A stretch of 64,000 nucleotides of DNA from an uncultured bacterium. Lineage in GTDB: Bacteria > Patescibacteriota > Patescibacteriia > CAIQCM01. A model generated the notes under the pieces. The model made no database searches and was not told the origin of the DNA. It saw only the letters and a list, made by a program, of their open reading frames with translations. Below, piece after piece: positions 1-64,000 of the stretch (positions are counted from its first letter, which is position 1; every line of letters starts with the position of its first letter). The stretch covers positions 387,740 to 451,739 of the forward strand of contig OY970181.1 in assembly GCA_963708045.1 (NCBI GenBank), read 5' to 3'. The position numbers were made by a program, and so were the translations under genes.

Positions 1-1
1 C

Positions 2-667
2 TATTTTGCAGTGGCGATTGTTTTGCTTGGTGGTGCGTTCCGACATAATCCGCTTGATATAGCTCGGGATAAATCAGTGGTGAAGCCGGAGTTTGTTTGT
101 CGCGCCGAAGGCGACCAAACTTGTTGTTTGGCCAAGTTGGCAAAAAAACAGACGTCGCTTGATCTCAACTTCAAATTGCCGCCTGGTATGTTTACCGTGA
201 CAACCAGCGTGATGCCGGACAGCGTTGAACACTGCTACGTGTCTGAGGAGAGTTTTTTTGGTGAGCCAAACAGTTTAATTAGAAATTCGAATCGTTTTAT
301 TACAAATCCGGTTCGCAGTATCTTTGTTGAACATAGTTTCGGGCTCGTTGATAAAAGCGGGCATACTCACGCGGGGACAGACTTTGAGTCTGAACCCAAC
401 GAGGATGTTAAGGCGGGGGTTGCCGGAACTGTATCGGTCGGAAAGACGCCACGGGGGGAAAGTTTTGTGACGGTGCACGGCGACGGCAAGCAGGGGGTAA
501 AGGATGTTACCTACATTCGTCTTTCGTCGGTCGCTGTTTCCGACGGCGACAAAGTGGAGGCCGGCAAGGTGATTGCCAAGACGGGAAGCGATGACAACCT
601 GCACGTTCAAGTGACAAATCCACAAGGCAAAACCATCAACCCTTGCTCAGTAATGGAGTGTCAGTAG
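2..667 (+). CDS. M23 family peptidase (LytM domain), 5'-partial at window edge
   Basis: Frame is open to position 1. Contains HxxxD (HTHAGTD) and HxH (HLHVQV) motifs typical of M23 metallopeptidases. Confidence 0.55.
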   Translation, partial: YFAVAIVLLGGAFRHNPLDIARDKSVVKPEFVCRAEGDQTCCLAKLAKKQTSLDLNFKLPPGMFTVTTSVMPDSVEHCYVSEESFFGEPNSLIRNSNRFITNPVRSIFVEHSFGLVDKSGHTHAGTDFESEPNEDVKAGVAGTVSVGKTPRGESFVTVHGDGKQGVKDVTYIRLSSVAVSDGDKVEAGKVIAKTGSDDNLHVQVTNPQGKTINPCSVMECQ

Positions 668-669
668 TT

Positions 670-1011
670 ATGACAAACGAAGGCGGACACACAAGTTTGG
701 AAAACGCTGATTTACCGAGCGAGGATCAAGCACGGAACGAGGGAGTTAGTGGTTTGGCCATTGGAGCGTTCATATTCGTGTTGCTTGCATTCATTATGTC
801 GGCCGTAGATAAAGGAGGTGATCATCGCGGTTGGTCTCCAACCGAGACGATCGAATGCTGGAACCGGCGACAGCGGGTTTTTGGGCGAGTGAACGCCGAA
901 GCGCTCAAGGCAGAATCGTCTGCCAAACGCGGAGTAAGTCCATCGGGACTCCTCCGCGTTTTATTTTTAAAAAATCGTCTCAATTTAGAGCAAATAAAAT
1001 GTCTAATCTAA
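670..1011 (+). CDS. hypothetical small membrane protein (doubtful 3' part)
   Basis: ATG at 670 follows the M23 gene. One predicted TM segment (LAIGAFIFVLLAFIMSAV). The 3' end reads through an intrinsic terminator hairpin at 926-974, so the ORF may be shorter or spurious. Confidence 0.25.
   Translation: MTNEGGHTSLENADLPSEDQARNEGVSGLAIGAFIFVLLAFIMSAVDKGGDHRGWSPTETIECWNRRQRVFGRVNAEALKAESSAKRGVSPSGLLRVLFLKNRLNLEQIKCLI
926..974 (+). terminator. intrinsic terminator hairpin (copy 1 of repeated terminator module)
   Basis: aacgcggagtaagtccatcgggactcctccgcgtt followed by T-run. A near-identical hairpin occurs at 2608-2646. Confidence 0.5.
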
Positions 1012-1034
1012 GCCATTTAATTAGTATAAAATAC

Positions 1035-1063
1035 TTGACAAAATCATAAGGATGTGTTATTAT
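1035..1063 (+). promoter_or_regulatory. sigma70-like promoter (TTGACA-17-TATTAT)
   Basis: Consensus -35 TTGACA at 1035-1040, 17-nt spacer, and -10 TATTAT at 1058-1063. Confidence 0.45.
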
Positions 1064-1069
1064 ATTTTG

Positions 1070-1199
1070 TTGACAATTGAGGGAGAGAGACCCGAGGCCA
1101 ATGGGAAAAAATGGCCACCTGATTCAGGCATAAGCCTAATCAAAGGACGCATTTGTTGTTGTCTCTAAAGACGAATACAAATGCGTCCTTTTTATTTTC
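1070..1199 (+). ncRNA. candidate small RNA / cis-regulatory leader (promoter to intrinsic terminator, ~130 nt)
   Basis: Strong promoter at 1035-1063. Internal hairpin ggcca(atgggaaaaaa)tggcc. Strong terminator at 1143-1199 (13-bp stem aaggacgcatttg/caaatgcgtcctt plus T-run). No convincing ORF lies between them. Confidence 0.3.
1143..1199 (+). terminator. intrinsic terminator
   Basis: 13-bp perfect stem plus TTTTTATTTT. Confidence 0.6.
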
Positions 1200-1594
1200 T
1201 ACGGGCGACGTGCAACGTGCCACGTGCCAAATCGCGACGACAGATGAGGAGAGGGAACGCTTGAGCAAACTCGCCTTCGGCGATCAGGCTCGGCGCGGCA
1301 TAAGGCCAGATTTTGATCGGCTAACCCTGATCAACTTCAGCCCCAAGCCATTAACGGTGCTCGCTCCGGCGAAACACCTTCATTCCCTTTCTAATCCGTC
1401 GTCGTGAAAAAATTTAAACACTCTACTCATTGACCTATTAAAAGATGGTTTTGCTTGCAGAACTATCTTCAGAGGGGTCAACGCTGTGGTGGTGTTGAAC
1501 TTGTTCTCTGAAACTCCCATGTTGAGTCGCGCCGTAGTGGCGCAAAAAATATGGGCACCGTGTGACTCGGTGTTGCTCTTGAAAGGAGTAAGTC

Positions 1595-2068
1595 ATGTTC
1601 ATGAAAAATGAAATTCAAATTTGTCTCCTGCGAAGCCATTTTGACAGGGTCTGTTTTGCTGGTTTCGCAAAAAAAGAAAACACAGATAATGTTCTGGCGT
1701 GGGAAAGGCAATTCTGTACCTCCTATGATGGGGGTGGAAATTTTCATAACCCTACGACCGTTGTGTCTGTGATTATCTTCTTGAGTGGAGCGCACACCGG
1801 CGAAAAATGGGTTCTTATTTCACCCTGGGGGAAACTTAAGGGCGAGCCCGATACCTACCACAAAGAACTTTTCGACTCAGATCAATTTGTTGATCCACGA
1901 GACCTCGTGGCTGATGCGCTCAATAGTCACGAGAGGAGGGGAGACATAGACGGCTTATCAAAGATTGACCCTAAGCGCGTCCCGGCCGTTTTTGCCGAGC
2001 CGCTTCAGAGAGCCGTCAGAGAAGTCAAAGCAAACTTCGGTCAGGGCGGCGACTTCTTCGGCCAATAG
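1595..2068 (+). CDS. hypothetical protein
   Basis: 157-aa ORF with SD-like AAAGGAG 6 nt upstream of the ATG. No recognisable family. Confidence 0.5.
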   Translation: MFMKNEIQICLLRSHFDRVCFAGFAKKENTDNVLAWERQFCTSYDGGGNFHNPTTVVSVIIFLSGAHTGEKWVLISPWGKLKGEPDTYHKELFDSDQFVDPRDLVADALNSHERRGDIDGLSKIDPKRVPAVFAEPLQRAVREVKANFGQGGDFFGQ

Positions 2069-2112
2069 TGATTGCAAAACACAAACATCGAGTTCGGATA
2101 AGGAGATTTCCA

Positions 2113-2585
2113 TGTCTAAGTACAGTGTTCTGGTTTCAATTCTCAGTCTCGCTATGGTAGCCGGTTGCAAACATGATCGTCCGGCAGTTTCACCACCTCC
2201 AAAGGGTGCGGAGACAGTCGTGGACTGTCAGGTCGCAAACGGACTGGCATACGTAACGCTTTACGGAGATTCCATGCTAACTGGGTTTTCGACGAACGAT
2301 GGCCTCTTTGGTCAGGCGAACATTCACGGCGAAGACGCAACCATCCTTTGTCTCGTCGGCGATGCCACCAATTGGAAACCTATCAAAGATACAACCGGTA
2401 TCTACTGCACGAAGATGAATGAGAAGCGGCAGTTCGTCTATACCGTTCGGGTGGATGACGTTGCTCGCGTGTTCAACTTCGGTGATTTCAACAGCAAGCC
2501 TGTTCGTTGGGTTCTCAGCGATCGCGTGACGGTAACCGGCGAATGCGGTTACTACGTGTATCACGGCGGGTTCGTTAAGAGATAG
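2113..2585 (+). CDS. predicted lipoprotein
   Basis: ATG at 2113 with AAGGAG RBS. N-terminal signal with lipobox LAMVAGC. The ORF track shows a longer upstream-extended ORF, 1965..2585. Confidence 0.6.
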
Positions 2586-2605
2586 CGTCACAACCTCACA
2601 ATCGA

Positions 2606-2646
2606 AAAACGCGGAGTAAGTCCATCGGGACCCTCCGCGTTTTTTA
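2606..2646 (+). terminator. intrinsic terminator (copy 2 of repeated module)
   Basis: aacgcggagtaagtccatcgggaccctccgcg plus TTTTTT immediately after the lipoprotein stop codon. Confidence 0.65.
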
Positions 2647-2649
2647 AAA

Positions 2650-2693
2650 CCTCCCATCTTTACGCGGTCGCGCCAAGATGGGAGGTTTTGTTT
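2650..2693. terminator. bidirectional terminator hairpin between convergent genes
   Basis: cctcccatcttt...aagatgggagg with T-run on the + strand and A-run upstream (T-run on the - strand). Confidence 0.55.
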
Positions 2694-3474
2694 ATTGTTC
2701 GTTTCGCGCGAGGTGGTGGGGGATACCTTCGGCGTAAAGTTTTTGAATTGCTTGGGCGGTCGTTGCACCGCTGTATAAGCGAACTTGGTCTAGTGTCCCC
2801 ACAAAACCATTTACGCCGGAAGAATTATCAGCCCCAATGGTAAATACATGATTGATCACGCTTGCACTAGGACCGGTGGTAAACTCCAAGGCTCCATCAA
2901 CATAACCTTTTATTGAAGTGCTGTCACCTGTTACGACGACAAAATGCCAATTACCGTCGTTAAATTTCCTTGTTCCTGTATAACAGTTAACCGTATCGCA
3001 CATCCTTAGCTTTCCACTGTTGTCTGTTCCGATTGGTTGCCCACCGTTGCCACTACCGGGAGAAAAAATCCATTGATAAGCACCTGTTGATGTTGTTTTA
3101 AGCCAAAGTGAAGAGGTAAAAGAATTAAGCGAGACAGTAAGTGAATTTGCAGTATCAATATGTGTACCATTAAAATATATCGCATTTCCAAAAATACCTG
3201 TTGTATATGTTGAACCGTTGATTGTACCGCCAAGCGTTCCATTATTTCCATTCCCCGATGCGTCAATGATTGTTGTGCCGCTTGTTTCGTCTAATCCCCA
3301 ATCACCAACAATTCGGTCGCCAAGGCCTTGGTAAATATTGACGTCTGATTGTTGCCCCACAGCAAGGCGTGCTTTGCTCCGCGCGGTCGTTAAGGAAACA
3401 ACGGCAATTGTTGAAAGCAGGCCGATTATCGCAATGACGACCAAGAGCTCAATTAAAGTAAAAGCGCGTTTCAT
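2692..3474 (-). CDS. type IV pilin-like protein with C-terminal LamG/concanavalin-like lectin domain
   Basis: N-terminal prepilin cleavage/methylation motif KRAFTLIELLVVIAIIGLLSTIAVVSL. Then a LamG_3-like segment (GDWGLDETSGTTIIDASGNGNNGTL...GNAIYFNG). Confidence 0.8.
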   Translation of the reverse strand: MKRAFTLIELLVVIAIIGLLSTIAVVSLTTARSKARLAVGQQSDVNIYQGLGDRIVGDWGLDETSGTTIIDASGNGNNGTLGGTINGSTYTTGIFGNAIYFNGTHIDTANSLTVSLNSFTSSLWLKTTSTGAYQWIFSPGSGNGGQPIGTDNSGKLRMCDTVNCYTGTRKFNDGNWHFVVVTGDSTSIKGYVDGALEFTTGPSASVINHVFTIGADNSSGVNGFVGTLDQVRLYSGATTAQAIQKLYAEGIPHHLARNEQ

Positions 3475-3497
3475 TGTATTACGGGTAAAGCGCTAAT

Positions 3498-4919
3498 TTA
3501 GAGCGCGCCTTTTCTGCCGATCACGGCAAAGGGAGTTTTAAGGAGAATGATGATGTCGGTTAAAAGTGACCAATGTTCAATGTAAAAATTATCCAAGCGC
3601 ACCTCGTCGGCAAAAGGAATGTTTGACCGTCCAGAAATTTGTGCGAGACCGGTAATGCCCGGGTGAACAGCGAGAACGCGCCGTTCGTGCGATTCGTATT
3701 TTTCCACTTCGCGCGGTTGGTGCGGACGCGGACCCACGAGCGACATCGTGCCACTTAGAACATTAAAAAGTTGCGGTAGTTCGTCCAATGATGTTTCGCG
3801 GATAAAACGTCCAACCTTGGTAACGCGCGGGTCGTCTTTAATTTTAAAGACTGGTCCGGTTTTGATATTTTTTTCTTCAATCAATTTTCTTTCAATTTCC
3901 AAAGCTTTTTCGCCGCCAAATTCCGCGCCCGTAGAAAGTTCGGCAAACATTGAGCGAAATTTAAAAAGCATAAAGCGTTTGCCGTGCTTGCCAATGCGCT
4001 CGTTTTTATAAATGATTGGTCCTTTTGAATTTAATTTAACCGCGATCGCGACCGCAAGAAGAACGGGGGAGAGTAGAATAATTAAAATGAAAGCGCCGAT
4101 AATATCAAAAATACGTTTGGCAATCATTCCCCAGCCTTCAAGCGAGGTGCGGCGAACTTCCACGACTGGCACGCCGCCAACCATCATCGTTTCTATGGAA
4201 GCGCGCTCCGTGCCAAGCAGATCGGCGACGTAACGGAAATCAAGATGATTGTCTACGACAAAGTTTTGAATAGAAAGAATTTTGTCGCGCGGAAAAGTCG
4301 GGTCGGCGATAATGAGCCCGTCTATCAGGTTGCGCTCGCGCATAGCGGCGAGGTCAGCGCGCGTTTGTTCGTCCCAGCGCGGGAAGTGAGCGACAATTTT
4401 ACTTGTCCAACGGAATTGCGAAAGAAAAGTTTTTTCTATGGCATCGCCTGCGACCGATTGTCCGACAAGCGCGAAACGGGTAATGCCAATGCCGGAACGA
4501 GTGAGCAGGTGGCGAACGAAACGAAGAACGGTGCGCAGCGCCAAAACAAAAAATATCGCAAAGACCCAAGCGGCGATAATAATAAAGCGCGAGGCAAAAT
4601 ATTGCCGCTGGAAAAATATTGAAACAATGACAATCGCAATGCCGGTTGAGGAGGCGAGAATGATTCTTGGAAATTCCGATGCCATCCGCCTACGCACGCG
4701 CGGGGAATAGAGGCCGGCGATTGTAAAAACAATAATAAAAACCAGAGCAAAAAAGGCGACGCTCGCGAAGAAGTCGGCGGGCGAGATGGTTGTTGTCGTT
4801 GGAAGGGTTTCGGCAAACGGTCCAAAACGGAGCGAATAAGCGGCCAGCGCGGCTAAAACTAGCGCGGCGTAGTCAAGCGGCACAAGCACGCCGAGAAAAA
4901 ACAAATCAAGTCGTTTCAT
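3498..4919 (-). CDS. exopolysaccharide/undecaprenyl-phosphate sugar phosphotransferase (WbaP/CpsE family)
   Basis: Multi-TM N-terminus. C-terminal bacterial sugar transferase motifs: RFMLFKFRSM, DELPQL, and LVGPRP. Confidence 0.85.
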   Translation of the reverse strand: MKRLDLFFLGVLVPLDYAALVLAALAAYSLRFGPFAETLPTTTTISPADFFASVAFFALVFIIVFTIAGLYSPRVRRRMASEFPRIILASSTGIAIVIVSIFFQRQYFASRFIIIAAWVFAIFFVLALRTVLRFVRHLLTRSGIGITRFALVGQSVAGDAIEKTFLSQFRWTSKIVAHFPRWDEQTRADLAAMRERNLIDGLIIADPTFPRDKILSIQNFVVDNHLDFRYVADLLGTERASIETMMVGGVPVVEVRRTSLEGWGMIAKRIFDIIGAFILIILLSPVLLAVAIAVKLNSKGPIIYKNERIGKHGKRFMLFKFRSMFAELSTGAEFGGEKALEIERKLIEEKNIKTGPVFKIKDDPRVTKVGRFIRETSLDELPQLFNVLSGTMSLVGPRPHQPREVEKYESHERRVLAVHPGITGLAQISGRSNIPFADEVRLDNFYIEHWSLLTDIIILLKTPFAVIGRKGAL

Positions 4920-4959
4920 ATAATCTAATAATATAGGATTGGACGGAAAAGGTTAAGGC

Positions 4960-5230
4960 GATCTGTCTTCGCCCCTCTTTGCAAAAGAGGGGAGTTCGTT
5001 TTGTCATAAATAACTTTAACGTAATAAAACAGAACTCTCCCTACCCTCCCTTTTACCAAAGGGAGGACTAATATTTTTCGCGCCCTTGTCACTCTCTTTG
5101 CAAAAAAGATTTAATTTGAGAATTTTGTTTTTGCCCGTTCTTTGCGAAATGATGTGCTTATAATCTGTAACCAATCTTTGCCCACTCTTTGCAAAAGAGG
5201 GGGTAGGGGGAGTTCGTTTTTCGCGATAGC
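4960..5230. repeat. cluster of related short inverted-repeat hairpins (cccctctttgcaaaagagggg family)
   Basis: Four related copies lie near 4968, 5086, 5135 and 5183. 5033-5052 is an inverted copy of 5203-5222 (gggagggtagggagagttc). Confidence 0.5.
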
Positions 5231-5265
5231 GCTTTCCCGTGAACGAGGCGTGGTAGTTTGTTAAC

Positions 5266-5307
5266 GATTAAAAAACAAACCTCCCCGAGAGGAAGGTTTG
5301 TTTTTTG
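5266..5307. terminator. bidirectional intrinsic terminator (3' of rnpB on the minus strand)
   Basis: caaaccttcctctcggggaggtttg followed by a U-run on the minus strand. Its reverse complement also has a T-run on the plus strand. Confidence 0.6.
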
Positions 5308-5750
5308 TCCGTGCGTCTATAAGCCGAATTCTGTCATCAAGTTTGCTTTCGCAAAATTGAGCAATGGTTATCTATCTGGGATTCATATTGCTATGAACCT
5401 CAAGCGGCCGTACGGCCTTGCACCGAATAGGTGTTTGCACCGGCTGTCATCTCTGACAGTCCCGCGTGAGCTCTTACCTCACGATTTCACCCTTGCTTCT
5501 CCCGTTAAGGAGGTTAGCGGTATGTTTCTGTTGCGTTCCCTTAAGCGTTGCCGTCTAAGGGATACCTTATCTTGCGATAAGACTTTCCGTGGGCTTGGGA
5601 AAAAATTTCTCTCGCGAGAGGCGAAATCATTTCTTGCTCCCCGCCGCTGTTAGCGGCTATTACTTGCCTTACGCCTTGCGGCATAAGAGGTGTTCGGACT
5701 TTCCTAATCAATTCAAATAAATGAATTGAGCAACCATCCGACGCGCGGAC
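5308..5750 (-). ncRNA. rnpB: RNase P RNA (bacterial type A)
   Basis: Minus-strand conserved blocks: GGAAAGTCCGAACAC (P4 5' strand), GGGTGAAATCGTGAGGTAAGAGCTCACGC, GGTGCAAGGCCGTACGGCCGCTTGAGG, and ACAGAATTCGGCTTATAG (P4 3' strand). P1 pairs the 5' gtccgcgcgtc with the 3' gacgcacggac. The ORF 5258..5653 (+) on the track is spurious. Confidence 0.8.
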
Positions 5751-5912
5751 AATGGTGAATATAGCCCATTTTTATGGAAAAGTCAAGGTCTCCGATGTGC
5801 CATATCTGCCCGAGAATGTTTATCGTTCATTGTTCATTGTTCATTCAAGTAATATAATGATTAACGGTTCGGGTCTTGATTTTTTGTTTAAAACGCGCTA
5901 ATATCGTTGGTT

Positions 5913-7877
5913 ATGAAATTTCCAAAATTTGAAGGAAAACAAATCTTGATTTCTTTGGCTTGCGGCGTGCTCGCGGCGGCGTTCATTCTCCTTGGTGTTT
6001 TTGGAACCTCCGAACGCCGAATTCATGATTTTCTTTATCACGCGCGCCAACCGCAACCGGACATTGTCATTGTCGCAATTGATGACGCTTCGTTACAAAC
6101 CGTTGGCCGCTGGATGTGGGATCGCGCTACGTTTGTAAAACTATTAAGCAATCTCGCGCCCGCAAAAATAATCGGGCTAGATATAAATTTTCCCGAAAGC
6201 TCGCCCACGCCAAACGCTGACGCGTCACTCGCGGCAATAATTTCCTCGCTCGGCAAAGTTGTTTTGCCGACCGACATAACTTACTTGGCTGATAATAAAA
6301 CTGTGGCGCATGCGACGACGCCAATCCCATTGCTTGCAAGCGCGGCTGTTGCTATCGCGCACACGAGCGTGCTCCCTGATCTTGATGGTATTTTACGACG
6401 TTTGCCGCTTGTTGTTTCGGCGCCCGATGGCAATACCTATCACGCCCTTGGGGAGATTGTTGCTCGTCGCGCTGGCGCTCGCGTAGAAAATTATCCGTTG
6501 GATGCTAAAGGGATGATGCTTGTTCCATATTCTGGCGCGCCTGGACGCATCCGTACCGTTTCCGCCGCTGACGTTCTTTCCGGCCGCTTGCCGCCCGAGT
6601 CTTTCCGAAATCAAATCGTGATGGTCGGCGGCACCTCGGCGATTTTTCGCGACCAGTATCGCGTCCCGACTTCGTCGGGCGCGCTAATGTCTGGCGTTGA
6701 AGTGCAAGCCAATCTTGCCGACGCTTTTCTTTCGGGAAATTTTTTCTATGAAGTCTCACCGTTTCTTGCCGCGCTCATTTGTTTATTGCTCTTGTTTGTT
6801 GTCGGCATAATTTTTGCCGCGGCGCGAACGCGAACGGCGATAATTTTTACGGTTGCAATTTTTGTCGCTTACTTTGTCGCTTACGGCGTCTCGGCTTTCT
6901 TTGGATATTTTTTACCAATAATAAATATCGCGCTCGCGCTGCTGCTTGCGTGCGTTTCGCTCATAATTTTCCGCTACGCAAAAATGACCACCGAGCGGCG
7001 CCATCTGCGGTCGGCTTTTGAAAAATATGTTGCCCCGTCGGTTATTAATTCGGTAATGGCGCATCCGGAAAAATTAGCGCTTTCGGGCGAACGCCGCAAA
7101 ATGTCGGTGCTTTTTACCGATCTCCGCGGCTTTACTACTCTTTCCGAAAAATTAAATCCGTCCGACATTATCAAAATTTTAAACGGTTACCTGAACGCAA
7201 TGACGGAAATAATTTTTGACGAACATGGCGTCGTGGACAAATATATGGGTGATTCCATAATGGCTTTTTGGGGCGCGCCGATTGACGATCCGCATCATGC
7301 CGAACGGGCGATTCGCGCCGCCATCCGAATGCGCGACCGGGTAAACGAGCTTAATCATTCTGACTATTTCGGCGCTGGCGTCACGCTTCGGGCCGGGGTT
7401 GGCGTTTCCACGGGCGAAATGATTGTTGGTAATATGGGCTCCAATCGCCGCTTTGACTATACGGTTATTGGCGACACCGTTAATCTTGGTTCACGCGTTG
7501 AAGGTCTCAACAAAACTTACGGCACGGAAATTCTCGTTACCGAAGAAACGGTTAAAGGTTTGCCGCACGACTATATTGTTCGTCAGCTTGACCGTGTCGC
7601 CGTAAAAGGGAAAAACGAACCAGTGCGGATTTATGAAGTTATTGGTTTTCGTCAGCACGCCGCGCCGGAAGTGATGGATAAACTTGATCGTTTTGCGCGG
7701 GCGCTCGCGCGCTATGAAGCGCGCGATTTTCACGGGGCGTTTATTCAGTTTGGTGATATTCTCGCCTTAAATCCGTCCGACGCGCCGTCCAATGTTTTTT
7801 GGGAACGCTCAAAATATTTTATGGAAAACCCGCCGCCCGCCGATTGGAACGGAGCGTGGGTGATGATTACTAAATAG
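5913..7877 (+). CDS. CHASE2 sensor domain-containing class III adenylate/guanylate cyclase
   Basis: N-terminal CHASE2-like extracytoplasmic domain, then 3 TM segments. The C-terminal cyclase domain has the motifs FTDLRGFT, GDSIMAFWGAP and IGDTVNLGSRVEG. ATG at 5913; the track ORF starts at a TTG at 5907. Confidence 0.85.
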   Translation: MKFPKFEGKQILISLACGVLAAAFILLGVFGTSERRIHDFLYHARQPQPDIVIVAIDDASLQTVGRWMWDRATFVKLLSNLAPAKIIGLDINFPESSPTPNADASLAAIISSLGKVVLPTDITYLADNKTVAHATTPIPLLASAAVAIAHTSVLPDLDGILRRLPLVVSAPDGNTYHALGEIVARRAGARVENYPLDAKGMMLVPYSGAPGRIRTVSAADVLSGRLPPESFRNQIVMVGGTSAIFRDQYRVPTSSGALMSGVEVQANLADAFLSGNFFYEVSPFLAALICLLLLFVVGIIFAAARTRTAIIFTVAIFVAYFVAYGVSAFFGYFLPIINIALALLLACVSLIIFRYAKMTTERRHLRSAFEKYVAPSVINSVMAHPEKLALSGERRKMSVLFTDLRGFTTLSEKLNPSDIIKILNGYLNAMTEIIFDEHGVVDKYMGDSIMAFWGAPIDDPHHAERAIRAAIRMRDRVNELNHSDYFGAGVTLRAGVGVSTGEMIVGNMGSNRRFDYTVIGDTVNLGSRVEGLNKTYGTEILVTEETVKGLPHDYIVRQLDRVAVKGKNEPVRIYEVIGFRQHAAPEVMDKLDRFARALARYEARDFHGAFIQFGDILALNPSDAPSNVFWERSKYFMENPPPADWNGAWVMITK

Positions 7878-7911
7878 GTGTTAGGGGTTAGCGTTTAGGG
7901 TTTAGTTAAAA

Positions 7912-7946
7912 AAATTCTCCCCGCCAGAGGCGGGGAGAATTTTTTA
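7912..7946 (+). terminator. intrinsic terminator
   Basis: ttctccccgcc agag ggcggggagaa plus TTTTTT. Confidence 0.6.
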
Positions 7947-7947
7947 T

Positions 7948-8047
7948 GGCGTCATTCCGAACCCGTGATGTTGTTTTGTCTAGGGTGAGGAACCTCAAGG
8001 CAGGAATTGAGACGTTGAGATCCCTCGCTCGCGCTCGGGATGACGAC
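7948..8047 (+). repeat. MITE-like ~105 bp repeat, copy A (GTCATTCCGA...CTCGGGATGAC)
   Basis: Shares termini and internal blocks (GAGACGTTGAG, CCCTCGCTCGCGCTCGGGATGAC) with 7 other copies in the window. Confidence 0.6.
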
Positions 8048-8049
8048 GA

Positions 8050-9042
8050 TTAAAACCCTATTTTCTCCCTCACCATTTTCATCGTCTCTTCGGCCTTGGC
8101 GCGGGCGCGCTTGCCGCCGGCGGCAAAAACTTTTTTAACATAATTTGGATTTTTAAGAAGTTCGGCGCGCCGCGTTCTAAAGTCGGCAAAGTAAGCGATA
8201 ATGTGGTCGGCAACGGCGTCCTTGAGTTCGCTGTAGCGAATTGAACCATCGGCGTACTCGCGTTCAAACTTTTTAACTTCATCGGCTGGACCGAATTCGG
8301 TAAATAATTCAAAAAGGTTGCGAACGCCTGGCGGCATTGTGCCCGCGACTGCAGCGGTGGCGGTTACGGCTTTTCTTACCTTAGCGCGAATTTCATCGGG
8401 GGAGTCAGTAAGGAAGATCGCCGAATTGGCGACCGACTTGGACATTTTTCTTTCCGGAAAATTTAGCGACATCACGCGCGCTGTTTTGGTAAGTAGTGGT
8501 TTTGGTTCGGCAAAGGTTTCGCCAAAACGGTTGTTCCAAAAACGGGCAATGTCGCGAGTAAGTTCAACGTGCTGGACCTGATCCTCGCCAACCGGCACGC
8601 GGTTGCCGCCGTAGATAAGAATGTCGGCGGCCTGGAGGACGGGGTAATTCATTAGTCCGGCGTTGACGCTTTTTTCTTTGGCCACATAATCCTTGTACTG
8701 TGTCATCCGCTCCAAAAACGCGACCGGCGTAACGTTTTCAAACATCCAGCAGAGCTCGGTTGTTTCCGGAACGTCCTTCTGGAAAAAGAGTGTAACTTTT
8801 TTTGGATCAAGTCCGAGCGCCAGCAGATCAACAGCCATATCTGCCGCATAGGCTTTATAATTTATAAATTCTTCGTGCTGGGTCATTGCGTGATAGTCGG
8901 CAATGAAAACATACATGCGTCCGGAATATTCTTTTTGCAGATCAACAAGTTGACGAAGCATTCCCAAATAAGTGCCAAGGTGCGCAACGCCTGTTGGTTT
9001 TAGACCGGTAACAATAGTTTCTTTGTCGTTTGGCATAATCAA
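8050..9042 (-). CDS. trpS: tryptophanyl-tRNA synthetase
   Basis: Class I aaRS. HLGTYLG (HIGH-like) and KMSKS motifs. ~330 aa. Has the FIADYHAMT TrpS signature. Confidence 0.85.
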   Translation of the reverse strand: MIMPNDKETIVTGLKPTGVAHLGTYLGMLRQLVDLQKEYSGRMYVFIADYHAMTQHEEFINYKAYAADMAVDLLALGLDPKKVTLFFQKDVPETTELCWMFENVTPVAFLERMTQYKDYVAKEKSVNAGLMNYPVLQAADILIYGGNRVPVGEDQVQHVELTRDIARFWNNRFGETFAEPKPLLTKTARVMSLNFPERKMSKSVANSAIFLTDSPDEIRAKVRKAVTATAAVAGTMPPGVRNLFELFTEFGPADEVKKFEREYADGSIRYSELKDAVADHIIAYFADFRTRRAELLKNPNYVKKVFAAGGKRARAKAEETMKMVREKIGF

Positions 9043-9128
9043 AAGATAGAGATAAGAATGTGGGTATTATACCGGCCTCTTGACAAAAAACCAAGTTTAG
9101 TGTAAATTAAGCGGTTAAATATAAACCT

Positions 9129-11603
9129 ATGAAAAAAGCAATAATTCTCGTTATTTTAGCTGTTTTAATTGCAGGCGCGACGCCTGTGGGCGCTGCTGGT
9201 GTAAACCCAGGATCGCTTGTTAAAGGCAGTTCCTCGGCCGTGTATTACATTACCGCCTCGGGAAATCGTCTCGCCTTTTCCAATGAAGCTGTCTACAAAA
9301 CTTGGTACTCGGACTACGCTGGCGTTATCAAGATAAGCGATTCCATGCTCGCGAGCTATCCGCTCCGCGGCGTTGTTTGGTATCGCCCTGGTTCTAAACT
9401 CATCAAGGTTCGTTCGGCACCGCAAGTTTATGCGGTTGCCGCGAACGGCGTTTTGCGTCCGCTCGCTTCTGAAGGCGCGGCGCGCGCTCTTTATGGTCAA
9501 GACTGGAACAAGAAAGTTGATGACCTTAATGATTCGTTTTTTGTAAATTATAAAGTCGGCACGCCGATCGCGACAATTCTTGATTATTCTCCGGCTACGG
9601 AAATCGCCGCGACCCCGACGATTGCCGCCAACGGTGCCGGCGCTTTGCCTGTTGCTTCGTCTACAAATTCAAACAATGTCAAACCCGCGAACAATTCGTC
9701 TTCGGTTTTGACGACGGCTATTTCCAACTCGGTTTCGTCCTCGGGTCGCATTATGAGCGTGGCCGTTGATCCGAAAAACGAAAATACCGCCTACATTGGT
9801 TCGGCTTCGGGCGGTATTTACAAAACCACCGACCGTGGCGAAAATTGGTCGTCGGTTGCCGATAATTTAAATTCAATGCATATCGCGGCGCTCGCGATTG
9901 ATCCGAATAATTCCGACATTGTTTACGCCGGCACGGGTGAAACCTATATGCCAGGCGACGAATACGGTTATAACGGCGTTTATGTAACCAAGGACGGCGG
10001 CAAAAATTGGTCGCTTATGCCGGGAACCCAGCCGCTTGCTTTGCGCGCGATCTCCAGTATCGTTGTTGATCGCACAAGTGGTAATCATCTTTATCTCGGC
10101 ACGAATGCCGGTGTTTACGAAACAAAAAATTCGGGAACCAATTGGAAAAAAATCGCCGACGGCTTTATTGAAAATTTGATGATCTCGGAAAAAAATCCGT
10201 CAGTTATTTTTGCGACCGGCGCGTCTTCGCTATTAATGCGCTCGTCCGACGCTGGCGCGACTTGGGAAAAAATGACCGGCTGGAATATTAAGCGCGGTCT
10301 TCCTGAAGACAACCCCTGGTTTAACCGCGTAACGATAACACAGTCCTCGGGCAAAACCGTAGTCGGCGATGCTTCGCACGTTATCTATGCGGCTTTTGCC
10401 GATCCGTATCAACTTTTCCGTTCGGATGATGATGGCACGAGCTGGCACGAAGTCGCCAAACAACCGTATAGCGGTATGCGTAACTACGCCGTGCTTGCCG
10501 ATCCTACTGACGCCGACGTTATTTTTACGGCTGGCACTTATCTTAATCGCGCGACTCAGGGCGGTTGGACGGTCGTACCGGTGGCTTTTCCGCTTTTTGA
10601 AGTCCGTAATCTTGTTTTTGCGCCAAGCAATAGCCGCGTGATGTATGCTGTAACCGATACGGGCGTCTGCGTTTCTGTAAATGGCGGCTTGGACTGGACG
10701 GTAAAAAATAAAGGATTGGATACGACGCAATGGTACGCAGTGGCTGTTGGAAAAAATGGAAATATTTACGGAGCGGTGCAAGACCACTCGCTTATGCGTT
10801 ATGACACAGCTTGGGGCGATGCCTCATGGGGCGATGCTCGCAAAATTATTACCGATCCGACGCGTGCCAATGTTGTCTATGTCCTTTCTTCTGACAATAA
10901 AGGCATCGGCCGTTCGCAAGATTTTGGAAAAAACTTTTCGCCGATCAATGGATATATGACTCCTGGGAGCGCGAGCTTAATCGCGGCTGATCCGTCAAAC
11001 GGCGGAACGATTTACGCCGCAGTTGGCGCGACCATCTACCGCTCAACTGACAGTGGCGATAGCTGGAGCGGACTTGGTAATGGCAACTCTGATGCCGCAA
11101 TTACAGCAATTAGTCCTTCGCACGCGCCTGAACGTATTGTCGTTGGTCGCGCAAATGGCGCGGTTCAGTCGGTTGTCCCAGGGATTGGTTCTAATGTCGC
11201 TACTTGGAAAACAATTTATACCGAACCGAACAAAAAGTCGGTGGCAAAAATTGTTGCTTCCGCTGACAGCATCACGATCGCCTTTAACGTTGATTGGGGT
11301 ACGCGTGTTGTTCGCTTAAAAGAAATTTATAGCGGCTCTTTTAAGCCAGCTGATTTAACCGGCGACCTTATCGGCGGCGCGTGGGTGCGTGATATGGATA
11401 TGGATATTTCCAATCCGAGCACGATCTACGTTGGCACACTCACGGGCGCTTTCGTTGGTCGCGAGGTCGCGGCCGGCAAATGGGTTTGGTCAAAAATTAA
11501 CGGTATCCCGTTTGTTGAAGTCACCGGCGTCGTGTCAAATAATGATAATTCCAAAGCCTACTTCTCAACTTGGGGCCGCGGACTCTACGAAATCACTAAG
11601 TAA
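9129..11603 (+). CDS. secreted BNR/Asp-box repeat beta-propeller protein
   Basis: Signal peptide, then at least 7 xxDxGxTW/NW repeats (TDRGENWS, KDGGKNWS, KNSGTNWK, SDAGATWE, DDDGTSWH, VNGGLDWT, TDSGDSWS). Confidence 0.7.
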   Translation: MKKAIILVILAVLIAGATPVGAAGVNPGSLVKGSSSAVYYITASGNRLAFSNEAVYKTWYSDYAGVIKISDSMLASYPLRGVVWYRPGSKLIKVRSAPQVYAVAANGVLRPLASEGAARALYGQDWNKKVDDLNDSFFVNYKVGTPIATILDYSPATEIAATPTIAANGAGALPVASSTNSNNVKPANNSSSVLTTAISNSVSSSGRIMSVAVDPKNENTAYIGSASGGIYKTTDRGENWSSVADNLNSMHIAALAIDPNNSDIVYAGTGETYMPGDEYGYNGVYVTKDGGKNWSLMPGTQPLALRAISSIVVDRTSGNHLYLGTNAGVYETKNSGTNWKKIADGFIENLMISEKNPSVIFATGASSLLMRSSDAGATWEKMTGWNIKRGLPEDNPWFNRVTITQSSGKTVVGDASHVIYAAFADPYQLFRSDDDGTSWHEVAKQPYSGMRNYAVLADPTDADVIFTAGTYLNRATQGGWTVVPVAFPLFEVRNLVFAPSNSRVMYAVTDTGVCVSVNGGLDWTVKNKGLDTTQWYAVAVGKNGNIYGAVQDHSLMRYDTAWGDASWGDARKIITDPTRANVVYVLSSDNKGIGRSQDFGKNFSPINGYMTPGSASLIAADPSNGGTIYAAVGATIYRSTDSGDSWSGLGNGNSDAAITAISPSHAPERIVVGRANGAVQSVVPGIGSNVATWKTIYTEPNKKSVAKIVASADSITIAFNVDWGTRVVRLKEIYSGSFKPADLTGDLIGGAWVRDMDMDISNPSTIYVGTLTGAFVGREVAAGKWVWSKINGIPFVEVTGVVSNNDNSKAYFSTWGRGLYEITK

Positions 11604-11616
11604 ATTATTCTGAAAA

Positions 11617-11661
11617 TAAAACACCCCCACCCCGATGTACATCGGGGTGGGGGTGTTTTTG
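11617..11661. terminator. bidirectional terminator between convergent genes
   Basis: acacccccaccccgatg tac catcggggtgggggtgt with flanking A/T runs. Confidence 0.65.
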
Positions 11662-11668
11662 ATATTGA

Positions 11669-12172
11669 TTATTCGCCAACTAAATAATTTAAATTTCGGC
11701 TCCAGGCTGAGAATGTTGTGGTGCAACCGTTAGGTACCGAGGTTGGGTTTTCCAGGCTAAGTGCCATCATATAATTAGTCGGCAGGCCTGTATATCCAAA
11801 CGCGCATTTACTGATTGGTTTATACCCGCGCACGTAATAATAAGCATAAGGCGTTCCGGTGTTGATTGGGTCAACCGGTATGTTGCTTAAATAATTTGGT
11901 TTAATTTCCATTGCCGTAAAACTTCCGCCTGGATAAGCGACCGAGACGCAGTCGCAGGTGGCTGGGCAAGCCTGCCCGCAAGTTGGATAAGCGCCAGTTT
12001 CGTCAAAGTAGAGATCAAGGGCGGTTTTGATTTGTTTAAAATCAGCAACGCGTTTGGCGTCCCGCGCTTTGCTTCTTGAGTTACTCAAAGACACGACCGC
12101 AATCGTGCTGAGGAGGCCGATAATGGCAATGACGACCAGTAATTCAATAAGAGTAAAAGCACGATGAGACAT
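11669..12172 (-). CDS. type IV pilin-like protein (prepilin-type N-terminal cleavage/methylation domain)
   Basis: MSHRAFTLIELLVVIAIIGLLSTIAVVSL followed by a PilA/GspG-like segment (KRVADFKQIKTALDLYFDETGAYP). Multiple Cys residues. Confidence 0.8.
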   Translation of the reverse strand: MSHRAFTLIELLVVIAIIGLLSTIAVVSLSNSRSKARDAKRVADFKQIKTALDLYFDETGAYPTCGQACPATCDCVSVAYPGGSFTAMEIKPNYLSNIPVDPINTGTPYAYYYVRGYKPISKCAFGYTGLPTNYMMALSLENPTSVPNGCTTTFSAWSRNLNYLVGE

Positions 12173-12181
12173 GACGAAATA

Positions 12182-12206
12182 TCTAATGTCTAATATCTAA
12201 TCCGAT
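12182..12206. repeat. ctaat/attag word-repeat array immediately upstream of a pilin start codon
   Basis: atctaatgtctaatatctaatcc. Confidence 0.5.
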
Positions 12207-12292
12207 AAACGACCAATTGGTTTTGTGCTGATATTATACCACCAATACAAAAATGCCCCGATAATCATCGGGGCATTTTCATTTCTAACTAT

Positions 12293-12353
12293 ACGCTAAA
12301 CGCTATACCCTAAACCCTAAAAATTACACTTCAATTATAACCGGAAGAATCAT
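12293..12353. repeat. direct repeat: duplicated copy of the rnj 3' end (last 9 codons MILPVIIEV* plus ccctaaa flank)
   Basis: ccctaaaaattacacttcaattataaccggaagaatcat matches 14025-14063 with 2 mismatches. Confidence 0.65.
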
Positions 12354-12354
12354 T

Positions 12355-13170
12355 TTATTCCGTCACGACCGTAGCCACTTGGTGCGAACGAAGACCTTCG
12401 GCGTACATTTTTTTTATTTGCGCTAAACTAAGGGTTGAAGAATAAACTCGCGTGTCGTCTATGTTGCCGTGGAACGGATCGCCTAATGCGATTGGTGAAT
12501 AGCTCCCGATCGCTAAAGTGACACTATTATAGGCAGTTATTGTACAGGTGGCTGTTTTGCCGACCTCGTGTCCGTTAAAGAAAAGTTTCATCGTCTGGTT
12601 GACCGAGTTGATTGAAAGGGCGACCATTGACCAGGAGTTCGCGGGAATTTGCGGCCCAGTCAGGTATAAAGAATACGACCAGCCCACACCAGCACAACTC
12701 ATCAAGGATTCCAAGTTGCCGTCATGGATTCGATATTCGTATTGCGCTAATTTGGAGAGGATCGTATTATATCCAGTCGTGCTTGTCGGATAGATCCATG
12801 TTGTGAAAGTCGCATTGGTCGCCTGTAGGTTAAGCGTTGAACTAAGATAATTTGATCCTGAAAAATTCGCCGAACATCCGGTATTTCCTGGGGCGTTGCT
12901 CGTTGACCATCCGGCGCCGCCACTCCAGGTCGCAGTGTTGCCGTTTCCAGAAGCATCGCTCGCGGTATTGCCGGAACATTCATTAAAAAGCCATTCGCCG
13001 ACGAGTTGGTCGCCGAGCCCGTTGCGCAAGCTTTGATCAAACGATTGTCCGGCAGCAATTTTTCCTTTATCACGTGCGGTCACCAAAGACACGACCGCGA
13101 TTGTGGAAAGCAGTCCGATAATCGCGATCACAACAAGAAGTTCAATTAGGGTAAAGGCGCTACGTTTCAT
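12355..13170 (-). CDS. type IV pilin-like protein with LamG/concanavalin-like domain
   Basis: Prepilin N-terminus KRSAFTLIELLVVIAIIGLLSTIAVVSL. LamG_3-like segment (GEWLFNECSGNTASDASGNGNTATW). Confidence 0.8.
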   Translation of the reverse strand: MKRSAFTLIELLVVIAIIGLLSTIAVVSLVTARDKGKIAAGQSFDQSLRNGLGDQLVGEWLFNECSGNTASDASGNGNTATWSGGAGWSTSNAPGNTGCSANFSGSNYLSSTLNLQATNATFTTWIYPTSTTGYNTILSKLAQYEYRIHDGNLESLMSCAGVGWSYSLYLTGPQIPANSWSMVALSINSVNQTMKLFFNGHEVGKTATCTITAYNSVTLAIGSYSPIALGDPFHGNIDDTRVYSSTLSLAQIKKMYAEGLRSHQVATVVTE

Positions 13171-13220
13171 GCTCTATTTTTTAAAATTAAACCGTTTCTT
13201 TTCATCACTCTCTAGCAGTA

Positions 13221-13757
13221 TCAATACCAACTTGATGCTCCTGGCGTGAAGATGGCCCAACCGCTATTTGTGTGGGTGGGGTCATAAAACGGATCACTTG
13301 CTGAGAGTGTCCCTTCCGGCGTGCAGTAAGCTAATAATTTATAATCTATTCCGTTTGAAGTATACACATATGTATTCCAGCCAGCCTGACTCCTGCAACC
13401 AGCTAAGGCAGAGCTTGGGTTAGTTTTGCCCATATTGGTATCGTCTGGTAGTCGTCCGATATAATTAGGGGCTAGATTGGGAATCCATCCGTTTGAACCA
13501 GAACTGTCATGGCTACCAAAAGTTGAAGTTACTCCCCACCAACTGCAACACCCGCTTACGCCCGTTGAAGGATAGGCGTCAAAGTTGGTGTAATAGAGTT
13601 CCAGCGCTTTAGAAATTTGGACGAGATCAACTTTTCGCTTCTGGTTTCGCGCGTTCATTCTCGTTGTACTTAAAGACACCACCGCAATCGTGCCGAGGAG
13701 GCCGATAATGGCAATGACAACAAGTAATTCAATAAGAGTAAAAGCACGACGAGTCAT
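13221..13757 (-). CDS. type IV pilin-like protein
   Basis: MTRRAFTLIELLVVIAIIGLLGTIAVVSL. The 5' ~75 nt are ~95% identical at nucleotide level to the pilin at 11669..12172. Confidence 0.8.
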   Translation of the reverse strand: MTRRAFTLIELLVVIAIIGLLGTIAVVSLSTTRMNARNQKRKVDLVQISKALELYYTNFDAYPSTGVSGCCSWWGVTSTFGSHDSSGSNGWIPNLAPNYIGRLPDDTNMGKTNPSSALAGCRSQAGWNTYVYTSNGIDYKLLAYCTPEGTLSASDPFYDPTHTNSGWAIFTPGASSWY

Positions 13758-13765
13758 TAAACGAA

Positions 13766-13803
13766 TGTCTAATTTCTAATGTCTAATGTCGAGTGACTAA
13801 TCC
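13766..13803. repeat. ctaat word-repeat array, upstream of pilin start and abutting a MITE-like copy
   Basis: gtctaatttctaatgtctaatgtcgagtgactaatcc. Confidence 0.5.
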
Positions 13804-13922
13804 GCCGTCATTCCGAGCCTGTAAGGTTGGTTTGTCCAAGGCTCGGCCGAGCTCAGCTCGGCGAGGAACCACGGAGCCTGTTTTGAGACTTTGAGTTCCT
13901 TCGCTCCGCTCGGGATGACGCC
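13803..13922 (+). repeat. MITE-like repeat copy B
   Basis: ccgccgtcattccgagcctgtaaggttggtttgtccaaggc...gagactttgagttcc...ctcgggatgacgcc. Confidence 0.65.
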
Positions 13923-14033
13923 TAACGACAGACGCTGGCTTTGGCCAACGAACTCACTGATATTATATCACTAAATTAAAAATATCATCGCTTGAGCGAT
14001 GATATTTTTTAACTCTACGCTAAACCCTAAAAA

Positions 14034-15944
14034 CTACACTTCAATAATAACCGGAAGAATCATCGGGCGGCGTTTGGTTTGTGACCAAAGGTATTGGCCA
14101 ATGTCATCGCGAATTTTATTTTTGGTATATTCCTCAAAAGCCGGGGAACGCGGGTCAGCGTCGTGAAGGATTTTGCGGACACGGGCGCGCGATTTTTCCA
14201 CAAGTTCGTGCGCGTCTTTAAGATAAACGAAGCCGCGGGAAATAATATCGGGACTGCCGATAAGTTTGCCGGTGTTTCGTTCCATCGTGCAGATGACAAC
14301 AAACATTCCGTCCTCGGCCAGCTGCAGGCGGTCACGCAAAACGACGTGCGAAACGTCGCCAACGCCCAGGCCGTCCACCATAATATATTCAATCGGGTAT
14401 TTGTCGTCGGTCATTTTGCCGCCGTTTCCATCAAATTCAACAATCTGTCCGTTGTCCGGAATAAAAATGCGGTCGCGTGTTACGCCAACTTCTTCGGCCA
14501 AGTCGGCATGCGCGTGGCGCAAGAACAGGTTGGCGTAGCCGGGGAGGAAATAGCGCGGCTTTGTGAGCATAATCATTTCTTTAAGCTCTTCTTGTTTGGC
14601 ATGACCGCCAGCGTGCACGTCCATATTGGCATAATGCACGACTTTAGCGCCTTGGCGGATTAGGGTGTCTTTAAGCGATTGCACCGTGCGTTCATTTCCT
14701 GGAATGACCGAAGAAGAGAAAATAACCATATCGCCCTCTTCTAAACGGACGGATTTGTGTTCGCGGTTTGCGATGCGCATTAGAGCTGCGTTTTCTTCGC
14801 CTTGCGCGCCAGTGCAGATGATAATAAGTTTTTCCGGAGCAATGTGCTTAATCTCGTCTTCTTCAATAATCGTGCCCGGCTTGTATTTCATATAGCCAAG
14901 CTGGTGGGCAATTTCCACGTTGGAATGCATTGATCGTCCGAGAAGCAAAACTTTGCGGCCGGTTTTTTCGGCGATCGTTAAGAGTTGCTGAACGCGGGTG
15001 AGAAGCGAAGCAAACGTGCCGACGATAATGCGGCCTTTGTGTTTGGAAACAATACCTAAAAGTTCTTCGCTTACGACCGTTTCCGAAATTTGTCGTCCGG
15101 GTGAAGCGGCCGAAGTTGAATCGGACACAAGCAAGAGGACGCCGCGTTCGCCAAAAGCGGCGACGCGCGCGGGGTCGGCCGGCAGTTCTGGCGGAATCGG
15201 GTCGCGATCAAATTTAAAGTCACCGGTAAAAATTACCGTTCCGTATGGCGTATGCAAAGCAACGCCGAAAGAGTCGGCAATATTGTGGTTAATATGAAAT
15301 GGTTCAAAAACAAAATTTTTGCCCATCTGAATGCGAACATCGGCCGTTTTAACCAATTGAATTTTGAGTTGTTGAAGGTTGCCGTATTCTTCTTGGCGTT
15401 TTTTAATAAGACCAGCGGTAAGCGGGGCGGTATAAATTACCGGCCAGCCAAGCTTGGGCATAACGTGAGGAATGCCGCCGATGTGGTCATAGTGTCCATG
15501 GGTAATAATCACGCCGCGGATATTTTTTTCTTTTCCGCGCAAGCAGGAAGTGTCAGGGATGATGTAATCAATCCCAGGCATTCCTTCTTCGGGAAACATC
15601 AAACCCATGTCCACGATAATAATATCATCGCCCATTTCCACGACGGCGCAATTTCTTCCGACTTCTTCTAGTCCGCCAAGTGCGTAAACTTTTAATTTGG
15701 TCGGATCGTATTTAATTGTCGGCATTGGTGGCTTCACGACTTCGCGCGGTTCGGCGCGAAAACGCGGACCACGTCCGCCTCCGCGCGCGCCGCCGGAATG
15801 TTTTTGATTAGGCGGATGCCCGCTTGGTTTTTTGGAACCTTGATTAAAACGATTTACACCCTGATTGCTTTTTGCCGGTGTAAAGGGGGCGTGATTTTTT
15901 GGATTGTCGTGCCTTTGAACCGGGTGCTGTTGGTTTTGCACCAT
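14034..15944 (-). CDS. rnj: ribonuclease J (metallo-beta-lactamase/beta-CASP), with ~75-aa Arg/Gly-rich N-terminal extension
   Basis: HGHYDHIGG motif plus beta-CASP region. N-terminal low-complexity stretch GGARGGGRGPRFRAEPRE. Confidence 0.85.
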   Translation of the reverse strand: MVQNQQHPVQRHDNPKNHAPFTPAKSNQGVNRFNQGSKKPSGHPPNQKHSGGARGGGRGPRFRAEPREVVKPPMPTIKYDPTKLKVYALGGLEEVGRNCAVVEMGDDIIIVDMGLMFPEEGMPGIDYIIPDTSCLRGKEKNIRGVIITHGHYDHIGGIPHVMPKLGWPVIYTAPLTAGLIKKRQEEYGNLQQLKIQLVKTADVRIQMGKNFVFEPFHINHNIADSFGVALHTPYGTVIFTGDFKFDRDPIPPELPADPARVAAFGERGVLLLVSDSTSAASPGRQISETVVSEELLGIVSKHKGRIIVGTFASLLTRVQQLLTIAEKTGRKVLLLGRSMHSNVEIAHQLGYMKYKPGTIIEEDEIKHIAPEKLIIICTGAQGEENAALMRIANREHKSVRLEEGDMVIFSSSVIPGNERTVQSLKDTLIRQGAKVVHYANMDVHAGGHAKQEELKEMIMLTKPRYFLPGYANLFLRHAHADLAEEVGVTRDRIFIPDNGQIVEFDGNGGKMTDDKYPIEYIMVDGLGVGDVSHVVLRDRLQLAEDGMFVVICTMERNTGKLIGSPDIISRGFVYLKDAHELVEKSRARVRKILHDADPRSPAFEEYTKNKIRDDIGQYLWSQTKRRPMILPVIIEV

Positions 15945-16125
15945 AATTTTCTGTTTTTCTCGGAATAAGATTAATACTAAAAGGGGCTAAAATCAGCCCG
16001 CTCGCGCAATTTTATGCGCGACTAAATTAAAGAGATGAACAGTGAATATTTTTATAAGCTACAAAAATATTCACTGGCCGCCTGTAATTTATTTTTGCTT
16101 TGCGACCGGTTCCCGCACAAACCAA

Positions 16126-16208
16126 TGCCCGGAGGGAGACTCGAACTCCCATGACCTTGCGGACACCAGCTCCTGAAGCTGGCGCGTCTGCCATTCCGCC
16201 ATCCGGGC
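16126..16208 (-). tRNA. tRNA-Leu (anticodon CAG)
   Basis: 83-nt cloverleaf with long variable arm and anticodon loop TTCAGGA. Acceptor GCCCGGA/TCCGGGC. No encoded CCA. Confidence 0.85.
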
Positions 16209-16365
16209 AAAAGACTGTGCGGGATACGTTTTCCAACCCTTAGTCCACAAGGGGGAGAGGGAAAAATTGTAATAAAATCGCCGAGAAAATTCTCAGATGA
16301 CTTTAAAATAGAGGAAAACTAAGTCTATAAATATACCACATTGGCGCTTTTTTGGCAAGTACTGA

Positions 16366-16463
16366 TTAGGGTATAGCGTATAGCGTTCAGGGTTTAGTTC
16401 TATAAGAAACGAACAATCATTCTCGCGCTAGAAAACTATACCCTATACCCTTGACCCTAAACT
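16366..16463. repeat. long imperfect palindrome built from ttaggg/ccctaa words
   Basis: ttagggtatagcgtatagcgttcagggtttag ... ctataccctatacccttgaccctaaac. Confidence 0.5.
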
Positions 16464-18317
16464 CTATTTAAGACCCACGGCCTTCTTAATGTACCAATCG
16501 GTAATATTTGCAAAGCGGTCGGATGGCGATGAGATTGAAGTAACGGAAAAGTTCTTTACGTTTGTTGACTGGGGGTAAAGAAAACGAGGTGAGTAAAGGA
16601 AAATTGCGGACGAATCAGCCGTGATAATTTTTTGAAATTCTCTAAGCATTGCTTGTTTGGCGTTGGCGTTGATCGTCGCTCGCGCTTTTTCTAAAAGTTC
16701 GTCAACGCGGCGGTTTGAGTATTTAGACAGATTAAGTCCACCCTCAGCTTGCGACGAATGCCAGAAGGCGAATGGGTCGCCACCCTCGCTTAAGATTTCG
16801 CCAAAAATAAGCGCCTCGTAGTTTGCGTCCTTGATTACGGTTTTTTGAGCATCGGCCGCGGACACAAGAACAATATTCACTTTTGCGCCAATCGCTTCCC
16901 AATCCTGCTTAATCAAATTCGCGGTTTTTTGGCTAACCTCAGTATTAATTGCCGTCAGCTTAATACTAAGTTCGGTTATAGTTGGCGGTGGCTGGATTTT
17001 TGCCGTTGATTTTACTGTTTGGGTCTTTGTGCGAACGGTGGAGTTTTCCGACAAAACAAAGCCAGCTTTTTCTAGCAGGGCTTTGGCTCCAGCTGGGTCA
17101 TAGTTATAAATGGCGACGTCAGCAGAATAATTTTTATCGTCAAGCGGCGCGTTGCTTATAATCGCCGTGTTACCGGTCGCGTCAATGATGATTCGTTCGC
17201 GGTTAATGGCCATAGCCAAAGCATGGCGGACATCAAGATCGGAAAAAATCGGCTGGGCTTTAGGGTTAAAGAAGATCGCCGTATCTTCGTCAAGATTTAT
17301 TTCGTGAGTGTTTACGTTTGGGAGTTTGAGGATGGCGGGATAGAGGCGCGATGGAACAAAGTTGAGTCCGAAAACGGCGTTCGCGGAAAGTTTTTCAACG
17401 GCCGTTTCGTAATCGTCAAAAAATTTAAAAGTAATTTTATCAATTTTTGAATTTGATCCTTCGGTCGCGGCCAAAGTGTAAGAAACAATGTCGCCGTCCG
17501 AATTACGAGTAAAATTTAAAAAATGATAAGCACCGCTTCCGATTGGTTTTAGGTTAAAATCGGAATTTGCGACCGTAGCAGGATCGGTTTTTTCCCAGAG
17601 GTGTTTAGGAATAATGCCCACCGTGAGCAGGGAGGGGAAGTAAGAATTGGGTTCTTTTAGAACAAAGGTAATTTTTTCTTGGTCAATGACGTTTACAGAA
17701 ACGCCGGAAAATTTTTTTGCAATCGGACTTTTCCATATTGGGTTCACGATCGTTTGAAAAGTATAGGCAACGTCAGTGGCGGTAAGTTCGGTTCCGTCGC
17801 TAAAGCGCGCGTTACGCAAAGTGAACGTATAAATTTTACCATCAGCCGATACAGAAACATTATTGGCAAGATCAGTTACGAGGTTGCCCGATCCGTCGTG
17901 GCGGTATAAACCTGAATAAACCAGGCTAATAATATCCTCGTCAACGTCATTCCCGTTTGAAAGAATTGGGTTTATCGTTCGCGGACGACCAACGATTCCT
18001 TCGGTGTATTCGCCGCCCGCGGCTGGGACAAGGGTTATGTGGCGCGCTACCCAGCCGCCAGCAACAAGAATAAGGCCGATTGTAAAAACGGAAATGCCGA
18101 TCGTGATTATTTTTTTCTCTTGCGGCGTTGTAACTTTTCCAAGATGCCGCCATTGGCTTAGACTGGGGAGTCTGCGCTTGGCAACAATATGGTAAGCGAT
18201 CATTAAGTCGGCGCGTTCTTCGCGCTGGCTTTTTAAGTTATCGGATTTTTTTTTAAACCATTCGCGGCTGACAGTAAAAATTTTTTTAAAAAAATTCATA
18301 CGAATGGTAATGATCAA
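16464..18317 (-). CDS. ABC transporter substrate-binding protein, family 5 (peptide/nickel-type), membrane-anchored
   Basis: N-terminal TM anchor followed by an SBP_bac_5-like domain. ~600 aa. Confidence 0.6.
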   Translation of the reverse strand: MIITIRMNFFKKIFTVSREWFKKKSDNLKSQREERADLMIAYHIVAKRRLPSLSQWRHLGKVTTPQEKKIITIGISVFTIGLILVAGGWVARHITLVPAAGGEYTEGIVGRPRTINPILSNGNDVDEDIISLVYSGLYRHDGSGNLVTDLANNVSVSADGKIYTFTLRNARFSDGTELTATDVAYTFQTIVNPIWKSPIAKKFSGVSVNVIDQEKITFVLKEPNSYFPSLLTVGIIPKHLWEKTDPATVANSDFNLKPIGSGAYHFLNFTRNSDGDIVSYTLAATEGSNSKIDKITFKFFDDYETAVEKLSANAVFGLNFVPSRLYPAILKLPNVNTHEINLDEDTAIFFNPKAQPIFSDLDVRHALAMAINRERIIIDATGNTAIISNAPLDDKNYSADVAIYNYDPAGAKALLEKAGFVLSENSTVRTKTQTVKSTAKIQPPPTITELSIKLTAINTEVSQKTANLIKQDWEAIGAKVNIVLVSAADAQKTVIKDANYEALIFGEILSEGGDPFAFWHSSQAEGGLNLSKYSNRRVDELLEKARATINANAKQAMLREFQKIITADSSAIFLYSPRFLYPQSTNVKNFSVTSISSPSDRFANITDWYIKKAVGLK

Positions 18318-18358
18318 GGTGGTGGCGCGACGATGAAAAGCTTACTCGTGGCCGATTA

Positions 18359-18589
18359 TTAGCGCGCCGCGAGAAACGAAGTAAAAGCCACTCCAAAAAA
18401 TAAAATGGAGAGAACAATAGTAGCGATAAAAAGACCTTTTTCAAGGCCACGTTTGGTGCGGTAAATATTCCCTTCGCCTCCGAAAGTTGCGGACAAGCCG
18501 ACCCCGCGCTGTTGAAGAAGAACGGCGGTAATCAAGAGAACGGCAATAATTATCTGAACGATAGACAAGATTTGTTTTATATTTTGCAT
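18359..18589 (-). CDS. secG: preprotein translocase subunit SecG
   Basis: Two TM helices with a QQRGVGLSATFGG...RTKRGLEKGL loop motif. Start chosen at the internal Met (MQNIKQIL); the track ORF extends to 18667. Confidence 0.65.
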   Translation of the reverse strand: MQNIKQILSIVQIIIAVLLITAVLLQQRGVGLSATFGGEGNIYRTKRGLEKGLFIATIVLSILFFGVAFTSFLAAR

Positions 18590-18876
18590 AATAAGCGGCT
18601 CTAAATATAATGAAAGACGCATTTTGCGTCGGTGGGTTAATTTATCACTCGCGAGCTTCTTAGTCAACGTTTAACGCGATTTGCAATATACCCAGCCAAT
18701 TTTTTCATATTTCGTCCGGAAACCGCCATCTTGGGTTTTTTGTGTTTTTCTCTTCGCTCGGCCTTGGTAAGTAATATGTCATGTTTCATATAATAGGCGG
18801 TATTATGGACAACGTACCAAATAGTTGTCCATTGTATGTGGTATGTTGTCCATTTTTTATGTTATAATATCATTCT

Positions 18877-19599
18877 ATGGCAAAAAAAAGCCGAAAACAA
18901 TTGTGGTGGATATTGATCTTGGGGACAGTTTTTATTTTAATCGCTACTTTTGTTTTAAAAGTCTGGATCAATTATCGTCTTATTAAAACCGGCAACATTG
19001 ATTTAATTTCCGTAAACGAATCACGAGACAGGTTTACGCGCGGCACGGGCGCCGTCGGAGATGGAGCGGCACCACTTTGGGAAAAGGGAGTGCCTTTGCT
19101 TGGCGACGAGTCGGCGCCAATTCAACTCATTGAGTTTGCCGATTTCGGTTGTCCATTTTCAAAAGATGAAAGCTCGGTTTTGCGCGAATTGCTTATTAAA
19201 TATCCATCTATCTTCCGTCTGCAATTTAGAAATTTTCCGATTACCGAACTTCATCCTGGCGCTGACCTCGCGGCCGCGGCTGGCGTTTGCGCGAACGAAC
19301 AGGGTAAATTTTGGCCGATGCACGACAAACTTTTCGCCAATCAAGGTTTATTTATTGATACCGATCTAATAAAATTTGCTGGCAGTGTCGGTTTGGATGA
19401 AAATCGGTTTAAGAAATGTTTAACGTCTGCGGAAACGACGAAAAAGGTTACAAGCGACATTGGCGCGGGGAAAACGGGCGGCGTTACCGGAACCCCGACT
19501 TTCTTTATCTCTTTTGGAAAAGGAGCGCCGATTAAAATAGAGGGCGCCTTGCCGAGCGAAGTATGGGAAAAAATAAGATTGTTTTTTGTAAAAAAATAA
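18877..19599 (+). CDS. DsbA-like thioredoxin-fold oxidoreductase with CPFS (CxxS) active site, membrane-anchored
   Basis: N-terminal TM segment. EFADFGCPFSK in the position of the CPxC motif (second Cys replaced by Ser; codon TCA). DsbA/BdbD-like remainder. Confidence 0.65.
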   Translation: MAKKSRKQLWWILILGTVFILIATFVLKVWINYRLIKTGNIDLISVNESRDRFTRGTGAVGDGAAPLWEKGVPLLGDESAPIQLIEFADFGCPFSKDESSVLRELLIKYPSIFRLQFRNFPITELHPGADLAAAAGVCANEQGKFWPMHDKLFANQGLFIDTDLIKFAGSVGLDENRFKKCLTSAETTKKVTSDIGAGKTGGVTGTPTFFISFGKGAPIKIEGALPSEVWEKIRLFFVKK

Positions 19600-21158
19600 A
19601 ATTGTTTTCTGGTTTGCGCGTCGGCGTTGCTTTGGCCGCGCTGGTTTTTGTTTTTTTAGCGCCAGTCTTGGCAATGGCCGGCGTTACATCTACCGCTTGG
19701 ACCGACACGGAATGCGCCAAAATTGGCGGCGCTTGGCTGCCTACGGATGCTTCATCGCAAACTTTTGATTGCTTTGCCAAAGAAGTGCCGTCGCCGATAA
19801 TGATTTCCATTGGCAGTGTCTCTGGTACAACGACGCTCACCAAATACATCGCCGCCTTTTATAATTATATGGTTGCTGGCGCCGCTGTGCTCGCTGTAAT
19901 TTATATAATGATTGGCGGTTTCCAGATTCTTTATTCGGCTGGCGGCGGTGAGGTGGGGGAAGGGCGGAAAAAAATTACGAGCGCCGTTCTCGGGTTGGTG
20001 CTTATTTTCTGTTCCTACGTTCTTCTCCAGACGGTTAACCCCGCGCTTGTTAGTCTTCAGTCACCGCGGCTAAAACTTATTAAGGCGAGTTATCTGGATC
20101 AACTTACGCCGTCAAATGGCATTGGTAAGGGAAGCGCTTGTTGGACGGAAAGTGATGCCGAAGCTTGCAAAGCTGCTTGTGATAGCTGTATATGTAAAGT
20201 TCTAAAAGAACCACCGGCCGCGAAAATTGCTATTGGCATACCAATTGCGATGTTATCAATTTCGGCTGCCGTTGGTGGCGCCGCGGCAGGTATTGCCGCC
20301 GCGGGCGCGGCCAGTGGTGCCTCGATCGCCTCAGCTACCTTGAATATTTTAAGAGGTGGTGGGCGGGCAATTTGGGCCGCGACCAAGTTTGAATTTACCG
20401 TTGGAAAAGCGCTCGGCGGAACAGCTGGCGGCGTGGGTACTGTTGTTGGTGTTCCGTTGGCTGGGACTGCTTATTTAGCGAGCGAGCTTTGGGGTTCGGA
20501 TAAAAATAGTAAAGGCGAAAAAGGCGTCTGCTGGCCGTTTGCCAACCACGATATTGCCAAAGGTGAAATCTGCCAAGCCGGCGACAACCAAGGCTGTATT
20601 TCAAATTATTGTTTGACGATTGATGAATCGCTTGGAATTGGAATTTGCGCGGTGTTTGATGGCACGGTTGATTCGCTATGTAAAACGGAAAGCGATTGTA
20701 AAAAAATACAGGCTTCGGCCAAGTGTGTTACAACGGTTTCCGATGCTTATAAAAAATGCACCGACGGCGCGGTTGGTTCTCCTTGTGGCCAGGACGGAGA
20801 TTGTGCAAGCGGGTACAAATGCGATACCTCGCGATATGTTTGCGGCGGCGGTGGAGGTTTTGGAATCGGCGCGGTTTGTACTGGGAGCGCTGATTGCGCG
20901 GGTAGTAATTGCGCGATGCCTGGTGGATCAACAAAAGGAACCTGCGTGACCGGCACGCTCGGATCTTACTGTTATCGGGACAGCGATTGCAATAATGCGA
21001 CTAGTGGTTTGGTGTGTCTTGGTTATGACCTGAACACCGAAAGCAGACAGGGCGTCTGTGGTACGCCGACGCTTGATGGCGAATGTTTCTCAAATCACGA
21101 TTGTCCGACCGGCAGTCATTGCGCGATAGAAGATACCGGCGGCGTTTGCGTAAAATAA
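19563..21158 (+). CDS. secreted cysteine-rich protein with VirB2/TrbC-like hydrophobic hairpin and tandem 6-Cys modules
   Basis: Signal peptide with an AMA cleavage site. Two hydrophobic helices flank a GGGEVGEGRKK loop. Ala/Gly-rich segment. C-terminal repeats of the type C-x3-DC-x5-C-x6-C. More than 40 Cys in total. Overlaps the DsbA-like gene by 37 nt. Confidence 0.6.
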   Translation: MGKNKIVFCKKIKLFSGLRVGVALAALVFVFLAPVLAMAGVTSTAWTDTECAKIGGAWLPTDASSQTFDCFAKEVPSPIMISIGSVSGTTTLTKYIAAFYNYMVAGAAVLAVIYIMIGGFQILYSAGGGEVGEGRKKITSAVLGLVLIFCSYVLLQTVNPALVSLQSPRLKLIKASYLDQLTPSNGIGKGSACWTESDAEACKAACDSCICKVLKEPPAAKIAIGIPIAMLSISAAVGGAAAGIAAAGAASGASIASATLNILRGGGRAIWAATKFEFTVGKALGGTAGGVGTVVGVPLAGTAYLASELWGSDKNSKGEKGVCWPFANHDIAKGEICQAGDNQGCISNYCLTIDESLGIGICAVFDGTVDSLCKTESDCKKIQASAKCVTTVSDAYKKCTDGAVGSPCGQDGDCASGYKCDTSRYVCGGGGGFGIGAVCTGSADCAGSNCAMPGGSTKGTCVTGTLGSYCYRDSDCNNATSGLVCLGYDLNTESRQGVCGTPTLDGECFSNHDCPTGSHCAIEDTGGVCVK

Positions 21159-21170
21159 TAAAAATAGCTA

Positions 21171-21212
21171 AAAGCCGCAGCCCCCTCGGGGGGTTGCGGC
21201 TTTTGTGTTTTA
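21171..21212 (+). terminator. intrinsic terminator
   Basis: agccgcagccccc tcg gggggttgcggct plus T-run. Confidence 0.65.
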
Positions 21213-21289
21213 ATGATACGCTGTCCGTTCGCATGTCTTATGAAATAAGTTTTATGAATTTTGCATAAGACAGTCCGTCACAATATTTT

Positions 21290-24118
21290 ATGCAGGAAAA
21301 AATTTCTATCCGCGGGGCGCGGGTACATAATCTAAAAAACGTATCTTTGGATATTCCCAAAGGCAAGCTTGTCGTGATGACCGGACTTTCCGGTTCGGGC
21401 AAATCGTCGCTCGCTTTTGACACGGTTTTTGCCGAAGGTCAGCGCCGCTATATGGAATCGCTTTCGTCGTACGCGCGGCAATACCTTGAGCTTCAGGACA
21501 AACCCGACGTTGATGAAATTCGCGGCCTCTCGCCAACAATCGCGATTGACCAGCGATCCAGTTCGCAAAATCCGCGCTCAACCGTTGGCACGATCACCGA
21601 AGTTTATGATTTTTTGCGCGTTCTTTTTGCACGCGCCGGTTCGCCGCATTGTCACATTTGCGGACGCGTCGTTGCTGCGCAAACAACCGAGCAGGTTGCT
21701 GAACGGATTATTAAAGAAGCGGCCAAAGGAGAAATCATCGTACTCGCGCCGGTCGTTAAGGACGAGAAGGGCGAACATAAACATATTTTTCAAGATTTTG
21801 AAAAGAGCGGCGTAATGGAAGTGCAGATTGACGGCGAAATAAAAAGCACGGCGCAGGCAAAGAACGATCGGTTGGCTCGCGATCGCCGTCACGATATTTA
21901 CGCCGTCGTCGCGCGCCTCACAACGCCGCCCGAAATTTCTCGCGCCAAAATTATCGCGAGCCATGGCCTAGAATGGGGCGATGGCTTTGTTGAAGTAATG
22001 CACGTTGCCTCGGGTGCCGTCGTCAAACTGTCACGCGACCTAATGTGCTCCAATTGCGGCGTTTCTTTGCCGACCGTTGAGCCGCGCTTGTTTTCGTTTA
22101 ACAATCCGCAAGGCGCTTGCGCCGCTTGTACTGGTCTTGGAATTAAATTGGTTTTTGTTCCTGATTTGGTTATTCCCAACCCCAAACTTACGATCGCGCA
22201 GGGCGCGGTCAAACCTTGGATGCGCATTGCCGGAAATCGCGAAATAAATCTCGCGCTTATTGAAGAAGTCGGCAAGCGCTATGGCTTCTCCGCCAATTTG
22301 CCGATTTCAGAATTTCCCAAAAAAGCGATGGATATTCTGCTCTATGGCACGGACGGCGAAAAATATACCGTTTCGGGAAAAGAAGAAATGTTTGAAGGCG
22401 TGATTCCGAGCCTAGAGGCGCGTTATCGCGAAACCGATTCCGACTATGTGCGAAAAGAGCTGGAAGAATATATGCAGACGCTCATTTGTCCGGCGTGTAA
22501 CGGTCGCCGCTTGCGACCGGAGGCGCTTGCGGTGCGTTTTGCCGATCGCAATATTTCTGAAATTGTTAAAATGCCGATTGACGAAGCGTCTAAATTCTTT
22601 TCCGAAATCAGCCGTCTTACAAACGGCAAAAAAATCGGCTTGGACGATGATGGACTTAAAATTGCGAAGCCAGCAGCCAAAGAAATTGCCGCTCGGCTTA
22701 CATATTTGCTTGATGTCGGACTTGGTTATTTAACTCTGGATCGTTCGGCCGTGACGCTTTCGGGCGGCGAAGCCCAGCGTGTGCGGCTTTCTACTCAACT
22801 CGGCACGTCGCTTTCCGGTGTCATTTACATTTTGGACGAGCCGTCCATCGGGTTGCATCCAGCTGACACTGACAAGCTCATTCTCGCGATGCGCAAGCTA
22901 AAAGATATGGGCAACTCGGTCATCGTTGTTGAACACGACGATGCCACCATTCGCGCCGCTGATTATCTGATTGACGTGGGACCGGGCGCGGGGGAATACG
23001 GCGGCGAAATTGTCGCCGAAGGCACAGTCGCGCAGGTCATAAAAAATCCCAAGTCATTAACGGGCGCGTATCTTTCTGGAAAAAAATTTATTGCCCCGCC
23101 AGTTGCGTATCGCAAAGGAAACGGCAAAGCGCTTACCGTTCTTGGCGCCGAAGAATTTAATTTGAAAAAAATAGACGCGAAAATTCCGCTTGGAAAACTT
23201 GTTACCGTGACCGGCGTTTCCGGTTCGGGCAAGTCCACGCTCATTTTGGATATTTTAGGGAAAGCGCTTTCCGCCAAACTGCATCGCGCTCGCGAACTTC
23301 CCGGAAAACACAAAGCAATAAAAGGAATAGAAAATATTGATAAGGTCGTGGCCGTTGACCAGTCGCCGATTGGCCGCACGCCGCGCTCCAACCCAGCCAC
23401 TTACACTGGTGTCTTTACGGCGATTCGCGATCTCTTTACTGAAATTCCCGAAGCCAAAGCCAAAGGTTATGACGCCGGAAAATTCTCCTTTAACGTTAAA
23501 GGTGGCGGCCGTTGCGAAGCGTGTTCGGGCGAAGGCTATGTGCAAATAGAAATGTTTTTTTTGCCCGACGTATTTATTGAATGCAAAGAATGCCGCGGTC
23601 GGCGCTATAATCGCGAAGCGCTGGAAGTGCACTACAAGGACAAAAATATCGCCGACGTGCTGGATATGACGGTAGAAGAAGCGCGCCGTTTCTTTTCGGA
23701 CACGCCTTCTATTTCCGACAAACTGGGCGTGCTTGCCGAAGTTGGGCTTGGATATTTGCGTCTGGGACAGCCGGCAAATACGCTCTCGGGCGGCGAAGCG
23801 CAGCGCGTTAAACTCGCGACCGAATTGTCGCGTCGCGAAACCGGCCGCACCGTTTATATTTTGGACGAACCAACAACTGGTCTTCACTTTGATGACATTA
23901 AACGTTTGCTTGAAGTGCTAAATCGTTTGGTTGAAAAAGGTAACACCGTCGTTGTAATTGAACACAATTTGGACGTTATCAAGTGTTCTGACTGGGTGAT
24001 TGATATGGGGCCCGAAGGCGGCGCGCGCGGTGGCGAAATTGTCGCCGAAGGCACGCCTAAGGAAGTCGCGAAGAACGCTAAAAGCGTGACGGGGAAGTAC
24101 TTGAAGGGGAGTCTATAA
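21290..24118 (+). CDS. uvrA: excinuclease ABC subunit A
   Basis: Two ABC ATPase modules (GLSGSGKSS / GVSGSGKST). Zinc-finger CxxC motifs. LSGGEAQRV signatures. 942 aa. Confidence 0.95.
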
Positions 24119-24138
24119 GAGGTGTATATTGTTTTGGT

Positions 24139-24471
24139 ATGGAAGACGCATCAAAAAATGAAATACTAGAAGCCATCGGCGAGTTCTCTAATCGGGTAGA
24201 GCAGCGTTTTGATAAGATTGAGGATAGATTGGGAAGTGTTGAGAATAGGCTTGAGAAAGTTGAGAATAAACTAGGGAAAGTTGAGGCTGTTATGGTCACC
24301 AAGGATTATCTTGATGACAAGTTGTTGGATATGAAAGGTGATATGGTTGTGATGATGCGCAAAGAAGACGAGAAGGTTAAAATGCTAGTGCAAATTCTTC
24401 AACGAAAAAATTTATTGAACGACGCCGAGGCTAAACTGATTTTTGCCCTTGAACCGTTTCCCAACCGCTAA
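24139..24471 (+). CDS. hypothetical coiled-coil protein
   Basis: 110 aa with heptad-rich segment RLGSVENRLEKVENKLGKVEAV. Confidence 0.4.
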   Translation: MEDASKNEILEAIGEFSNRVEQRFDKIEDRLGSVENRLEKVENKLGKVEAVMVTKDYLDDKLLDMKGDMVVMMRKEDEKVKMLVQILQRKNLLNDAEAKLIFALEPFPNR

Positions 24472-24556
24472 AAACCCAAACTCAAATATTAAACCCCCTG
24501 CTTATTGCAGGGGGTTTGTGATAGCAGTTGTTTTCATAAAATGATAAAATCATTTT

Positions 24557-25045
24557 ATGAAGCGCAAAGCCTTTACGTTAATTGAACTTTTGGTCGTGCT
24601 TGCGATTATTGGTTTGCTTTCCACGATTGCGATAATCTCGCTTTCAACCGCACGAAGGCAATCAAGGAACGTCAGACGGATTGCTGACGCCAAACAGCTT
24701 GTGACGGCTTTTGGTTTAGGTCTTGATGCTAGCGCGACAGGCCAATATCCTTCAACTGGCGGCGACGTGTGGAAATGCATTGGTTCAGTGTGCACTGGCG
24801 GTTGGGCGGTACTCCCCGCAAGTGCGACAGTAGACGCCTTCTTTACGCCTTTTATGGCCAAGCCAACTGATCCTGATGATAAAAATGCGCGTTGTTGCGA
24901 AGGTTATATATATAATGGGGCATTTGCTGTGAATGGAGGATTGCCGACCATTGAATATTTGTTAGAATTTCCTGCCACGTGCGGCATTGGAAAAATGTAT
25001 GGTACAACTGCTACCTATGTGTCCTGTATCGTGGGACTTAATTGA
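24557..25045 (+). CDS. type IV pilin-like protein
   Basis: MKRKAFTLIELLVVLAIIGLLSTIAIISL. TGA stop followed by terminator 25100-25140. Confidence 0.75.
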   Translation: MKRKAFTLIELLVVLAIIGLLSTIAIISLSTARRQSRNVRRIADAKQLVTAFGLGLDASATGQYPSTGGDVWKCIGSVCTGGWAVLPASATVDAFFTPFMAKPTDPDDKNARCCEGYIYNGAFAVNGGLPTIEYLLEFPATCGIGKMYGTTATYVSCIVGLN

Positions 25046-25099
25046 TATTTGTTTTCTTTTATCTTTTTTCTTCCCCAATTAAGCACTATAATTTCTGAA

Positions 25100-25140
25100 T
25101 AAAAAAATCCTCCCCGCTTTTGGCGGGGAGGATTTTTAAA
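25100..25140. terminator. bidirectional intrinsic terminator
   Basis: atcctccccgc ttttg gcggggaggat flanked by A-run and T-run. Confidence 0.65.
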
Positions 25141-25141
25141 A

Positions 25142-25558
25142 TTACTGAAGGGATTTTTCCTTAAGCTTCTTGGTATAGTTTTTGATGTTGTAAAGTTTGG
25201 CGCGGCGAACCTTGGCTTGCTTGACCGGCTCAACGTTTACGATTGTCGGAAGATCCATTGGGTAGATTTTTTCAACGCCGATGCCGTATGATTCTTTTCT
25301 AACGGTAAAAGTGCGCGAAACGCCGGCGCCGCGGATGCCGATAATGATGCCTTCAAAAATCTGAACGCGCTCTTTTTCTTCGCCCTTTGGCGTGATTTCG
25401 CGAATCTTTTGGTGAACCTTAACCGTCATGCCAGGTTTAATATCCCAGCGGCGTTTTCCCGCGGGTTTCGCGGTTTCGGCCGGTGCGGTAACGGTGGTTT
25501 CGGTTGAATTTTGTTTGGTTTCTTCCATATAAATAACCCCGTTTCCGGGGGAAGTCAT
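25142..25558 (-). CDS. rplS: 50S ribosomal protein L19 (with N-terminal extension)
   Basis: RVQIFEGIIIGIRGAGVSRTFTVRKESYGIGVEKIYPMDLPTI matches the L19 core. ~50-aa N-terminal extension; start codon is uncertain. Confidence 0.8.
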   Translation of the reverse strand: MTSPGNGVIYMEETKQNSTETTVTAPAETAKPAGKRRWDIKPGMTVKVHQKIREITPKGEEKERVQIFEGIIIGIRGAGVSRTFTVRKESYGIGVEKIYPMDLPTIVNVEPVKQAKVRRAKLYNIKNYTKKLKEKSLQ

Positions 25559-25610
25559 TAGTGGTTAAAAGTATACACAAACCGCCAAATCTTGGCAATA
25601 CCCCCTTATA

Positions 25611-26159
25611 TTATGCGTTACTTGGCAACGCCGCCATAATTTTGTCAGCGTTTTCCATTGGGCCTTTGGCGTTGGTCGTGTCCAAGACAAAATCAAAATG
25701 GCTCGGGTCAAAGCATTTTTCCACGCCATAAAGACGCTTAAATTTTTGCACAAAACGTTGAACGCGTTCTGCGTTTATTTTTTTGGTGTCGCGAACGGTG
25801 GCGTAATTTGGCTCGTCTGGCCGGTTGCCGTATTTTTGGTCGGAAAAAATTCGGCGTGCGCCTTCGTTTTCGTCGCAAGTAACGAGAATTTTAAAAGATT
25901 TGGGAATTAGAAACCATGCAAGCTTGCCTTCAACAATAATATTGTCTTCGGTTTCGCCTAATTTTTTTTGATAATTATCTATTAAAATATCGGCCTCGTC
26001 GCCGCCTGACATAAGCTCGTCAATGGTTAGGCCTTTATTTTTTGCGATAATACCAAGACGGTCGCCAGCCGAAATAAGCGTATAGTTAAGACGCTTGGCA
26101 AGTTCTTTGGCAACCGAAGTTTTTCCCGAACCGGGCGTGCCAGCGATAGTTATTATCAT
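25611..26159 (-). CDS. cmk: cytidylate kinase (archaeal/AAA-type Cmk family)
   Basis: P-loop IAGTPGSGKTSVAKELAKRL, VEGKLAWF, and Cytidylate_kin2-like layout. Confidence 0.6.
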   Translation of the reverse strand: MIITIAGTPGSGKTSVAKELAKRLNYTLISAGDRLGIIAKNKGLTIDELMSGGDEADILIDNYQKKLGETEDNIIVEGKLAWFLIPKSFKILVTCDENEGARRIFSDQKYGNRPDEPNYATVRDTKKINAERVQRFVQKFKRLYGVEKCFDPSHFDFVLDTTNAKGPMENADKIMAALPSNA

Positions 26160-26160
26160 A

Positions 26161-26246
26161 GGTGTTAGGTTTCAGGTGTTAGGTTTTAGGTTTAGGGCGT
26201 CGGGTTGTCCCCTGACACCTTGAACCTTTAACCTAAAACCTAGGGG
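26161..26246. repeat. long imperfect palindrome built from ttaggt/ttaggg words
   Basis: aggtgttaggtttcaggtgttaggttttaggtttagggcgtcggg / cccctgacaccttgaacctttaacctaaaacctagg. Confidence 0.5.
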
Positions 26247-27106
26247 ATGTTAGTAAATTCTGGTGGCATTTCAGATTCATACGATACCTCGTTTCCGTTT
26301 AAATCAACAAATCCGATTTTGGAAGCGTGGAGAAGGAGGCGTTTTGGTTTAAGCCCTGCTTTGGTTGGAGCGTAGAGCGCGTCGCCGGCAATCGGGTGGC
26401 TGATAAATTTTAAGTGCACGCGGATTTGGTGCATTCTTCCAGTTTCGGTGATTATTTTTAGCAAAGTTGATTTTTTGCCGCGGCGCAAAACTTCATAATG
26501 CGTAACCGAGGCCAGGCCGTCTTCTTTAACCGCCATTTTTCCTTTGCGATTTCGGCCAAGCGGCTCGTTAATCGTTCCTGCTTCAAGTTTGGTTGACCCA
26601 AGGACAACGGCGCAATATTCTTTTTTAATTTTGTGATCGGCAAATTGTTTTTTAAAGTAATCGTAGGCTTTTTGCGTTTTAGCGGCGATCATTAAGCCGG
26701 AAACGTCGCGGTCAAGACGGTGAACAATGCCTGGGCGGTGCGGCTCGCCGACTTCGCGAATGGGCGGAAAATAATTCAGGAGAAGGTTTACGAGCGTGCC
26801 CTTGTGTCTCGTCGCGGTTGCGTGAACGGTAAGGCCGGCGGGTTTTTCAAGGATGATATAGTCTTTTGTTTCGGCAATTATTTTGAGCAGTCCGTCTTCG
26901 GCTGGAAGCTCCGAGGCGTCCGCGGGAAGAGTATTAATTTCATCGCCCGCCTTTAAGCGAATGCCGCCGCCTGCCGGTTTGCCGTTAAGGCTGGTTTCGT
27001 TTCGGCGAATGATATGCTGAACCGCCGAGCGGGTTATACCAAGCGCTTCGGCTAAATAGACGTCTAGCCGCTTTTTTGAATTTTGTTGATCAATTATGAA
27101 TTTCAT
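26240..27106 (-). CDS. RluA-family 23S rRNA pseudouridine synthase (RluD-like, S4 domain)
   Basis: N-terminal S4-like region and catalytic HRLDRDVSGLM motif. Confidence 0.8.
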   Translation of the reverse strand: MKFIIDQQNSKKRLDVYLAEALGITRSAVQHIIRRNETSLNGKPAGGGIRLKAGDEINTLPADASELPAEDGLLKIIAETKDYIILEKPAGLTVHATATRHKGTLVNLLLNYFPPIREVGEPHRPGIVHRLDRDVSGLMIAAKTQKAYDYFKKQFADHKIKKEYCAVVLGSTKLEAGTINEPLGRNRKGKMAVKEDGLASVTHYEVLRRGKKSTLLKIITETGRMHQIRVHLKFISHPIAGDALYAPTKAGLKPKRLLLHASKIGFVDLNGNEVSYESEMPPEFTNIP

Positions 27107-27186
27107 TTTTTAAACTTTTAACTTTTAGCTTTTAACTTTTAGGTGGCTAACTAAAAGTTAACAGTTAACAGTTAAAAGTTTTTAAC
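27107..27186. repeat. long imperfect palindrome built from cttttaa/ttaaaag words
   Basis: aaacttttaacttttagcttttaacttttaggtgg / ctaactaaaagttaacagttaacagttaaaagttt. Confidence 0.5.
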
Positions 27187-28701
27187 AAACTTCTCCGCCT
27201 CTTTTGCTGTTTTAATTTTTCCTTCCAATTGCGCTTCGCGAAGGGCGGCAATTAGTTTGCCGACTTCTTCGCCGGGCTCTAGTCCGGTTATTTTCATTAT
27301 CCGACAACCATCAATCAATGGCGGCGGTAATTTTTTACCCGCGCCCATTGCGGCGAGCTCATCAATTCTTTTCACGAGCAGGTCAAGATGTTTCAGGTGG
27401 TCGGGTTTCATTCCGCCATCCGGAATCGTTGCCATTGAGTCGGCGTATATTACCATTAAAAGCTCGCGGCCGGGAAGGTTGGGATTAAAGAAATATTTTT
27501 CCAGCGTGCTCGGGCGAATGTCGTCAATATTGCCATGAACGGTAAAAAGGTGGTGGTGGATGATCCAGCCAATGTTGTCCGGAGAAACGCCGATGTCTTC
27601 GGGCGCGGAAAACGTCAGTCGCTTGGCAATCGCTTCAGTCATTTCCGCGCCAACGCGGTCGTGGCCGTTGTAGCGAATGCGGTCGGTGCCGTCGCGTTCC
27701 GGTGTTTGAATTGTCGCCGGTTTTCCAAGATCGTGGAACAGTGTCGCCATTATAACGAGCGGCGATGGCGTTTCATTGTCAAAATATTTTTTAAATCCTG
27801 GCTTATAAAGCTCGGCAAGGGCGAGTCGCGTGTGCGCCCAAACGTCGCCTTCGCTGTGAAAGTTAGTTGGTTGAGGACAACCGCGCATTGTGAGAAGCTC
27901 CGGCATCAGGTTGTCGGTCGCCGTGGTTTCGTAAAAAAGATCAAAGGCGCGCGCGGGATCGGCAATAAATGATTTTAGTATTTCGCGGGCAATCGTTTCT
28001 GTGGAAATAACGCGAACGTTTCCTTCGCGAGTGGAACGGAAGTCGTTTAAATTTTTCATAAAAACGCGCATCGCGGTCAGGGTGTCGTTATCAATCGCAA
28101 AGCCAAGCTGAACGGAAAAACGAATGCCGCGCAAAATGCGCGAGTAGTCTTCGCGAAAACGTTCCTCGGGTCGGCCGACTGTGCGGATTATTTTTTCTTT
28201 TAAATCAGCTTGTCCGTTAAAGGGATCAATCAGCATCGGTTTTGGATAAAGACGATAAGCCATCGCGTTAACCGTAAAATCGCGCCGCGCCAAGTCATCT
28301 TCAATTTTTAAATTTGGGTCGGAAGAAACTTCTACGTCGCGATAACCGCCTTCATTAAACGAGTGCTCGGTACGAGGAAGGGCAATGTCCAACGCCCGCC
28401 CAGAATTTTGTCGCGGTTTTGCTTCAACCGATTTTGGCACAAACTTCCATACGCCAAAACGTTTGCCAACAAGGTTGACTGTGCCATGCGTTTTTAAAAA
28501 TTTTTCAAGCGCCGTGGGTGTTACGCCACGAACGACAATGTCAAAATCTTTGCTTCCGTCACGGTTAAGGAGTGCGTCGCGCACCGAGCCGCCGACCAAA
28601 AAGATCTCGCCTTTTTTAAAGCGGGTTTTAAAAGCTCCGACGAGCGTGCGGAGCGGTTCCTTGCGTCCGAGGGCGGAAAGTTTGGCTAGCTTCTTGTCCA
28701 T
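27172..28701 (-). CDS. cca: CCA-adding tRNA nucleotidyltransferase / poly(A) polymerase family with HD domain
   Basis: GGSVRDALLNR...DFDIVV head domain and HD motif (HDLGK). Confidence 0.75.
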   Translation of the reverse strand: MDKKLAKLSALGRKEPLRTLVGAFKTRFKKGEIFLVGGSVRDALLNRDGSKDFDIVVRGVTPTALEKFLKTHGTVNLVGKRFGVWKFVPKSVEAKPRQNSGRALDIALPRTEHSFNEGGYRDVEVSSDPNLKIEDDLARRDFTVNAMAYRLYPKPMLIDPFNGQADLKEKIIRTVGRPEERFREDYSRILRGIRFSVQLGFAIDNDTLTAMRVFMKNLNDFRSTREGNVRVISTETIAREILKSFIADPARAFDLFYETTATDNLMPELLTMRGCPQPTNFHSEGDVWAHTRLALAELYKPGFKKYFDNETPSPLVIMATLFHDLGKPATIQTPERDGTDRIRYNGHDRVGAEMTEAIAKRLTFSAPEDIGVSPDNIGWIIHHHLFTVHGNIDDIRPSTLEKYFFNPNLPGRELLMVIYADSMATIPDGGMKPDHLKHLDLLVKRIDELAAMGAGKKLPPPLIDGCRIMKITGLEPGEEVGKLIAALREAQLEGKIKTAKEAEKFVKNF

Positions 28702-28761
28702 ACTTATATGTTACGTAAAAAAGCGAACGCCGACCAGAGAGCGAACTCGGTGGTCGGCGGT

Positions 28762-29271
28762 TTACGGCGCGCTTTTACTAATGGCGCGCTCGAGCGGGGG
28801 AAGCGTGATGAACGCATAAATGCGTCCAACTTGCAGACTAAAAAGATCTGCCTCTTCTGGCGCGTGGGCCTGAAGCGAGGCGATGGCGTCGTCATAGAGC
28901 TTTGTTAGCTCCAAGTGTCCGGTTTGTCCTTGTGGCGTTTTTGTTTTGATCTCAATGCTTGTTTTGCGCAGAGTTTCAATCATATCTTTGATGAGGTCAA
29001 CGCTCCAGAGCCGATACATCGGCTTAGTTCTAATGGCTGCGTCAATCACATCCCGAAAATGAAACTCAAAAGCAAGTAAAAAGTTTCTTGCGAAAATGTT
29101 TTTCATTGCCTGTGGACAAGCAGCAATGATTTCGCTAAGAAGGACAAAACGCCAGATGCTCGTATTCGGTTTTTCAGTTTGCGATCCAAAGACCAGACCG
29201 GGGAGATAGGAAAATCTGTCCATAACAACACCTCCTTTCGGTTCAACGTCAAACCATATCAGGCTAGACAA
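28762..29271 (-). CDS. hypothetical protein
   Basis: ORF only. More likely start is at the internal Met MDRFSYLPG (29223). Confidence 0.35.
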   Translation of the reverse strand: MSSLIWFDVEPKGGVVMDRFSYLPGLVFGSQTEKPNTSIWRFVLLSEIIAACPQAMKNIFARNFLLAFEFHFRDVIDAAIRTKPMYRLWSVDLIKDMIETLRKTSIEIKTKTPQGQTGHLELTKLYDDAIASLQAHAPEEADLFSLQVGRIYAFITLPPLERAISKSAP

Positions 29272-29324
29272 ATTCTGTCAATTATGGTATTTTTAAATAA
29301 ATTTATCGTAATTATATCTAAAAT

Positions 29325-29939
29325 ATGAACGAAAGACATGCGGGGGAAAATTTTATGGAAGAACAGCCACCAGAAGACAGTCAAGAGTTGGTAATTGATG
29401 GTGCAGTTGGAGAAGAAGGGTTTGGAGACGATCTAACAGCAGCCGGTAAAAAAACTATTTCTGGTCCAAATCCGATGTTTGCCGGCGAAGAAGAATTTAT
29501 AGATCAGCCGACTATGCGCGAACCAAGTCCGCTTTTTAAAGTTGATCGTGACGAACGCTCCAGATTTATTATTGAATCACTAAGAAGCCCGGTCGCCAGT
29601 TTAATTGAAACTGGAAAATTTTCGCCAGAAAATGTGCCGGGAATGATTAAGGACATTCTTGCTGGTAAATTAAAAAATGATCCGCAATTAGGCGACACGC
29701 CGGCAAGCGAAAAAGATGTTAAAATAACAATCGCGCTGATTGCCGAAAATGTTCGCCGCTATGCCGAAGCTAGAAATGATCAGATTACGGCAAAATCGGC
29801 AGAGGATTTAATTCTTGCTTCGGTCGGGGTAAAATATACCGAACTTGGCGATTTTTTGCGCGGTGCCTCAATTATAAAAGGCGGAACGGATAAAGAAGAC
29901 ACCATCCTTGAAGCAGAGTTAAAAAAGGCGGGGTTATAA
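29325..29939 (+). CDS. hypothetical acidic protein
   Basis: 204-aa ORF rich in Glu/Asp. No recognisable domain. Confidence 0.4.
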   Translation: MNERHAGENFMEEQPPEDSQELVIDGAVGEEGFGDDLTAAGKKTISGPNPMFAGEEEFIDQPTMREPSPLFKVDRDERSRFIIESLRSPVASLIETGKFSPENVPGMIKDILAGKLKNDPQLGDTPASEKDVKITIALIAENVRRYAEARNDQITAKSAEDLILASVGVKYTELGDFLRGASIIKGGTDKEDTILEAELKKAGL

Positions 29940-29974
29940 ATGTGGGCGGATAGTTTTGCTTTTTCTATGGGCTC

Positions 29975-30046
29975 GGGCACGTAGCTCAGCGGTAGAGCGG
30001 ACGTCTTATACACGTCTGGTCCTAGGTTCGATCCCTAGCGTGCCCA
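29975..30046 (+). tRNA. tRNA-Ile with anticodon UAU (decodes AUA)
   Basis: 72-nt cloverleaf. Acceptor GGGCACG/CGTGCCC. Anticodon stem GACGT/ACGTC. Loop CTTATAC gives anticodon TAT. Confidence 0.75.
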
Positions 30047-30073
30047 TATAAAAAGCAAAATTGAAAAAATTTA

Positions 30074-31144
30074 ATGAATAAAATATTGCTTTATGTTGCT
30101 GGCGGTTGCGCGTGCTTAGGGATAGGCGCGTATTTTTATAGTGTCTTGCCAGCGGCAAAGACCGTAGTGATTTTGGATAATAAACAAAACGATGTAAACC
30201 AATCGGTTGTTAAAAAAGAAGAAGCGCAATTGCCAAAAGAAGAGCCGATTATTTCAATAATTTTTGGCGGCGACATAATGCTGGGGCGGAGCGTGGCCGC
30301 GCAAATTAAAACCAATGGCACGGATTATCCTTTTGCAAAAATAAATAACACCATCGCGGCTGCGGATTTTGCGATCGCGAACCTAGAGGGACCGATTACG
30401 AAAATAAATAACGAACCAGCCAACCGAATGCGTTTTCATTTTGACCCATCGCTAGCGCAAGAGCTCGCGATGGTCGGCTTTGACGCTTTTTCGCTCGCCA
30501 ATAATCATGGTTTGGATCAAGGAAGCAAAGGACTTACTGATGACAAGAAAAATCTTGAGGCCGTTGGTCTAAAATATTTCGGCGATCCATCCGCAACCAA
30601 CGGAAGTGTTTATGAATTTACCGCGGCCGGAAAAAAGATCGCCGTCATTGGTTTTCAAATGGTTTACGGAAAACTCGATCCCAATGGATATGCCAAAGCG
30701 ATTGCCGACGCCAAAAAGAACGCCGATATTGTTATCGTAATGCCGCACTGGGGCATTGAATACGAACATACCGCGACAAAGTCGCAAAAAGATTTAGCGC
30801 GGCAATTTATTGACGCCGGCGCCGACATTATCGTCGGCTCGCATCCGCACGTTTTGGAAGGGATAGAAATATATAAAGACAAGCCGATTTTTTACTCGCT
30901 CGGCAATTTGGTTTTTGACCAATATTTTTCCGAAGAAACTCAAGAGGGGATGATGTTGCGTTTAAATTTATCGGCCAGCAAACAAACGATTGAACTTTTG
31001 CCATATAAAATTCCCCAAAGCCAGCCGGTTTTGGCCGAGGGCGAGGTAAAAGCCAAAATGCTTAACGACATCGCCTCGTGGTCGGCGGCGGAATTAAAAG
31101 AGCAAATAATTGCAGGGAGTATCGCCGTCATTCCAAGTCTGTAA
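30074..31144 (+). CDS. CapA/PGA_cap family metallophosphoesterase (poly-gamma-glutamate synthesis-like)
   Basis: GGDIMLGRSV, ANLEGPIT, and GFDAFSLANNH...DQG motifs. Confidence 0.7.
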   Translation: MNKILLYVAGGCACLGIGAYFYSVLPAAKTVVILDNKQNDVNQSVVKKEEAQLPKEEPIISIIFGGDIMLGRSVAAQIKTNGTDYPFAKINNTIAAADFAIANLEGPITKINNEPANRMRFHFDPSLAQELAMVGFDAFSLANNHGLDQGSKGLTDDKKNLEAVGLKYFGDPSATNGSVYEFTAAGKKIAVIGFQMVYGKLDPNGYAKAIADAKKNADIVIVMPHWGIEYEHTATKSQKDLARQFIDAGADIIVGSHPHVLEGIEIYKDKPIFYSLGNLVFDQYFSEETQEGMMLRLNLSASKQTIELLPYKIPQSQPVLAEGEVKAKMLNDIASWSAAELKEQIIAGSIAVIPSL

Positions 31145-31167
31145 AGTCGGTTAAGTCCAGACCTCTT

Positions 31168-31273
31168 GCCGTCATTCCGAGCTCGTAAGGTCGTTTTGTC
31201 CAGAGCGAGGAAGCATGGAGTATAATTAGAGACTTTGAGTTCCCTCATCGCTTCGGCGCTTCGGGATGACGCC
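31168..31273 (+). repeat. MITE-like repeat copy C (first of tandem array)
   Basis: gccgtcattccgagctcgtaaggtcgttttgtccagagcgagg...gagactttgagttccctc...cttcgggatgacgcc. Confidence 0.65.
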
Positions 31274-31300
31274 ACACACCCCTTCGTCGCTCCTACCCCC

Positions 31301-31434
31301 GCCGTCATTCCGAGTCCGTGCGGTCGGTGTGTCCAGGACGAGGAAACACGAAGCTTGATTTAAGACGTTGATAGTTACAATCTCCGTGCGAACTAAGACG
31401 CTTAGCGATCTCTCGCTTTGTATGGGATGACGCC
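31301..31434 (+). repeat. MITE-like repeat copy D (longer variant)
   Basis: gccgtcattccgagtccgtgcggtcggtgtgtccaggacgaggaaacacgaagc...gggatgacgcc. Confidence 0.6.
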
Positions 31435-31460
31435 ATATACCTCGCTATCGCTTCTACCCC

Positions 31461-31560
31461 GCCGTCATTCCGAGCCTGTAAGGTCGTTTTGTCCAAGGCG
31501 AGGAAACACGAAGCTTGCTAGAGACTTTGAGTTCCCTCGTTACCACTCGGGATGACGCCG
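31461..31560 (+). repeat. MITE-like repeat copy E
   Basis: gccgtcattccgagcctgtaaggtcgttttgtccaaggcgaggaaacacgaagc...ctcgggatgacgccg. The spacers between copies are also similar (ctcgct..ctacccc). Confidence 0.65.
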
Positions 31561-31621
31561 AGTGTGAGCTCTTGGCAAAAATAAATCTTTGGGTTATTAT
31601 GGCGTCTGCAAGCAAATATTA

Positions 31622-31699
31622 GGGCGGCTAGCTCAGTTGGTTAGAGCGTCACATTGACATTGTGAAGGTCAGAGGTTCGAACCCCTCTGCCGCCCACCA
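31622..31699 (+). tRNA. tRNA-Val (anticodon GAC), CCA encoded
   Basis: Acceptor GGGCGGC/GCCGCCC. Anticodon loop TTGACAT. 3' ACCA. The T-arm parse is slightly irregular. Confidence 0.8.
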
Positions 31700-31701
31700 A
31701 A

Positions 31702-31735
31702 AACACCCAGTCCAAAACGACTAGGTGTTTTTGTA
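31702..31735 (+). terminator. intrinsic terminator after tRNA-Val
   Basis: acacccagtc caaaac gactaggtgt plus TTTTTG. Confidence 0.55.
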
Positions 31736-31831
31736 TTTTATGTAAAGGTTTCGCCTCGACCAAACCGCCTTGACTTTTTGGCGATTTTTTGATAGAATAA
31801 TTTAATATTTTATAAAATAATTAGTAATTTT

Positions 31832-32806
31832 ATGAGATCAGCGGAACATTTTAGTCCGGTGGAGGGACGAGGAATTGAATCTGAACCAAACGACGTTGAA
31901 ACTAAAGAAAAGCCACGGAACATCACCTCGGTAATTGAATTACAAATTTTTAGGCATGGCGATAAAGAAAAAGATCCGACCAAGCCGGACGAAGAAATAT
32001 TGTTGACGGCGCCGGGTAGGTTGCAGGCAAAAAAGATTGGCGCGGCGCGGGCAGGCGAAAGGCTGGCGGGTGAAGGTCTTTCACAATCAGTCGCCAAAGG
32101 CAGTAATCGCAAACGTGCTCAGGAAACAGCGGCTTTGGTTATGGGCGGGGCCGAAGAAACAATAACCGGCGAGGAAACTTTTGATGAGCTCAGAAAAAAA
32201 TTAGACGAAGGAGTGAAATATGGCAGTAAGATAGGAACCGATAAACGGTTGAATTTTGAAATAGACGAAAAGTCTCCCTTTGGCGCCAAAGCAATGGAAG
32301 AATTTATGGCGGGAAGATATTTAAAATTTATTGTTGAAGAGAGCGACGCTCTAGCCGAGTCATTGCATGACGAAAAAGCCGAGCCCTATAGTAAGACTGC
32401 TAGCAAAATTGCCGAAGTGATTTATAAATATATTAGAACGGCGCCGCGCTGGGACAGACTTGTCCAAGACTCCGAAAAGGAATACGAAGACACGCTTAGG
32501 CGTTTTCTTGGCACGCACCAAGGAATCGGCGAATCTTTTTTAGCAAAGGTAATTGAATTAACCGAAGGTAAGAAAGAACGCGACGCGTTTGTTAATTCTT
32601 TGGCCGTTAAAAAGGGTGACAAAGAAATTAATAATGGCTTTGGTTTTGTAGAAGGCTTTAATGTGTACATAGAAACCGACGACGCTGGAAAGCGAACCGT
32701 GCGCGTTTCTTTTTTAAAAGAAAAAGACGGCGAAACAATATATAACTACGACGAGGTTGTGCCGGAAGAAATTATTCAAAAAATGATTTTGCCGGAAAAG
32801 AAATAG
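31832..32806 (+). CDS. hypothetical Glu/Lys-rich protein (weak histidine-phosphatase-like N-terminal motif)
   Basis: IFRHGDKEKD...LTAPGRLQA resembles the RHG motif of the histidine phosphatase superfamily. Weak assignment. Confidence 0.4.
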   Translation: MRSAEHFSPVEGRGIESEPNDVETKEKPRNITSVIELQIFRHGDKEKDPTKPDEEILLTAPGRLQAKKIGAARAGERLAGEGLSQSVAKGSNRKRAQETAALVMGGAEETITGEETFDELRKKLDEGVKYGSKIGTDKRLNFEIDEKSPFGAKAMEEFMAGRYLKFIVEESDALAESLHDEKAEPYSKTASKIAEVIYKYIRTAPRWDRLVQDSEKEYEDTLRRFLGTHQGIGESFLAKVIELTEGKKERDAFVNSLAVKKGDKEINNGFGFVEGFNVYIETDDAGKRTVRVSFLKEKDGETIYNYDEVVPEEIIQKMILPEKK

Positions 32807-32811
32807 AAATT

Positions 32812-32849
32812 AAAAAAGCCGTGGCGCGAAATCGCTCACGGCTTTTTTG
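32812..32849 (+). terminator. intrinsic terminator
   Basis: gccgtggcgcgaaatcgctcacggc plus TTTTTT. Confidence 0.6.
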
Positions 32850-33536
32850 GCGTCTTTACGCCAGCGAGAAACTAGGTGGAAGAAGCTACAATCGGTTTGC
32901 CTTGGGCAAGACCGAGGACTTCTCCATGGCGGGGTCGGAATCGGCAGAAAGTTAGATTTTCATCGCGTTCATCAAAATCAGCGTTGTGATGCTCTTCAGC
33001 GAGTTGCCATCTTGGCCGTCGGTGGTGCGTACCTGTACTGGAAGCGCGTTTTCCAACAAGCTTCCTTCGCTCACCAACGCGATGGCCAATTGGTTTCTCT
33101 TCATCGTACTCAACTATTGGCATACGGATACTCCTGCCTGGGTTTGGGGTTTTGCCGCAAAAGCGCGGCGGCTCTCTCACACAAAAGATAAGCTACCAAT
33201 AAGTGCTCTGACTGTCCAGACTAGTGCCGCGAACCGGCTGGCCGTCCGCGAAAGGTCGGCTGTCGGTTGTACGGTGGTTGTACTCGGTCGCTTCGGTTAA
33301 TGCTACCGCCGACGCTTTGGCGAGGGTGAGATGGCCACGGATCAGGCGATCGCGCGAAAACCAAGCCGTCGTCCGTGTCTGGCGGTGGTTCCATAGCACT
33401 GTGTGCAGCGCTTGCTCCAAATGTAATGTTCTTTGCTCTTCGCATGCTTCGGTTTCCTCCACGGGGTTGTTTTCTAACGGAGAAAAAGGACAAATCGCAG
33501 GATATCACTAATTATTCGGCGCGTCAAGATAGCACC

Positions 33537-34682
33537 TTAGCGCGCGGCGGCAATAGTGCTCCGGACGTGATCAACAATGTTTTTTTCCGCAGAAATTAGG
33601 TCGCTTGCCGGAAGCGAAAAACGCGCCAGTTTGTTGTTGCCGGTGGGAGAAAAAGGTGCGGCAAGGTGCATTGCGTTTTGTCCGCGTTCGGCGCCGATGA
33701 GCGCGGAAATTTTGCCGTCGTTTGCGGAATTTTCGTGGATGACGCAAACAATGTCGGCGTCGCTTGTTGAAGCAATTAACTCTTCAATTGCATTTGGAAG
33801 ATGTGACTCGTCGGCGCCGGCGTGAACAAAATCGGCGCGTGTTAAAACCGACCAAACAAAGCGGCTTTGCCGGTCTTGTTTAAGGCGGGCAAGGACGCGT
33901 CCCCAAAGACGGAGCGCTTCCACTGGTCGCATTCTAAAAAGATTTTCAATAATTTCGCCGCGGCGCGCGCCGGCACTAATCAGCCGTCCGGCCGTGTCCA
34001 AAGTTTTTGGCGTTACGGCGTTGGTGCGAAAACTTTTTGTTTTAGAAATTATGCCGGCGAGCAAAGTTGTCGCTGTCTCGGGATTCACCAGTTTCCAATC
34101 TAAGGCCGCGAAAAGATCGGCGACAATCTCGGCGGTCGCCGAAGCGCGAATGTCCACCAAATTTATTTGCCCAAACTGTTCGTTAGCTGGGTCGTGGTCA
34201 ATGTTTACAATCGGTGTTTCGTTTAAAAAAACGCGGTAGTCGTTTTTAATCGCGCCAAGCGAAGCAAGGTCGGGTGTGTCCACACAAACAATAAGATCGT
34301 GTTTCCATTCTTCGGTCGTGGCGGCAATATTTTCTGGGCCAATCAGACCGTTTTCCGTTTTTACGGAAATATGAATCGCGCCGTCCTTATGCGTATGCGT
34401 AAGGTCGTAGTCGGCGGGCGCGGCGTTGATTTTTAAATTAAGCAAACGCATTTCGCGTGGCTTGGGGAGAACGCTATTTTGTTTTTCCAAAAAATTATAC
34501 GAAGGGTGGGGGACAAAGTTATCGCAAATAATCTCGGCTGGTTTCCCAAGTGACGAGACAAGTTCGGCAACAGCAAGGGCGCTCCCGAGCGAATCGCCGT
34601 TCCAAGCCGAACGGAAAAATACCCCAACCGAACGGCTGCGTTTCACGGCTTCAAAAAATTGTTCGTAAGGCGCAAAGGCCAT
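33537..34682 (-). CDS. nrnA: DHH-family bifunctional oligoribonuclease / pAp phosphatase NrnA
   Basis: DHH motifs (NGDSLGSALA; DHDPAN...) and DHHA1-like C-terminus. Confidence 0.8.
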   Translation of the reverse strand: MAFAPYEQFFEAVKRSRSVGVFFRSAWNGDSLGSALAVAELVSSLGKPAEIICDNFVPHPSYNFLEKQNSVLPKPREMRLLNLKINAAPADYDLTHTHKDGAIHISVKTENGLIGPENIAATTEEWKHDLIVCVDTPDLASLGAIKNDYRVFLNETPIVNIDHDPANEQFGQINLVDIRASATAEIVADLFAALDWKLVNPETATTLLAGIISKTKSFRTNAVTPKTLDTAGRLISAGARRGEIIENLFRMRPVEALRLWGRVLARLKQDRQSRFVWSVLTRADFVHAGADESHLPNAIEELIASTSDADIVCVIHENSANDGKISALIGAERGQNAMHLAAPFSPTGNNKLARFSLPASDLISAEKNIVDHVRSTIAAAR

Positions 34683-34779
34683 ATAGCTCCCACCCTACTG
34701 TCTCGGTAGCCCCCGATTCAACTCATAAGGTAATGGGTTAGATTACGAAATATACGGCTTTTGGTCAAGACCTGTGCGA

Positions 34780-34870
34780 ATGAACCATATACCATGAACC
34801 ATGAACAATACGTAAAAAATTACGAATCATTATCGGATGGTATATGGTTCATGGTGCGTGGTACATGTTT
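34780..34870. repeat. long imperfect palindrome built from ccatga/catggt words in divergent promoter region
   Basis: gaaccatataccatgaaccatgaacaatacg / cggatggtatatggttcatggtgcgtggtacatg. Confidence 0.5.
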
Positions 34871-34894
34871 ATTGTTTGATATTACCGCCCTGTT

Positions 34895-37534
34895 ATGCTA
34901 AATTCCATAAATATGGAAGAAAAAAACGAACTGCCAAAAGCGTACGAAGCCGCTCTTTATGAGATCGGGCTTTATGAACAATGGGAAAAATCTGGCTATT
35001 TTAACCCGGATAATTTGCCGGGCGAGCGCCCGGAGGTATTTACGATTAGTATGCCTCCACCCAATCGTACGGGTACACTGCATATCGGTCATGCGACCGG
35101 TTTGACGCTTCAGGATTTAATGATTCGTTTTGAACGAATGCGCGGGAAGCGTACTTTGTGGGTTCCTGGCACTGATCATGCGTCAATTGCCACGTCAATT
35201 AAGGTTGAACAATTGCTTATTGAACGAGGAATGAAAGATCCGCGCAAAGAATTGGGCAAGGAAAAATTTGTTGCAGAGGTTCGCACCTTTGTTGATAAAT
35301 CCGGAAAACGAATGGAAGAACAGATGCGACGTATGGGCGCTTCTTGTGATTGGTCGCGCGAAGCCTATACCCTAGATGAGCCGCGAAACAAGACGGTCAA
35401 TGAAATGTTCAGAATGATGTACGAGGACGGAATTATTGAACGCGGATACCGCATAGTAAATTGGGATCCACAATTTCAAACAACACTCTCGGACGACGAA
35501 GTGTTGACCAAAGAAGTTAATGCGCGGCTCATTACCTTTAAATACGACGCTGATTTTCCGATTGCCATTTCCACCACCAGGCCGGAAACAAAATTTGGCG
35601 ATACAGCGGTCGCGGTGCATCCCGACGACGAACGATACAAACAATTTGTCGGCAAAATTTTTGAGCCGGTATTTTGTGGCAAGAAAATAAAAGTGAAGAT
35701 TATCGCCGATGCGGTAGTTGATCCGGCTTTTGGCACTGGGGCGTTGGGTGTCACACCGGCACATTCAATGATTGATGCGGAAATTGCTGAACGACACGTT
35801 TTGCCAACGGTTGTTGTGATTGGAAAAGACGCCAAGATGCTGCCGGAGGTGGGCGTTGATTTTACTGGTCTCACTGTTGTCGAGGCTCGTAAAAAAGTTG
35901 AAAAAACTTTGGAAGCCGCTGGCTTGCTTATTAAGGTAGAAGACGTTTCGCAAAATTTGCCGATTGCCGAACGCGGCGGCGCACCCGTTGAACAGATACC
36001 GATGAAACAATGGTGGATTCGTGTTAAAAAGCCGTTTGTTTTACGGCAAGATACTTTAGGTAAATGGAAAAAAGGGGAGAGTGCGACGCTTAAAGAATTA
36101 ATGACCGAAGCTGTTGCCGCGGGCGGAACAAAAATCGTTCCCGAACGATTTGAAAAAATTTATTTTCACTGGATCAACAATTTGCGCGACTGGTGCATCT
36201 CGCGGCAAATTTGGTTTGGACATCAAATCCCTATTTGGTATAAAAACGATGAAATAAAAATGTCGGCGGAAAACCCAGGCGAAGGATGGGAGCGCGACCC
36301 CGATACGTTAGACACCTGGTTCTCGGCTGGCACGTGGACATTTTCGTCATTGGGATGGCCGGAAAAGACTAAAGATTTGGAAACATATCATCCGACCACG
36401 GTTTTGGAAACGGGTTACGATATTATTTTTTTCTGGGTGGCAAGAATGATCCTCATGAGCACTTACGCGCTTGGAGAAGTACCGTTCAGATATACCTACC
36501 TGCACGGACTCGTACGCGACGAACAAGGGCGCAAAATGTCTAAGTCGCTTGGAAACGTGATTGATCCACTGGACGTCAGTGCGAAGTATGGCACCGATGC
36601 TGTGCGTCTTTCGCTTATTCTTGGCACCTCGCCCGGACAGGATATGAAAATGAGTGAAGAAAAAATCGCCGGCTTCCGGAACTTTACCAACAAACTTTGG
36701 AATATTGGCCGCTATGTGTCGCGCGCGGGAAACGAAAAGAAAGATTTGTCCATTACCGACAAATGGATTTTGTCGCGATTGGATAAAACTGTTACCGACG
36801 TCACCGAAAATCTTAGCGCCTTTAATTTTTCCAGAGCGGGTGAAATTTTACGCGACTTTGCTTGGACGGAATTTGCCGATTGGTATGTTGAGATTAATAA
36901 ACGCGAGGGTAACGACGCGGTACTTCGTGATGTGTTTATGACGCTTTTAAAACTTTGGCACCCATTTATGCCATACGTGACGGAAAAGCTTTGGAGCGAG
37001 CTCGGCGGCGAAGGAATGTTAATGATCGCCGAATGGCCAAAATCTTTGGCTCGCGCCGACGCTAATGCCGAAAAAATAATGTCCTCACTTCAAGAAGTTG
37101 TTTCCGCCATACGTTCCATCCGCGCTGAATATAAAGTAACGCCAGATAAATTAGTTGATGTTGTGGTTGAAGCTCCAATATACGCTGAAGAGTTTGTGTC
37201 GTTTGAGTCGGTCATTAAAACGCTTGGCCGCGTCGCTAATCTTAAAATCGCGGGCGAAATTGCAAGACCTGATCAGGCCGCGACTGTTACCGTTGGCACA
37301 AATACCGTTTCAATTCCACTTGCCGAATTGGTTGATCTCGGCAAAGAAAAAAAGCGGATTGAAGACGATATTGTTGCGACTAATAAATTTATCGCCTCCA
37401 TAGAAGCGCGCCTTGGCAATAATGAATTCGTCGGCAAAGCCCCAGTCAAAGTAGTGGAAGGGGAGAAGACTAAACTCGCCGAAGCCAAAGCCAAATTGGA
37501 AAAACTGGAAGCGCAACTTAAAGATTTGGGGTAG
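34895..37534 (+). CDS. valS: valyl-tRNA synthetase
   Basis: PPPNRTGTLHIGHA and KMSKS motifs, editing domain, and C-terminal coiled coil. 879 aa. Confidence 0.95.
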   Translation: MLNSINMEEKNELPKAYEAALYEIGLYEQWEKSGYFNPDNLPGERPEVFTISMPPPNRTGTLHIGHATGLTLQDLMIRFERMRGKRTLWVPGTDHASIATSIKVEQLLIERGMKDPRKELGKEKFVAEVRTFVDKSGKRMEEQMRRMGASCDWSREAYTLDEPRNKTVNEMFRMMYEDGIIERGYRIVNWDPQFQTTLSDDEVLTKEVNARLITFKYDADFPIAISTTRPETKFGDTAVAVHPDDERYKQFVGKIFEPVFCGKKIKVKIIADAVVDPAFGTGALGVTPAHSMIDAEIAERHVLPTVVVIGKDAKMLPEVGVDFTGLTVVEARKKVEKTLEAAGLLIKVEDVSQNLPIAERGGAPVEQIPMKQWWIRVKKPFVLRQDTLGKWKKGESATLKELMTEAVAAGGTKIVPERFEKIYFHWINNLRDWCISRQIWFGHQIPIWYKNDEIKMSAENPGEGWERDPDTLDTWFSAGTWTFSSLGWPEKTKDLETYHPTTVLETGYDIIFFWVARMILMSTYALGEVPFRYTYLHGLVRDEQGRKMSKSLGNVIDPLDVSAKYGTDAVRLSLILGTSPGQDMKMSEEKIAGFRNFTNKLWNIGRYVSRAGNEKKDLSITDKWILSRLDKTVTDVTENLSAFNFSRAGEILRDFAWTEFADWYVEINKREGNDAVLRDVFMTLLKLWHPFMPYVTEKLWSELGGEGMLMIAEWPKSLARADANAEKIMSSLQEVVSAIRSIRAEYKVTPDKLVDVVVEAPIYAEEFVSFESVIKTLGRVANLKIAGEIARPDQAATVTVGTNTVSIPLAELVDLGKEKKRIEDDIVATNKFIASIEARLGNNEFVGKAPVKVVEGEKTKLAEAKAKLEKLEAQLKDLG

Positions 37535-37536
37535 TA

Positions 37537-38052
37537 ATGATTACGCCGGAACAACAAAAATGGATTGATCACTTGAGCGATACTAAAACCATTGTTGTTG
37601 TTCCATTTGATCCAACCTGCGAGGAAAAATATCAAAAAGTAAAAGACGATATCCAAAATTTGTTCGGCAAAGACCAGTCGGTTGTTCATTCTGGCGCGAG
37701 CGCGCTTAAAATTTCTGGTCAAGACGAGATTGATATATATGTACCGGTTCCACTTGCTTTCTTTGATGCTTCAATTGAGCGCATGAAGTTATTATACGGC
37801 GAACCGCACAGCCTTTACCCTGAAAAGCGCGCGCACTTTTTAACCGAGATTGGCGGAAAACATATTGACGTTTTTGTGATTAACGAAGACGATGATGGTT
37901 GGAAAGACAGCGTTGAATTTCATAAACGCTTATTGTCGCATCCGTCTGATCTGGAGCGATATCGGATCCTAAAAGAAAATAGTGCCGGTTTATCGGTTCG
38001 CGAGTATTATCGCAGAAAGACGGAATTTATAAATGAGATATTGAATAAATAA
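37537..38052 (+). CDS. GrpB/UPF0157 family nucleotidyltransferase-fold protein
   Basis: HSGASALKISGQDEIDIYVPV resembles the GrpB core. Stop/start overlaps the valS stop (TAGTAATGA). Confidence 0.55.
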   Translation: MITPEQQKWIDHLSDTKTIVVVPFDPTCEEKYQKVKDDIQNLFGKDQSVVHSGASALKISGQDEIDIYVPVPLAFFDASIERMKLLYGEPHSLYPEKRAHFLTEIGGKHIDVFVINEDDDGWKDSVEFHKRLLSHPSDLERYRILKENSAGLSVREYYRRKTEFINEILNK

Positions 38053-38090
38053 CTGGACGCAAGGCACACAAAACGATAAAGTGACTAACT

Positions 38091-39275
38091 ATGGCGAAAA
38101 AAATTACTAGCGAACAAATCAAACAAATTTTCGGCCGCGGGGTGGCGGAAATAGTCGGCAGTGAACGCTTGTTTCAAGCTTTAGAAAAAGGTGAGACTTT
38201 GCGTTTTAAAATGGGAATGGATCCGACCTCGCCCGACATTCATATTGGACACGCTGTTGGTTTGAGGCTGTTGCGAAAACTTCAAGATCTTGGTCACGAG
38301 GTCGTGATTATCGTTGGCGACTACACCGCGCGGATTGGCGACCCTTCGGGACGTTCAAAAACCCGTCCGGCGCTGGATCCAAAGGCGATTGACGCGAACG
38401 CCAAAACTTACCTTAGCCAAGTCGGAAAAATTTTGGACGTAAAAAAGATTGAGCTGGTTAAAAATTCCAAATGGCTTTCAAAATTAACTTTCGCCGATCT
38501 TATAAAATACGCCGCGCATTTTACGGTTGCGCGAATTCTTGAACGCGACGATTTTTCAAAGCGCTTCAAAGCGGGAACGGAAATTTTTCTTCACGAAATG
38601 CTTTATCCGCTAATGCAGGCTTACGACTCGGTCGCGATAAAGGCGTCCGTAGAAGTCGGGGGAACGGATCAAACCTTTAATATGCTCGCTGGTCGCGAAC
38701 TCCAGAAAAAGCTCGGCCTTCCCGAACAGGCGGTTATCACCTGCCCTCTCCTTGTCGGGTTAGACGGCACAAACAAAATGTCCAAGTCACTTGGTAACTA
38801 CATTGGTGTTACCGAATCGGCCGAAAGTATGTATGGCAAAGTGATGAGTATACCCGATACGCTAATTGCTAATTATTTTGAATTGGCAACCGAAGTTACG
38901 GCCGAAGAAATTGCCAAGATAAAAAATGAAATGCTTACCGGTGCAAACCCGCGCGACATTAAAATGCGTTTAGCGCGGGAGATTGTGTCATTGTTTCACC
39001 CCAAAGGCGCGGCCGAGAAGGCGGAAGAAGCTTTTGTTAAAACTTTTCAAAAAAAAGAAACACCGGATGAGATAGAAGAAAAAAAGGTAAAAGCTGATAC
39101 GCTTCTTGATGTACTTGTTGAAGTTGGCTTTGCTTCGTCCAAAACCGACGCCCGCCGGACGGTTGAACAAGGTGGTGTTAAGGTAGATGGCGAAGTTACT
39201 AAAGATTTTTTAATGGAAATTAAAAAAGGCAGCTTGATTCAGAAAGGGAAAAGGTACTTTGTAAGAATCGTTTAA
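38091..39275 (+). CDS. tyrS: tyrosyl-tRNA synthetase
   Basis: HIGH (DIHIGHAVGL) and KMSKS motifs, and C-terminal S4 domain. 394 aa. Confidence 0.9.
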   Translation: MAKKITSEQIKQIFGRGVAEIVGSERLFQALEKGETLRFKMGMDPTSPDIHIGHAVGLRLLRKLQDLGHEVVIIVGDYTARIGDPSGRSKTRPALDPKAIDANAKTYLSQVGKILDVKKIELVKNSKWLSKLTFADLIKYAAHFTVARILERDDFSKRFKAGTEIFLHEMLYPLMQAYDSVAIKASVEVGGTDQTFNMLAGRELQKKLGLPEQAVITCPLLVGLDGTNKMSKSLGNYIGVTESAESMYGKVMSIPDTLIANYFELATEVTAEEIAKIKNEMLTGANPRDIKMRLAREIVSLFHPKGAAEKAEEAFVKTFQKKETPDEIEEKKVKADTLLDVLVEVGFASSKTDARRTVEQGGVKVDGEVTKDFLMEIKKGSLIQKGKRYFVRIV

Positions 39276-39373
39276 TTTTTTCCTCCCCTTAAGGTAAGGG
39301 GAGGTAGGAGGGGTTATGAAAGGATTATAACTCACCCTACCCGCTCTTACCTTACAGAGAGGGGAAAGAAATT

Positions 39374-39478
39374 CCGTCATCCCGAAACGCCGAAGCGGTG
39401 AGGGAACTCAAAGTCTCTAGCAAGCTTCGTGATTCCTTGCCTTTGACAAACGACCTTACGGGCTCGGAATGACGGCGG
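39374..39478 (-). repeat. MITE-like repeat copy F (inverted orientation)
   Basis: ccgtcatcccgaaacgccgaagcggtgagggaactcaaagtctc...ctcggaatgacggcgg is the reverse complement of the family consensus. Confidence 0.65.
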
Positions 39479-39512
39479 ATTAGAAATTAGATATTAGGTA
39501 TTAGGTATTCAA
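39479..39512. repeat. attag word-repeat array immediately upstream of argS start
   Basis: attagaaattagatattaggtattaggtattc. Confidence 0.5.
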
Positions 39513-39514
39513 AA

Positions 39515-41232
39515 ATGTCTCCACTCTCAAAAATAAAACAAGAAATCATCAACGCGATTGCCCAAGTTTATCCAAACTCAACTTTGGTTGTTTCGGATAT
39601 TGTTCCCGCGCCAAGTCCGGCGCTCGGTGACCTCGCCGTACCAATGTTTAAGCTCGTAAAAGTTTTAAGTAAGTCGCCGAGCGCGATTGCCGAAGAGCTT
39701 CGCGAAAAAATGCCGTCTTTAAAAACGATTCAGAGCGCCGAAGTTGCCGGGCCGTATTTAAATTTGCGCTTGAATCAATCAGTAGTCATAAACAACGTAA
39801 TGGCGGCCATTACCAAAGAAAAAGCAAAGTACGGCAACGGAAAAGCAACTAAGGAAAAAATAATGGTTGAATTTGTCGCGCCGAACATTAATAAGCCGCT
39901 TCACTTGGGACACCTTAGAAACGCCGCGCTTGGCGAATCACTCTGCCGGATTTTAGAAGCCGCCGGCAACACGGTTGTTCGCTCTAATTTACTAAGTGAC
40001 AGGGGTGTTGGTGTTGCCAAAGCGATGGTGGCCTACGAACATTTTGGTGGCAACGAAACGCCAAAAAGCTCGGGAATGAAAGGTGATCATTTTGTTGGAA
40101 AATATTACGTGATGTTTGAACAAGAAAAAGTTCGGCACCCAGAAATTGAAAACGAAGTGGCTGAGTCGCTTAGAAAATGGGAAGCGGGGGACAAGGCCAC
40201 GCGCGCTCTTTGGCGGGTAATGACCGACTGGTGCGTAAAGGGACAAAACGAAACGCTAAAAATGCTTGGCGTTAAATACGACAAAGTTTATCGCGAAAGC
40301 GCGTTTTATAATGAAGGCCAGAAAATGGTTTTGGCGGCCTTGGAAAAAGGGATTTTTTCTAAAGACGAAAAAGGAAACGTTGTCGCCAAACTTCCGAACG
40401 AACCTGATAAAGTTGTTCTTCGTGCTGACGGGACGGCCGTCTATATTACAACCGACTTGCCGCTTACGGTTAAAAAAATGACTGAATTCAAATTGTCGCG
40501 GTGCTTGTGGGTTGTTGGAATGGAACAAGACCAGCACTTGCGCCAGCTTACTGGTATTATGCGGCTTTTGGGTTACAGGTGGGTAGACGCGCTTGAACAT
40601 GTTTCTATGGGCACGTCGCTCTTCCCGAAGGCCGGATGAAGTCGCGCGAAGGCACGGTCGTGGACATTGATGAATTAGTAGAACACCTTTCCAAGCTCGC
40701 GGCGGCGGAAATTAAAGAGCGCCACGACTTTTTGGATCAAGCCGAAGTGGACAAGCGCGCCGAAGAAATCGCTCTTGGCGCGGTTAAGTTTTATTTGTTG
40801 TCAGTTACGGCGACGAGCGGAATGACTTTTAATCCAAAAGAGTCGTTGTCCTTTAACGGCAAGACTGGTCCGTATTTGCAGTATACAAATGCACGCATTG
40901 CTTCTATTTTGCGCAAAGCCGCTCATGATAAAATAAAAATTGGCCGAATTGACGCCTCTAAACTTATTGAGCCGACGGAGTGGCAGCTTGTTTTGCGCTT
41001 GTCTGAGTTTGCCGATGCTATAGAAGCGGCCGCAAGCGGTCGCGACCCTTCGGTAATTGCCCGATATTGTTACGATCTTTCAAAATCATTCGCCGAATTT
41101 TACGAAAACGTTCCGGTTATAAAAGCCGAAGCAATATTTCGCTCCTCGCGGCTCGCGCTTTCGGCCGCCGTCGGGTTGGTGCTTGGTCGTAGTTTGGAAC
41201 TGCTCGCCATCCCCGCGCCAAAGGAAATGTAG
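39515..41232 (+). CDS. argS: arginyl-tRNA synthetase, interrupted by a 1-nt frameshift near 40636 (two ORFs 39515..40639 and 40636..41232)
   Basis: N-terminal Arg_tRNA_synt_N, HLGHLRN (HIGH-like), and catalytic core in ORF1. KMSKS-equivalent MKSREG plus DALR anticodon-binding domain (YLQYTNARIASILRKA) in ORF2. The frame shifts inside the ccggatgaag run. Confidence 0.8.
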
Positions 41233-41340
41233 AGTGCGCACAAAAAGTGTTCAGTTATCACATTTTTTCCACTGGATATTGCGGGGGATATGGGTTACTC
41301 TAACATTAGACATAAACTATTAATTTTAATTTAAAAAACT

Positions 41341-41736
41341 ATGTTCAAGAAAGAAGACGGAGTGGCGGTAGAAACAGTGATCGCCGCCGGCGTAAAAGTT
41401 GAAGGTGATTTTGTTTCTCCCGGCAATGTGCGCATTGAGGGGATTGTGAAAGGTTCGGTTAAAGCCGACGGAAATTTGTTTGTTTCCGAAACAGCACGAA
41501 TCGAGGCGGATGTTAAAGCGGAAAACGCGATGATTGCCGGAGAAGTTGTCGGCGATCTCACGGTTTCTGACAAATTGGAAATTACGAGCACAGCAAAAAT
41601 TAGCGGCGATATTTCCGCTAAGGTAATGTCAGTTGAAGCGGGTGCGACAATTTTGGGCAATTGTTCCATTGCCGCGGAAACATCGTCGGCAAAAAGTCGC
41701 GTAAAGGGAGAACGCACCGCCGAGGCCGAAGCCTAA
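41341..41736 (+). CDS. bactofilin family cytoskeletal protein
   Basis: Repetitive beta-helix pattern G.V.G.I....V.I.G.V (DUF583/CcmA-like). 131 aa. Confidence 0.75.
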   Translation: MFKKEDGVAVETVIAAGVKVEGDFVSPGNVRIEGIVKGSVKADGNLFVSETARIEADVKAENAMIAGEVVGDLTVSDKLEITSTAKISGDISAKVMSVEAGATILGNCSIAAETSSAKSRVKGERTAEAEA

Positions 41737-41753
41737 GGGTCGGTATTTTTAAA

Positions 41754-42512
41754 AATGTGTACCACTATATTTACGATTCATTTTTAACCGATCCCAAATA
41801 CGCAAAGATCCTTGGTAATATAGAAAATCGGCTGACGGACTTGGGAATTTTTGGCAGCGTTCATCGCCTGGCGCTTTTTAAGTCAATGAAGGGCGCGATT
41901 AGCGACGCCGTGCGCCGCGGCGCAAAAACGGTCGTGATTGTCGGCGACGATCTTTCGGTTGCCAAAGCCGTTGACGCGATTCCCGAGTTTAAAGACGCGA
42001 TTTTTGGGATTATGCCAATTGGCACGAAAAACAACATCGCCGAACTTTTGGGTATTCCGATTGGCGAAGCCGCTTGCGACACACTCTCGGCGCGGCTTAT
42101 TGAAGAATTGGATTTGGGCAAAGTAAATAATCATTATTTTTTGACTTCGCTTCGCGTGCCGGGTGTTGTGAAAGCCGAGTGCGACGGGCGCTATACGGTT
42201 TCGCCGATTTCTGCCGGTGAAATCTGTGTGAATAATTTTTCTATTGATGGTTCGGCTTCTAACCCGCGCGACGGCTTGCTTGAAACAATGGTCAAGACAA
42301 CCAAGCGAAATTTTTTTGGTTCGCTTTTTGCTCGCACGCCAGCGGCGGCGAGTGTTAGTGTTTTTCCCGTGGAGAAAGCAATTATACGTTCTGGTAATGG
42401 CGAAGAGGTAACAGGGATGGCCGATGGTCAAGCAATTTCCGACGCTGAATTTCGCGTTGAAGTGATGCCGCGGCATTTTAAAGTGATTGTCGGCAAAGAA
42501 CGGAAGATATGA
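41754..42512 (+). CDS. DAGK_cat-family lipid kinase-like protein (degenerate GGDGT motif: VGDDLS)
   Basis: IFGIMPIGTKNNIAELLGIP and LDLGKVNNHYFLTSLRV match the DAGK_cat conserved blocks. Probable GTG start at 41754; the track ORF from 41661 overlaps bactofilin. Confidence 0.5.
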   Translation, partial: NVYHYIYDSFLTDPKYAKILGNIENRLTDLGIFGSVHRLALFKSMKGAISDAVRRGAKTVVIVGDDLSVAKAVDAIPEFKDAIFGIMPIGTKNNIAELLGIPIGEAACDTLSARLIEELDLGKVNNHYFLTSLRVPGVVKAECDGRYTVSPISAGEICVNNFSIDGSASNPRDGLLETMVKTTKRNFFGSLFARTPAAASVSVFPVEKAIIRSGNGEEVTGMADGQAISDAEFRVEVMPRHFKVIVGKERKI

Positions 42513-43420
42513 GCAAATACGTTGACTTGCACGCGCATACGACCTATTCCGACGGCCATGATACGCCGTCGGAGGTTGTTAAAATGGCGGCCGAGCAAAA
42601 TGTTTCAATTCTCGGCATCGCCGATCATGACAATTTGGAAGGTTTAAAAGAAGCGCTTGTGGCTGGCAAAAAATATGGCGTCAAAATTGTTTGCGGTGTG
42701 GAAATATCAACCGTCTTTCATAATTCAACTATTCATTTGCTTGGTTACGGCTTGCCATTAGATGACGCCGCGTTTAATAGTTTTTTGTCGGGCATTTATT
42801 GACAAAGAAAAAATCGATTGCTTGAGGTTGTTAAAAAATTAAACGAAAAATTTAATGTCGAAGGGCGGCGGGTGGTGAATCTTAAAGATTATGAAAATAC
42901 GCTGGGAAAATATTTTAATTTTGAAAAAACAGCGCAATATTTAATCGTCAACGGTTTTTTTACGGATTTTGAAAAAACTAGAAAATTGCTCATTGGCTTA
43001 AGTGATGGTGGGGGATATTTTGTTTCTGTTGCTGATGCAATACGGGCTGTTCACGAAGCCAATGGGCTTGCAATTTTGTCGCATCCTTTTGCTCGCGGCA
43101 CGTCGCTTAAAAAAATTGATCCGACGCCGGCGGGGCAAGAGGTATTGCTTAAAGAAATAATCGCGGCGGGTATAGACGGGATGGAGTGTTATCAGTCGGA
43201 ATACGGCCCCGAAGAAACGGCGCTCGCCCTCGCGCTCGCCCTGAAATATAATTTATTGGTATCGGCTGGAAGCGATTGGCACGGCGCGATTTGCGACATT
43301 CCAGGGGATATGAAAGACCGAAAATCTTTTTATCCCGAGCATGTCGGCGGGTTAAAGATTGCGCCACAAACAGTCGCGCCGTTCCTTGAACGCCTTGGCA
43401 TAAACGTTGACAAGGATTAA
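42509..43420 (+). CDS. PHP-domain phosphoesterase with in-frame TGA at 42800-42802 (ORFs 42509..42802 and 42818..43420 are the same frame)
   Basis: N-terminal DLHAHTTYSDGH and C-terminal SAGSDWHG PHP motifs. The single TGA reads ...FLSGIY*QRKNRLLEVVKKL... and the frame is conserved across it. Confidence 0.65.
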
Positions 43421-43457
43421 AAATTTTAGCATAATCTCCTCAGTAACAAAGAAGTAA

Positions 43458-43543
43458 GCTCGGGTGGTGAAATGGTATACACGCTACCTTGAGGTGGTAG
43501 TACCCGTAAGGGTGTGGAGGTTTGAGTCCTCTCCCGAGCACCA
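43458..43543 (+). tRNA. tRNA-Leu (anticodon GAG), CCA encoded
   Basis: 86 nt with long variable arm. Anticodon loop TTGAGGT. Acceptor GCTCGGG/CCCGAGC. 3' ACCA. Confidence 0.85.
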
Positions 43544-43576
43544 AAAAATCCTACCTATTTGGGTAGGATTTTTTGT
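43544..43576 (+). terminator. intrinsic terminator after tRNA-Leu
   Basis: aatcctaccta ttt gggtaggatt plus TTTTT. Confidence 0.6.
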
Positions 43577-43671
43577 ATTGAGATTTCTGAAAGACAAAGA
43601 CGTTTTGTAATGTGGATAATTTGTGATTAAAGGATATTGACGATCTTGATATTATGCAGTAAGGTGGCGGT

Positions 43672-44250
43672 ATGTTAATAAAAGAGTTTGCACAAGTTAT
43701 CGGTGGTTATGTCTTTCGGGAAGCGATACAGCCGGATAATAACGGCGATATCTGTGTTTTTCAAGCCAAAGACCTCACTGCTGGCGAAGCTATTGAAAAC
43801 GTTGGTACACTTACAAAAATTTCTTATAACATCCCCGAGTACGCCGGTCATCTTAAAAAGAACGACATTTTGGTTGTCGCTCGGGGTATGAGGTCAGGGT
43901 CATTTCGGTCGGCGGTTTTTGTTTCCGACGCACCAAACGTAATCGCCTCGTCCTCCATCCACATAATTCGGATAACCGCCGCTGGCGTAATGCCGGAATA
44001 TGTTTCGCGGTATCTTAATTCAAAAATTGGCCAAGACGCGCTTACGCAGATCGTTTCCGGTTCGTATATCGGCTCCCTGCCGCGTAAGGAAGTGGAAAAA
44101 ATAAAGATCCCCATCCCGACACTAGAAAAACAAAAAGCAGTTGTGGATCTGGATCGGAATATACGTGAGCAAGAAAAAATTATCAACCGTCAGAGCGAAA
44201 TAAAGCACAATCTTATGAACGCAATCTTTACCAGCCTAGCCGCTAAATAA
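43672..44250 (+). CDS. hsdS: Type I restriction-modification specificity subunit, half-size (single target recognition domain)
   Basis: 192 aa: one TRD plus the conserved C-terminal helix region typical of HsdS halves. Confidence 0.65.
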   Translation: MLIKEFAQVIGGYVFREAIQPDNNGDICVFQAKDLTAGEAIENVGTLTKISYNIPEYAGHLKKNDILVVARGMRSGSFRSAVFVSDAPNVIASSSIHIIRITAAGVMPEYVSRYLNSKIGQDALTQIVSGSYIGSLPRKEVEKIKIPIPTLEKQKAVVDLDRNIREQEKIINRQSEIKHNLMNAIFTSLAAK

Positions 44251-44255
44251 ATATT

Positions 44256-45770
44256 ATGCCAACTGAAAAAAAATACACTCAGGAAGACTTAAACAAAACG
44301 CTTTGGGCGGCGGCTGATTCGTCACGCAGCAATGTGGACGGTGGTGTTTACAAGGATTACGCCCTCACGATGCTATTTTTAAAATACGTCAGCGATTTGA
44401 ATAAAAAGCGCTACGCCGAGTATAAGGCGCGTTTTAAGAACGACGAAAAGCGCGTTGAAGAAAAAATGAAGCTGGATCGCTTTTATCTTCCTCCTAAGTC
44501 GTCGTTTGATTACATCTACAGTAAGATTGAGGAAGACAACATTGGCGAAGAAATTAATAAAGCGCTACACCGCATTGAAGACGCCAACAAGGAAAAGCTG
44601 GACGGCGTGTTTAGTGTGGACTTTAATTCTGAATCAGTACTGGGAAAATTGGATTCGCGCAATAAAATGCTCCGCCATCTTATTCAGGATTTTGCCAAGA
44701 TTGACCTTTCGGATGTCGGCGACGACATTATCGGAAATTCGTACATGTACATGATTGAACGCTTTGGCGCCGATGCTGGGAAGAAAGCCGGAGAATTTTT
44801 CACAACTAAATCCGTGGCGCGGCTCGTGGCGATGCTCGCTGAACCAAAAGAAGGCGACCGGATTTCCGACCCTGCTTGTGGATCGGGCGGCTTGCTTCTT
44901 TTGGCTGGCGAAGAGGTTGAAAAGAAAGGCTCAAAAAACTACGCGCTTTATGGTCAAGAATCAACTGGCTCCACTTATCAGCTTGCACGGATGAATATGT
45001 TCTTGCACGGCAAAGACTCGGCGCGGATTGAATGGGGCGACACGCTTAATAACCCACTCTTGGTTGAAAATGACCAGCTTATGCATTTTGATGTGGTCGT
45101 TGCCAATCCGCCGTTCTCGCTTAAAAAGTGGGGCGCCGAACACGCCGGATCAGATAAATACAACCGTTTTTGGCGCGGCATTCCGCCCAAGGACAAAGGC
45201 GACTTTGCCTTTATTACTCACATGGTGGAAACCGCCAAACCCAAAACCGGCCGCGTGGCCGTTATTGTTCCGCACGGTGTACTTTTTAGGAGCGGTGCCG
45301 AAGGTAAAATCCGCACCGAGCTATTAAAAGAAAATATCATTGATACCGTGATCGGATTACCTGCTGGTTTATTTCAGACAACCGGTATCCCGGTCGCCGT
45401 TTTGGTTATTGACCGCTCACGCGAAAAAGGCGGCGCGAATGAAAAGAAGAAAGATGTTTTGTTCATTGAGGCCTCTAAGGAATTCAAACCCGGAAAAGCG
45501 CAAAACACCTTGACCGACGAAAACATCGCCAAAATTTTTGACACCTACAAACAACGCAAAAATATCACTAAGTTTTCACGCAAGGTTGAATTAAAGGAAA
45601 TTGAAGAAAATGATTTCAATCTCAACATCACACGCTATGTTGACACCTTCATTGAAGAAACTCCGATAGACATCAAAGCCAACCTCCGTGAACTCGCCGC
45701 CCTTGAGCCGGAGCTTAAGAAGCTAGAAAAACAGATGGATGAGTATCTAAAAGAGCTTGGAATTAAATAG
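44256..45770 (+). CDS. hsdM: Type I restriction-modification DNA methyltransferase subunit (N6-adenine)
   Basis: HsdM N-terminal domain, then an N6_Mtase domain with NPPF motif (VVANPPFS). Confidence 0.9.
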   Translation: MPTEKKYTQEDLNKTLWAAADSSRSNVDGGVYKDYALTMLFLKYVSDLNKKRYAEYKARFKNDEKRVEEKMKLDRFYLPPKSSFDYIYSKIEEDNIGEEINKALHRIEDANKEKLDGVFSVDFNSESVLGKLDSRNKMLRHLIQDFAKIDLSDVGDDIIGNSYMYMIERFGADAGKKAGEFFTTKSVARLVAMLAEPKEGDRISDPACGSGGLLLLAGEEVEKKGSKNYALYGQESTGSTYQLARMNMFLHGKDSARIEWGDTLNNPLLVENDQLMHFDVVVANPPFSLKKWGAEHAGSDKYNRFWRGIPPKDKGDFAFITHMVETAKPKTGRVAVIVPHGVLFRSGAEGKIRTELLKENIIDTVIGLPAGLFQTTGIPVAVLVIDRSREKGGANEKKKDVLFIEASKEFKPGKAQNTLTDENIAKIFDTYKQRKNITKFSRKVELKEIEENDFNLNITRYVDTFIEETPIDIKANLRELAALEPELKKLEKQMDEYLKELGIK

Positions 45771-45773
45771 TCT

Positions 45774-47588
45774 ATGAAAATTTCATCATTAGAAATTAAA
45801 GACTTCCCGCCAATTAAAAATCTAAAGATGGAAAATCTTGGGGATATTGTAATTATTGCTGGAGCAAATGGTTCGGGGAAAAGCAGACTTAAAGAGGCTA
45901 TAGTAAGTACCTTTCAAGGTGGGAATCAAATGTCCATCTCTTTGCTGGCAACAAGAGAAAAAGAAAATGAAGATTTTGGAGGAGGTACTCTAACTGCTAC
46001 ACAAGGGGTTGCAAGTCAAACGCTAGCTGAGTATATGAGGAAGAGGCGGTATGGCCGTGGCCAGTATGTTGGTTCTCTGGTCCAAATAGATTCGCAACGA
46101 AATATTCAGACCACTCAATACCCACAGGTTAGTTGGCAAGTTTCTGATCCAGATGAAGTCGAAACGCCAAGTACTTTTTATTATCAAAATTTTACCAACA
46201 GGTGGCAAGACTTCATGACTTATATTCATAAAAAAGTAGCTGCCTACCAAAATCAACTAGCTACGGAAGTTATCAATGGGTCAGAAATAACAGCAAAGAC
46301 TATTAAGGAAAAATTGCCACACCCACTACAGAAATATAAAGAAATCTTTAAAACTCTACTTTCGGAAAAAGAGCTTCTTGATATTGATCCATTATCACCT
46401 CGTGAATTTCAATACCGGGATAAAACCGGCGTAGTCTTACCATTTAATTCCTTAAGTTCTGGCGAGCAAGAAGTTGTTAAGATTCTGTTTGATGTTGCAA
46501 GGAAAGATATAAAAGACTCGGTAATTATTGTGGATGAGCCTGAACTTCATTTACACCCAACTCTTACATTCAAATTAATTGAAGCTCTTAAATCCGTGGG
46601 GGATCACACAAATCAATTCATATTTTTGACACACTCTGCTGATTTAATTTCTACCTATTACTCGACTGGTAATGTTTATTTTATAGACTCAGAGCAGGGT
46701 GGCGCTAACCAGGCACATAGGCTAAGCGATCTTAATCACAGCCATAAGGAGCTGGTAAGCTTGATAGGTGAAAATCTTGGGCTGTTTGCAGTAGGAAAAA
46801 AACTTGTATTTGTTGAAGGTGAAGATTCTAGTACGGACAGGCTTGTATACCATGCATTGGCACAAAAGTATTTGCCAGAGGCAAAGGTCATACCCGTTGG
46901 TTCAGTTGAGAATTTGATTACTTTAAATGTTTTTGAGCGGCAGATTAGAAATTCTATATTTGGAATTGACCTATATATGGTCCGAGATAAAGATGGGCTA
47001 TCTACTACTCAAATTAGCGCTCTTGAAGATGGTGGTAAGATAAAGTGTCTTAGGAAAAGACATATTGAAAATTATTTTCTTGATTCAGATGTTTTGTTTA
47101 AAGTTGCGGAAAAGCTTTATATAACCACTACAAAACCTACTGTTACACATCAGTATATTGAAGAACAGCTTAAAATCATTGCTTCTGAACAAGTTAGTCT
47201 TAACTTACTTCAAAATACAAAAGAATATATAGCAACAAATCATAACTTTGATATTCCTACTGTCAAATCACTTGATACAAAAAATTGCGTTGATGTGGTT
47301 AATGAGTTCTCTTTTGAAATAGCGAGTGTTTTACATAGCCTTGTGTCTAACCTGTCTGACGTAAAGTTGAAAGAATGGATGAACGGAGAAAAAGAAAGAC
47401 TTGATGGCGCGTTGACCAGCGATAAGTGGAAAGATGAATTTAGGGGTAAAAATATTTTCTCAAAGTTATGTAGTGATGTCCTTGGTGAAGATAAAATCAA
47501 AATACGACAAGTATATATTGACGTTGCTTTGAATGAAAAACCGGAAGTTTTTAGTGATATTAAAGGAATACTGGAAAGTTTTAAGTGA
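45774..47588 (+). CDS. OLD-family-like ABC-ATPase + TOPRIM-like nuclease (Gabija GajA-like architecture), embedded in the hsd operon
   Basis: Walker A IIAGANGSGKS, signature-like LSSGEQEV, Walker B IIVDEPELHLHP, and H-loop FLTHS. C-terminal TOPRIM-like Glu (FVEGEDSSTD) and DxD (YMVRDKDG). Start is 3 nt after the hsdM stop, and the stop overlaps the next hsdS start. Confidence 0.65.
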   Translation: MKISSLEIKDFPPIKNLKMENLGDIVIIAGANGSGKSRLKEAIVSTFQGGNQMSISLLATREKENEDFGGGTLTATQGVASQTLAEYMRKRRYGRGQYVGSLVQIDSQRNIQTTQYPQVSWQVSDPDEVETPSTFYYQNFTNRWQDFMTYIHKKVAAYQNQLATEVINGSEITAKTIKEKLPHPLQKYKEIFKTLLSEKELLDIDPLSPREFQYRDKTGVVLPFNSLSSGEQEVVKILFDVARKDIKDSVIIVDEPELHLHPTLTFKLIEALKSVGDHTNQFIFLTHSADLISTYYSTGNVYFIDSEQGGANQAHRLSDLNHSHKELVSLIGENLGLFAVGKKLVFVEGEDSSTDRLVYHALAQKYLPEAKVIPVGSVENLITLNVFERQIRNSIFGIDLYMVRDKDGLSTTQISALEDGGKIKCLRKRHIENYFLDSDVLFKVAEKLYITTTKPTVTHQYIEEQLKIIASEQVSLNLLQNTKEYIATNHNFDIPTVKSLDTKNCVDVVNEFSFEIASVLHSLVSNLSDVKLKEWMNGEKERLDGALTSDKWKDEFRGKNIFSKLCSDVLGEDKIKIRQVYIDVALNEKPEVFSDIKGILESFK

Positions 47589-48820
47589 TTATGAAAATTA
47601 ATAAACCACAAACAAACATACCTCATGGTTGGAATTTTTATAAACTTAGCGATCTCCTTACTGTTGTTGTAGATAATCGTGGTAAAACACCGCCTATTCA
47701 AACAAGTGGGATCCCTATGGCAGAGGTAAATGCTATTGGCGATAAGAATATTGAATATTCTGAAATAACTAAGTTTGTTAGTGAAGAAACTTATAAAACA
47801 TGGTTCCGTAAACATTTAGAGAAAAATGATATCCTCTTTTCTACCGTTGGAAGAACTGCGTCTTGCTCTCTTTATACTGCAAAAATAAAGACGGTAATTG
47901 CTCAAAATTTAATAGGGTTAAGATTCGGAAAAGATAATCCTGAGTTTATGTTTTATCTTTTAACCCAAGACAAGAACAATCAACAATTTAAGAATATTGA
48001 GATGAACGCCGCACAGCCAAGTGTTAAAGTATCCCAAATGATACGACTTGAATTTTTGCTTCCACCCCTCCCCGAACAAAACCGGATTGTTGCAGTATTG
48101 GAAACTTGGGATAAGGCGATTGAAAAATTGGCGGAAAAAATTGAGATTAAAAAAGAGATTAAAAAAGTTTTAATGCAAGAATTATTGACAGCCCAGAAGC
48201 GTCTAATCGGATTTAAAGATAAATGGGCGAACGTAAAACTTGCTGATATTGCTGAAATTTTTTCGGGAGGAACGCCCGATACAAGCAATCAGGATTTCTG
48301 GAGTGGTGAGATAAATTGGATAACTCCGACAGAAATTACTAAAACAGGCAAATATATAGTATTAGAAACAGAGAAGAAGATCACAGGCGCTGGTCTTAAA
48401 AATTGCTCAGCAAAATTACTACCTAAAAATTCTTTGGTCATATGTACTCGTGCGACGGTTGGAGAATGTTCAATTTCTACATATCCAATTTGCACAAACC
48501 AGGGATTTAAAAATTTAGTTCCTAAGAAAAATACAACAGTTGAATATCTGTATTATTTTATTAAGTCAATTAAATCAAAACTTATAAAACTAGGATCCGG
48601 TAGTACTTTTCTTGAAGTCTCAAAGGGTGACATTGAAAAATTAAAATTATATCTACCACCACTAACTGAGCAAATTGCGATTGCAAATATTTTGACCACA
48701 GCCGATAAGGAAATTGCTGAACTCGAAAAAACCCTCTCACTTTTAGAAGAACAAAAAAGATATCTTCTTAACGAACTGATTACTGGTACAATCAGAACAC
48801 CTGAAACATTATCAGTCTAA
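47585..48820 (+). CDS. hsdS: Type I restriction-modification specificity subunit (two target recognition domains)
   Basis: 411 aa with two TRDs separated by conserved helical repeats (LPPLPEQNRIV / LPPLTEQIAIA). Confidence 0.85.
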   Translation: MIMKINKPQTNIPHGWNFYKLSDLLTVVVDNRGKTPPIQTSGIPMAEVNAIGDKNIEYSEITKFVSEETYKTWFRKHLEKNDILFSTVGRTASCSLYTAKIKTVIAQNLIGLRFGKDNPEFMFYLLTQDKNNQQFKNIEMNAAQPSVKVSQMIRLEFLLPPLPEQNRIVAVLETWDKAIEKLAEKIEIKKEIKKVLMQELLTAQKRLIGFKDKWANVKLADIAEIFSGGTPDTSNQDFWSGEINWITPTEITKTGKYIVLETEKKITGAGLKNCSAKLLPKNSLVICTRATVGECSISTYPICTNQGFKNLVPKKNTTVEYLYYFIKSIKSKLIKLGSGSTFLEVSKGDIEKLKLYLPPLTEQIAIANILTTADKEIAELEKTLSLLEEQKRYLLNELITGTIRTPETLSV

Positions 48821-48830
48821 AAATAACAAT

Positions 48831-49670
48831 ATGAAAAAAGTACTATCCGCCATCAATCATCCGGCCATGTTTGAACAGTCCGAGGTTTGACGGGTTTGGC
48901 ATAAAGAGCAATGGTTTTTTGCGATAAACGATGTGGTTGGGGTTTTGTCGCAAACCTCAAATGTTACCGATTATATTAAGAAAATGAGGCAGCGTGATGC
49001 TGAATTAGCCAAAGGGTGGGGACAGATTGTCACCCCCCTTTCCGTTAAAACAAAAGGCGGCGTTCAAAAGCTCAATTGTGCCAGTCTAGCCTCTATTTTT
49101 CGCATTGTTCAGTCAATTCCTTCGCCACAAGCTGAACCTTTTAAGCGTTGGTTGGCAAAAGTTGGGGGCGAGCGGATAGAAGAAATGCAGAACCCCGAAC
49201 TTGCGCTTAACCGTTCTCGTGAATATTGGAAAAAGCATGGCCGAAGCGAAAAATGGATTCAACAAAGAATGATGGGACAAGAATCTCGCAATAGGCTGAC
49301 GGATTACTGGAAACAGACAGGGGTTAAGGAGGGACAGGAATATGCCGTGCTCACGAATATTATCCATCAAGAATGGAGCGACTTGAGCGTAAAAGATCAC
49401 AAAGCGCTTAAGGGGTTGTCCAAGGTCAATAATTTACGCGACCATATGAATGAGGCCGAGCTAATTTTTACAGCTTTGGCAGAGCTTTCTACTAGGCAGA
49501 TTGCTGAGACGGAAAAAGCCATCGGGTTTGATGGAAATAAGTCGCCAGCCTTGCGCGGAGGACAAATTGCAAAGAATGCACGCTTGGCGCTTGAGGAAAA
49601 AACTGGAAAACGAGTAGTGAGCGGAGAAAATTATTTAACAGGCGGACGGAAAACAAAACGATTAAAGTAA
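48831..49670 (+). pseudogene. Bro-N/DinD-like (KilA-N-type) DNA-binding domain protein with in-frame TGA at 48888-48890
   Basis: Translation from ATG 48831 gives MKKVLSAINHPAMFEQSEV*RVWHKEQWFFAINDVVGVL. The segment after the TGA resembles the Bro-N/DinD N-terminal motif (IR..xxxxxWFxAxDV). The track ORF starts only at GTG 48933. Confidence 0.5.
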
Positions 49671-49674
49671 TCAT

Positions 49675-52600
49675 ATGTTAGAAAACGTACACTTTGACGA
49701 AGCACGGCAATCGCAACTCCCCGCCTTGGAGCTGCTTTTGGCGATGGGATACAAATATATTTCAGCAGAAGAATGCTTACGCCAGCGTGGAGGTGATACG
49801 AGTAATTTTATCCTTACAGATATTGCCGCTGAAAAATTGATGGCGATCAATGGGTATGAGATTAACGGGGTAGAATCAAAATTTAGCGAAAAGGATGTTC
49901 GGGATGCGATTGATGAGTTGGAACATATTCAATATGAAGGACTGATTGATACAGCGCAGAAAATTTATAATATCGTTATGCCGACTTCGGGGGGGAAAAC
50001 GATCAAGGTAAGCGTTGGCGGAAAAACAGTATCTAAAAATTTTCGTTTTATTGATTTTCAAAACCCACGGAATAACACTTTTCATGTGACGGCCGAATTT
50101 GAGGCTTCGGGTAAGCAGAATATTCGGCCGGATATTGTTTGTTTTGTTAATGGTATTCCGCTTGCAGTCATTGAGAACAAAAAATCAAGCGTTGATGTTG
50201 TTGAGGCATTAAACCAGATGAACCGGAACCAAGGGGCTGAATTTTGTCCCAAGCTTTTTACCTACACACAGTTACTCGTGGGAACGAACGGCAAAGAACT
50301 TAAATATGGCACGACCGGAACGCCGAATAAGTTTTATGCGGTTTGGAAGGAAAAGGGGATGACAGATGACGAAATTGAAAGCGAAGTCGTTTCGGTCATG
50401 CAAAAGAAAATTTATTTAAATGATTATAACAATGTCTGCGATGACCTAAACGGTGATACACGCGATGCTTTACCGCAATCGGTTCGTTTAGTTACGGAAC
50501 AGGACAAAGGGATCGTATTTTTGTTTAAGCCGGAGCGGCTTCTTGAACTAACCAAGAACTACATTCTCTTTGATGCCGGAGTTAAAAAGCTTTCCCGTTA
50601 TCAGCAGTTTTTTGCGATCAATAAAATGATGGCGCGTATTTTTGAGGAGGAAGCATCGCCAGTAGGCGGCGAACGGCGGCATGGCGGTTTAGTATGGCAT
50701 ACGCAAGGGTCAGGCAAATCGCTTACAATGGTTATGTTTGTAAAAGCGTTAATTGAGAACCCGCACATTATCAACCCGCGCGTTATTATTGTTACTGATC
50801 GTCGGGATCTTGATAAACAAATCAGGGATACATTTAAGAATTGCAATTTAAAAAAAGAAGTTATACAGGCGACCAGCGGCCAGCATTTGCTTGGTCTGAT
50901 TAATGACAAAAATCTTGCCGTAATTACGACCCTCGTACATAAGTTTGAATCGGCCTCAAAGAAAAAGACCGGTTTAGTTGACTACGATAAAAATATTTTT
51001 GTCTTGGTTGACGAAGCGCACCGCAGTCAAAACGGCATTGCGAACATTGAGATGAACCGGATTATTCCGAACGCTTGCTATATCGGTTTTACCGGTACGC
51101 CGCTCATGACCTCGGAAAAAGAAAGCTGGAAAAAGTTCGGCGGCTACATTGACCGCTACACAATTGACGACGCTTTGGCCGATAAAATTATTTTGCCGCT
51201 CATCTACGAGGGGCGGTATGTGGACATGGTGCAAAACGAAGAGCAGGTTGATCGCCAAGTTGAGCGGATCACCGCCGACCTAAACGACAAGCAAAAGCGC
51301 GATCTGCAAAAATATATTGGTTCAAGGATTGTCAAAGATAATCCTCAGCGCATCGTAGAAATTTCATACGACATTGAAAAGCACTATATAAGGAACTTCC
51401 AAAACACCGGCCTAAAGGCGCAAATTGTCGCGCCGTCCAAATTTTCGGCCATTCTTTTCCAAAAGTTCTTTCAGACGAACGGCAAAATTCGCACCGCTGT
51501 CGTAATTTCCGATGAACACGACGATGGCGACGAAGCTGATACTCACAAAAAAGAAGTGGTTGATTATCTTAATACCGTGCGGAAAAACCACAGTAGCGTT
51601 GAAAGTTATGAGAAAGAAGTAATCAATAGCTTTAAAAACAATGAAGACGGGATTGAGATAATTATCGTTGTTGATAAACTGCTGACGGGTTTTGATGCGC
51701 CCAGAAACACGGTGCTGTACTTGGCCGAAGACTTGCGCGATCATAATCTGCTTCAAGCCATTGCCCGCGTCAATCGTTTGTTTGAAAACAAAAAACTTCC
51801 CAAGACGGCGGGATATATTATTGATTACTCGGAAAACGCCAAGAATATTGATACGGCGATGAAACTCTTCGGCAATTACGACAAGGATGACGTTAAAGGG
51901 ACGCTTATTGATGTTAAAGAAAAGGTGGAGGAATTGGAACAGAGCTATGCGCTAGTGCATGATCTTTTTGGCGGCATAAAAGGATCGTCCGACGACGAAG
52001 CTTTTTTGCGCGTTCTTTCAGACGATCCTAAGCGCGAAATGTTTTATAAGTCGCTCGCCGCGTTCATTAAAAACCTAAATGAATGTTTTGTTCTTCAGGA
52101 TTTTGTGCATGAATTCAAACATTTGGATATATATACGCGCGAGCTTAAAAAGTTAATGGAACTTAGGAAGGCGGCGAGCTTAAAATATGCCGATCGCATT
52201 GACTTGGCCGAATACAAACAGTCGCTCGTTAATATCCTTGATAAATATATTGATGCTCGTGGTGTTGAGTTATTAACCAAGCAGATCAATATTACTGATC
52301 GTAAGCAGTTTGAAGAAGCTATTGATACTTTAGGTTCGGACAGGTCAAAGGCGGAGGCGATTGCCATGCAAACTAATAAAACTATTAGCGAAAAAATGGA
52401 GACTGATCCAGAATTCTATGAACGGTTCTCTAAAAAAATTGATCTTATTCTGCAAGAGATGCGCCAGGGCAAGTTAGCCGATGTTGCCGCGCTTAAACAG
52501 CTAAAGTTGATTAAAGACGATGTGATTAATAAGAAAGATAACGACCTGCCTGAACCAATTGTCGCTCTTAAAGGGTCGGATGTCTTTTATCGCAACCTGC

Positions 52601-52863
52601 GGGATTGCTTTGTTTTGTTTAAACTACCCGACGACTTATATATTGCCATTATTTTGGATATTTTTAATCTGGTTAAGCGTGAGGCGATTGTTGATTGGTA
52701 TAAAAACCTTGACGCCAAGCGTCAGATTATTAATAAGCTCGACGACTATCTTTATGATGTCGTTAAGAACGAGAAAAAAATTGATTTGTCCGACGACAAT
52801 ATGAAGTTAATTATTTCAAGCGTGCTTTCGCTCGCAGAAAATAATTATGAGCTCTTTGTTTAG
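49675..52863 (+). CDS. hsdR: Type I restriction enzyme R subunit (helicase-nuclease)
   Basis: N-terminal nuclease region. SF2 helicase motifs (TQGSGKSLTMV, DEAHRSQ) and HsdR C-terminal domain. 1062 aa. Confidence 0.9.
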   Translation: MLENVHFDEARQSQLPALELLLAMGYKYISAEECLRQRGGDTSNFILTDIAAEKLMAINGYEINGVESKFSEKDVRDAIDELEHIQYEGLIDTAQKIYNIVMPTSGGKTIKVSVGGKTVSKNFRFIDFQNPRNNTFHVTAEFEASGKQNIRPDIVCFVNGIPLAVIENKKSSVDVVEALNQMNRNQGAEFCPKLFTYTQLLVGTNGKELKYGTTGTPNKFYAVWKEKGMTDDEIESEVVSVMQKKIYLNDYNNVCDDLNGDTRDALPQSVRLVTEQDKGIVFLFKPERLLELTKNYILFDAGVKKLSRYQQFFAINKMMARIFEEEASPVGGERRHGGLVWHTQGSGKSLTMVMFVKALIENPHIINPRVIIVTDRRDLDKQIRDTFKNCNLKKEVIQATSGQHLLGLINDKNLAVITTLVHKFESASKKKTGLVDYDKNIFVLVDEAHRSQNGIANIEMNRIIPNACYIGFTGTPLMTSEKESWKKFGGYIDRYTIDDALADKIILPLIYEGRYVDMVQNEEQVDRQVERITADLNDKQKRDLQKYIGSRIVKDNPQRIVEISYDIEKHYIRNFQNTGLKAQIVAPSKFSAILFQKFFQTNGKIRTAVVISDEHDDGDEADTHKKEVVDYLNTVRKNHSSVESYEKEVINSFKNNEDGIEIIIVVDKLLTGFDAPRNTVLYLAEDLRDHNLLQAIARVNRLFENKKLPKTAGYIIDYSENAKNIDTAMKLFGNYDKDDVKGTLIDVKEKVEELEQSYALVHDLFGGIKGSSDDEAFLRVLSDDPKREMFYKSLAAFIKNLNECFVLQDFVHEFKHLDIYTRELKKLMELRKAASLKYADRIDLAEYKQSLVNILDKYIDARGVELLTKQINITDRKQFEEAIDTLGSDRSKAEAIAMQTNKTISEKMETDPEFYERFSKKIDLILQEMRQGKLADVAALKQLKLIKDDVINKKDNDLPEPIVALKGSDVFYRNLRDCFVLFKLPDDLYIAIILDIFNLVKREAIVDWYKNLDAKRQIINKLDDYLYDVVKNEKKIDLSDDNMKLIISSVLSLAENNYELFV

Positions 52864-53578
52864 CGGAAAAAAGGAATTTATTTTTGGTTCGTTTGCATAT
52901 CATTACGACCTTGTAATGCAAGACCGAAAAACGTTTAGCCTTACAGTTAAGCCTGATCTTGGTATAACCTTAAAATGTCCACATAGTGCCGGAGAAGAAC
53001 GGGTTGAAAACTTCCTAAAGAAAAAATGGTTTTGGCTTGAGAAGCAGTTGTCATTTTTTAAAAAATATCAACGAAAGGTATATCAAAAGGAATATATTTC
53101 AGGAGAGGGATTTTTGTACCTAGGCAAGCAATATACGTTGATGATAAAAAAAGCGTCCGAAGACAGAGTATCTCTAGTCAAGGGGATTATGCTGGCACAA
53201 ACAAAATTTGGTACAAGCGACATGTTGCATACACAAATATTATTACGCGATTGGTATTTTGACAGGATTTCTAAAATATTTTTTGAACGTTTTAAAAAAG
53301 TGTTATCGTATTTTGATTATAAAAATGTTCCCCCTTTGAGGATAAAATATATGCAAAAACGGTGGGGGAGTTATTTGGACGAAAAAATGATAATTTTAAA
53401 TCCAAAATTGATTCACGCGCCCAAGGAATGCATTGATTATGTAATTACTCACGAGCTTTGTCATATTAAATACAAAGAACACAATAAAAATTTTTATAAA
53501 TTACTAAGCGAGAAATATCCCAAGTGGGAGAAAGCTAAAGAAAAGCTGGAAATAATCGGAACACACGAAATACCTTAA
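52847..53578 (+). CDS. DUF45/YgjP-like M48-family zinc metallopeptidase (WLM-type), commonly hsdR-associated
   Basis: HExxH motif ITHELCHIKY. 243 aa. Overlaps the hsdR stop by 17 nt. Confidence 0.75.
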   Translation: MSSLFSGKKEFIFGSFAYHYDLVMQDRKTFSLTVKPDLGITLKCPHSAGEERVENFLKKKWFWLEKQLSFFKKYQRKVYQKEYISGEGFLYLGKQYTLMIKKASEDRVSLVKGIMLAQTKFGTSDMLHTQILLRDWYFDRISKIFFERFKKVLSYFDYKNVPPLRIKYMQKRWGSYLDEKMIILNPKLIHAPKECIDYVITHELCHIKYKEHNKNFYKLLSEKYPKWEKAKEKLEIIGTHEIP

Positions 53579-53617
53579 AGTGGGATTTTTTAATAGAAAT
53601 GCTATCATTAACTTTCT

Positions 53618-54547
53618 ATGGGCATTGCTGAAATATTTGTGATCGTTCTTGGGCTGACGTTGTTTGAGATTGTCTCATCAATTGATAACGCGGTTATTAA
53701 TGCCGACGTGCTTACGACGATGTCGGCGAAGGCACGGCGGTGGTTTCTTGTTTATGGAATTTTTATCGCCGTCTTTGTCGTCCGCGGTCTTTTGCCACTC
53801 CTCATTGTTTATTTTTCTACGCCCGGCCTCGGACTTTGGAACGCGCTTTCGGCCACCTTTAGTTCCGACCCCAAGGTTCTAGAAATTATAGAAAAACAAA
53901 CGCCGGTTTTGCTCGCGGGCGGCGGTCTTTATTTGGTTTTTCTATTTTTGCACTGGCTCTTCATTGAAAAAAAGGAATATGCTTTCTTTTTTGAACGCCA
54001 CGTTCACGAGAAGATGTATTTTTGGTTTTATTCGCTGGCCTCGGTGATTTTGTTGGTGCTGGTTTGGCTCACAATGAAAATAAATCCAATGATCGCTTTG
54101 GGTACGGTCGTTGGTTCCACAGCATTTTTCATTACGAACGGCTTTAAGCACAATGCCGAAGAAACGGAAAAACGGCTAATGGCGGGAAGCGGGCTTTCGG
54201 ACTTAAGCAAAATTATTTATCTGGAAATTATTGACACGACTTTTTCTATAGACGGCGTTTTGGGCGCGTTTGCTTTTACCGTTTCCATCCCGCTCATTCT
54301 TATTGGAAACGGCTTGGGCGCGTTTGTTGTTCGTTATATAACCGTGCACGGAATCGCGACGGTTAAAAAATACCGCTATCTTAAAAACGGCGCCATGTAT
54401 TCGGTCGCCGCGCTTGGCGTGGTGATGATTATGGAAAGTTTGGCCGTTCACGTTTATACGCTGTTACCACCGCTCATCACCGTCGTTGTTATTGGACTTT
54501 TCTTTTGGCTTTCGGTTCGCGAGTTAAAAATTAAAAAGGTGATATAA
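53618..54547 (+). CDS. TerC-family integral membrane protein
   Basis: Multiple TM helices with the hallmark DNAVI (EIVSSIDNAVINADVL) motif near the N-terminus. Confidence 0.6.
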   Translation: MGIAEIFVIVLGLTLFEIVSSIDNAVINADVLTTMSAKARRWFLVYGIFIAVFVVRGLLPLLIVYFSTPGLGLWNALSATFSSDPKVLEIIEKQTPVLLAGGGLYLVFLFLHWLFIEKKEYAFFFERHVHEKMYFWFYSLASVILLVLVWLTMKINPMIALGTVVGSTAFFITNGFKHNAEETEKRLMAGSGLSDLSKIIYLEIIDTTFSIDGVLGAFAFTVSIPLILIGNGLGAFVVRYITVHGIATVKKYRYLKNGAMYSVAALGVVMIMESLAVHVYTLLPPLITVVVIGLFFWLSVRELKIKKVI

Positions 54548-54576
54548 AAAAGATCCCGCCAAAGCGGGATCTTTTA
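54546..54576 (+). terminator. intrinsic terminator
   Basis: agatcccgc caaa gcgggatct plus TTTT. Confidence 0.6.
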
Positions 54577-54578
54577 AT

Positions 54579-54651
54579 TGCACGCTGTAGGGATCGAACC
54601 TACGGCCTTCTCCGTGTAAAGGAGTTGCTCTACCGCTGAGCTAAGCGTGCG
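54579..54651 (-). tRNA. tRNA-Val (anticodon UAC)
   Basis: 73-nt cloverleaf on the minus strand. Acceptor CGCACGC/GCGTGCG. Anticodon loop TTTACAC. T-loop GGTTCGATCC. Confidence 0.85.
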
Positions 54652-55041
54652 AAACAAGTTGCCTCTTTAAACTAACAGAATAGCCTATTTTTTTCCAGTC
54701 CTTGTCATTATTTATATGATTGTGTAGGATAAGTTTGATTCGGTTGTCGCTTTTCGTCATACCCGAAAAGATATGCAACTGATGCTTTCAAGATCAAAGA
54801 AGGTGCCGGTTTGGAGATCCACTGCGATCTTCAGACAATGGCCAAAACTAAAAGTGGATCTGAGTGCAAAGATCCACACAGGCGTACTACCCGTGAGGTA
54901 CCAATGATGCAACGCGGACGACCACAACTTTCCACTTCTTCTCAAACCCTACGATGACAACCGCGACCGCCGTAAAAGGAGGTGATGCCAATGCCTGATT
55001 CCGTTGTCGGGTTTCCGTAGCGCACAAATCAAAACGTATAA

Positions 55042-55069
55042 GCCGAGGAGGTATGACCTCGGTTTTTTC
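55042..55069 (+). terminator. orphan intrinsic terminator at the end of a ~400-nt ORF-free region
   Basis: ccgaggaggtatgacctcgg plus TTTTTT. No upstream + strand gene. Confidence 0.5.
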
Positions 55070-55202
55070 GTATTTATTTTATGCCCTCCCCCGAGTGCGG
55101 GGGAGGGGTTGGGGAGAGGGTTGTTTATTTTTTTTGCGATTTGCGTTAAACTCGGCTTGGTTTTGGCACTGCTTCGCACGTTCATTTTAGGAGGGAAAGT
55201 TC

Positions 55203-55886
55203 ATGAAAAATCAAACGTTTTCGCAAGAGTTTTATCCGATCCGCTTTGGCTGGCTTAAGACAATGCCGATGTTGATTTTTTTGGCGGCGATTATATATGT
55301 GTGGTTTGCGGCGTTAAAATCAGCGCACCTTGGGCCGCATTTGGTCGCGGTCGGTATACTTGGCGTATTGGTAACCGTCTTTGTGTGCTCTGTGTTTCAG
55401 ATGTTTTTCTCTGGCATCTACGTGGGTGATTGGAAATTTCTCCTAAACTATCTATGCAAGAATGTTATTGGTTTTGAAGTATGGATTTTAAAAGTTGGCG
55501 ACGGAGGGCCAATTTTTTCCATCAGACCTCGTGGAGCGAGTTTAGAAAAAGTACTGGATGGTGAGCGGGGAGATGGTTGGATGATTCGCTATTCGCTTGG
55601 CGGCTGGTTTCCGCGACGAGGGAGAATTGTTCATTGTAATGATGGTACGAATCTTGATTACGCCGGCCGCGTCAAAACTGTGGACATATCTGACCTTGAC
55701 CCATTGGAGCACTGGCTCTTGGTTCCCGACAGATTGTGCATAAAAGGCAAACCGCGTTTGATTGAGGAAGCTGTGGTGGGTGATCTATTTAATTGGACGC
55801 CGAGCTTTGTTCAGTTTGGTGGAATTAACTGGCGGGCGCATCACGAGCACGGTCATAAAGCGTTTCTTGAGGGGAATGAAGATTGA
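55203..55886 (+). CDS. hypothetical membrane protein
   Basis: Two N-terminal TM helices and a Gly/Trp-rich C-terminal domain. No family recognised. Confidence 0.45.
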   Translation: MKNQTFSQEFYPIRFGWLKTMPMLIFLAAIIYVWFAALKSAHLGPHLVAVGILGVLVTVFVCSVFQMFFSGIYVGDWKFLLNYLCKNVIGFEVWILKVGDGGPIFSIRPRGASLEKVLDGERGDGWMIRYSLGGWFPRRGRIVHCNDGTNLDYAGRVKTVDISDLDPLEHWLLVPDRLCIKGKPRLIEEAVVGDLFNWTPSFVQFGGINWRAHHEHGHKAFLEGNED

Positions 55887-55949
55887 CACATTCGCAGGCT
55901 GGGGCTTATCGCTCCAGCCTGTAATAATTTTGTGCTATAATAAATATAT

Positions 55950-56207
55950 ATGACTTGGGGAAGATTTTTTATCGCGCTTATCGGAACGATTGCCGGCTTT
56001 ATGCTGGTCTGGAAAACCGAGCCTGTTTTTGGTTTTACCGGCCGGTTTGATTTTGCCGAAAAGTATTTGGGAACCGAAGGTGGATCGCGTCTTTTTATAA
56101 AAATTATCGGCTGTATCGTGATTTTGGTTTCTTGGATGTATGGTTTTAATGTTGGCGGAATAATCATTCAAAAGCTATTCCTTCCCGGCCAGCCGGTTGA
56201 ATATTAA
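55950..56207 (+). CDS. hypothetical small membrane protein
   Basis: 85 aa with two predicted TM helices. Confidence 0.4.
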   Translation: MTWGRFFIALIGTIAGFMLVWKTEPVFGFTGRFDFAEKYLGTEGGSRLFIKIIGCIVILVSWMYGFNVGGIIIQKLFLPGQPVEY

Positions 56208-56757
56208 ATTTATGCCTCTTGGAACAAGCGTTCTTCTTGACCCCGATGCCGTCCTTGCCCGCGCCGGCGTTCGCGCCGGTTTTGTTGTGGCTGATCTTGG
56301 ATGCGGCACAACTGGGTATTTTATTTTGCCCGCCGCGCGCTTAGTTGGTGAAACCGGCCGCGCGATTGCTGTTGATATTATTCAATCTATTTTAGCCGGC
56401 GTTGCTGGCCGCGCGCGTTTTGAGGGCTTAACCAGTCTAGAAACTTTGTGGGCTGACTGTGAACGCCCGGGCGGCGTAAAATTATCAGACAACACTTGCG
56501 ACATCACCCTTGTCATAAACAATATGTATCAGGCAAAAAACCGCGGCGTATTTCTCGCCGAAGCCGCGCGTCTTACTAAGCCTGAAGGCAAAGTGGTGAT
56601 TATAGATTGGAAAACGGCGGCAACGCCGCTTGGTCCGCCTCCGGGGGAAAGGGTCGCGGCAGAAATAGTTAGAATAGACGCGGAAAAAGCCGGTCTTAAA
56701 CTTACTGAAAATTTTGAGCCAGGGCCGTATCACTGGGGAATGCTCTTCGCAAAATAA
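56197..56757 (+). CDS. class I SAM-dependent methyltransferase
   Basis: Motif I VADLGCGTTGY, then the conserved acidic residue (AVDI). Confidence 0.7.
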   Translation: MNIKFMPLGTSVLLDPDAVLARAGVRAGFVVADLGCGTTGYFILPAARLVGETGRAIAVDIIQSILAGVAGRARFEGLTSLETLWADCERPGGVKLSDNTCDITLVINNMYQAKNRGVFLAEAARLTKPEGKVVIIDWKTAATPLGPPPGERVAAEIVRIDAEKAGLKLTENFEPGPYHWGMLFAK

Positions 56758-56765
56758 TTATCAAA

Positions 56766-56787
56766 AAGTCCCTGATGGGACTTTTTG
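56766..56787 (+). terminator. intrinsic terminator
   Basis: agtccc tgat gggact plus TTTTT. Confidence 0.5.
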
Positions 56788-56825
56788 ATATTGCCTTCTT
56801 GCTGCGGTTCGTGTAATCTTTTCCG

Positions 56826-56892
56826 AATGGACCACATACCATGGACCACGCACCACACGGGTGTTTCATGGTTTATTGTTCATGGTACATAA
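56826..56892. repeat. imperfect palindrome built from catgg/ccatg/accac words
   Basis: accacataccatggaccacgcaccacacgggtgtttcatggtttattgttcatggtaca. Confidence 0.45.
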
Positions 56893-56900
56893 ATTATAAT

Positions 56901-57302
56901 ATGCAATATCTAAAATCTCTTATCTCGTTATCTTATTGGTTTAATTTAAATCCAGCGCCGTTTATGTCGCTCGTTTGGACGGTTCTTGGAATTTTGATTA
57001 TTGTTCTTTTTGTTGCCTCGGCCGCTACAAAATATTTGTCTTTTGCGAACCGAAAAAATCCGCCGCTTCACCGGATTCTTTCGCGCGCCGGCCGTGCTGG
57101 CCTTTGGGTAAGCGTTGTCGCGCTTCTTTTTTACTTCTTTAACTTTGAAGGTTTGCCAACACTCTCGGCTCGTTTTTGGTGGGCATTAATCGCCATTGGC
57201 GGCATTGTTTGGGCGGTATTTATTTTTATTGATTTCAAAAAAAATTACGCCCCCGCCCGAAAAACATTTTTAGAAAAACAAGAAAAAGAAAAGTACCTCT
57301 AA
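56901..57302 (+). CDS. hypothetical membrane protein
   Basis: Start taken at MQYLKSL, downstream of the palindromic repeat. 3-4 TM helices. Confidence 0.4.
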   Translation: MQYLKSLISLSYWFNLNPAPFMSLVWTVLGILIIVLFVASAATKYLSFANRKNPPLHRILSRAGRAGLWVSVVALLFYFFNFEGLPTLSARFWWALIAIGGIVWAVFIFIDFKKNYAPARKTFLEKQEKEKYL

Positions 57303-57388
57303 ACATGAACCATGTACCATAAACCACACACCATACGGATGGTACATGGTGCGTGGTACATGGTTCATGGTGTGTGGTTCATGAAAAA
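57303..57388. repeat. long imperfect palindrome built from catgaacc/ggttcatg words
   Basis: catgaaccatgtaccataaaccacacaccatacgg / atggtacatggtgcgtggtacatggttcatggtgtgtggttcatg. Confidence 0.5.
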
Positions 57389-57390
57389 GT

Positions 57391-57747
57391 ATGTCCAACC
57401 AATCTTTTGGACTGATCGGTCAAAATTTTGCCGAAAAATATCTTCGTAATCTGGGCTATAAAATAATCGTCCGTAATTTTCGGACGCGCTTTGGTGAAAT
57501 AGACATTATTGCCAAAGAAGGGGAGGATTTTGTTTTTGTTGAAGTTAAAACTCGGCGTGACCAACGTTTTGGCGCGCCCGAAGAAGCGGTTACCAAAACA
57601 AAACAGCGGCATTTACTTGCCGCCGCGCAAATTTATTTGCAAAAAATTCGTCGGATTAACGATCCGTGGCGCGTGGACGTTATCGCGCTTCTTGGCGACG
57701 GAATAAATTTTTCAGTGAATCACATTAAAAACGCCGTGAGCGCTTAG
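57391..57747 (+). CDS. yraN: YraN/UPF0102 family endonuclease
   Basis: GEIDIIAKEGEDFVFVEVKTR motif. 118 aa. Confidence 0.8.
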   Translation: MSNQSFGLIGQNFAEKYLRNLGYKIIVRNFRTRFGEIDIIAKEGEDFVFVEVKTRRDQRFGAPEEAVTKTKQRHLLAAAQIYLQKIRRINDPWRVDVIALLGDGINFSVNHIKNAVSA

Positions 57748-58472
57748 GCGGGAAATTCTGCCGCCAAATTTACGACCGCCCAAATTTTTTGATGCATTTC
57801 TTCGGGCGAAAGCATTCGTCCGTCTTGAACGCACTCAATTAGTTTAGTGTTGGGAAATATCTCGGCGATCTCGGTGTAAACTCTTTCTGCGTTTTTTAAA
57901 TGTTGAATATCAGCCTCATGCAGATCGCGTTTTTTTCCGTTTACATAACGGCGTTCGGCGGCTGATTTTTTATCAACTAGCAACTGCGCCATTTCCGCCG
58001 GCATATGCAAAATAATGTTAAGGTCGGGGCGGGGAATATTAAAGACGCCGTATTCAAGGTCGTCTAGCCATTTAAAAAACGCAAGCCGTTCCGAGATGTC
58101 CGCAATCTTGCCCCCCTGGTGTCCAGCATTAGCCGTTACATAACGATTGGAAACGATAATCTCGCCGCGGTTCAGACATTCGCGAATTTTGAATGAAGCG
58201 TCAAACCGGTCTATTGCATAAAAGGTTGAGGCGGCGCGCGGGGTCATTTGTCCATATTTTCCGTCGAGATATTCCTCAACCGGCCCTGCCGATTTGTTTC
58301 CGTATTGGGGAAAATCGGTCATTTGCACGGGGTATCCTTCCAAAATCAATCTTTCTAGTAATAATTTTGTTTGCGTTGCCTTGCCACTGCCATCGGTTCC
58401 GTCTATTACGATAAATCGGCCTTTGGCGGGAGTTTGGTGATTGGTTGGTTTAATATTTGTTTGCGAAATCAT
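57744..58472 (-). CDS. tmk: thymidylate kinase
   Basis: P-loop IVIDGTDGSGKATQ and a DRF/DRY-like region. Convergent with yraN, with a 4-nt overlap. Confidence 0.85.
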   Translation of the reverse strand: MISQTNIKPTNHQTPAKGRFIVIDGTDGSGKATQTKLLLERLILEGYPVQMTDFPQYGNKSAGPVEEYLDGKYGQMTPRAASTFYAIDRFDASFKIRECLNRGEIIVSNRYVTANAGHQGGKIADISERLAFFKWLDDLEYGVFNIPRPDLNIILHMPAEMAQLLVDKKSAAERRYVNGKKRDLHEADIQHLKNAERVYTEIAEIFPNTKLIECVQDGRMLSPEEMHQKIWAVVNLAAEFPA

Positions 58473-58605
58473 AATTTAATTTTTGTTTACCGTGCTTGCT
58501 GGTTGTAGGTTATCATAACGAGAAATATTATTCACATTGCGCGCGCGGGAAGTGAATGATAAGGTTCCTGAATTATTAAAAGATAGCCTTTAATTGCTAA
58601 TAAAT

Positions 58606-60375
58606 ATGGCCGAAGAACAAAGTTACAATCTAGAACGCTTAAACGACCGCGCCGCGGTGATTGTAAACGCGGCCGGCGAGAAATTTGTAACTTTTGGCGA
58701 CGGGAAAACGCTTCCCTTTGGCGTGTTTATGCGCGAGGAAGTTTTTAATCTGGTTTCGGTTTTTTTAGGCACGCCAAGTTCTAACGTCACTCTGCTTGAT
58801 TCGGCAAAATTGACCGGCCTCGTTGGCGCACTTCTCGCGCGGCAAAGCCGCGCGCACGGTTCGGTTGTTGATATTTTGGCCAAAGAATTTTTAAAACCCG
58901 ACGGCACGGTGAATCGCGAAAAAGCCGAAGCGCTTATTCACCGCGTGCTCATTCAGTTTGGCGACGATTCCGTGCAAGAGCTTGAATGCGCGACGGTGCT
59001 CTTTACTTCTATTTCCAATTTGGCGACTAAGAAAATTGAAGACCGCCGTCTTGGTAGCTACATTGAACAATCCAGTCGCTATGTTGTTTACACGGAGCGC
59101 GATCCGGTTTCGCGAGCTTGGCGCTATGCGCGCGAGCCGCGAATTATGGCGAGCGCTTTTGCAAAAGATTATGAAAGGACAATGGACGCGGCGTTTGACC
59201 TTTATGCGCGACTTTCGGAAATGCTTACAAGCTACTACGCGAGCATAAAACCACTTCAGGACGCCGAGTATGCGATCCGTCCGGACGAACCGCGCAAACT
59301 GCGCTGGCTGGAACTTCGGTCCGACGACGAGCGCAAAGAGTTTGAACGTGTTTACAAAACCGATCTTAAGACGCGTGCTTGCGACACGGCGCGCGTTGTT
59401 TTGCCAGCCGCGACCCTAACTAATATGGCAATGGTCGCAAACGGCCGCACCTATGAATATCTTTTAAAAGTTTTGTACTCGGCCGATATTCCCGAATTTT
59501 CTGACATTGCCGAACGCCTGCATAGTACGCTCAACCGGATAATTCCCCAGTATGTAAAGCGTGCCCTGCCAGCAGGTGATGAATTTTTGCGCGATTTGCG
59601 CGTGCGCGGACTACAGATTGCCGCGACTTATCCCGAGCTAAATAATGCCGACCCTAGCGAAGAGGTAAAGCTTATTGATTTGCCAAACTTGCTCGCCCCG
59701 GGGGAGGAAGCGCAAATTCATTTGCTCGCCGCCGCGCTCTATCCGCATTCGCGTGTCTCATACGGAAAAATCGTGGAGAGTATTAAAAACAGCCGCCGCA
59801 ATTACGTTGGGCTTATTGGACACCTTGCTGGTGGGCGAAAAAATCGCCGTGACCGTTCGCCGCGCGCTTTTGAACTTGGTTATCCCGTGAACGCCGAAGT
59901 GGTTTGCGACTTTGGCGCGTATCGCGATTTGCATCGCCACCGAATGCTCACTTTGGAGCGCCAAGCGCTGACGCCGTATCTTGGTTTCGCGATGCCAGAC
60001 GATATCATCGTAATCGGAATGGGAAACGAAGTTGCCGCGCTTGCCGAGGCCGTTTCCGCGCTTTATAAAAATATTGAAAAAGAAATTAATGCCGACGCCG
60101 CCGAATACTGCGTTCTCTTTGGCCACAAGTTACGCTTCCGCATTGGAATGAATTTGCGTGAGGCCCAGCATCTTTTGGAATTGCGCACCGTGGCGCAGGG
60201 ACATCCCAACTACCGTCGCGTCGCGCAAAAAATTTGCAAAGAAATTTTCGCCCGCGCCCCTTGGCTCGCCGAAACCGGGCTTTTAAAATTTGTTGATTGG
60301 AACGAATACAACTGGGCGCGCGCTGACGCTGAAGCCAAACAAAGCCAGAAGACGCTCGGGCTGGATGGGAAATAG
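58606..60375 (+). CDS. thyX: FAD-dependent thymidylate synthase ThyX-like, tandem (pseudo-dimeric) two-domain form
   Basis: The C-terminal half has LHRHRMLTLERQ (RHR motif) and FRIGMNLREAQHLLELRTVAQGHPNYRRVAQKI (ThyX C-terminal block). The N-terminal half has a degenerate copy (SVQELECATVLFTSISNLATKKIEDRRLGSYIEQSSRY). ATG at 58606; the track ORF starts at TTG 58594. Confidence 0.6.
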   Translation: MAEEQSYNLERLNDRAAVIVNAAGEKFVTFGDGKTLPFGVFMREEVFNLVSVFLGTPSSNVTLLDSAKLTGLVGALLARQSRAHGSVVDILAKEFLKPDGTVNREKAEALIHRVLIQFGDDSVQELECATVLFTSISNLATKKIEDRRLGSYIEQSSRYVVYTERDPVSRAWRYAREPRIMASAFAKDYERTMDAAFDLYARLSEMLTSYYASIKPLQDAEYAIRPDEPRKLRWLELRSDDERKEFERVYKTDLKTRACDTARVVLPAATLTNMAMVANGRTYEYLLKVLYSADIPEFSDIAERLHSTLNRIIPQYVKRALPAGDEFLRDLRVRGLQIAATYPELNNADPSEEVKLIDLPNLLAPGEEAQIHLLAAALYPHSRVSYGKIVESIKNSRRNYVGLIGHLAGGRKNRRDRSPRAFELGYPVNAEVVCDFGAYRDLHRHRMLTLERQALTPYLGFAMPDDIIVIGMGNEVAALAEAVSALYKNIEKEINADAAEYCVLFGHKLRFRIGMNLREAQHLLELRTVAQGHPNYRRVAQKICKEIFARAPWLAETGLLKFVDWNEYNWARADAEAKQSQKTLGLDGK

Positions 60376-60404
60376 TTGACGGATTTGCTTGTTTCTGTTA
60401 AGGT
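60376..60404 (+). promoter_or_regulatory. sigma70-like promoter for nusA (TTGACG-17-TAAGGT)
   Basis: -35 at 60376-60381 and -10 at 60399-60404. Confidence 0.4.
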
Positions 60405-60410
60405 AATTAA

Positions 60411-60442
60411 CTGGACATGTTTGAACAACATGTCCATTTTTG
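60411..60442 (+). terminator. leader intrinsic terminator/attenuator upstream of nusA
   Basis: ggacatgtt tgaac aacatgtcc plus ATTTTTG, between the promoter and the nusA start. Confidence 0.5.
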
Positions 60443-60452
60443 TACCAATACT

Positions 60453-60497
60453 AACCCCTAATTTCTAAAATCTAATTTCCAATCTCTAATCTCAATA
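60453..60497. repeat. ctaat word-repeat array immediately upstream of nusA start
   Basis: cccctaatttctaaaatctaatttccaatctctaatctcaat. Confidence 0.5.
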
Positions 60498-60500
60498 AAT

Positions 60501-61829
60501 ATGTCCAACCCTATTGTTCAAGCTATTAAGCAAATTTGCGACGAAAAGAAACTTTCTGCCGAAGCAGTTTTGGAAACCGTTGAGGCGGCACTTGCGGCTG
60601 CCTACCGAAAAGATTTTGGCGAAAAAAATCAGAACGTCAAAATTGTTTTTGATCCGGAAAGCGGCAATATGCGTGCCTTTGACGTAAAGACGATTGTTGC
60701 CGAAGAGCTTTACGAAAAATATGTTAAAGAAGAAGAAGATCGGAAAAAAGCTTCCGAAGAAGCAGTGGCACTTGGCATAAAGCCGGAAGACCGCAAAGAA
60801 GAAAAGCGCGCGGAACCGATTGCGCCAGCGCTTAATCCCGACGGCACGCCCATTCCTGAAGAGCCGGTTTATAATCCAAAACTTAATCTCGCGCTTTCAG
60901 AAGCGCGCGAAATAAAAAAAGACGCCGAAGTCGGCGAAGAGTTGCGTTTGGAATTGGAAATCCCTTCGGCTTTCGGCCGAATGGCGGCGATGACCGCCAA
61001 GCAAGTTATTACCCAGCGCCTGCGCGAAGCTGAACGGATCAATGTTTATAACGAAATGAAAAGCCAGGAAGGCGAACTTGTCGCTGGTGTGGTTCAACGC
61101 CGCGAGGGCCGTATGGTGCTCGTTGATCTTGGTCGGACAACCGGCGTTATGCCGCCTGAAGAACAAATTTCAACCGAGAACTACAACCCCGGCGATCGTG
61201 TTAAGGTTTTTGTCACCGCTGTTAATGTTACCCAGCGCGGTCCGCAGGTAATTGTTTCTCGCGCCTCCGAAGAAATTGTGCGCAAACTTTTTTCGTTGGA
61301 AATTCCCGAAGTTGCTTCGGGCGTTGTTTCCGTTCATGCCGTTGCTCGCGAAGCTGGTTCGCGCGCCAAGGTTGCCGTGAGTTCCAAAGAAGCGAATATT
61401 GATCCGATCGGTTCTTGTATTGGCCAGCGTGGTACGCGCATTCAAACGATTATTTCGGAATTGGGCGGCGAAAAAATTGACGTTATTCAATGGGAAGAAG
61501 ACGCGCAAAAATTTATCGCCATGGCGCTCGCGCCAGCCAAAGTAAGCAAAGTTGAATTGGACGCGGCCTCGGGAACGGCGAATGTCACGGTTGCGACCGA
61601 CCAGTTGTCGCTCGCCATCGGTCGCGGCGGACAAAACGTCCGCTTGGCCTCGCGCCTTTCCGGTTGGAAGATAAACATTATTGAAGAAAACAAAGCTCCG
61701 ACCGAAGACGAAACACCAGCGGAAGAATCCAAAGAAAAACCTGAAACCGAGGTCGAAAGAAAAGACCAAAGAAGAAGTAAACGACAAAGACGGCGAATAA
61801 AACCGTTCGGATTAGATATTAGAAATTAG
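60501..61829 (+). CDS. nusA: transcription termination/antitermination factor NusA (with basic C-terminal tail)
   Basis: NusA N-terminal domain, S1 domain (RVKVFVTAVNVTQRGPQVIVSRA), and two KH domains. C-terminal KDQRRSKRQRRRIK tail. Confidence 0.9.
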   Translation: MSNPIVQAIKQICDEKKLSAEAVLETVEAALAAAYRKDFGEKNQNVKIVFDPESGNMRAFDVKTIVAEELYEKYVKEEEDRKKASEEAVALGIKPEDRKEEKRAEPIAPALNPDGTPIPEEPVYNPKLNLALSEAREIKKDAEVGEELRLELEIPSAFGRMAAMTAKQVITQRLREAERINVYNEMKSQEGELVAGVVQRREGRMVLVDLGRTTGVMPPEEQISTENYNPGDRVKVFVTAVNVTQRGPQVIVSRASEEIVRKLFSLEIPEVASGVVSVHAVAREAGSRAKVAVSSKEANIDPIGSCIGQRGTRIQTIISELGGEKIDVIQWEEDAQKFIAMALAPAKVSKVELDAASGTANVTVATDQLSLAIGRGGQNVRLASRLSGWKINIIEENKAPTEDETPAEESKEKPETEVERKDQRRSKRQRRRIKPFGLDIRN

Positions 61830-61841
61830 ATATTAGATATT
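61806..61841. repeat. attag word-repeat array immediately upstream of yidC start (overlaps nusA 3' end)
   Basis: ggattagatattagaaattagatattagatattttt. Confidence 0.5.
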
Positions 61842-61844
61842 TTT

Positions 61845-62594
61845 ATGATGGATCTTTATACCACAATTCTTTTTCAGCCAATCTGGAACCTACTCGTCTG
61901 GCTTTATACGACCATTCCGGGTCGTGATTTTGGCATTGCTGTGATCGCACTCACGATTGTTATTCGCCTCATTCTTTGGCCGCTCCAGCAGTCGGCGCTC
62001 AAGTCGCAAAAGGCGATGCAGACACTTCAGCCAAAACTAAAAGAAGTTCAGGCAAAATACAAAGACGACAAAGTCGCGCAAAATAAAGCGATGATGGAAC
62101 TTTATGCAACGGAAAAAGTTTCGCCTTTTTCTTCGTGCTTGCCGCTCCTAATTCAGTTTCCGTTTTTAATCGCGCTCTACCAAACGCTTCAGAGCGGTCT
62201 CACTAAAGCCGATTTCGGTCTGCTTTATCCGTTTGTTTCTAATCCAGGATCAATTAATCAGATTGCTTTTGGTTTTCTTGACCTATCGCAAAAATCTATT
62301 CCGCTCGCCGTCCTTGCTGGTCTTGCGCAATTTTGGCAAACCAAAATGATGCCGATGAGCTCGCCAGCCGCAAATATGGGCGATGGTGCCAAAGACGAAC
62401 GCCAGCTCGTGCAGATGAATAAGATGATGCTTTATATGATGCCGGCGTTTACGGTTTTTCTTGGCGCAACGCTCCCCGGTGGTTTGACTCTTTATTGGCT
62501 TATAACAACGCTCATGTCCGTTCTCCAGCAATGGCTCTTCCTCCGTAATCACAAAAGGAAGATGGCGGCAGCGGCTACAACGCCGACGGTTTAA
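61845..62594 (+). CDS. yidC: membrane protein insertase YidC/Oxa1 (short form)
   Basis: Five TM core with the conserved RLILWPL and LLIQFPFLIALYQ regions. 249 aa. Confidence 0.85.
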   Translation: MMDLYTTILFQPIWNLLVWLYTTIPGRDFGIAVIALTIVIRLILWPLQQSALKSQKAMQTLQPKLKEVQAKYKDDKVAQNKAMMELYATEKVSPFSSCLPLLIQFPFLIALYQTLQSGLTKADFGLLYPFVSNPGSINQIAFGFLDLSQKSIPLAVLAGLAQFWQTKMMPMSSPAANMGDGAKDERQLVQMNKMMLYMMPAFTVFLGATLPGGLTLYWLITTLMSVLQQWLFLRNHKRKMAAAATTPTV

Positions 62595-62614
62595 AAGGCA
62601 CGAACATCCGCGTA

Positions 62615-63535
62615 ATGTGGGTGGAGGAAACAAGGAAACATATGCTTCTAGACGAAGCGGTGCTTAAAACAATTTCCTATTTTGACCTTTTTGATTATCC
62701 GCTTACTCGCGCCGAGATTTGGAAGTATTTAATCAGCGAAAAAATAAATTTATTCGAAACGGACACCGTTCTTACGACGCTCGTAAAAAGCGGGCGGCTT
62801 GAAGAAAAAAACGGTTTAATATTTTTTCCGGGGCGGGGAAGTATCGCTTTTAAGCGCGAATCACGTTATCGTCACGCGGCGCGCAAATGGCGCCGCGCTC
62901 ACCGTTGGGCGAATTTTTTTTCGGCCATCCCTGGCGTCGCGCTTGTTGGTATTGGCAACACGCTTTCGTATGGTAACGCCAAAGACAGTTCGGATATTGA
63001 TTTTTTTATCATTGTCCGTCGCGGCACGATTTGGCGAACAAGATTTTTTGCCGCCGGCATGGCCGCGCTTTTTCGTTTGCGCCCGACGCCAAAAACAGGG
63101 CGCGACAAGATTTGTCTCTCGTTTTTTGTTGACGAAGATAATTTAAATTTGCAAAAATTCGCTATCACCGCTTCTCCGGATATATATTTGGCTTTTTGGA
63201 TCGGTCAAATGATGCCGCTTTATGGCGACGTCCGTATTTACGAAAGATTTTTGTCGGAAAATGGTTGGGTTAAAGAAATTTTACCGAATATTTTTGGTTG
63301 TGGCGTGGTGAGCAAAAAAAATAATCTAAGCAAATATATTTTTTCTCCGTTAAATTTATTGCCAGGGAATTTTTTAAAGAAATTTCAAAGTCGTCATTTT
63401 CCCGCTGCTCTGCTTTTGGCGGAAAAAAAACGCGATGGCGCGGTTTGTATTTCCGACGAAGTATTAAAGTTTCACCTTAACGATCGCCGCGGCGAGATAT
63501 ACAATATGTGGAACAGGCGAATATCTAATACCTAA
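62615..63535 (+). CDS. nucleotidyltransferase-fold (Pol beta-like) domain protein
   Basis: Minimal NTase motif GIGNTLSYGNAKDSSDIDFFIIV. The C-terminal codons ISNT* lie within a ctaat word-repeat array. Confidence 0.5.
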   Translation: MWVEETRKHMLLDEAVLKTISYFDLFDYPLTRAEIWKYLISEKINLFETDTVLTTLVKSGRLEEKNGLIFFPGRGSIAFKRESRYRHAARKWRRAHRWANFFSAIPGVALVGIGNTLSYGNAKDSSDIDFFIIVRRGTIWRTRFFAAGMAALFRLRPTPKTGRDKICLSFFVDEDNLNLQKFAITASPDIYLAFWIGQMMPLYGDVRIYERFLSENGWVKEILPNIFGCGVVSKKNNLSKYIFSPLNLLPGNFLKKFQSRHFPAALLLAEKKRDGAVCISDEVLKFHLNDRRGEIYNMWNRRISNT

Positions 63536-63552
63536 TACCTAATATCTAATCC
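63516..63552. repeat. ctaat word-repeat array abutting MITE-like copy G
   Basis: atatctaatacctaatacctaatatctaatcc. Confidence 0.5.
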
Positions 63553-63555
63553 GTC

Positions 63556-63660
63556 CGCCGCCATTCCGAGCCTGGTTAGTTGCTTTGTCTTGACGAGGAA
63601 TCACGGAGCAATTAAGAGACGTTGAGTTCCCTCGTCGCTACCGCTTCTCGGGATGACGCC
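63556..63660 (+). repeat. MITE-like repeat copy G
   Basis: cgccgccattccgagcctggttagttgctttgtcttgacgaggaatcacggagc...gagacgttgagttccctcgtcgctaccgcttctcgggatgacgcc. Confidence 0.6.
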
Positions 63661-63669
63661 ATACACCCC

Positions 63670-63776
63670 GCCGTCGTTCCGAGTCTGTAAGGTCGGTTTG
63701 TCCAAGGCGAGGAATCACGGAGGTGAATTTGAGACGTTGAGTTCCCTCGTCGCTACCACTTCTCGGGATGACGGCG
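63670..63776 (+). repeat. MITE-like repeat copy H
   Basis: gccgtcgttccgagtctgtaaggtcggtttgtccaaggcgaggaatcacggagg...gagacgttgagttccctcgtcgctaccacttctcgggatgacggcg. Confidence 0.65.
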
Positions 63777-63812
63777 ATGGGTGGAGTTAATATCTAAATG
63801 ACGTCCTAAAAA

Positions 63813-64000
63813 ATGTATATAAAAATCATAAATCAAATTGATCGGTGGGGGACGATACTGCTCGTGTTTTTAATTCCTTGGCAGGCGCGGATTATTTTTC
63901 GCCAAGGATTTTTGGCAGGCGCGCCGCACGAGCCGCTCACGATCTCGCTTTACGCTTTTGAAGTCGGCGTTTTTGCGATTTTTCTTGTTCGCCTTTTTGT
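63813..64000 (+). CDS. hypothetical membrane protein, 3'-partial at window edge
   Basis: ATG at 63813. Translation MYIKIINQIDRWGTILLVFLIPWQARIIF...LYAFEVGVFAIFLVRLF is hydrophobic. The frame is open to the end of the window. Confidence 0.3.
   Translation, partial: MYIKIINQIDRWGTILLVFLIPWQARIIFRQGFLAGAPHEPLTISLYAFEVGVFAIFLVRLF

Follow-up and report, generated by a model that had tools for sequence, protein, structure and literature searches.

Why should the last codons of rnj, the housekeeping gene for RNase J, occur a second time within a cluster of type IV pilin genes? The question arises in a 64,000-nucleotide stretch of DNA (the window) from an uncultured Patescibacterium, where a sequence-only reading had noticed a near-exact copy of the rnj tail one nucleotide past the stop codon of a LamG-domain pilin gene, with its 9-codon peptide intact. 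Sequence comparison bore out both the copy and its position. The direct repeat pairs 12303-12353 with 14013-14063 over 51 nt (47/51 identities; exact runs of 17, 11, and 14 nt). Between 12307-12353 and 14017-14063 there are 3 mismatches over 47 nt, of which the last 42 nt hold 2, as claimed; the interval first proposed, 12293-12353, is longer than the aligned repeat because copy B has two extra 7-nt units (a 14-nt indel). Within the rnj-coding portion (30 nt, MILPVIIEV plus stop), 28/30 positions are identical and both differences are silent. The pattern ATGATTCTTCCGGTTAT[T/A]ATTGAAGTGTA[G/A] has exactly two matches across the window, where shuffles lead one to expect 0, and among 136 window ORF ends, that of rnj is the only one with a second copy. 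The tail RRPM[VI]LPVIIEV* is conserved across 36 related loci, so the copy at 14034 is the native end of rnj; the encoded protein carries the metallo-beta-lactamase, beta-CASP, and C-terminal domains of RNase J, with the RNase_J_C match reaching the final residue. The other copy, hereafter the orphan, has no rnj similarity upstream of its ATG, the LamG pilin 3′ end is likewise dissimilar to rnj upstream of position -27, and no Shine-Dalgarno sequence is recognisable in front of it. As the sequence-only reading had stated, the two copies bracket pilin P2, the LamG pilin, and a MITE-like element, and the duplication is specific to rnj.

Table 1. Positions of the two rnj tails and of the elements around them in the window.
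Feature	Position	Strand	Basis or remark
rnj, RNase J, 636 aa	14034..15944	(-)	Pfam Lactamase_B, RNase_J_b_CASP, RNase_J_C
Repeat copy A (native): last 9 rnj codons + TAG	14034-14063	(-)	
Heptamer array A, 2 units, directly after rnj stop; 3′ part of repeat copy A	14010..14033	(-)	
Predicted intrinsic terminator A, perfect hairpin, 15-nt arms, then U run	13975..14009	(-)	inverted repeat I6
Extended -10-like box A, TGATATAATATCAG	13957..13970	(-)	inferred; putative P2 promoter
MITE-like element (‘copy B’ of the sequence-only reading)	13803..13922	.	family membership
Heptamer leader A, ATTAGAC-type units, directly upstream of P2 start codon	13758..13802	(-)	
Pilin P2, 178 aa	13221..13757	(-)	Pfam N_methyl
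LamG-domain pilin, 271 aa	12355..13170	(-)	Pfam N_methyl + Laminin_G_3
1-nt spacer, LamG TAA to orphan ATG (putative illegitimate junction)	12354..12354	(-)	sequence
Repeat copy B (orphan): MILPVIIEV + TAA	12324..12353	(-)	28/30 vs copy A
Heptamer array B, 4 units, extends repeat copy B	12282..12323	(-)	
Predicted intrinsic terminator B, stem sequence unlike terminator A	12249..12281	(-)	folding
Extended -10-like box B, TGGTATAATATCAG	12228..12241	(-)	inferred; putative P1 promoter
Heptamer leader B, upstream of P1 start codon	12173..12204	(-)	
Pilin P1, 167 aa	11669..12172	(-)	Pfam N_methyl
Bidirectional terminator, 21-nt arms, between P1 and convergent BNR/Sortilin-like gene	11617..11660	.	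inverted repeat I1

The same order of parts follows both tails: a heptamer array, an intrinsic terminator, a TGNTATAATATCAG box, a heptamer leader, and a pilin gene, the native tail leading to P2 and the orphan to P1. Exact copies of TGNTATAATATCAG in the window are confined to boxes A and B. The terminator hairpins, which a simple terminator and promoter scan had missed, were folded directly (terminator A, -18.9 kcal/mol, z = -5.6; terminator B, -26.5 kcal/mol, z = -4.7), and 51% of their alignment columns match. The MITE-like element, one of 8 or more family members that share the ends CGCCGTCATTCCGAG...CTCGGGATGACGCC, splits leader A and is not present in the orphan-side module. Only 41-57% of alignment columns match in the DNA between the two high-identity blocks. 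An array after the stop, a terminator, an extended -10, and an ATTAGA-type leader are a generic layout in this genome, and common descent of the module middle is thus not proven: the ‘ccctaaa/cgctaaa’ flank is one of ~20 period-7 arrays in the window, all intergenic, and arrays resembling leader A precede other start codons too. The sequence-only reading had allowed that its repeat might be a common 3′ motif; this holds for the ccctaaa flank but not for the rnj-coding part. Rfam families were absent, with every match far below the gathering score. Beyond P1, the bidirectional terminator (-37.7 kcal/mol) forms the right edge of a variable slot that ends at the BNR/Sortilin-like gene (9129..11603).

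The three pilin genes all encode the methylation motif and hydrophobic helix (PF07963) found at the N terminus of type IV pilins with a class III signal peptide. Near-identity of the P1 and P2 5′ ends, earlier put at ~95% over ~75 nt, was measured at 70/75 nt (93%); codons 1-30 (12083-12172 in P1, 13668-13757 in P2) match at 83/90 positions (92%), and codons 31-60 at 59%. Because this identity is found at the codon level, with identical codons at 23/28 same-residue positions against 9-12 of 26-30 in other pilin pairs of the genome, it reflects descent and not protein constraint. The P1 and P2 bodies are unrelated (31%), and each has orthologues elsewhere: that of P2 beyond codon 30 in the P2 of loci L083 and L085, to which a P2 homologue search also led, and that of P1 in the pilin encoded next after LamG in both L002 and L086. 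Outside this genome, the best P1 homologue is 59% identical; the LamG pilin is 40-41% identical to that of L002/L088. The pilin similarity had been treated as separate from the tail duplication. The similarity stands, but the separateness probably does not, since the same part order follows both tails; the 5′ similarity may be the other end of the same event.

Slot content differs in every relative examined. A check of related genomes for rnj lying beside a gene of the 9129..11603 type, proposed in the sequence-only reading, found this arrangement in two loci, L001 and L080 (about 84-85% rnj identity), with zero pilins between the two facing genes. The slot holds a reverse PemK gene and P1 in L063/L091, LamG-P1 in L002/L088, P2-P1 in L085, and P1-P2-LamG stub-orphan tail in L083/L069. 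The adjacencies rnj-P2 (L085), P2-spacer-LamG (L083), and LamG-P1 (L002/L088/L090, L086) recur outside the window, so the order rnj-P2-LamG-P1 looks ancestral. A module running from the rnj tail to the pilin 5′ segment, placed between LamG and P1, is therefore the more likely novelty over an inserted P2-LamG cassette; the cassette insertion or duplication first proposed was right about an rnj-specific direct duplication, but P2-LamG itself is not what looks new. An assembly artefact was rejected: the LamG-183 nt-P1 spacing recurs in two more assemblies, each from another sample, L083 and L069 were sampled separately, and the copies in L024 share no long k-mer. Exact-protein look-ups (rnj, P1, P2, LamG pilin, BNR) turned up nothing but short same-strain contigs, ending in the repeats where assemblies break, and among these were no deletion or pre-insertion variants.

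Taken together, the second rnj tail is probably a non-functional recombination relic in a hypervariable type IV pilin island of a Magasanikbacteria-like Patescibacterium; a harmless scar in a fast-changing pilin cluster is the most likely account of the orphan. A fragment of the neighbouring gene is repeated downstream in the same orientation, one junction is homologous, and the other has no homology, or microhomology at most; the material duplicated in direct order comprises the 9 terminal rnj codons plus their heptamer array, and the opening ~30 codons of a pilin gene. Going by the gene order of relatives, rnj-P2-LamG-P1 would have come first and the module would later have been placed between LamG and P1. 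The homologous junction would lie, in frame, inside the conserved pilin 5′ segment, where the identity tract ends at codon ~30, and the non-homologous junction would have joined LamG stop+1 to rnj position -27. Such a result is expected when DNA acquired from a closely related cell recombines by the homology-facilitated illegitimate route; repair of a break that used an ectopic template and finished with end joining would produce it too. Because the middle DNA matches at only 41-57%, a module copied whole in one recent step must have been remodelled since, through insertion of the MITE, slippage of heptamers, and formation of a new palindrome in the terminator; alternatively, each block was homogenised on its own. 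The copied DNA may stem from the genome itself or from another strain, and copying may have run in either direction, the databases searched holding no close relative of this species and the next P1 homologue being 59% identical. Against the scar reading, three of five known orphans start at the same codon, which random illegitimate joints do not predict.

Those orphans come from 5 independent lineages (the window, L024, L030, L047, and L083/L069), such that about 72 rnj ends include 5 duplicated ones compared with 1/1067 other ORF ends at the same loci (Fisher p = 5e-6). All five retain the peptide and stop codon, and they depart from the native tails at 22 nucleotide positions in all, every one silent (joint P about 1e-13 if neutral); for the window tail alone, 2 of 2 are silent (P = 0.05). 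The orphan begins at -27 in three lineages and at -18 and -53 in two others; an ATG or GTG start is found in three. In L083, L024, L030, and L047, unrelated flanks surround the two copies, every difference is silent, and one copy is clearly other-strain DNA; the window itself is without a close relative. The inserts are unrelated to one another and range from 43 nt to 1.66 kb, with those of L024 and L047 matching nothing among the collected loci, which also hold no close relatives of either. The L083 orphan, an independent case seen in two samples (L083, L069), spans 17 codons (5 differences, all silent), with a stub of LamG on one side and an L001-colinear flank on the other. A mosaic rnj was rejected there, as sliding identity gave no clear breakpoint; its anchor crossover is not locatable because the gene resembles that of L002 along its whole length, while the flank downstream shares just 84% identity with L001. 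We tentatively entertain, while judging it unlikely, that across Patescibacteria chromosomes preferentially break, or receive DNA, within the final ~9 codons of rnj, where some site-directed activity would repeatedly open them. Candidates for it would be a nuclease, a recombinase supplied in trans, or a barrier to replication or transcription at the terminator of rnj; DNA of foreign or ectopic origin, as short as a 43-nt hairpin and as long as a pair of pilin genes, would then be captured, with orphans starting at the same codon.

Could the tail instead mark a dedicated mobile element? Site-specific integration would make the last ~27 nt of rnj an attachment site, P2-LamG an integrase-less cassette or trans-mobilised remnant, and the orphan an attR. 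The enrichment of orphans at rnj ends, their common -27 start in three cases, and a comparable 3′-tail duplication flanking an AbiEii/AbiEi cassette at gpmI of L064 all speak for this reading, which we nonetheless regard as improbable. Between the window repeats there is no recombinase, terminal inverted repeat, or att-like palindrome (12354-14012 contains two pilin genes and the MITE-like copy only), and no integrase or recombinase was found within the inserts of L083, L024, L030, and L047. The inserts are unrelated and the boundaries differ; in L024, no run longer than 5 nt is shared, so these copies could not recombine as att sites in their present form. The pilin order fits conserved adjacencies rather than a self-contained cassette, and two degenerate tail patterns matched nothing in the viral contig collection searched. 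Cumulative GC skew climbs steadily across the window without a switch at the locus, which makes a dif/Xer or terminus site unlikely. Insertion of a transposon or MITE with a 2-15 bp target-site duplication was rejected, the repeat being at least 51 nt, and the window repeat listing held no inverted repeat joining the ends of 12354-14012. An integron gene cassette was also rejected: neither boundary has an attC-like imperfect palindrome, and there is no integrase for an integron platform among the proteins scanned, which cover part of the window. The sequence-only reading had further proposed that recombination between the repeats would precisely excise both pilins. Such an exchange would formally leave rnj intact, because both copies encode MILPVIIEV and a stop, but RecA-driven excision should be inefficient with a longest exact shared run of 17 nt, and no deletion variant was seen among the available assemblies, which break in this region.

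A purely internal origin, by tandem duplication from rnj -27 through unequal or illegitimate sister-strand exchange and then deletions and divergence, without foreign DNA, strikes us as doubtful. Both tails use the same lineage-specific codons (ATGATTCTTCCGGTTAT...), unlike any relative above 60% rnj identity, and L085 and L002 look like products of deletion between pilin 5′ ends, indicating that such exchanges occur in the clade. The present order, however, requires at least two further deletions; a neutral orphan of the same age as the diverged intergenic DNA should not stay 28/30 with silent changes only (binomial P about 0.01 at 25% divergence); and in-place decay does not give the unrelated flanks and silent-only differences of the other four lineages. 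It is very unlikely that the orphan is a working element, namely a translated 9-codon mini-ORF (TAA-A-ATG, LamG-coupled) that with terminator B would form a leader or attenuator for P1, or else yield a peptide. Universal retention of peptide and stop, silent-only differences, start codons in three orphans, and a terminator hairpin after the orphan in the window, L024, L030, and L083 would suit a function. Yet the L030 orphan begins at Pro -6 without an in-frame start codon, that of L083 reaches 8 codons further upstream, the window copy lacks a recognisable Shine-Dalgarno sequence, and the silent-only pattern is equally expected if the orphans were recently working rnj ends in other lineages. 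Since diverged lineages have no orphan in common, great age is not demonstrable for any of them. As an explanation, a chance match or a motif that generically follows genes has practically nothing left to it: the heptamer flank is indeed generic, but the coding part, a 28-nt core found only in the two tails, refutes it.

If the orphan is a recombination scar, the tail alone would be an ordinary rearrangement mark with no function of its own, and its value that of a dated footprint: the pilin repertoire beside rnj has been rebuilt in an uncultured bacterium with a small genome. Rebuilding would proceed by exchanges in the conserved pilin 5′ segment and by illegitimate joins, outcomes expected from DNA uptake and recombination, a process that these organisms' type IV pili presumably support. 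As a consequence, P1 has its own predicted terminator and putative promoter, and since the repeats flank P2-LamG, a rare deletion could remove both genes without harm to rnj. Intact orphan rnj tails in five lineages offer a simple sequence marker for tallying these events in Patescibacteria genomes by the thousand, and that tally would also test whether rnj is a true hot spot.

Three known systems offer comparisons. In E. coli, e14 and phage 21 integrate into icd, and in staphylococci SCCmec enters the rlmH (orfX) gene at its 3′ end; all carry or depend on dedicated integrases (Int, Ccr) acting at one fixed crossover site. Here too a direct repeat of a housekeeping 3′ end brackets the insert, the gene stays intact, and the differences are mostly silent, but recombinases are absent, inserts unrelated, and boundaries variable. 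In Neisseria pilE/pilS, recombination through a conserved 5′ segment yields chimeric pilins, drawing on silent, 5′-truncated cassettes. The window likewise holds several pilin genes with a conserved 5′ segment that supports recombination between them, with chimeric pilins as its outcome; unlike pilS cassettes, the three genes (P1, P2, LamG pilin) are full-length, each having a start and a leader region of its own, and programmed high-frequency conversion is without support here. The third comparison is with Rhs/CDI toxin loci and Vibrio cholerae T6SS effector-immunity arrays, where orphaned 3′ ends arise by ‘sequential displacement’, attributed to homology-facilitated illegitimate recombination (PMC5361080). 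Our fragment is 27 nt of an adjoining housekeeping gene and not a variable toxin end, and each locus holds one orphan with no sign of fragment re-use. What the rnj locus shares with those arrays is a conserved upstream anchor with the other end joined without homology, and a displaced 3′ gene fragment lying downstream in a polymorphic array of surface or interaction genes (PMC5361080).

The 3′ end of rnj is duplicated in the window, which derives from the 1.19-Mb contig of a Magasanikbacteria-like member of Patescibacteria. Positions 12303-12353 and 14013-14063 are identical at 47 of 51 nucleotides; the coding core of the repeat has two occurrences in the window and none in shuffled sequence, and among the 136 ORF ends in the window only that of rnj has a second copy. 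A duplicated rnj tail flanking two pilin genes had been described from sequence alone, and this observation is confirmed. The tail, RRPM[VI]LPVIIEV*, closes the RNase_J_C domain and is kept in 36/36 related loci whose sequence extends to the end of the gene; thus, the copy at 14034 is native and that at 12324 is derived (hereafter, the orphan). The proviso that the repeat might be a common 3′ motif holds for the ‘ccctaaa’ flank, one of ~20 period-7 arrays, and not for the coding core; since such arrays are widespread, the flank is lost as evidence while the core stays. The arrays, which comprise 3-5 imperfect tandem 7-nt units, are all intergenic, though coding sequence takes up ~88% of the window. 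For 14 of them a start or stop codon is no more than 11 nt away, and similar arrays lie downstream of rnj in the related Patescibacteria loci L001, L063 and L083.

Features of the rnj–BNR region and other elements of the window, and orphan rnj tails in related loci (orphan starts are in nt relative to the rnj end)
Feature	Position	Strand	Remarks
rnj	14034..15944	-	RNase J, 636 aa, full RNase J domain set
Intergenic region		-	between rnj and P2
Pilin gene P2	13221..13757	-	
LamG-domain pilin gene	12355..13170	-	Laminin_G_3 domain
Single nucleotide			separates LamG pilin from orphan tail
Orphan tail	12324-12353	-	30 nt, last nine rnj codons + stop
Second intergenic region		-	between orphan tail and P1
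Pilin gene P1	11669..12172	-	
Bidirectional terminator			between P1 and BNR gene
BNR/Sortilin-like gene	9129..11603	convergent to P1	
TGNTATAATATCAG boxes			two, one per module; candidate promoters of pilin genes
Heptamer array starts	1208, 5817, 7875, 12178, 12296, 13764, 14013, 16367, 16436, 26159, 27109, 27152, 34780, 34837, 39479, 57304, 57339, 60458, 61811, 63520		inverted pairs, each flanking an intergenic region: 27109/27152, 34780/34837, 57304/57339, 16367/16436
MITE-like copies	7944-8049; 13803-13922; 31121-31575 (four); 39340-39480 (-); 63554-63790 (two)		
PGA_cap ORF	30074..31144		final codons run into MITE-like copy
Type I restriction-modification system	44256-52863		HsdM, AAA_21/AbiEii-like ATPase, HsdS, HsdR
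Second LamG-domain pilin gene	2692-3474	-	260 aa, 36% identical to LamG pilin at 12355; adjoins Bac_transf sugar transferase
L024 orphan	4129-4271		83 nt from native tail; start -27; 8 silent changes
L047 orphan	1926-2027	reverse	spacer is a 43-nt hairpin; start -27; 4 silent changes
L030 orphan	2117-2280		spacer 105 nt; start -18; 3 silent changes
L083/L069 orphan	L083 3405-3455 = L069 2369-2420		spacer 1.4 kb; start -53; 5 silent changes

The duplication extends beyond the tail. Module A, from the native tail to the P2 5′ end, and module B, from the orphan to the P1 5′ end, share one order of parts: a heptamer array (2 units in A, 4 in B), a strong hairpin with a U run (-18.9 kcal/mol in A, -26.5 kcal/mol in B), the box TG[A/G]TATAATATCAG, of which the window holds only two exact copies, one per module, an ATTAGA-type heptamer leader and the pilin start codon. 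Identity between the modules is mosaic, at 28/30 for the nine tail codons and stop, 41-57% of alignment columns from terminator to leader, 83/90 for pilin codons 1-30 and 59% for codons 31-60; in their globular parts, P1 and P2 show no relationship. The P1 and P2 5′ ends use the same codon at 23/28 same-residue positions, while other pilin pairs of this genome with near-same peptides do so at only 9-12 of 26-30, and this similarity therefore exceeds what protein constraint alone would produce. The contig encodes three more paralogues of P2 at other places, with 56-59% identity. Copy A additionally carries a 120-nt MITE-like insertion (13803-13922); the family, ~105-125 nt long with ends CGCCGTCATTCCGAG...CTCGGGATGACGCC, is present in 8 or more copies across the 64 kb. 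The rnj tail has changed far less than the non-coding middle, and both of its changes are silent (P = 0.05), which leans towards a copy whose coding role ended only recently. The mosaic could also result from slippage in the heptamers, the MITE insertion, remodelling of the palindrome or ongoing conversion of short tracts.

We compared genomes whose RNase J is 77-85% identical for what lies between rnj and the BNR gene, and the content of this slot differed every time. Pilins are absent from it in L001, which has a reverse coiled-coil ORF, and L080; L063 and L091 carry a P1 orthologue preceded by a reverse PemK gene; L002, L088 and L090 carry a LamG pilin, 114 nt, a P1 orthologue and three reverse genes; L085 carries, in this order, a P2 orthologue, a homologue of the window P2–LamG spacer, and P1; and L083 and L069, from two samples, carry P1, P2, a P2–LamG-type spacer, the first 11 nt of a LamG gene and a 17-codon orphan tail, after which the flank is colinear with DNA downstream of rnj in L001. 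In an unrelated context, a P1 orthologue lies 79 nt after a LamG pilin in L086. The rnj–P2, P2–LamG and LamG–P1 adjacencies, which make up exactly the window order, are thus each found outside it, and for this reason placement of a module spanning the rnj tail through pilin codon ~30 between LamG and P1 appears more likely than the drop-in of a P2–LamG cassette, the two descriptions having the same topological product. The interpretation in the sequence-only reading is borne out in part: the duplication is real, and the insertion of P2–LamG as a cassette is the less likely history. Its proposal that pilin 5′ ends serve as recombination substrates is supported by the comparison, as P2, the P2–LamG-type spacer and P1 in succession (L085 950-1010) and an L085-type rnj–P2 intergenic region immediately before the LamG pilin (L002 6829-6910) look like deletions from exchange between these conserved ends.

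A six-frame scan of all loci compared revealed intact orphan rnj tails in four further independent lineages and no decayed ones. All 22 of 22 native–orphan differences, the window’s two included, are silent (joint P about 1e-13), as would be expected if each orphan had recently been a working rnj end in another lineage. Translation of the orphans as mini-ORFs is argued against as a general explanation because the L030 orphan has no start codon. Duplicated ends were found for 5 of ~72 rnj ends vs 1/1067 ends of other ORFs from the same DNA (Fisher p = 5e-6), the sole other case being a gpmI-like gene (L064 12300-14220), whose last ~28 codons are repeated 1.8 kb downstream, apparently without mismatch over ~90 nt, and flank a reverse AbiEii toxin/AbiEi antitoxin pair. 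The type I restriction-modification region of the window is probably a horizontally acquired island, because GC drops to 0.35-0.43 over ~46-54 kb vs ~0.47 elsewhere.

The enrichment at rnj and the -27 boundary common to the window, L024 and L047 are not accounted for by random joins. A site-directed process at the rnj 3′ end, a less likely alternative, is unsupported, as none of the inserts encodes a recombinase, no sequence is common to the inserts compared across loci, the locus lacks a GC-skew switch and the viral contigs scanned contain no match to the rnj tail. The recurrence is testable by a genome-wide count.

Taken together, the orphan tail itself is probably functionless, and the scar, of modest interest, is a footprint of pilin repertoire turnover in Patescibacteria. 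Under either history, module or cassette, two junctions would be required: i) one aligned and in frame inside the conserved pilin 5′ segment, and ii) one without homology, joining LamG stop+1 to rnj -27. This combination is what marks homology-facilitated illegitimate recombination, a model also put forward to explain orphaned 3′ ends in T6SS, Rhs and CDI loci (PMC5361080); break repair that copies an ectopic template and is closed by end joining would leave the same mark. Candidate templates are the rnj–P2 junction of this genome and the corresponding junction of a close relative. As a recombination scar, the feature belongs to a known kind, here in a setting that is new.

Follow-up and report, generated by a model that had tools for sequence, protein, structure and literature searches.

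A natural monothiol DsbA-fold protein encoded in an operon with a cysteine-rich, VirB2-like membrane protein in a Patescibacteria lineage

A self-contained two-gene operon of an uncultured Patescibacteria bacterium encodes a DsbA-fold protein whose active site reads CPFS, followed by a large cysteine-rich membrane protein with a VirB2-like helical hairpin. The lineage that keeps this operon has Candidatus Uhrbacteria as its closest named relatives, and the operon was studied within a window of 64,000 nucleotides, the whole stretch of DNA analysed, taken from a contig of 1.19 Mb. The reading favored here, to which we give roughly an even chance, is that the operon is leaderless and translationally coupled, and that its monothiol DsbA acts on the disulfides of a co-expressed client, either by shuffling or by chaperoning them. 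Systems of this kind are already known, namely TrbB/TraF, SrgA/BcfH and Eug1p/ERp44, and the pair is a variant of them. Its features, in window coordinates, are as follows.

18805..18853, no strand assigned: operator-like repeats of GTTGTCCAT, over the -35 region of the operon promoter
18860..18868, + strand: extended -10 promoter element TGTTATAAT, read from the sequence
18877..19599, + strand: gene 1, membrane-anchored DsbA-fold protein of 240 aa (Pfam, AF2 model and Foldseek)
19150..19161, + strand: active-site codons TGT CCA TTT TCA, Cys92-Pro-Phe-Ser95, at the start of helix 93-108
19492..19497, + strand: Thr206-Pro207, predicted cis-Pro loop of the thioredoxin fold, with Thr at the cisPro-minus1 position
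19563..19599, + strand: overlap of the gene 1 3' end and the gene 2 5' end, 37 nt
19563..21158, + strand: gene 2, polytopic membrane protein of 531 aa (ORF, Pfam and alignment)
19563..19679, + strand: signal peptide, residues 1-39, read directly from the sequence
19827..20033, + strand: T4SS_pilin (PF18895) two-helix hairpin, residues 89-157 (Pfam, AF2 secondary structure)
20139..20195, + strand: 5-Cys cluster, residues 193-211 (CWTESDAEACKAACDSCIC), conserved in the alignment
20214..20492, + strand: Ala/Gly-rich hydrophobic stretch, residues 218-310, with a hydropathy segment at 218-250
20529..21149, + strand: Cys-rich tail, residues 323-529, comprising Cys323 and six tandem 4-Cys modules
21169..21205, + strand: intrinsic terminator with a 17-bp stem (10 G-C pairs) and a T-rich tail

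Both open reading frames are present and intact in the ORF listing of the window, with lengths of 240 and 531 aa and at the positions given by an initial annotation made from the DNA letters; the start codon in the public record is corrected by the present analysis. The last base of TGTTATAAT lies 9 nt ahead of the ATG of gene 1, which implies a leaderless mRNA, and a simple promoter scan also marks this -10 region. TG(C/T)TATAAT stands 8-9 nt ahead of the ATG at related loci L001, L004, L005, L089, L091 and L095-L097, and near-matches (TATACT, TATAGT) are similarly spaced at L003, L008, L025, L093 and L094. Over the -35 region, GTTGTCCAT occurs as an inverted copy at 18805-18813 and as direct copies at 18824-18832 and 18845-18853, spaced 21 nt apart. 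The motif is found 4 times in the window against 0.24 expected, every time inside 18805-19156, and GT(T/G)GTCCAT-like repeats recur at -25 to -72 from the DsbA ATG in L093, L095, L097 and L005. The 37-nt overlap at 19563-19599, also described initially, points to translational coupling; the called genes of relatives overlap by 37, 37, 31, 31, 20, 4 or 1 nt and are otherwise separated by a 7-nt gap. Directly after gene 2 and ahead of uvrA, an inverted repeat (I4, 94% complementary) provides the strong predicted terminator that closes the two-gene operon.

Gene 1 scores well above the cut-offs of two Pfam families, PF01323 DSBA (61.7 bits versus 25.6) and PF13462 Thioredoxin_4 (52.2 bits versus 23.2), and its AF2 model (pLDDT 84) shows a thioredoxin fold with an inserted helical domain. 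Foldseek aligns this model with the DsbA-type structures 3gyk, 4pwo, 7unn, 6eez and 3eu3 at E values of about 1e-10 to 1e-12, and the fold as modeled is intact. The DsbA-like identity and the CPFS site proposed initially are thereby both borne out, the latter by the codons at 19150-19161. Since the site is CPFS, the C-x-x-C dithiol of the family is missing, and the protein is a DsbA member by fold and sequence and not a canonical dithiol oxidase. A helix spanning residues 6-38 is the predicted N-terminal anchor; the MAKxSRKQLWW N-terminus is kept in homologues P0010-P0013, and the protein has no lipobox. It also scores only 71.5 bits against the equivalog cut-off of 190 for the Rcas_1661 thioredoxin-like (seleno)lipoprotein family NF041057. 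No DsbB or VKOR re-oxidizing partner was seen within the 64 kb of the 1.19 Mb contig, and with a CxxS site the enzyme would be unable to employ one in the normal manner. Within the same 64 kb there is no second DsbA-like gene and no other thioredoxin-fold CxxC protein.

The monothiol site is far from a peculiarity of one genome. Cys92, Ser95, Cys138, Cys181 and the Thr206-Pro207 of the predicted cis-Pro loop are invariant across 17 homologues of 39-70% identity (alignment A3), and most members have Pro beside Cys92. Thr at the cisPro-minus1 position is reported to be typical of the prokaryotic isomerases DsbC and DsbG and to stabilize the nucleophilic thiolate (PMC2665069). At 27 loci, position 95 is encoded by TCC (12 times), TCA (7), TCG (4) and TCT (3), with a single Thr; it is thus only ever Ser or Thr, both hydroxyl residues. 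From these comparisons the CxxS motif appears to be selected and not accidental. The initial remark that TCA is two substitutions from a Cys codon is arithmetically correct and is uninformative, since relatives use TCC, TCT, TCG and TCA alike. The codon spread fits one old TGY>TCY change, and all CxxS/T sequences group in a single clade of a crude NJ tree, with a syntenic CPFC locus (L025) just outside it.

Gene 2 is built of a signal peptide, a small N-terminal domain with 2 Cys, the T4SS_pilin hairpin, the 5-Cys cluster, the Ala/Gly-rich hydrophobic stretch and six 4-Cys modules; its homologues P0002-P0008 are 504-528 aa long and 33-48% identical. The predicted signal peptide has a Lys-rich n-region, a hydrophobic core and an AMA|G cleavage motif, and hydropathy segments at 11-48, 95-129 and 136-166 outline this peptide and a pair of hydrophobic helices with a short charged loop between them. 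AF2 places helices at 92-124 and 131-158. The loop reads GGGEVGEGRKK, as was noted from the outset, and an LLQTVNP motif in the hairpin is invariant. PF18895 covers 2-70 of its 71 profile positions here, scoring 23.7 bits on the full-length protein, under the cut-off of 26.6, and 27.7 bits, over that cut-off, on the N-terminal 138 aa alone. All 10 of the aligned relatives match the profile (best 2.2e-8), one relative matches TrbC/VirB2 (PF04956, 1.7e-4), and the NCBIfam Mbov_0395 pilin-like profile matches gene 2 at 4.3e-4. Assignment of the hairpin to the VirB2-related T4SS_pilin family, as suggested initially, is therefore supported at the level of sequence profiles. Of the searches proposed at the same time, DSBA passes on gene 1, T4SS_pilin on the isolated domain of gene 2, and TrbC matches the one relative. 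A profile of the hairpin compared with the PDB returned no pilin, the best match being reaction-centre helices at E 0.1, and tblastn for the pilin similarity gave no match in plasmids or phages. At 531 aa, with about 370 residues past the hairpin, gene 2 is also much longer than a small pilin of about 100-150 aa.

Beyond the hairpin, cysteine dominates the protein. In the 5-Cys cluster C193, C202 and C209 never vary in the alignment, and C206 and C211 are almost invariant. The Ala/Gly-rich stretch, which had also been recognized from the start at about residues 218-310, is poorly conserved and variable in the alignment and carries low-confidence helices in the model; judged from cysteine parity, it may be a second helical hairpin or may not span the membrane. 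The AF2 model of the full protein is unusable (pLDDT 39), so that the likely location of the tail outside the cell is argued from the parity of the cysteines only. The tail follows the consensus G-x-x-C-x4-D-C-x(3-8)-C-x(6-13)-G-x-C, in five clean copies and one looser one plus the extra Cys323. Tandem modules had thus been called correctly, with a different spacing: the initial C-x3-DC-x5-C-x6-C is replaced by C-x4-D-C-x(3-8)-C-x(6-13)-C. A total of over 40 Cys had been given, and the count is 34; the remaining ORFs of the window have 0-13 each. Neither Pfam nor the PDB gives a sequence match for the isolated tail, and the profile of the Myxococcus-type Cys-rich repeat, TIGR04201, scores 15 bits (E 0.02) against its cut-off of 25. 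An even number of Cys outside hydrophobic segments is seen in all 10 close relatives and in 128 of the 137 representatives of the family (p 2e-28, with kinship ignored), so the ectodomain cysteines are probably all paired in disulfides. The 32 Cys of the extracytoplasmic parts of gene 2 would accordingly form about 16 intramolecular disulfides, and the family pattern of 2 + 5 + an odd number implies that one disulfide joins the 5-Cys cluster to the C-terminal region.

The two genes travel together. An SBP-SecG-[pair]-UvrA/L19 synteny is common to all CxxS pairs, and every CxxS relative except one has the pair; at the exception, L006, the locus retains its CPFS DsbA and lacks an adjoining pilin gene. 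In the first two locus sets, a pilin-core Cys-rich ORF lies directly 3' in 12 of 13 CxxS/T loci and in only 1 of about 75 CxxC loci. Viewed from the other gene, a DsbA-like ORF stands directly upstream in 14 of the 14 closest metagenomic pilin loci and in the more distant L105. Wherever its active site is present, in 13 loci, it reads CP[FY]S, L101 and L102 having only the C-terminal end of the DsbA-like ORF on the contig. The co-occurrence check proposed initially therefore comes out in favor of the pair, which recurs in relatives. The hairpin for its part has VirB2-family similarity and is more than a cleaved signal plus a membrane anchor, so neither of the conditions set initially for rejecting the idea holds.

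The link between DsbA-like and pilin-core genes exceeds synteny. Elsewhere, pilin-core genes are preceded by DsbA-like proteins with CEAC, CGPC, CPTC, CPAC, CAAC, CVNC, CANC or a degenerate SEAS site, in loci from which SecG, SBP and UvrA are absent. A membrane protein of about 410 aa lies ahead of the pair in L103, L104, L113, L116 and L135, and several non-SecG pair loci are flanked by ClpB-type ATPase fragments or by RadA- or RecG-type genes. The more Cys a pilin-core protein has, the more often a DsbA-like gene lies upstream of it, from 0/21 at 0-4 Cys and 1/22 at 5-12 to 8/24 at 13-24 and 8/11 at 25 or more (Fisher p 3e-6, uncorrected for phylogeny), and partners of CxxS enzymes have a median of 34 Cys versus 19 for those of CxxC enzymes. 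The domain combination had been thought unusual, and by frequency is not: a profile search returns 24,037 cluster representatives, 6,278 of them at E<=1e-10, and among the top 146 a Cys content of 4% or more is found in 126, with lengths mostly of 350-900 aa. No T4SS gene, VirB4 or other, occurs in the 64-kb window or around the pair in related loci, where flanks of 4-6 kb were sought on each side.

A mechanism may be proposed on this basis. The gene 1 product would be an extracytoplasmic DsbA fold tethered by its N-terminal membrane helix, retaining a nucleophilic Cys92 and a Thr-cisPro loop with Ser in place of the resolving Cys. Gene 2 would be translated through coupling to gene 1, and its product, which combines a cleaved signal peptide with a VirB2-type helical hairpin in one membrane protein, would be the presumptive client. 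The Cys92 thiolate would attack disulfides of the folding client to give transient mixed disulfides, which the client's own thiols would resolve, so that the 4-Cys modules would be shuffled or held as in CxxS protein disulfide isomerases. Because self-closure is impossible at a CxxS site, the enzyme would carry no oxidizing equivalents and would stay active without a DsbD-like reductant; net oxidation would come from elsewhere, be it another CxxC enzyme, small disulfides or oxygen. The preference of DsbA-like genes for a place just before Cys-rich pilin-core genes makes a dedicated folding partner the best reading. Against it, all the CxxS pairs sit in one orthologous locus, where adjacency could be inherited and not selected, and the solitary enzyme of L006 indicates that the tie to an adjacent client is not strict. 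The degenerate SEAS partner (L107) further suggests that redox chemistry is dispensable in some lineages.

Other readings deserve consideration. Gene 1 could be a general housekeeping thiol-disulfide catalyst that serves type IV pilins and other exported proteins and lies beside gene 2 through an order inherited next to secG. The identical synteny of all CxxS pairs and the L006 gene would fit, as would the lack of a second DsbA-like gene in the 64 kb and the five type IV pilin-like proteins with 2-6 Cys encoded in the window, which could equally be clients. Such a role is nonetheless unlikely, as unrelated DsbA subfamilies in other genomic contexts also stand directly upstream of pilin-core genes, upstream DsbA-like genes become commoner as the pilin-core Cys count climbs, and the overlap of the pair is retained in most relatives. 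Moreover, a CxxS enzyme alone cannot supply disulfides (PMC2195995) and would make a poor sole housekeeping oxidase. The DsbA fold might instead be a binding scaffold and Cys92 a relic, gene 1 being a redox-inactive assembly chaperone like TraF, whose thioredoxin fold lacks CXXC and whose part in pilus extension is independent of redox activity (PMC11315126). The pilin-adjacent SEAS (L107) and DATT (L153) proteins, which still retain their structural Cys pair, lend this some weight; strict conservation of Cys92 and Thr206-Pro207 in 17 homologues down to 39% identity makes it distinctly improbable, and the restriction of position 95 to Ser or Thr fits a working thiolate site and not decay.

The remaining alternatives concern the mixed disulfide and the motif itself. 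The initial annotation envisaged trapped mixed disulfides or an isomerase or chaperone role, and a dedicated redox partner for folding or anchoring. Thiol-mediated retention as by ERp44, with a long-lived mixed disulfide to a free pilin-like Cys that would hold the client at the membrane or control its oligomerization, would suit a membrane-tethered, co-expressed enzyme whose CxxS site cannot by itself resolve such a bond. The even ectodomain counts (10/10 and 128/137) leave no conserved unpaired Cys, and so no spare one for a stable link, and the client has membrane helices of its own; this reading is accordingly very improbable and the trapped disulfide disfavored, whereas the folding half of the partnership is favored by the retained pair, its tight spacing and the bias toward Cys-rich partners. 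That CPFS stems from an error of sequencing, or from a mutation that recently inactivated a canonical CPFC DsbA, a reading for which the CPFC or CPYC of distant homologues might speak, has a negligible chance and was rejected: besides the invariance in 17 homologues, 27 independent loci drawn from different samples carry CxxS/T, with turnover of synonymous codons, and the ORF is intact with the rest of the protein well conserved.

Comparison with known systems places the pair more closely. The nearest DsbA types are those of Gram-positive or other monoderm bacteria, such as C. diphtheriae DsbA (4pwo), TsdA (7unn), Bacillus BdbD (3eu3) and MdbA (5c00). Like gene 1 they combine the DSBA and Thioredoxin_4 families in a thioredoxin fold with helical insertion (Foldseek E of about 1e-10 to 1e-12, rmsd 2.1-3.5 A against the gene 1 model), with a Thr-cisPro and a second, probably structural, Cys pair, and gene 1 would likewise be extracytoplasmic in a single-membrane cell. 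Unlike them, it naturally has Ser for the resolving Cys and cannot be a disulfide donor, and it shares an operon with one Cys-rich client; the CPFS of 7uno is the same, but belongs to an engineered C129S mutant of TsdA. Salmonella BcfH (7jve), which we take to be the DsbA paralogue of a fimbrial operon, is also among the structural neighbors of the gene 1 model. ERp44 is a natural CXXS member of the PDI family and a retention factor. With Eug1p and ERp44 gene 1 shares a monothiol C-x-x-S in a thioredoxin fold, an analogy of mechanism only, as those proteins are of the eukaryotic ER, have PDI architecture and general or retention roles, and lack an operon-linked client. The CXXS of yeast Eug1p suits disulfide shuffling and is unable to oxidize (PMC2195995). 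In the F-type T4SS, thioredoxin-fold helpers are likewise encoded with Cys-rich pilus or secretion products: TrbB is a CXXC isomerase of the F-plasmid T4SS for Cys-rich Tra proteins (TraN, TraU and TraH have 22, 11 and 6 Cys), whereas TraF lacks CXXC and is still required for pilus extension (PMC11315126). The CxxC, CxxS and SxxS series among pilin-adjacent DsbA-like proteins mirrors this contrast. TrbB and TraF are, however, periplasmic proteins of diderm plasmids that resemble gene 1 in fold; in the present case the pilin-like protein is itself the partner and the locus is chromosomal, with no other T4SS gene nearby. VirB2-like T4SS_pilin proteins are reported to be widespread in Patescibacteria, being described in 1,948 CPR assemblies and often in arrays (bioRxiv 10.1101/2025.01.22.634366). 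Gene 2 shares their PF18895 domain, signal peptide and two-helix hairpin; the described proteins are small and often near virB4, whereas gene 2 has a 370-residue Cys-rich extension, is not near T4SS genes and is paired with a DsbA-like gene. The words thioredoxin, disulfide and DsbA are absent from that report.

Taken together, these observations permit a broader reading, which is offered tentatively and is rather doubtful as a whole: the pair may represent an undescribed, widespread two-gene module of Patescibacteria in which a large family of VirB2-like surface proteins, anchored in the membrane and disulfide-knotted, is matured by a DsbA-fold protein. One lineage's helper would have become a natural monothiol DsbA, a bacterial counterpart of Eug1p/ERp44, that isomerizes disulfides without a reductant-supply pathway, as would suit minimal organisms. 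An anaerobic life is frequent among Patescibacteria, quinones and respiratory chains are usually missing from them, and to our knowledge the formation and correction of extracellular disulfides in them are essentially unstudied. As a further part of the same tentative reading, the client could be an epibiont contact or DNA-uptake structure, which would fit the repeated uvrA, radA or recG neighborhood. In the one system tested, the epibiotic lifestyle is reported to require T4SS components (bioRxiv 10.1101/2025.01.22.634366). If the pairing reflects inherited gene order only, gene 1 would be a DsbA variant of an ordinary kind, specific to its lineage. The conserved natural CxxS DsbA and its obvious candidate client make a concrete system, testable in E. 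coli. The present data show that much of the VirB2-like family consists not of small pilins but of long proteins, whose tails are probably disulfide-bonded throughout and which often have a thioredoxin-fold helper of their own, and even Cys parity together with an upstream DsbA-like gene may serve as an annotation rule that marks such proteins in metagenomes.

The two genes are adjacent on the forward strand, and both open reading frames proposed in the initial annotation are borne out, together with their 37-nt overlap:

18877-19599 (+), gene 1, a DsbA-like protein of 240 aa with a CPFS active site
19563-21158 (+), gene 2, a pilin-like, cysteine-rich protein of 531 aa and the candidate client

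Gene 1 is a member of the DsbA family by sequence and by fold, yet it is without the family's defining CxxC feature. It scores well over the cut-offs of two Pfam families, DSBA and Thioredoxin_4, and its AlphaFold2 model, built with 17 homologues, is confident (pLDDT 84). The structural neighbours of this model, all DsbA-type, include 3gyk, 4pwo (C. diphtheriae DsbA) and 7unn (TsdA), as well as Wolbachia alpha-DsbA2, ScsC, BcfH and BdbD; matches are found at the sequence level also. An N-terminal membrane helix (residues 6-38) and the absence of a lipobox point to a tethered, extracytoplasmic protein. The public call, P0009 (226 aa), is probably too short: it begins 14 codons late, downstream of a conserved N-terminus, MAKxSRKQLWW, and a conserved promoter points instead at ATG 18877. 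Membership in the Rcas_1661 selenoprotein family was rejected on NCBIfam comparison. Enzymes of the GST-kappa/HCCA-isomerase type are cytosolic. They use a catalytic Ser at the first motif position (PMC2757866), and gene 1 was rejected as one of them because its first motif residue is still Cys and it is anchored in the membrane.

The active site (TGT CCA TTT TCA, 19150-19161) sits at the N-terminal end of helix 93-108. Among 17 aligned homologues with 39-70% identity, no change is seen at Cys92, Ser95, Cys138, Cys181 or Thr206-Pro207. At position 95, 27 loci have the Ser codons TCC (12), TCA (7), TCG (4) or TCT (3), with Thr in a single case, and the Ser has therefore been maintained through synonymous turnover, which argues that the CxxS site is not accidental. 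The invariance of Cys92 and Ser95 and this codon turnover rule out a sequencing error or pseudogene. All CxxS/T sequences fall in one clade of a crude neighbour-joining tree, and just outside this clade lies an Uhrbacteria locus (L025) that occupies the same genomic position, retains CPFC and has a pilin-like gene downstream. The simplest history would be that the pairing is older and that the resolving Cys was lost once, afterwards.

The two genes appear to form a tightly spaced operon: the start codon of gene 2 lies inside gene 1, and gene 2 is followed by a strong terminator (21169-21205; 17-bp stem with 10 G-C pairs). In relatives the genes overlap by 37, 37, 31, 31, 20, 4 and 1 nt, or are separated by a gap of 7 nt in one case. 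The last base of an extended -10 element, TGTTATAAT (18860-18868), lies 9 nt upstream of ATG 18877. Eight related loci have TG(C/T)TATAAT at 8-9 nt from the ATG, and near-matches (e.g. TATACT) occur at the same spacing in five more (the two groups comprising L001, L003-L005, L008, L025, L089, L091 and L093-L097). Because this conserved element ends so close to the DsbA start, the mRNA of the operon is probably leaderless. The sequence GTTGTCCAT occurs four times in 64 kb against 0.24 expected, at 18805-18853 and 19148-19156. Three copies overlie the -35 region within 18805-18853, one of them inverted and the other two direct with a spacing of 21 nt; the fourth (19148-19156) coincides with the G-C-P-F active-site codons and was set aside, the overlap being probably coincidental. 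Similar repeats, GT(T/G)GTCCAT, also stand at -25 to -72 before the DsbA genes of four relatives (L093, L095, L097 and L005), which suggests a putative operator for some regulator. An Rfam scan of 18200-21400 gave sub-threshold noise only. Separately, a 21-nt direct repeat (AAAAAATAAGATTGTTTTTTG / AAAAAATAAAATTGTTTTCTG, 19568-19611) runs across the stop codon of gene 1 and the overlap, and underlies the N-terminus of gene 2, which is Lys-rich with a repeated KKIK-type sequence.

The gene 2 product contains 34 Cys, where the initial annotation had claimed over 40, and is built as follows:

residues 1-39, signal peptide, ending AMA|G
small N-domain with invariant Cys51 and Cys70
residues 89-157, two-helix hairpin; loop GGGEVGEGRKK, invariant motif LLQTVNP
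residues 193-211, conserved 5-Cys cluster
residues 218-310, poorly conserved Ala/Gly-rich hydrophobic stretch
tail of Cys323 and six 4-Cys modules, consensus G-x-x-C-x4-D-C-x(3-8)-C-x(6-13)-G-x-C

Its hairpin matches nearly the whole Pfam T4SS_pilin model (PF18895), with 23.7 bits at full length (cut-off 26.6) and 27.7 bits for the N-terminal part alone. All ten aligned relatives match PF18895, one of them TrbC/VirB2 as well, and gene 2 weakly matches an NCBIfam Mycoplasma ICE pilin-like family. The hairpin places gene 2 in the T4SS_pilin family, although it lacks two features characteristic of that family: it is not a small protein, and no T4SS gene stands near it in the 64-kb window. A PDB search with the hairpin profile found no solved pilin, and plasmid and phage sequences yielded no tblastn match to the N-terminal part; kinship to classical pilins thus rests on the Pfam family and on a published survey of VirB2-like proteins in Patescibacteria (bioRxiv 10.1101/2025.01.22.634366). 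The isolated tail and middle region matched nothing in Pfam or among PDB sequences, and the AlphaFold2 model of the 531-aa protein, from an 8-sequence alignment, was unusable (pLDDT 39).

Gene 2 belongs to a large family. Searched with a profile, 1.84 billion cluster representatives yielded 24,037 relatives at E<=1e-3, of which 6,278 reach E<=1e-10. Among the top matches 126 of 146 have at least 4% Cys, with lengths mostly of 350-900 aa, so that a pilin hairpin with a Cys-rich extension is common in metagenomes; no description of this combination was found in the literature. Some of the ORFs with such a pilin core encode very long proteins of 973-1102 aa and 39-80 Cys (L125:755-3910, L137:657-3815, L138:1313-4621 and L152:3650-6571). 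None of these four has a DsbA-like gene directly upstream, and two of them head arrays of three more pilin-core genes.

The cysteines follow a parity rule. Outside the signal peptide and hairpin, the ten closest relatives share a pattern of 2 + 5 + an odd number, always even in total once the signal-peptide boundary is adjusted for two sequences. In family representatives with at least 14 Cys, the count outside hydrophobic segments is even in 128 of 137 (binomial p 2e-28), the pattern that fully disulfide-bonded ectodomains would give. For gene 2 this implies about 16 disulfides, one of which would join the 5-Cys cluster to the tail and hence place the two together on the outer face of the membrane. 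Stable disulfide anchoring to the DsbA-like protein, an alternative raised in the initial annotation, is disfavoured by the same even parity.

The association of the two genes could reflect shared ancestry or function, and there is evidence for each. A single type of locus, SBP-SecG-[pair]-UvrA/L19, accounts for all CxxS pairs, and one such locus (L006) has the CPFS gene without a pilin gene; both facts count as evidence for inherited pairing. On the side of function, a scan of species-representative genomes seeded with gene 1 found five CxxS loci, each followed by a pilin-core ORF with 27-48 Cys, and about 75 CxxC loci, with such an ORF in L025 only. A metagenome scan seeded with gene 2 found pilin-core ORFs in many contexts, where the frequency of a DsbA-like gene directly upstream rises with Cys content: 0/21 for 0-4 Cys, 1/22 for 5-12, 8/24 for 13-24 and 8/11 for at least 25 (Fisher p 3e-6, uncorrected for phylogeny). 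Eight of these DsbA-pilin pairs have no SecG, SBP or UvrA nearby. Their DsbA-like proteins are distant from gene 1, with active sites CEAC, CGPC, CPTC, CPAC, CAAC, CVNC, CANC or a degenerate SEAS, and all keep the Cys138/Cys181 pair. Five of the eight (L103, L104, L113, L116 and L135; about 1000-6500 in each) share a second recurring neighbourhood of the module, in which a membrane protein of ~410 aa, weakly matching PD40 repeats in L104 and L135, precedes a CxxC DsbA and a Cys-rich pilin-core gene, with ClpB-type ATPase fragments further upstream in L103, L104 and L116. Pilin-core partners have a median of 34 Cys beside CxxS proteins versus 19 beside CxxC proteins. From these comparisons of gene neighbourhoods, we read the pair as a recurring module of DsbA helper and Cys-rich pilin, of which the window would carry a monothiol version.

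Both active-site Cys are gone in two DsbA-likes adjoining pilin-core genes (L107:860-1591, SEAS; L153:1264-1986, DATT). They retain the Cys138/Cys181 pair, and Pro-Pro replaces Thr-Pro in the former. Both seem to be relatives without redox activity, for which TraF offers a parallel.

DNA repair or recombination genes follow pilin-core modules in independent contexts: uvrA in the window (21290-24118), radA (L104:5815-7590, L113:4970-6283 and L116:4694-6076) and recG (L107:4830-6917). In the window a terminator stands between gene 2 and uvrA. The survey of VirB2-like proteins reports recG, radA and comF from T4SS loci of Magasanikiibacteriota (bioRxiv 10.1101/2025.01.22.634366). Such neighbours may hint at a role in DNA uptake, or be coincidence.

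The window looks like chromosomal DNA of the Patescibacteria (CPR) type, encoding RNase J, a family-5 solute-binding protein, SecG, UvrA, L19, cytidylate kinase, RluD and several aminoacyl-tRNA synthetases; among named relatives, those closest to gene 1 come from Candidatus Uhrbacteria MAGs (34-38% identity). A type I restriction-modification locus (43672-53578) lies within a low-GC stretch (0.35-0.40 at 46-50 kb) and encodes an HsdS fragment, HsdM and HsdS with an inserted AAA_21/AAA_15 ATPase between these two, a Bro-N domain protein, HsdR and a YgjP-like metallopeptidase. Elsewhere are a CHASE2 sensor-adenylate/guanylate cyclase fusion (5907-7877), a signalling capacity that we would not have expected of a 1.19-Mb genome, and a secreted protein of 824 aa with BNR/Sortilin-Vps10 repeats (9129-11603). 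Five type IV pilin-like genes share the N-terminus FTLIELLVV:

2692-3474 (-), type IV pilin-like
11669-12172 (-), type IV pilin-like
12355-13170 (-), type IV pilin-like
13221-13757 (-), type IV pilin-like
24557-25045 (+), type IV pilin-like

Three of the five were compared with Pfam N_methyl; among them, one has a Laminin_G_3 domain. With 2-6 Cys each, the five proteins could be additional clients of the gene 1 product.

As for mechanism, a CxxS site has no internal disulfide and cannot donate oxidising equivalents, but suits shuffling, as for Eug1p (PMC2195995), and a Thr before the cis-Pro is typical of DsbC/DsbG isomerases, where it stabilises the nucleophilic thiolate (PMC2665069). On these grounds, Cys92 would attack non-native disulfides in the nascent gene 2 tail, and the mixed disulfide would be resolved by the client's own thiols. 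A monothiol site would be immune to inactivation by oxidation, and gene 1 would thus need no reductant-supply pathway; no suitable source of oxidising equivalents was seen in the 64-kb window. A purely structural role is possible and has a precedent in TraF (PMC11315126), but it fits less well with the strict conservation of Cys92 and Thr-Pro than disulfide shuffling does.

Several known systems parallel gene 1: as helpers, TrbB and TraF of F-type T4SS and BcfH, an operon-encoded DsbA paralogue for fimbriae; as monothiol proteins, natural CXXS PDIs and 7uno, an engineered CPFS mutant of TsdA, the CPFS of gene 1 being natural. Nothing specific was found in the literature on a natural CxxS DsbA clade or on DsbA-pilin pairing in Patescibacteria, and the survey of their VirB2-like proteins makes no mention of disulfides (bioRxiv 10.1101/2025.01.22.634366). 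The gene 1-gene 2 pair offers a clear experimental route.

Follow-up and report, generated by a model that had tools for sequence, protein, structure and literature searches.

Two spacers on either side of an RluA-type gene are occupied almost from end to end by long, imperfect palindromes, and the question is what kind of repeat these are, how they arise and what they might do. We analyzed them within a window of 64 kb, the whole stretch of DNA under study, from a member of the Patescibacteria (CPR) with a streamlined genome of ~1.19 Mb. Palindrome B (26160-26246, transcribed on the minus strand) has a left arm of (AGGTNNN)n units at 26160-26199 and a right arm of (NNNACCT)n units at 26214-26246, and its center, between the arms, reads GGCGTCGGG-TTGT-CCCCTGACACC. 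Read on the minus strand, it starts at the TAG stop codon (26240-26242) of the RluA-type gene, and its last unit reaches the ATG (26157-26159) of a cytidylate-kinase-like (CMK) gene; the predicted stem stops 17 nt before this ATG. Palindrome C (27107-27186) is an inverted repeat of AACTTTT and AAAAGTT words, 90% complementary, which overlaps the TAA stop (27172-27174) of the gene for a CCA-adding enzyme and ends 8 nt before the ATG (27104-27106) of the RluA-type gene. Both palindromes lie inside an operon and fill the whole stop-to-start gap up to 8 to 17 nt before the ATG, and therefore leave no room for a promoter.

An initial annotation of this DNA had drawn attention to odd, "designed-looking" intergenic spacers. 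These are real, and the listed sequences are present where it had placed them. Its description of the spacers as short words in tandem also held, but its reading of several of these words as 5- or 6-mers did not, as all of them have a period of 7; TRF reported period 7 (or 14/21) at all listed sites. Self-matching of the 47 spacers of the window (6.9 kb) yielded arrays at lag 7 alone, 13 in number, with zero at each of lags 4 to 6 and 8 to 12, and 300 shuffles of the spacers produced a mean of 0.03 lag-7 arrays, with a maximum of 1. A self-match of ≥17/21 was reached by 12 segments at lag 7 and by none at lags 4 to 6, 8 to 11, 13, and 15. Moreover, the autocorrelation of the intergenic sequence peaked at lags 7, 14, and 21, and the coding sequence showed no corresponding lag-7 peak. 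The arrays are mostly intergenic (12 of 15) in a window that is 89% coding. Such spacers are frequent in the window: under a strict threshold, 10 of the 47 qualify, and a relaxed threshold brings the number of arrays to 22.

The window arrays are thus intergenic heptanucleotide simple-sequence-repeat (SSR) arrays of the type that was named STRR (short tandemly repeated repetitive) in cyanobacteria and later turned up in many bacteria: 7-nt units are joined head to tail in at least about three copies, stand in non-coding spacers, belong to a few dispersed word families and vary in number. An assembly artifact was ruled out, as the same architecture appears in independent NCBI, JGI, ENA, and Logan assemblies. 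A CRISPR-like array was ruled out by the lack of spacers and by units of just 7 nt. As for known RNA families, Rfam at gathering thresholds returned only RNase P RNA and tRNAs, with no match at the arrays.

A palindrome results where two arrays of the same family stand back to back in a short spacer. It is 60 to 100 nt long and imperfect, with a stem broken about every 7 nt, and when inverted repeats are ranked over the entire window, the listed palindromes come out at the top. Palindrome A (16364-16466, TAG[G/C]GTN words) starts, on the minus strand, at the TAG stop (16464-16466) of an SBP_bac_5 gene and is followed by a promoter-like site for tRNA-Leu; an orthologous array lies at L164:18291-18350. 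Palindrome D (34778-34872, [C/G]ATGGTN words) separates two divergent genes, one of the DHH family and the other for ValRS. It lies immediately upstream of a -35 box that is conserved in the DHH promoter and, being between divergent promoters, may not be transcribed at all. Palindrome F (57300-57386), again of [C/G]ATGGTN words, separates a 112-amino-acid hypothetical gene from a UPF0102 gene and stops about 5 nt short of the ATG at 57391. At 56826-56892, two short inverted [C/G]ATGGTN arrays form a weak, nonsignificant predicted hairpin; as the true start of the following gene is at 56964, the site is wholly intergenic.

We folded both strands of six sites as RNA and compared them with dinucleotide shuffles. 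For the region of palindrome B (26156-26250), the z-scores were -4.9 on the minus strand and -4.5 on the plus strand. On the two strands, they were -5.0 and -6.7 for palindrome C (27100-27190), -2.7 and -2.8 for A (16360-16468), -3.8 and -5.0 for D (34775-34875), and -5.3 and -5.8 for F (57296-57392); the remaining site (56822-56895) was not significant, at -1.5 and -1.0. With DNA folding parameters, z ranged from -2.1 to -6.0. Hairpin formation, which had been claimed for all listed palindromes, was therefore borne out at five of six (z of -2.7 to -5.3) and not at 56826-56892 (z of -1.5). Among the six sites, the transcribed strand was not consistently favored, and changes at variable heptamer positions in one arm are not compensated in the other. 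Since both strands fold about equally, the structure is that of a DNA palindrome and not of a strand-specific RNA signal; taken together with the uncompensated positions, this leaves no strand-specific sign of selection on RNA, and we ruled out such selection. Some paired arrays lack a significant hairpin altogether: besides 56826-56892, these are the groES-groEL spacer of L166 and L164:18288-18352. Pairing of the arms may simply follow from the presence of two arrays, each anchored at a gene boundary.

Rho-independent termination had been suggested as one function of the palindromes. At the focal sites this did not hold up, for they have no U-tract, were not flagged by a terminator scan and leave no room for a promoter. 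On the transcribed strand, palindromes A, B, C, and F are not followed by a T-run, and the scan of the window listed none of the four; classical terminators with a GC hairpin and a T-run are present elsewhere in the window. B, C, and F are internal to operon-like strings of genes, 5 to 17 nt from the next ATG, so that termination there would silence the downstream gene. Because the focal hairpins B and C span the gap from stop to start inside an operon and have no U-tract, they are not classical terminators.

Other arrays occur singly. Three stretches that had been grouped with the palindromes (7880-7905, 12293-12320, and 14017-14030) turned out to be single TAG[G/C]GTN arrays adjoining ordinary terminators. 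The first (7874-7908, plus strand) starts at the TAG stop of a CHASE2-cyclase gene, ends in TAGTT and is followed by a classical terminator at 7909-7945. The second (12286-12326, minus strand, five units) is followed by a terminator at 12259-12280 and is a paralogue of the third (14012-14036, minus strand, three units), which starts at the RNase J TAG stop and is followed by a terminator at 13983-14010. Further single arrays lie beyond those previously listed, many of them of the form CGG(ATTAGNN)n. On the minus strand, three ATTAGNN units at 12176-12204 stop 6 nt short of the ATG that opens a pilin-like gene (11669-12172), and five at 13762-13804 precede the ATG of a paralogous pilin-like gene (13221-13757). 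On the plus strand, arrays of four units end 4 nt before the ArgRS ATG (39476-39511) and 2 nt before the YidC ATG (61808-61843), the latter including the NusA TAG stop. Another array of four, in reverse orientation (63518-63553, minus strand), overlaps the TAA stop of the gene at 62615-63535, and a degenerate ATTAGNN array, also reversed (60455-60494, minus strand), is upstream of NusA. Finally, four TGTTCAT units (5815-5850, plus strand) separate the CHASE2-cyclase gene from that of RNase P RNA.

A MITE-like element with the TIR CCGTCATTCCGAGC adjoins three of the ATTAGNN arrays: it lies at 13805-13921 beside the array at 13762-13804, at 39374-39475 beside that at 39476-39511, and at 63558-63659 beside that at 63518-63553. 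This element has the properties of a MITE: a defined length, TIRs, and filled as well as empty sites. The heptamer arrays do not, having neither a defined length nor TIRs. A derivation of the 7-nt units from transposon target-site duplications was also set aside, as inspection by eye revealed no such duplication at the MITE ends.

Few words account for the arrays of the window: TAG[G/C]GTN in five to seven arms, ATTAGNN at six loci, [C/G]ATGGTN at four and AACTTTT at one. Each family combines a conserved core of 4 to 5 nt with 2 to 3 variable positions, and the family termini (CGG... and ...TAGTT) are conserved as well. The arrays also keep a register with the codons at gene boundaries. TAG[G/C]GTN arrays start on the TAG stop codon itself, and CGG(ATTAGNN)n arrays end shortly before an ATG. 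Among 91 genes of the window and three related loci, the stop triplet is repeated at +7 and +14 in 12 genes, including 8 of 26 with a TAG stop (chance expectation, ~0.02). As regards phase variation of the contingency-SSR kind, the arrays begin at the stop codon and so cannot shift the reading frame. The genes downstream of arrays are housekeeping genes (ArgRS, YidC, CMK, and, in L166, GroEL) and pilin-like genes. A crude test found motifs resembling Shine-Dalgarno (SD) sites at 6 of 58 starts, from which the host would appear to be largely without them.

The initial annotation had proposed comparing the same intergenic positions in related genomes, and there the heptamer hairpins are kept in orthologous spacers with other words and other unit numbers. 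Between the RluA-type and CMK genes, the window, L161, L162, L164/L165, and L001 all have a heptamer hairpin as the spacer (z of -3 to -8), built from TAGGTNN, TAGCGNT, CTACAAS, TAGGGTN, and TAGAANN, respectively. Two relatives, L081 and L163, have no array in this spacer; therefore, the hairpin is dispensable. Family words and conserved termini recur across loci and across genomes that share ~70 to 88% protein identity. In L166, an equal array layout lies between groES and groEL, and at L161:4030-4150 arrays flank a terminator between convergent genes. Between two paralogous spacers of the window, each of two arrays changes in length by 13 to 14 nt, the size of two heptamer units. Gene coordinates on contigs that another run produced for the same strain give spacer lengths without any difference, which is uninformative on strain-level polymorphism. 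Among the sampled loci, the heptamer phenomenon is also seen in the unrelated phyla of Planctomycetia L013 and Omnitrophota L023, and in Patescibacteria L002.

The palindromes had been thought to match no described repeat class. However, intergenic heptamer repeats are documented (PMC6344855, PMC4679880), as are inverted pairs of them (PMC4692102), and the window arrays belong to an already known, still unexplained class. Among the intergenic tandem repeats of prokaryotes, heptamers are the commonest, and one survey sees "no clear clue" to what they do (PMC6344855). In Xanthomonas, Rehm et al. described in 2015 inverted pairs of GGGAATC heptamer arrays, 70 to 75 pairs per genome, whose lengths vary between related species and whose type (single or inverted pair) is conserved; the same paper mentions the cyanobacterial STRR heptanucleotide families (PMC4692102). 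The window likewise has intergenic tandem heptamers with the same word on opposite strands nearby and the capacity to form stem-loops. This arrangement within one spacer is found at six sites, five of which fold significantly, and the RluA-to-CMK spacer keeps its type while its length differs between relatives. Unlike Xanthomonas, with one G-rich, quadruplex-capable word, the window has at least four families, most without quadruplex potential, with words that change from one relative to another and arrays that keep a register with stop and start codons, all in a CPR host whose genome measures ~1.2 Mb. Most words (ATTAGNN, AACTTTT, CATGGTN, and AGGTNNN) contain no G3 tracts, and TAGGGTN units are interrupted by TAGCGTN units. 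As most words are without G-tracts, a G-quadruplex as the unifying property, the model of Rehm et al., was ruled out here.

TAACTGA direct repeats are known from Beggiatoaceae, cyanobacteria, and Bacteroidetes (MacGregor 2015, PMC4679880). In Beggiatoaceae, they stand directly upstream of start codons in 2 to 6 units, mostly in forward orientation, and the BOGUAY genome has essentially one word and a single inverted pair (PMC4679880). Similarly, the CGG(ATTAGNN)n arrays end a few nucleotides before a start codon and carry stop triplets within their words. They differ from the BOGUAY arrays in that palindromic pairs are common in the window and a second, stop-anchored family is present.

Cyanobacterial STRR, according to what Mazel et al. 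reportedly described in 1990, comprise several heptamer words, tandemly amplified and dispersed over intergenic sites; we know of no palindromic pairing or codon anchoring in that description. The window is alike in having several heptamer words, each amplified and dispersed in one genome, and the phylum and the words differ. Small mobile repeats are said to be nested in the heptamer arrays of Nostoc (Elhai, 2008). The REP hairpins of E. coli can protect upstream mRNA from 3' exonucleases. REP and REPIN sequences resemble the palindromes in being intergenic imperfect palindromes between operon genes, a REPIN consisting of two inverted units in a long hairpin (PMC3116915). However, REP are fixed units of 20 to 40 nt without internal 7-nt periodicity and are mobilized by RAYT, whereas the window arrays vary in 7-nt steps. 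Assignment to REP/REPIN was rejected, as there is no fixed unit and the arms differ in unit number and variable positions; no transposase, of the Y1 type or any other, was found among the window proteins. A literature search linking heptamers with Patescibacteria or CPR gave no match.

With a probability of roughly 0.6, the best overall explanation is that the arrays are STRR-type heptamer SSRs which originate by slippage in unit steps and have a role as intercistronic RNA hairpins. A common generating mechanism had been suspected from the start, and the repeat-unit steps support it, both between the paralogous spacers and between orthologues with other words and unit numbers. The arrays grow and shrink by whole 7-nt units, a behavior indicative of slipped-strand mispairing. 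Simple slippage accounts neither for the period of 7 nor for the cores and ends conserved across loci and genomes. The arms of a palindrome usually share a word that differs between related genomes, and therefore evolve in concert, which might reflect copying within the palindrome or selection for pairing. An origin by slipped-strand mispairing with concerted arms is thus in part directly visible in the arrays and in part deduced from them. As for function, the focal hairpins are most likely transcribed within operons and act as intercistronic RNA hairpins, where they could form a barrier to exonucleases, provide a processing site or couple downstream to upstream translation.

An unlikely alternative is that the arrays are platforms for a putative single-strand nucleic-acid-binding protein that would recognize a core of 5 nt at 7-nt intervals. 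It might be a cold-shock/OB-fold, S1-like, or RRM protein and would mark the 3' and 5' untranslated regions, with the palindromes either incidental or serving to switch between protein-bound and folded forms. Conserved cores with variable positions and the CGG/TAGTT ends, in many loci and relatives, are consistent with this, as are the fixed register that the arrays keep with stop and start codons, the scarcity of SD-like motifs and the poor pairing of some paired arrays. MacGregor proposed the binding of CSP, S1, or CsrA for TAACTGA arrays, with CspB taking one heptamer per protein (PMC4679880). However, unrelated cores (TAGGG, ATTAG, CATGG, and CTTTT) coexist, and words are replaced at the same spacer between relatives, so that several proteins or a very loose specificity would be needed. 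No gene for a CSP, RRM, or similar protein is among those of the 64-kb window, which is uninformative for a genome of 1.19 Mb.

It is quite improbable that the arrays are functionless, neutral or selfish by-products of slippage, favored at 7-nt units and tolerated only between genes, with palindromes arising by template switching. Length changes in 7-nt steps, the fast turnover of words and the loss of the array in some relatives fit such an origin, and so do the equivalence of the strands in folding, a palindrome in a probably untranscribed divergent promoter region, the occurrence of heptamers in unrelated phyla and Patescibacteria L002, and the idea of polymerase slippage cited in PMC4692102. 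On the other hand, a few word families with conserved termini recur across genomes that are ~70 to 88% identical in protein, in 12 of 91 genes an array begins exactly on the stop codon, and the arrays persist despite a streamlined genome and a coding density of 89%. Least credible by far is that the palindromes are Rho-independent terminators, or terminators without a U-tract: palindrome A does follow a gene end before a promoter-like site, and arrays directly adjoin classical terminators in the window or flank one at L161:4030-4150, but the palindromes lack a T-run and escape the terminator scan, B, C, and F would silence the next gene, the groES-groEL spacer has an equal layout, and one palindrome sits between divergent genes.

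A more speculative proposal, to which we assign a low probability, is that the arrays "format" untranslated regions in this CPR lineage, with one array anchored at the stop codon, one at the start codon, and their pairing gating or coupling downstream translation. The stop-anchored array would close all three frames within 17 nt, and the start-anchored array would offer an unstructured, SD-independent landing site. If both arrays pair, the hairpin would gate the downstream cistron, and a protein with a register of 7 nt could read it. The proposal, if true, would for the first time explain by function why a prime-number (7) periodicity is so widespread among bacterial intergenic repeats.

For annotation, the results mean that gene callers and terminator predictors should not call these hairpins terminators and that stop codons embedded in arrays may shift gene ends. 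For the organism, heptamer arrays make up a sizeable share of the scarce non-coding DNA in a CPR genome of ~1.2 Mb. Since CPR bacteria have little accessory machinery, whatever generates the arrays must exist in such a reduced genome. With the codon register and the architecture kept despite word swaps, these spacers offer a compact system in which slippage debris can be set against signals for translation or RNA processing.

The initial annotation had described intergenic palindromes assembled from short words in tandem, and we confirmed them at 16364-16466 (A), 26160-26246 (B), 27107-27186 (C), 34778-34872 (D), 56826-56892, and 57300-57386 (F). Left unstated was that its words all share one period, exactly 7 nt. 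Run on the window, Tandem Repeats Finder returned a period of 7 (or 14/21) at every site given in that annotation and in about 10 more spacers. In a self-match scan of the window, lag 7 yielded 12 segments, and lags 4 to 6, 8 to 11, 13, and 15 yielded none. When arrays were counted in the 47 spacers (6.9 kb), lag 7 gave 13 and each other lag from 4 to 12 gave 0, with a shuffle expectation of 0.03. Autocorrelation maxima at lags 7, 14, and 21 were present in intergenic DNA and absent in coding sequence. These analyses show tandem arrays of period 7 that are restricted to spacers.

The palindromes are the strongest inverted repeats of the window. Five of the six folded far better than dinucleotide shuffles, as RNA of either strand and also as DNA, so that the proposed pairing of the arms was borne out everywhere except at 56826-56892, where no significant hairpin was detected against the shuffles (z of -1.5 and -1.0). 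Many inverted pairs therefore fold, and the listed palindromes do so equally on both strands. The stems consist of runs of 5 to 6 pairs with a break roughly every 7 nt, since the two arms do not complement each other at the variable heptamer positions. The window also carries long imperfect palindromes or hairpins that are not heptameric and are rich in GGGGAG/CTCCCC (39277-39367 and 4960-5235; examples are CCTCCCCTTAAGGTAAGGGGAGG, and CTCTTTGCAAAAGAGGGG in three copies), located downstream of TyrRS and beside the RNase P RNA gene.

The words form families with conserved ends. Family 1, TAG[G/C]GT[T/A], is read in the direction of the gene upstream of it, with its first unit on the TAG stop codon and TAGTT at its end; it is followed by a classical terminator at 7874-7908, 12286-12326, and 14012-14036 and by its own inverted copy in palindrome A. 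In palindrome B, family 1 takes the variant form TAGGTNN. Family 2, CGG(ATTAGNN)3-5, ends 2 to 6 nt upstream of ATG (12176-12204, 13762-13804, 39476-39511, and 61808-61843) and is reversed at 63518-63553 and 60455-60494. Family 3, [C/G]ATGGTN, makes up D, F, and 56826-56892, and a TGTTCAT array at 5815-5850 may be its relative. Family 4, AACTTTT, forms palindrome C. The anchoring of arrays on stop codons is strong: across the window and three related loci, the stop triplet was repeated at +7 and +14 in 12 of 91 genes, with 8 of the 26 TAG stops among them, against a chance value of about 0.02. Since 7 is coprime with 3, a stop-anchored array gives each of the three reading frames a stop within 17 nt. 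The NusA stop of the window (61799-61829) lies inside an ATTAGNN array, which may thus affect the gene end or the assembly; a NusA on a contig from another run is 100% identical and 10 residues shorter, and that contig stops about 35 nt past the gene's stop codon.

A pilin cassette is segmentally duplicated with alignable flanks (12140-12375 versus 13725-14085). Between the duplicate spacers, the family 1 arrays differ by 13 to 14 nt and the family 2 arrays by 14 nt, that is, by two units each. Array length thus changes by whole units, and such steps support the common generating process initially proposed. Slipped-strand mispairing would create and resize the arrays, and the likeness of the arms may be maintained by copying within the palindrome or by selection for pairing. 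The full duplication (11669-12375 versus 13221-14085) comprises a pilin-like gene and its upstream spacer, which contains a promoter-like CTGATATTATA, a terminator, arrays, and the RNase J gene's final 30 nt; the terminator hairpins of the two copies coincide in position and have unrelated stem sequences. Just one of the two spacers holds a MITE-like element of about 100 to 135 nt with terminal inverted repeats CCGTCATTCCGAGC...GCTCGGGATGACGC. Eight copies occur in the window (7949-8046, 13805-13921, 31169-~31275, 31302-~31440, 31462-31558, 39374-39475, 63558-63659, and 63671-63774), three of them in tandem upstream of tRNA-Val, and three copies directly adjoin an ATTAGNN array on its CGG side. 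At 12204/12205, the paralogous site (CTAATCCG^ATAAACGAC) is empty, indicating that the element has moved. Its association with arrays recurs in relatives (L001:1909-1987, L161:1244-1345 and 2870-2975, and L166:3577-3680).

The spacer between the RluA-type pseudouridine synthase gene (RluA) and the cytidylate-kinase-like gene (CMK) was a heptamer hairpin in five genomes (fold z of -3 to -8), with a different word in each: TAGGTNN in the window, TAGCGNT in L161 (RluA 86% identical), CTACAAS in L162 (78%), TAGGGTN in L164/L165, and TAGAANN in L001 (69%). Four of the five carry their own word clearly in both arms; the left arm in L162 is degenerate and only partly complementary. In the relatives L081 and L163, this spacer is short and without a hairpin. 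Between the CCA-adding enzyme gene (CCA) and RluA, the window and L082 have an A[A/G]CTTTT hairpin, and L001, L161, L162, and L164 have a CTAAT array instead, with or without a MITE. The array 3' of the SBP_bac_5 gene is kept in L164 too. Locus L166, which shares its sample of origin with L161 and has a NusA 88% identical to that of the window, carries arrays in 7 of 11 spacers. Its groES-groEL spacer reads TAG-anchored sense array ... antisense array-ATG, a pair whose folding was not significant, and its RF-to-Sua5 spacer is a stop-to-start span that folds well (z of -5.8). Array positions are thus kept among relatives, and the architecture is long-lived in the lineage, with quick turnover of its sequence. 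Very small mobile repeats are reportedly nested in Nostoc heptamer arrays, and a small GC hairpin (CCCGCCGCTTAGGCGGG) that interrupts a CTAAT array at L162:920-975 resembles them. Period-7 arrays, some in inverted pairs (L013:10923-10979 and L023:14827-15003), occur at 4 to 5 per 10 kb in the unrelated loci L013 (Planctomycetia), L023 (Omnitrophota), and L002 (Patescibacteria), which were sampled through RluA similarity only; the word at L013:3014-3034 is TTAGGTN.

The window, part of a contig of 1,188,223 bp, encodes housekeeping functions and several pilin-like genes, and its named NusA homologues (61 to 64% identity) belong to Patescibacteria group and Uhrbacteria genomes. By a crude test, only 6 of 58 starts have an SD-like motif upstream. 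Arginyl-tRNA synthetase is encoded by two ORFs with a 4-nt overlap (39515-40639 and 40636-41232), one with the catalytic part and the other with the DALR anticodon-binding domain, which could reflect a frameshift, an error in sequencing, or a gene that is split. At 29975-30046, ARAGORN predicted a tRNA-Ile whose anticodon is UAU (tat), an uncommon bacterial means of reading AUA, and the Rfam tRNA model matched it. A type I restriction-modification island at 43672-53578 (hsdS fragment, hsdM, AAA ATPase, hsdS, Bro-N protein, hsdR, and YgjP-like peptidase) has tightly packed genes, a GC content of 0.35 to 0.43 versus about 0.47 elsewhere, and no heptamer arrays.

On the - strand, CCA, palindrome C, RluA, palindrome B, CMK, and L19 follow in this order. 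B and C occupy their entire spacers; B runs from the upstream gene's TAG into the next start codon, which the last unit overlaps (…ACCT-ATG). Stems are predicted to end 17 nt before the ATG in B and 8 nt before it in C. There is no promoter room before the next gene at B, C, and F, and the groES-groEL spacer of L166 has the same array layout, from which we infer that B, C, and F are intercistronic elements that are transcribed and do not terminate efficiently. The termination role suggested in the initial annotation is thus unsupported; ordinary GC-hairpin and T-run terminators are found in many other spacers of the window. The most plausible roles would be those of other intercistronic hairpins. 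The stem could shield the upstream message from 3' exonucleases, a protection that E. coli REP elements are known to give. Alternatively, it might serve RNase III processing, or it might hide the downstream initiation region until an upstream ribosome melts it; this stem includes the upstream stop codon. Caution about a hairpin function is warranted because both strands fold equally, folding is absent in some pairs, the element is missing in some relatives, and one palindrome lies between divergent genes with a conserved -35 box just downstream of it. The arrays may instead be of purely mutational origin and have little function, or they may bind protein with a 7-nt register.

The repeat class, not recognised in the initial annotation, is a described one: intergenic heptamer arrays and their inverted pairs have been published, and the window arrays belong with them. 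Across 7006 prokaryotic genomes, tandem heptamers are reported to be the most abundant intergenic tandem repeats, and no function is known for them (PMC6344855). Rehm et al. described heptamer over-representation, cited a polymerase-slippage hypothesis, and reported that a Xanthomonas genome has 70 to 75 inverted pairs and that the type is kept from species to species (PMC4692102). TAACTGA arrays end just upstream of start codons, and binding of CSP, S1, or CsrA was proposed (MacGregor; PMC4679880). In reporter assays, start-codon-proximal arrays of Nostoc alter recF and recO expression (bioRxiv 10.1101/2022.06.06.494920). Our literature search found no account of heptamer arrays in Patescibacteria. 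Peculiar to the window are the several word families, the exact placement of arrays at stop and start codons, and the stop-to-start palindromes inside operons. The functions proposed here for the arrays are predictions, and the long-standing question that the heptamer class poses could be tested cleanly in this streamlined genome.
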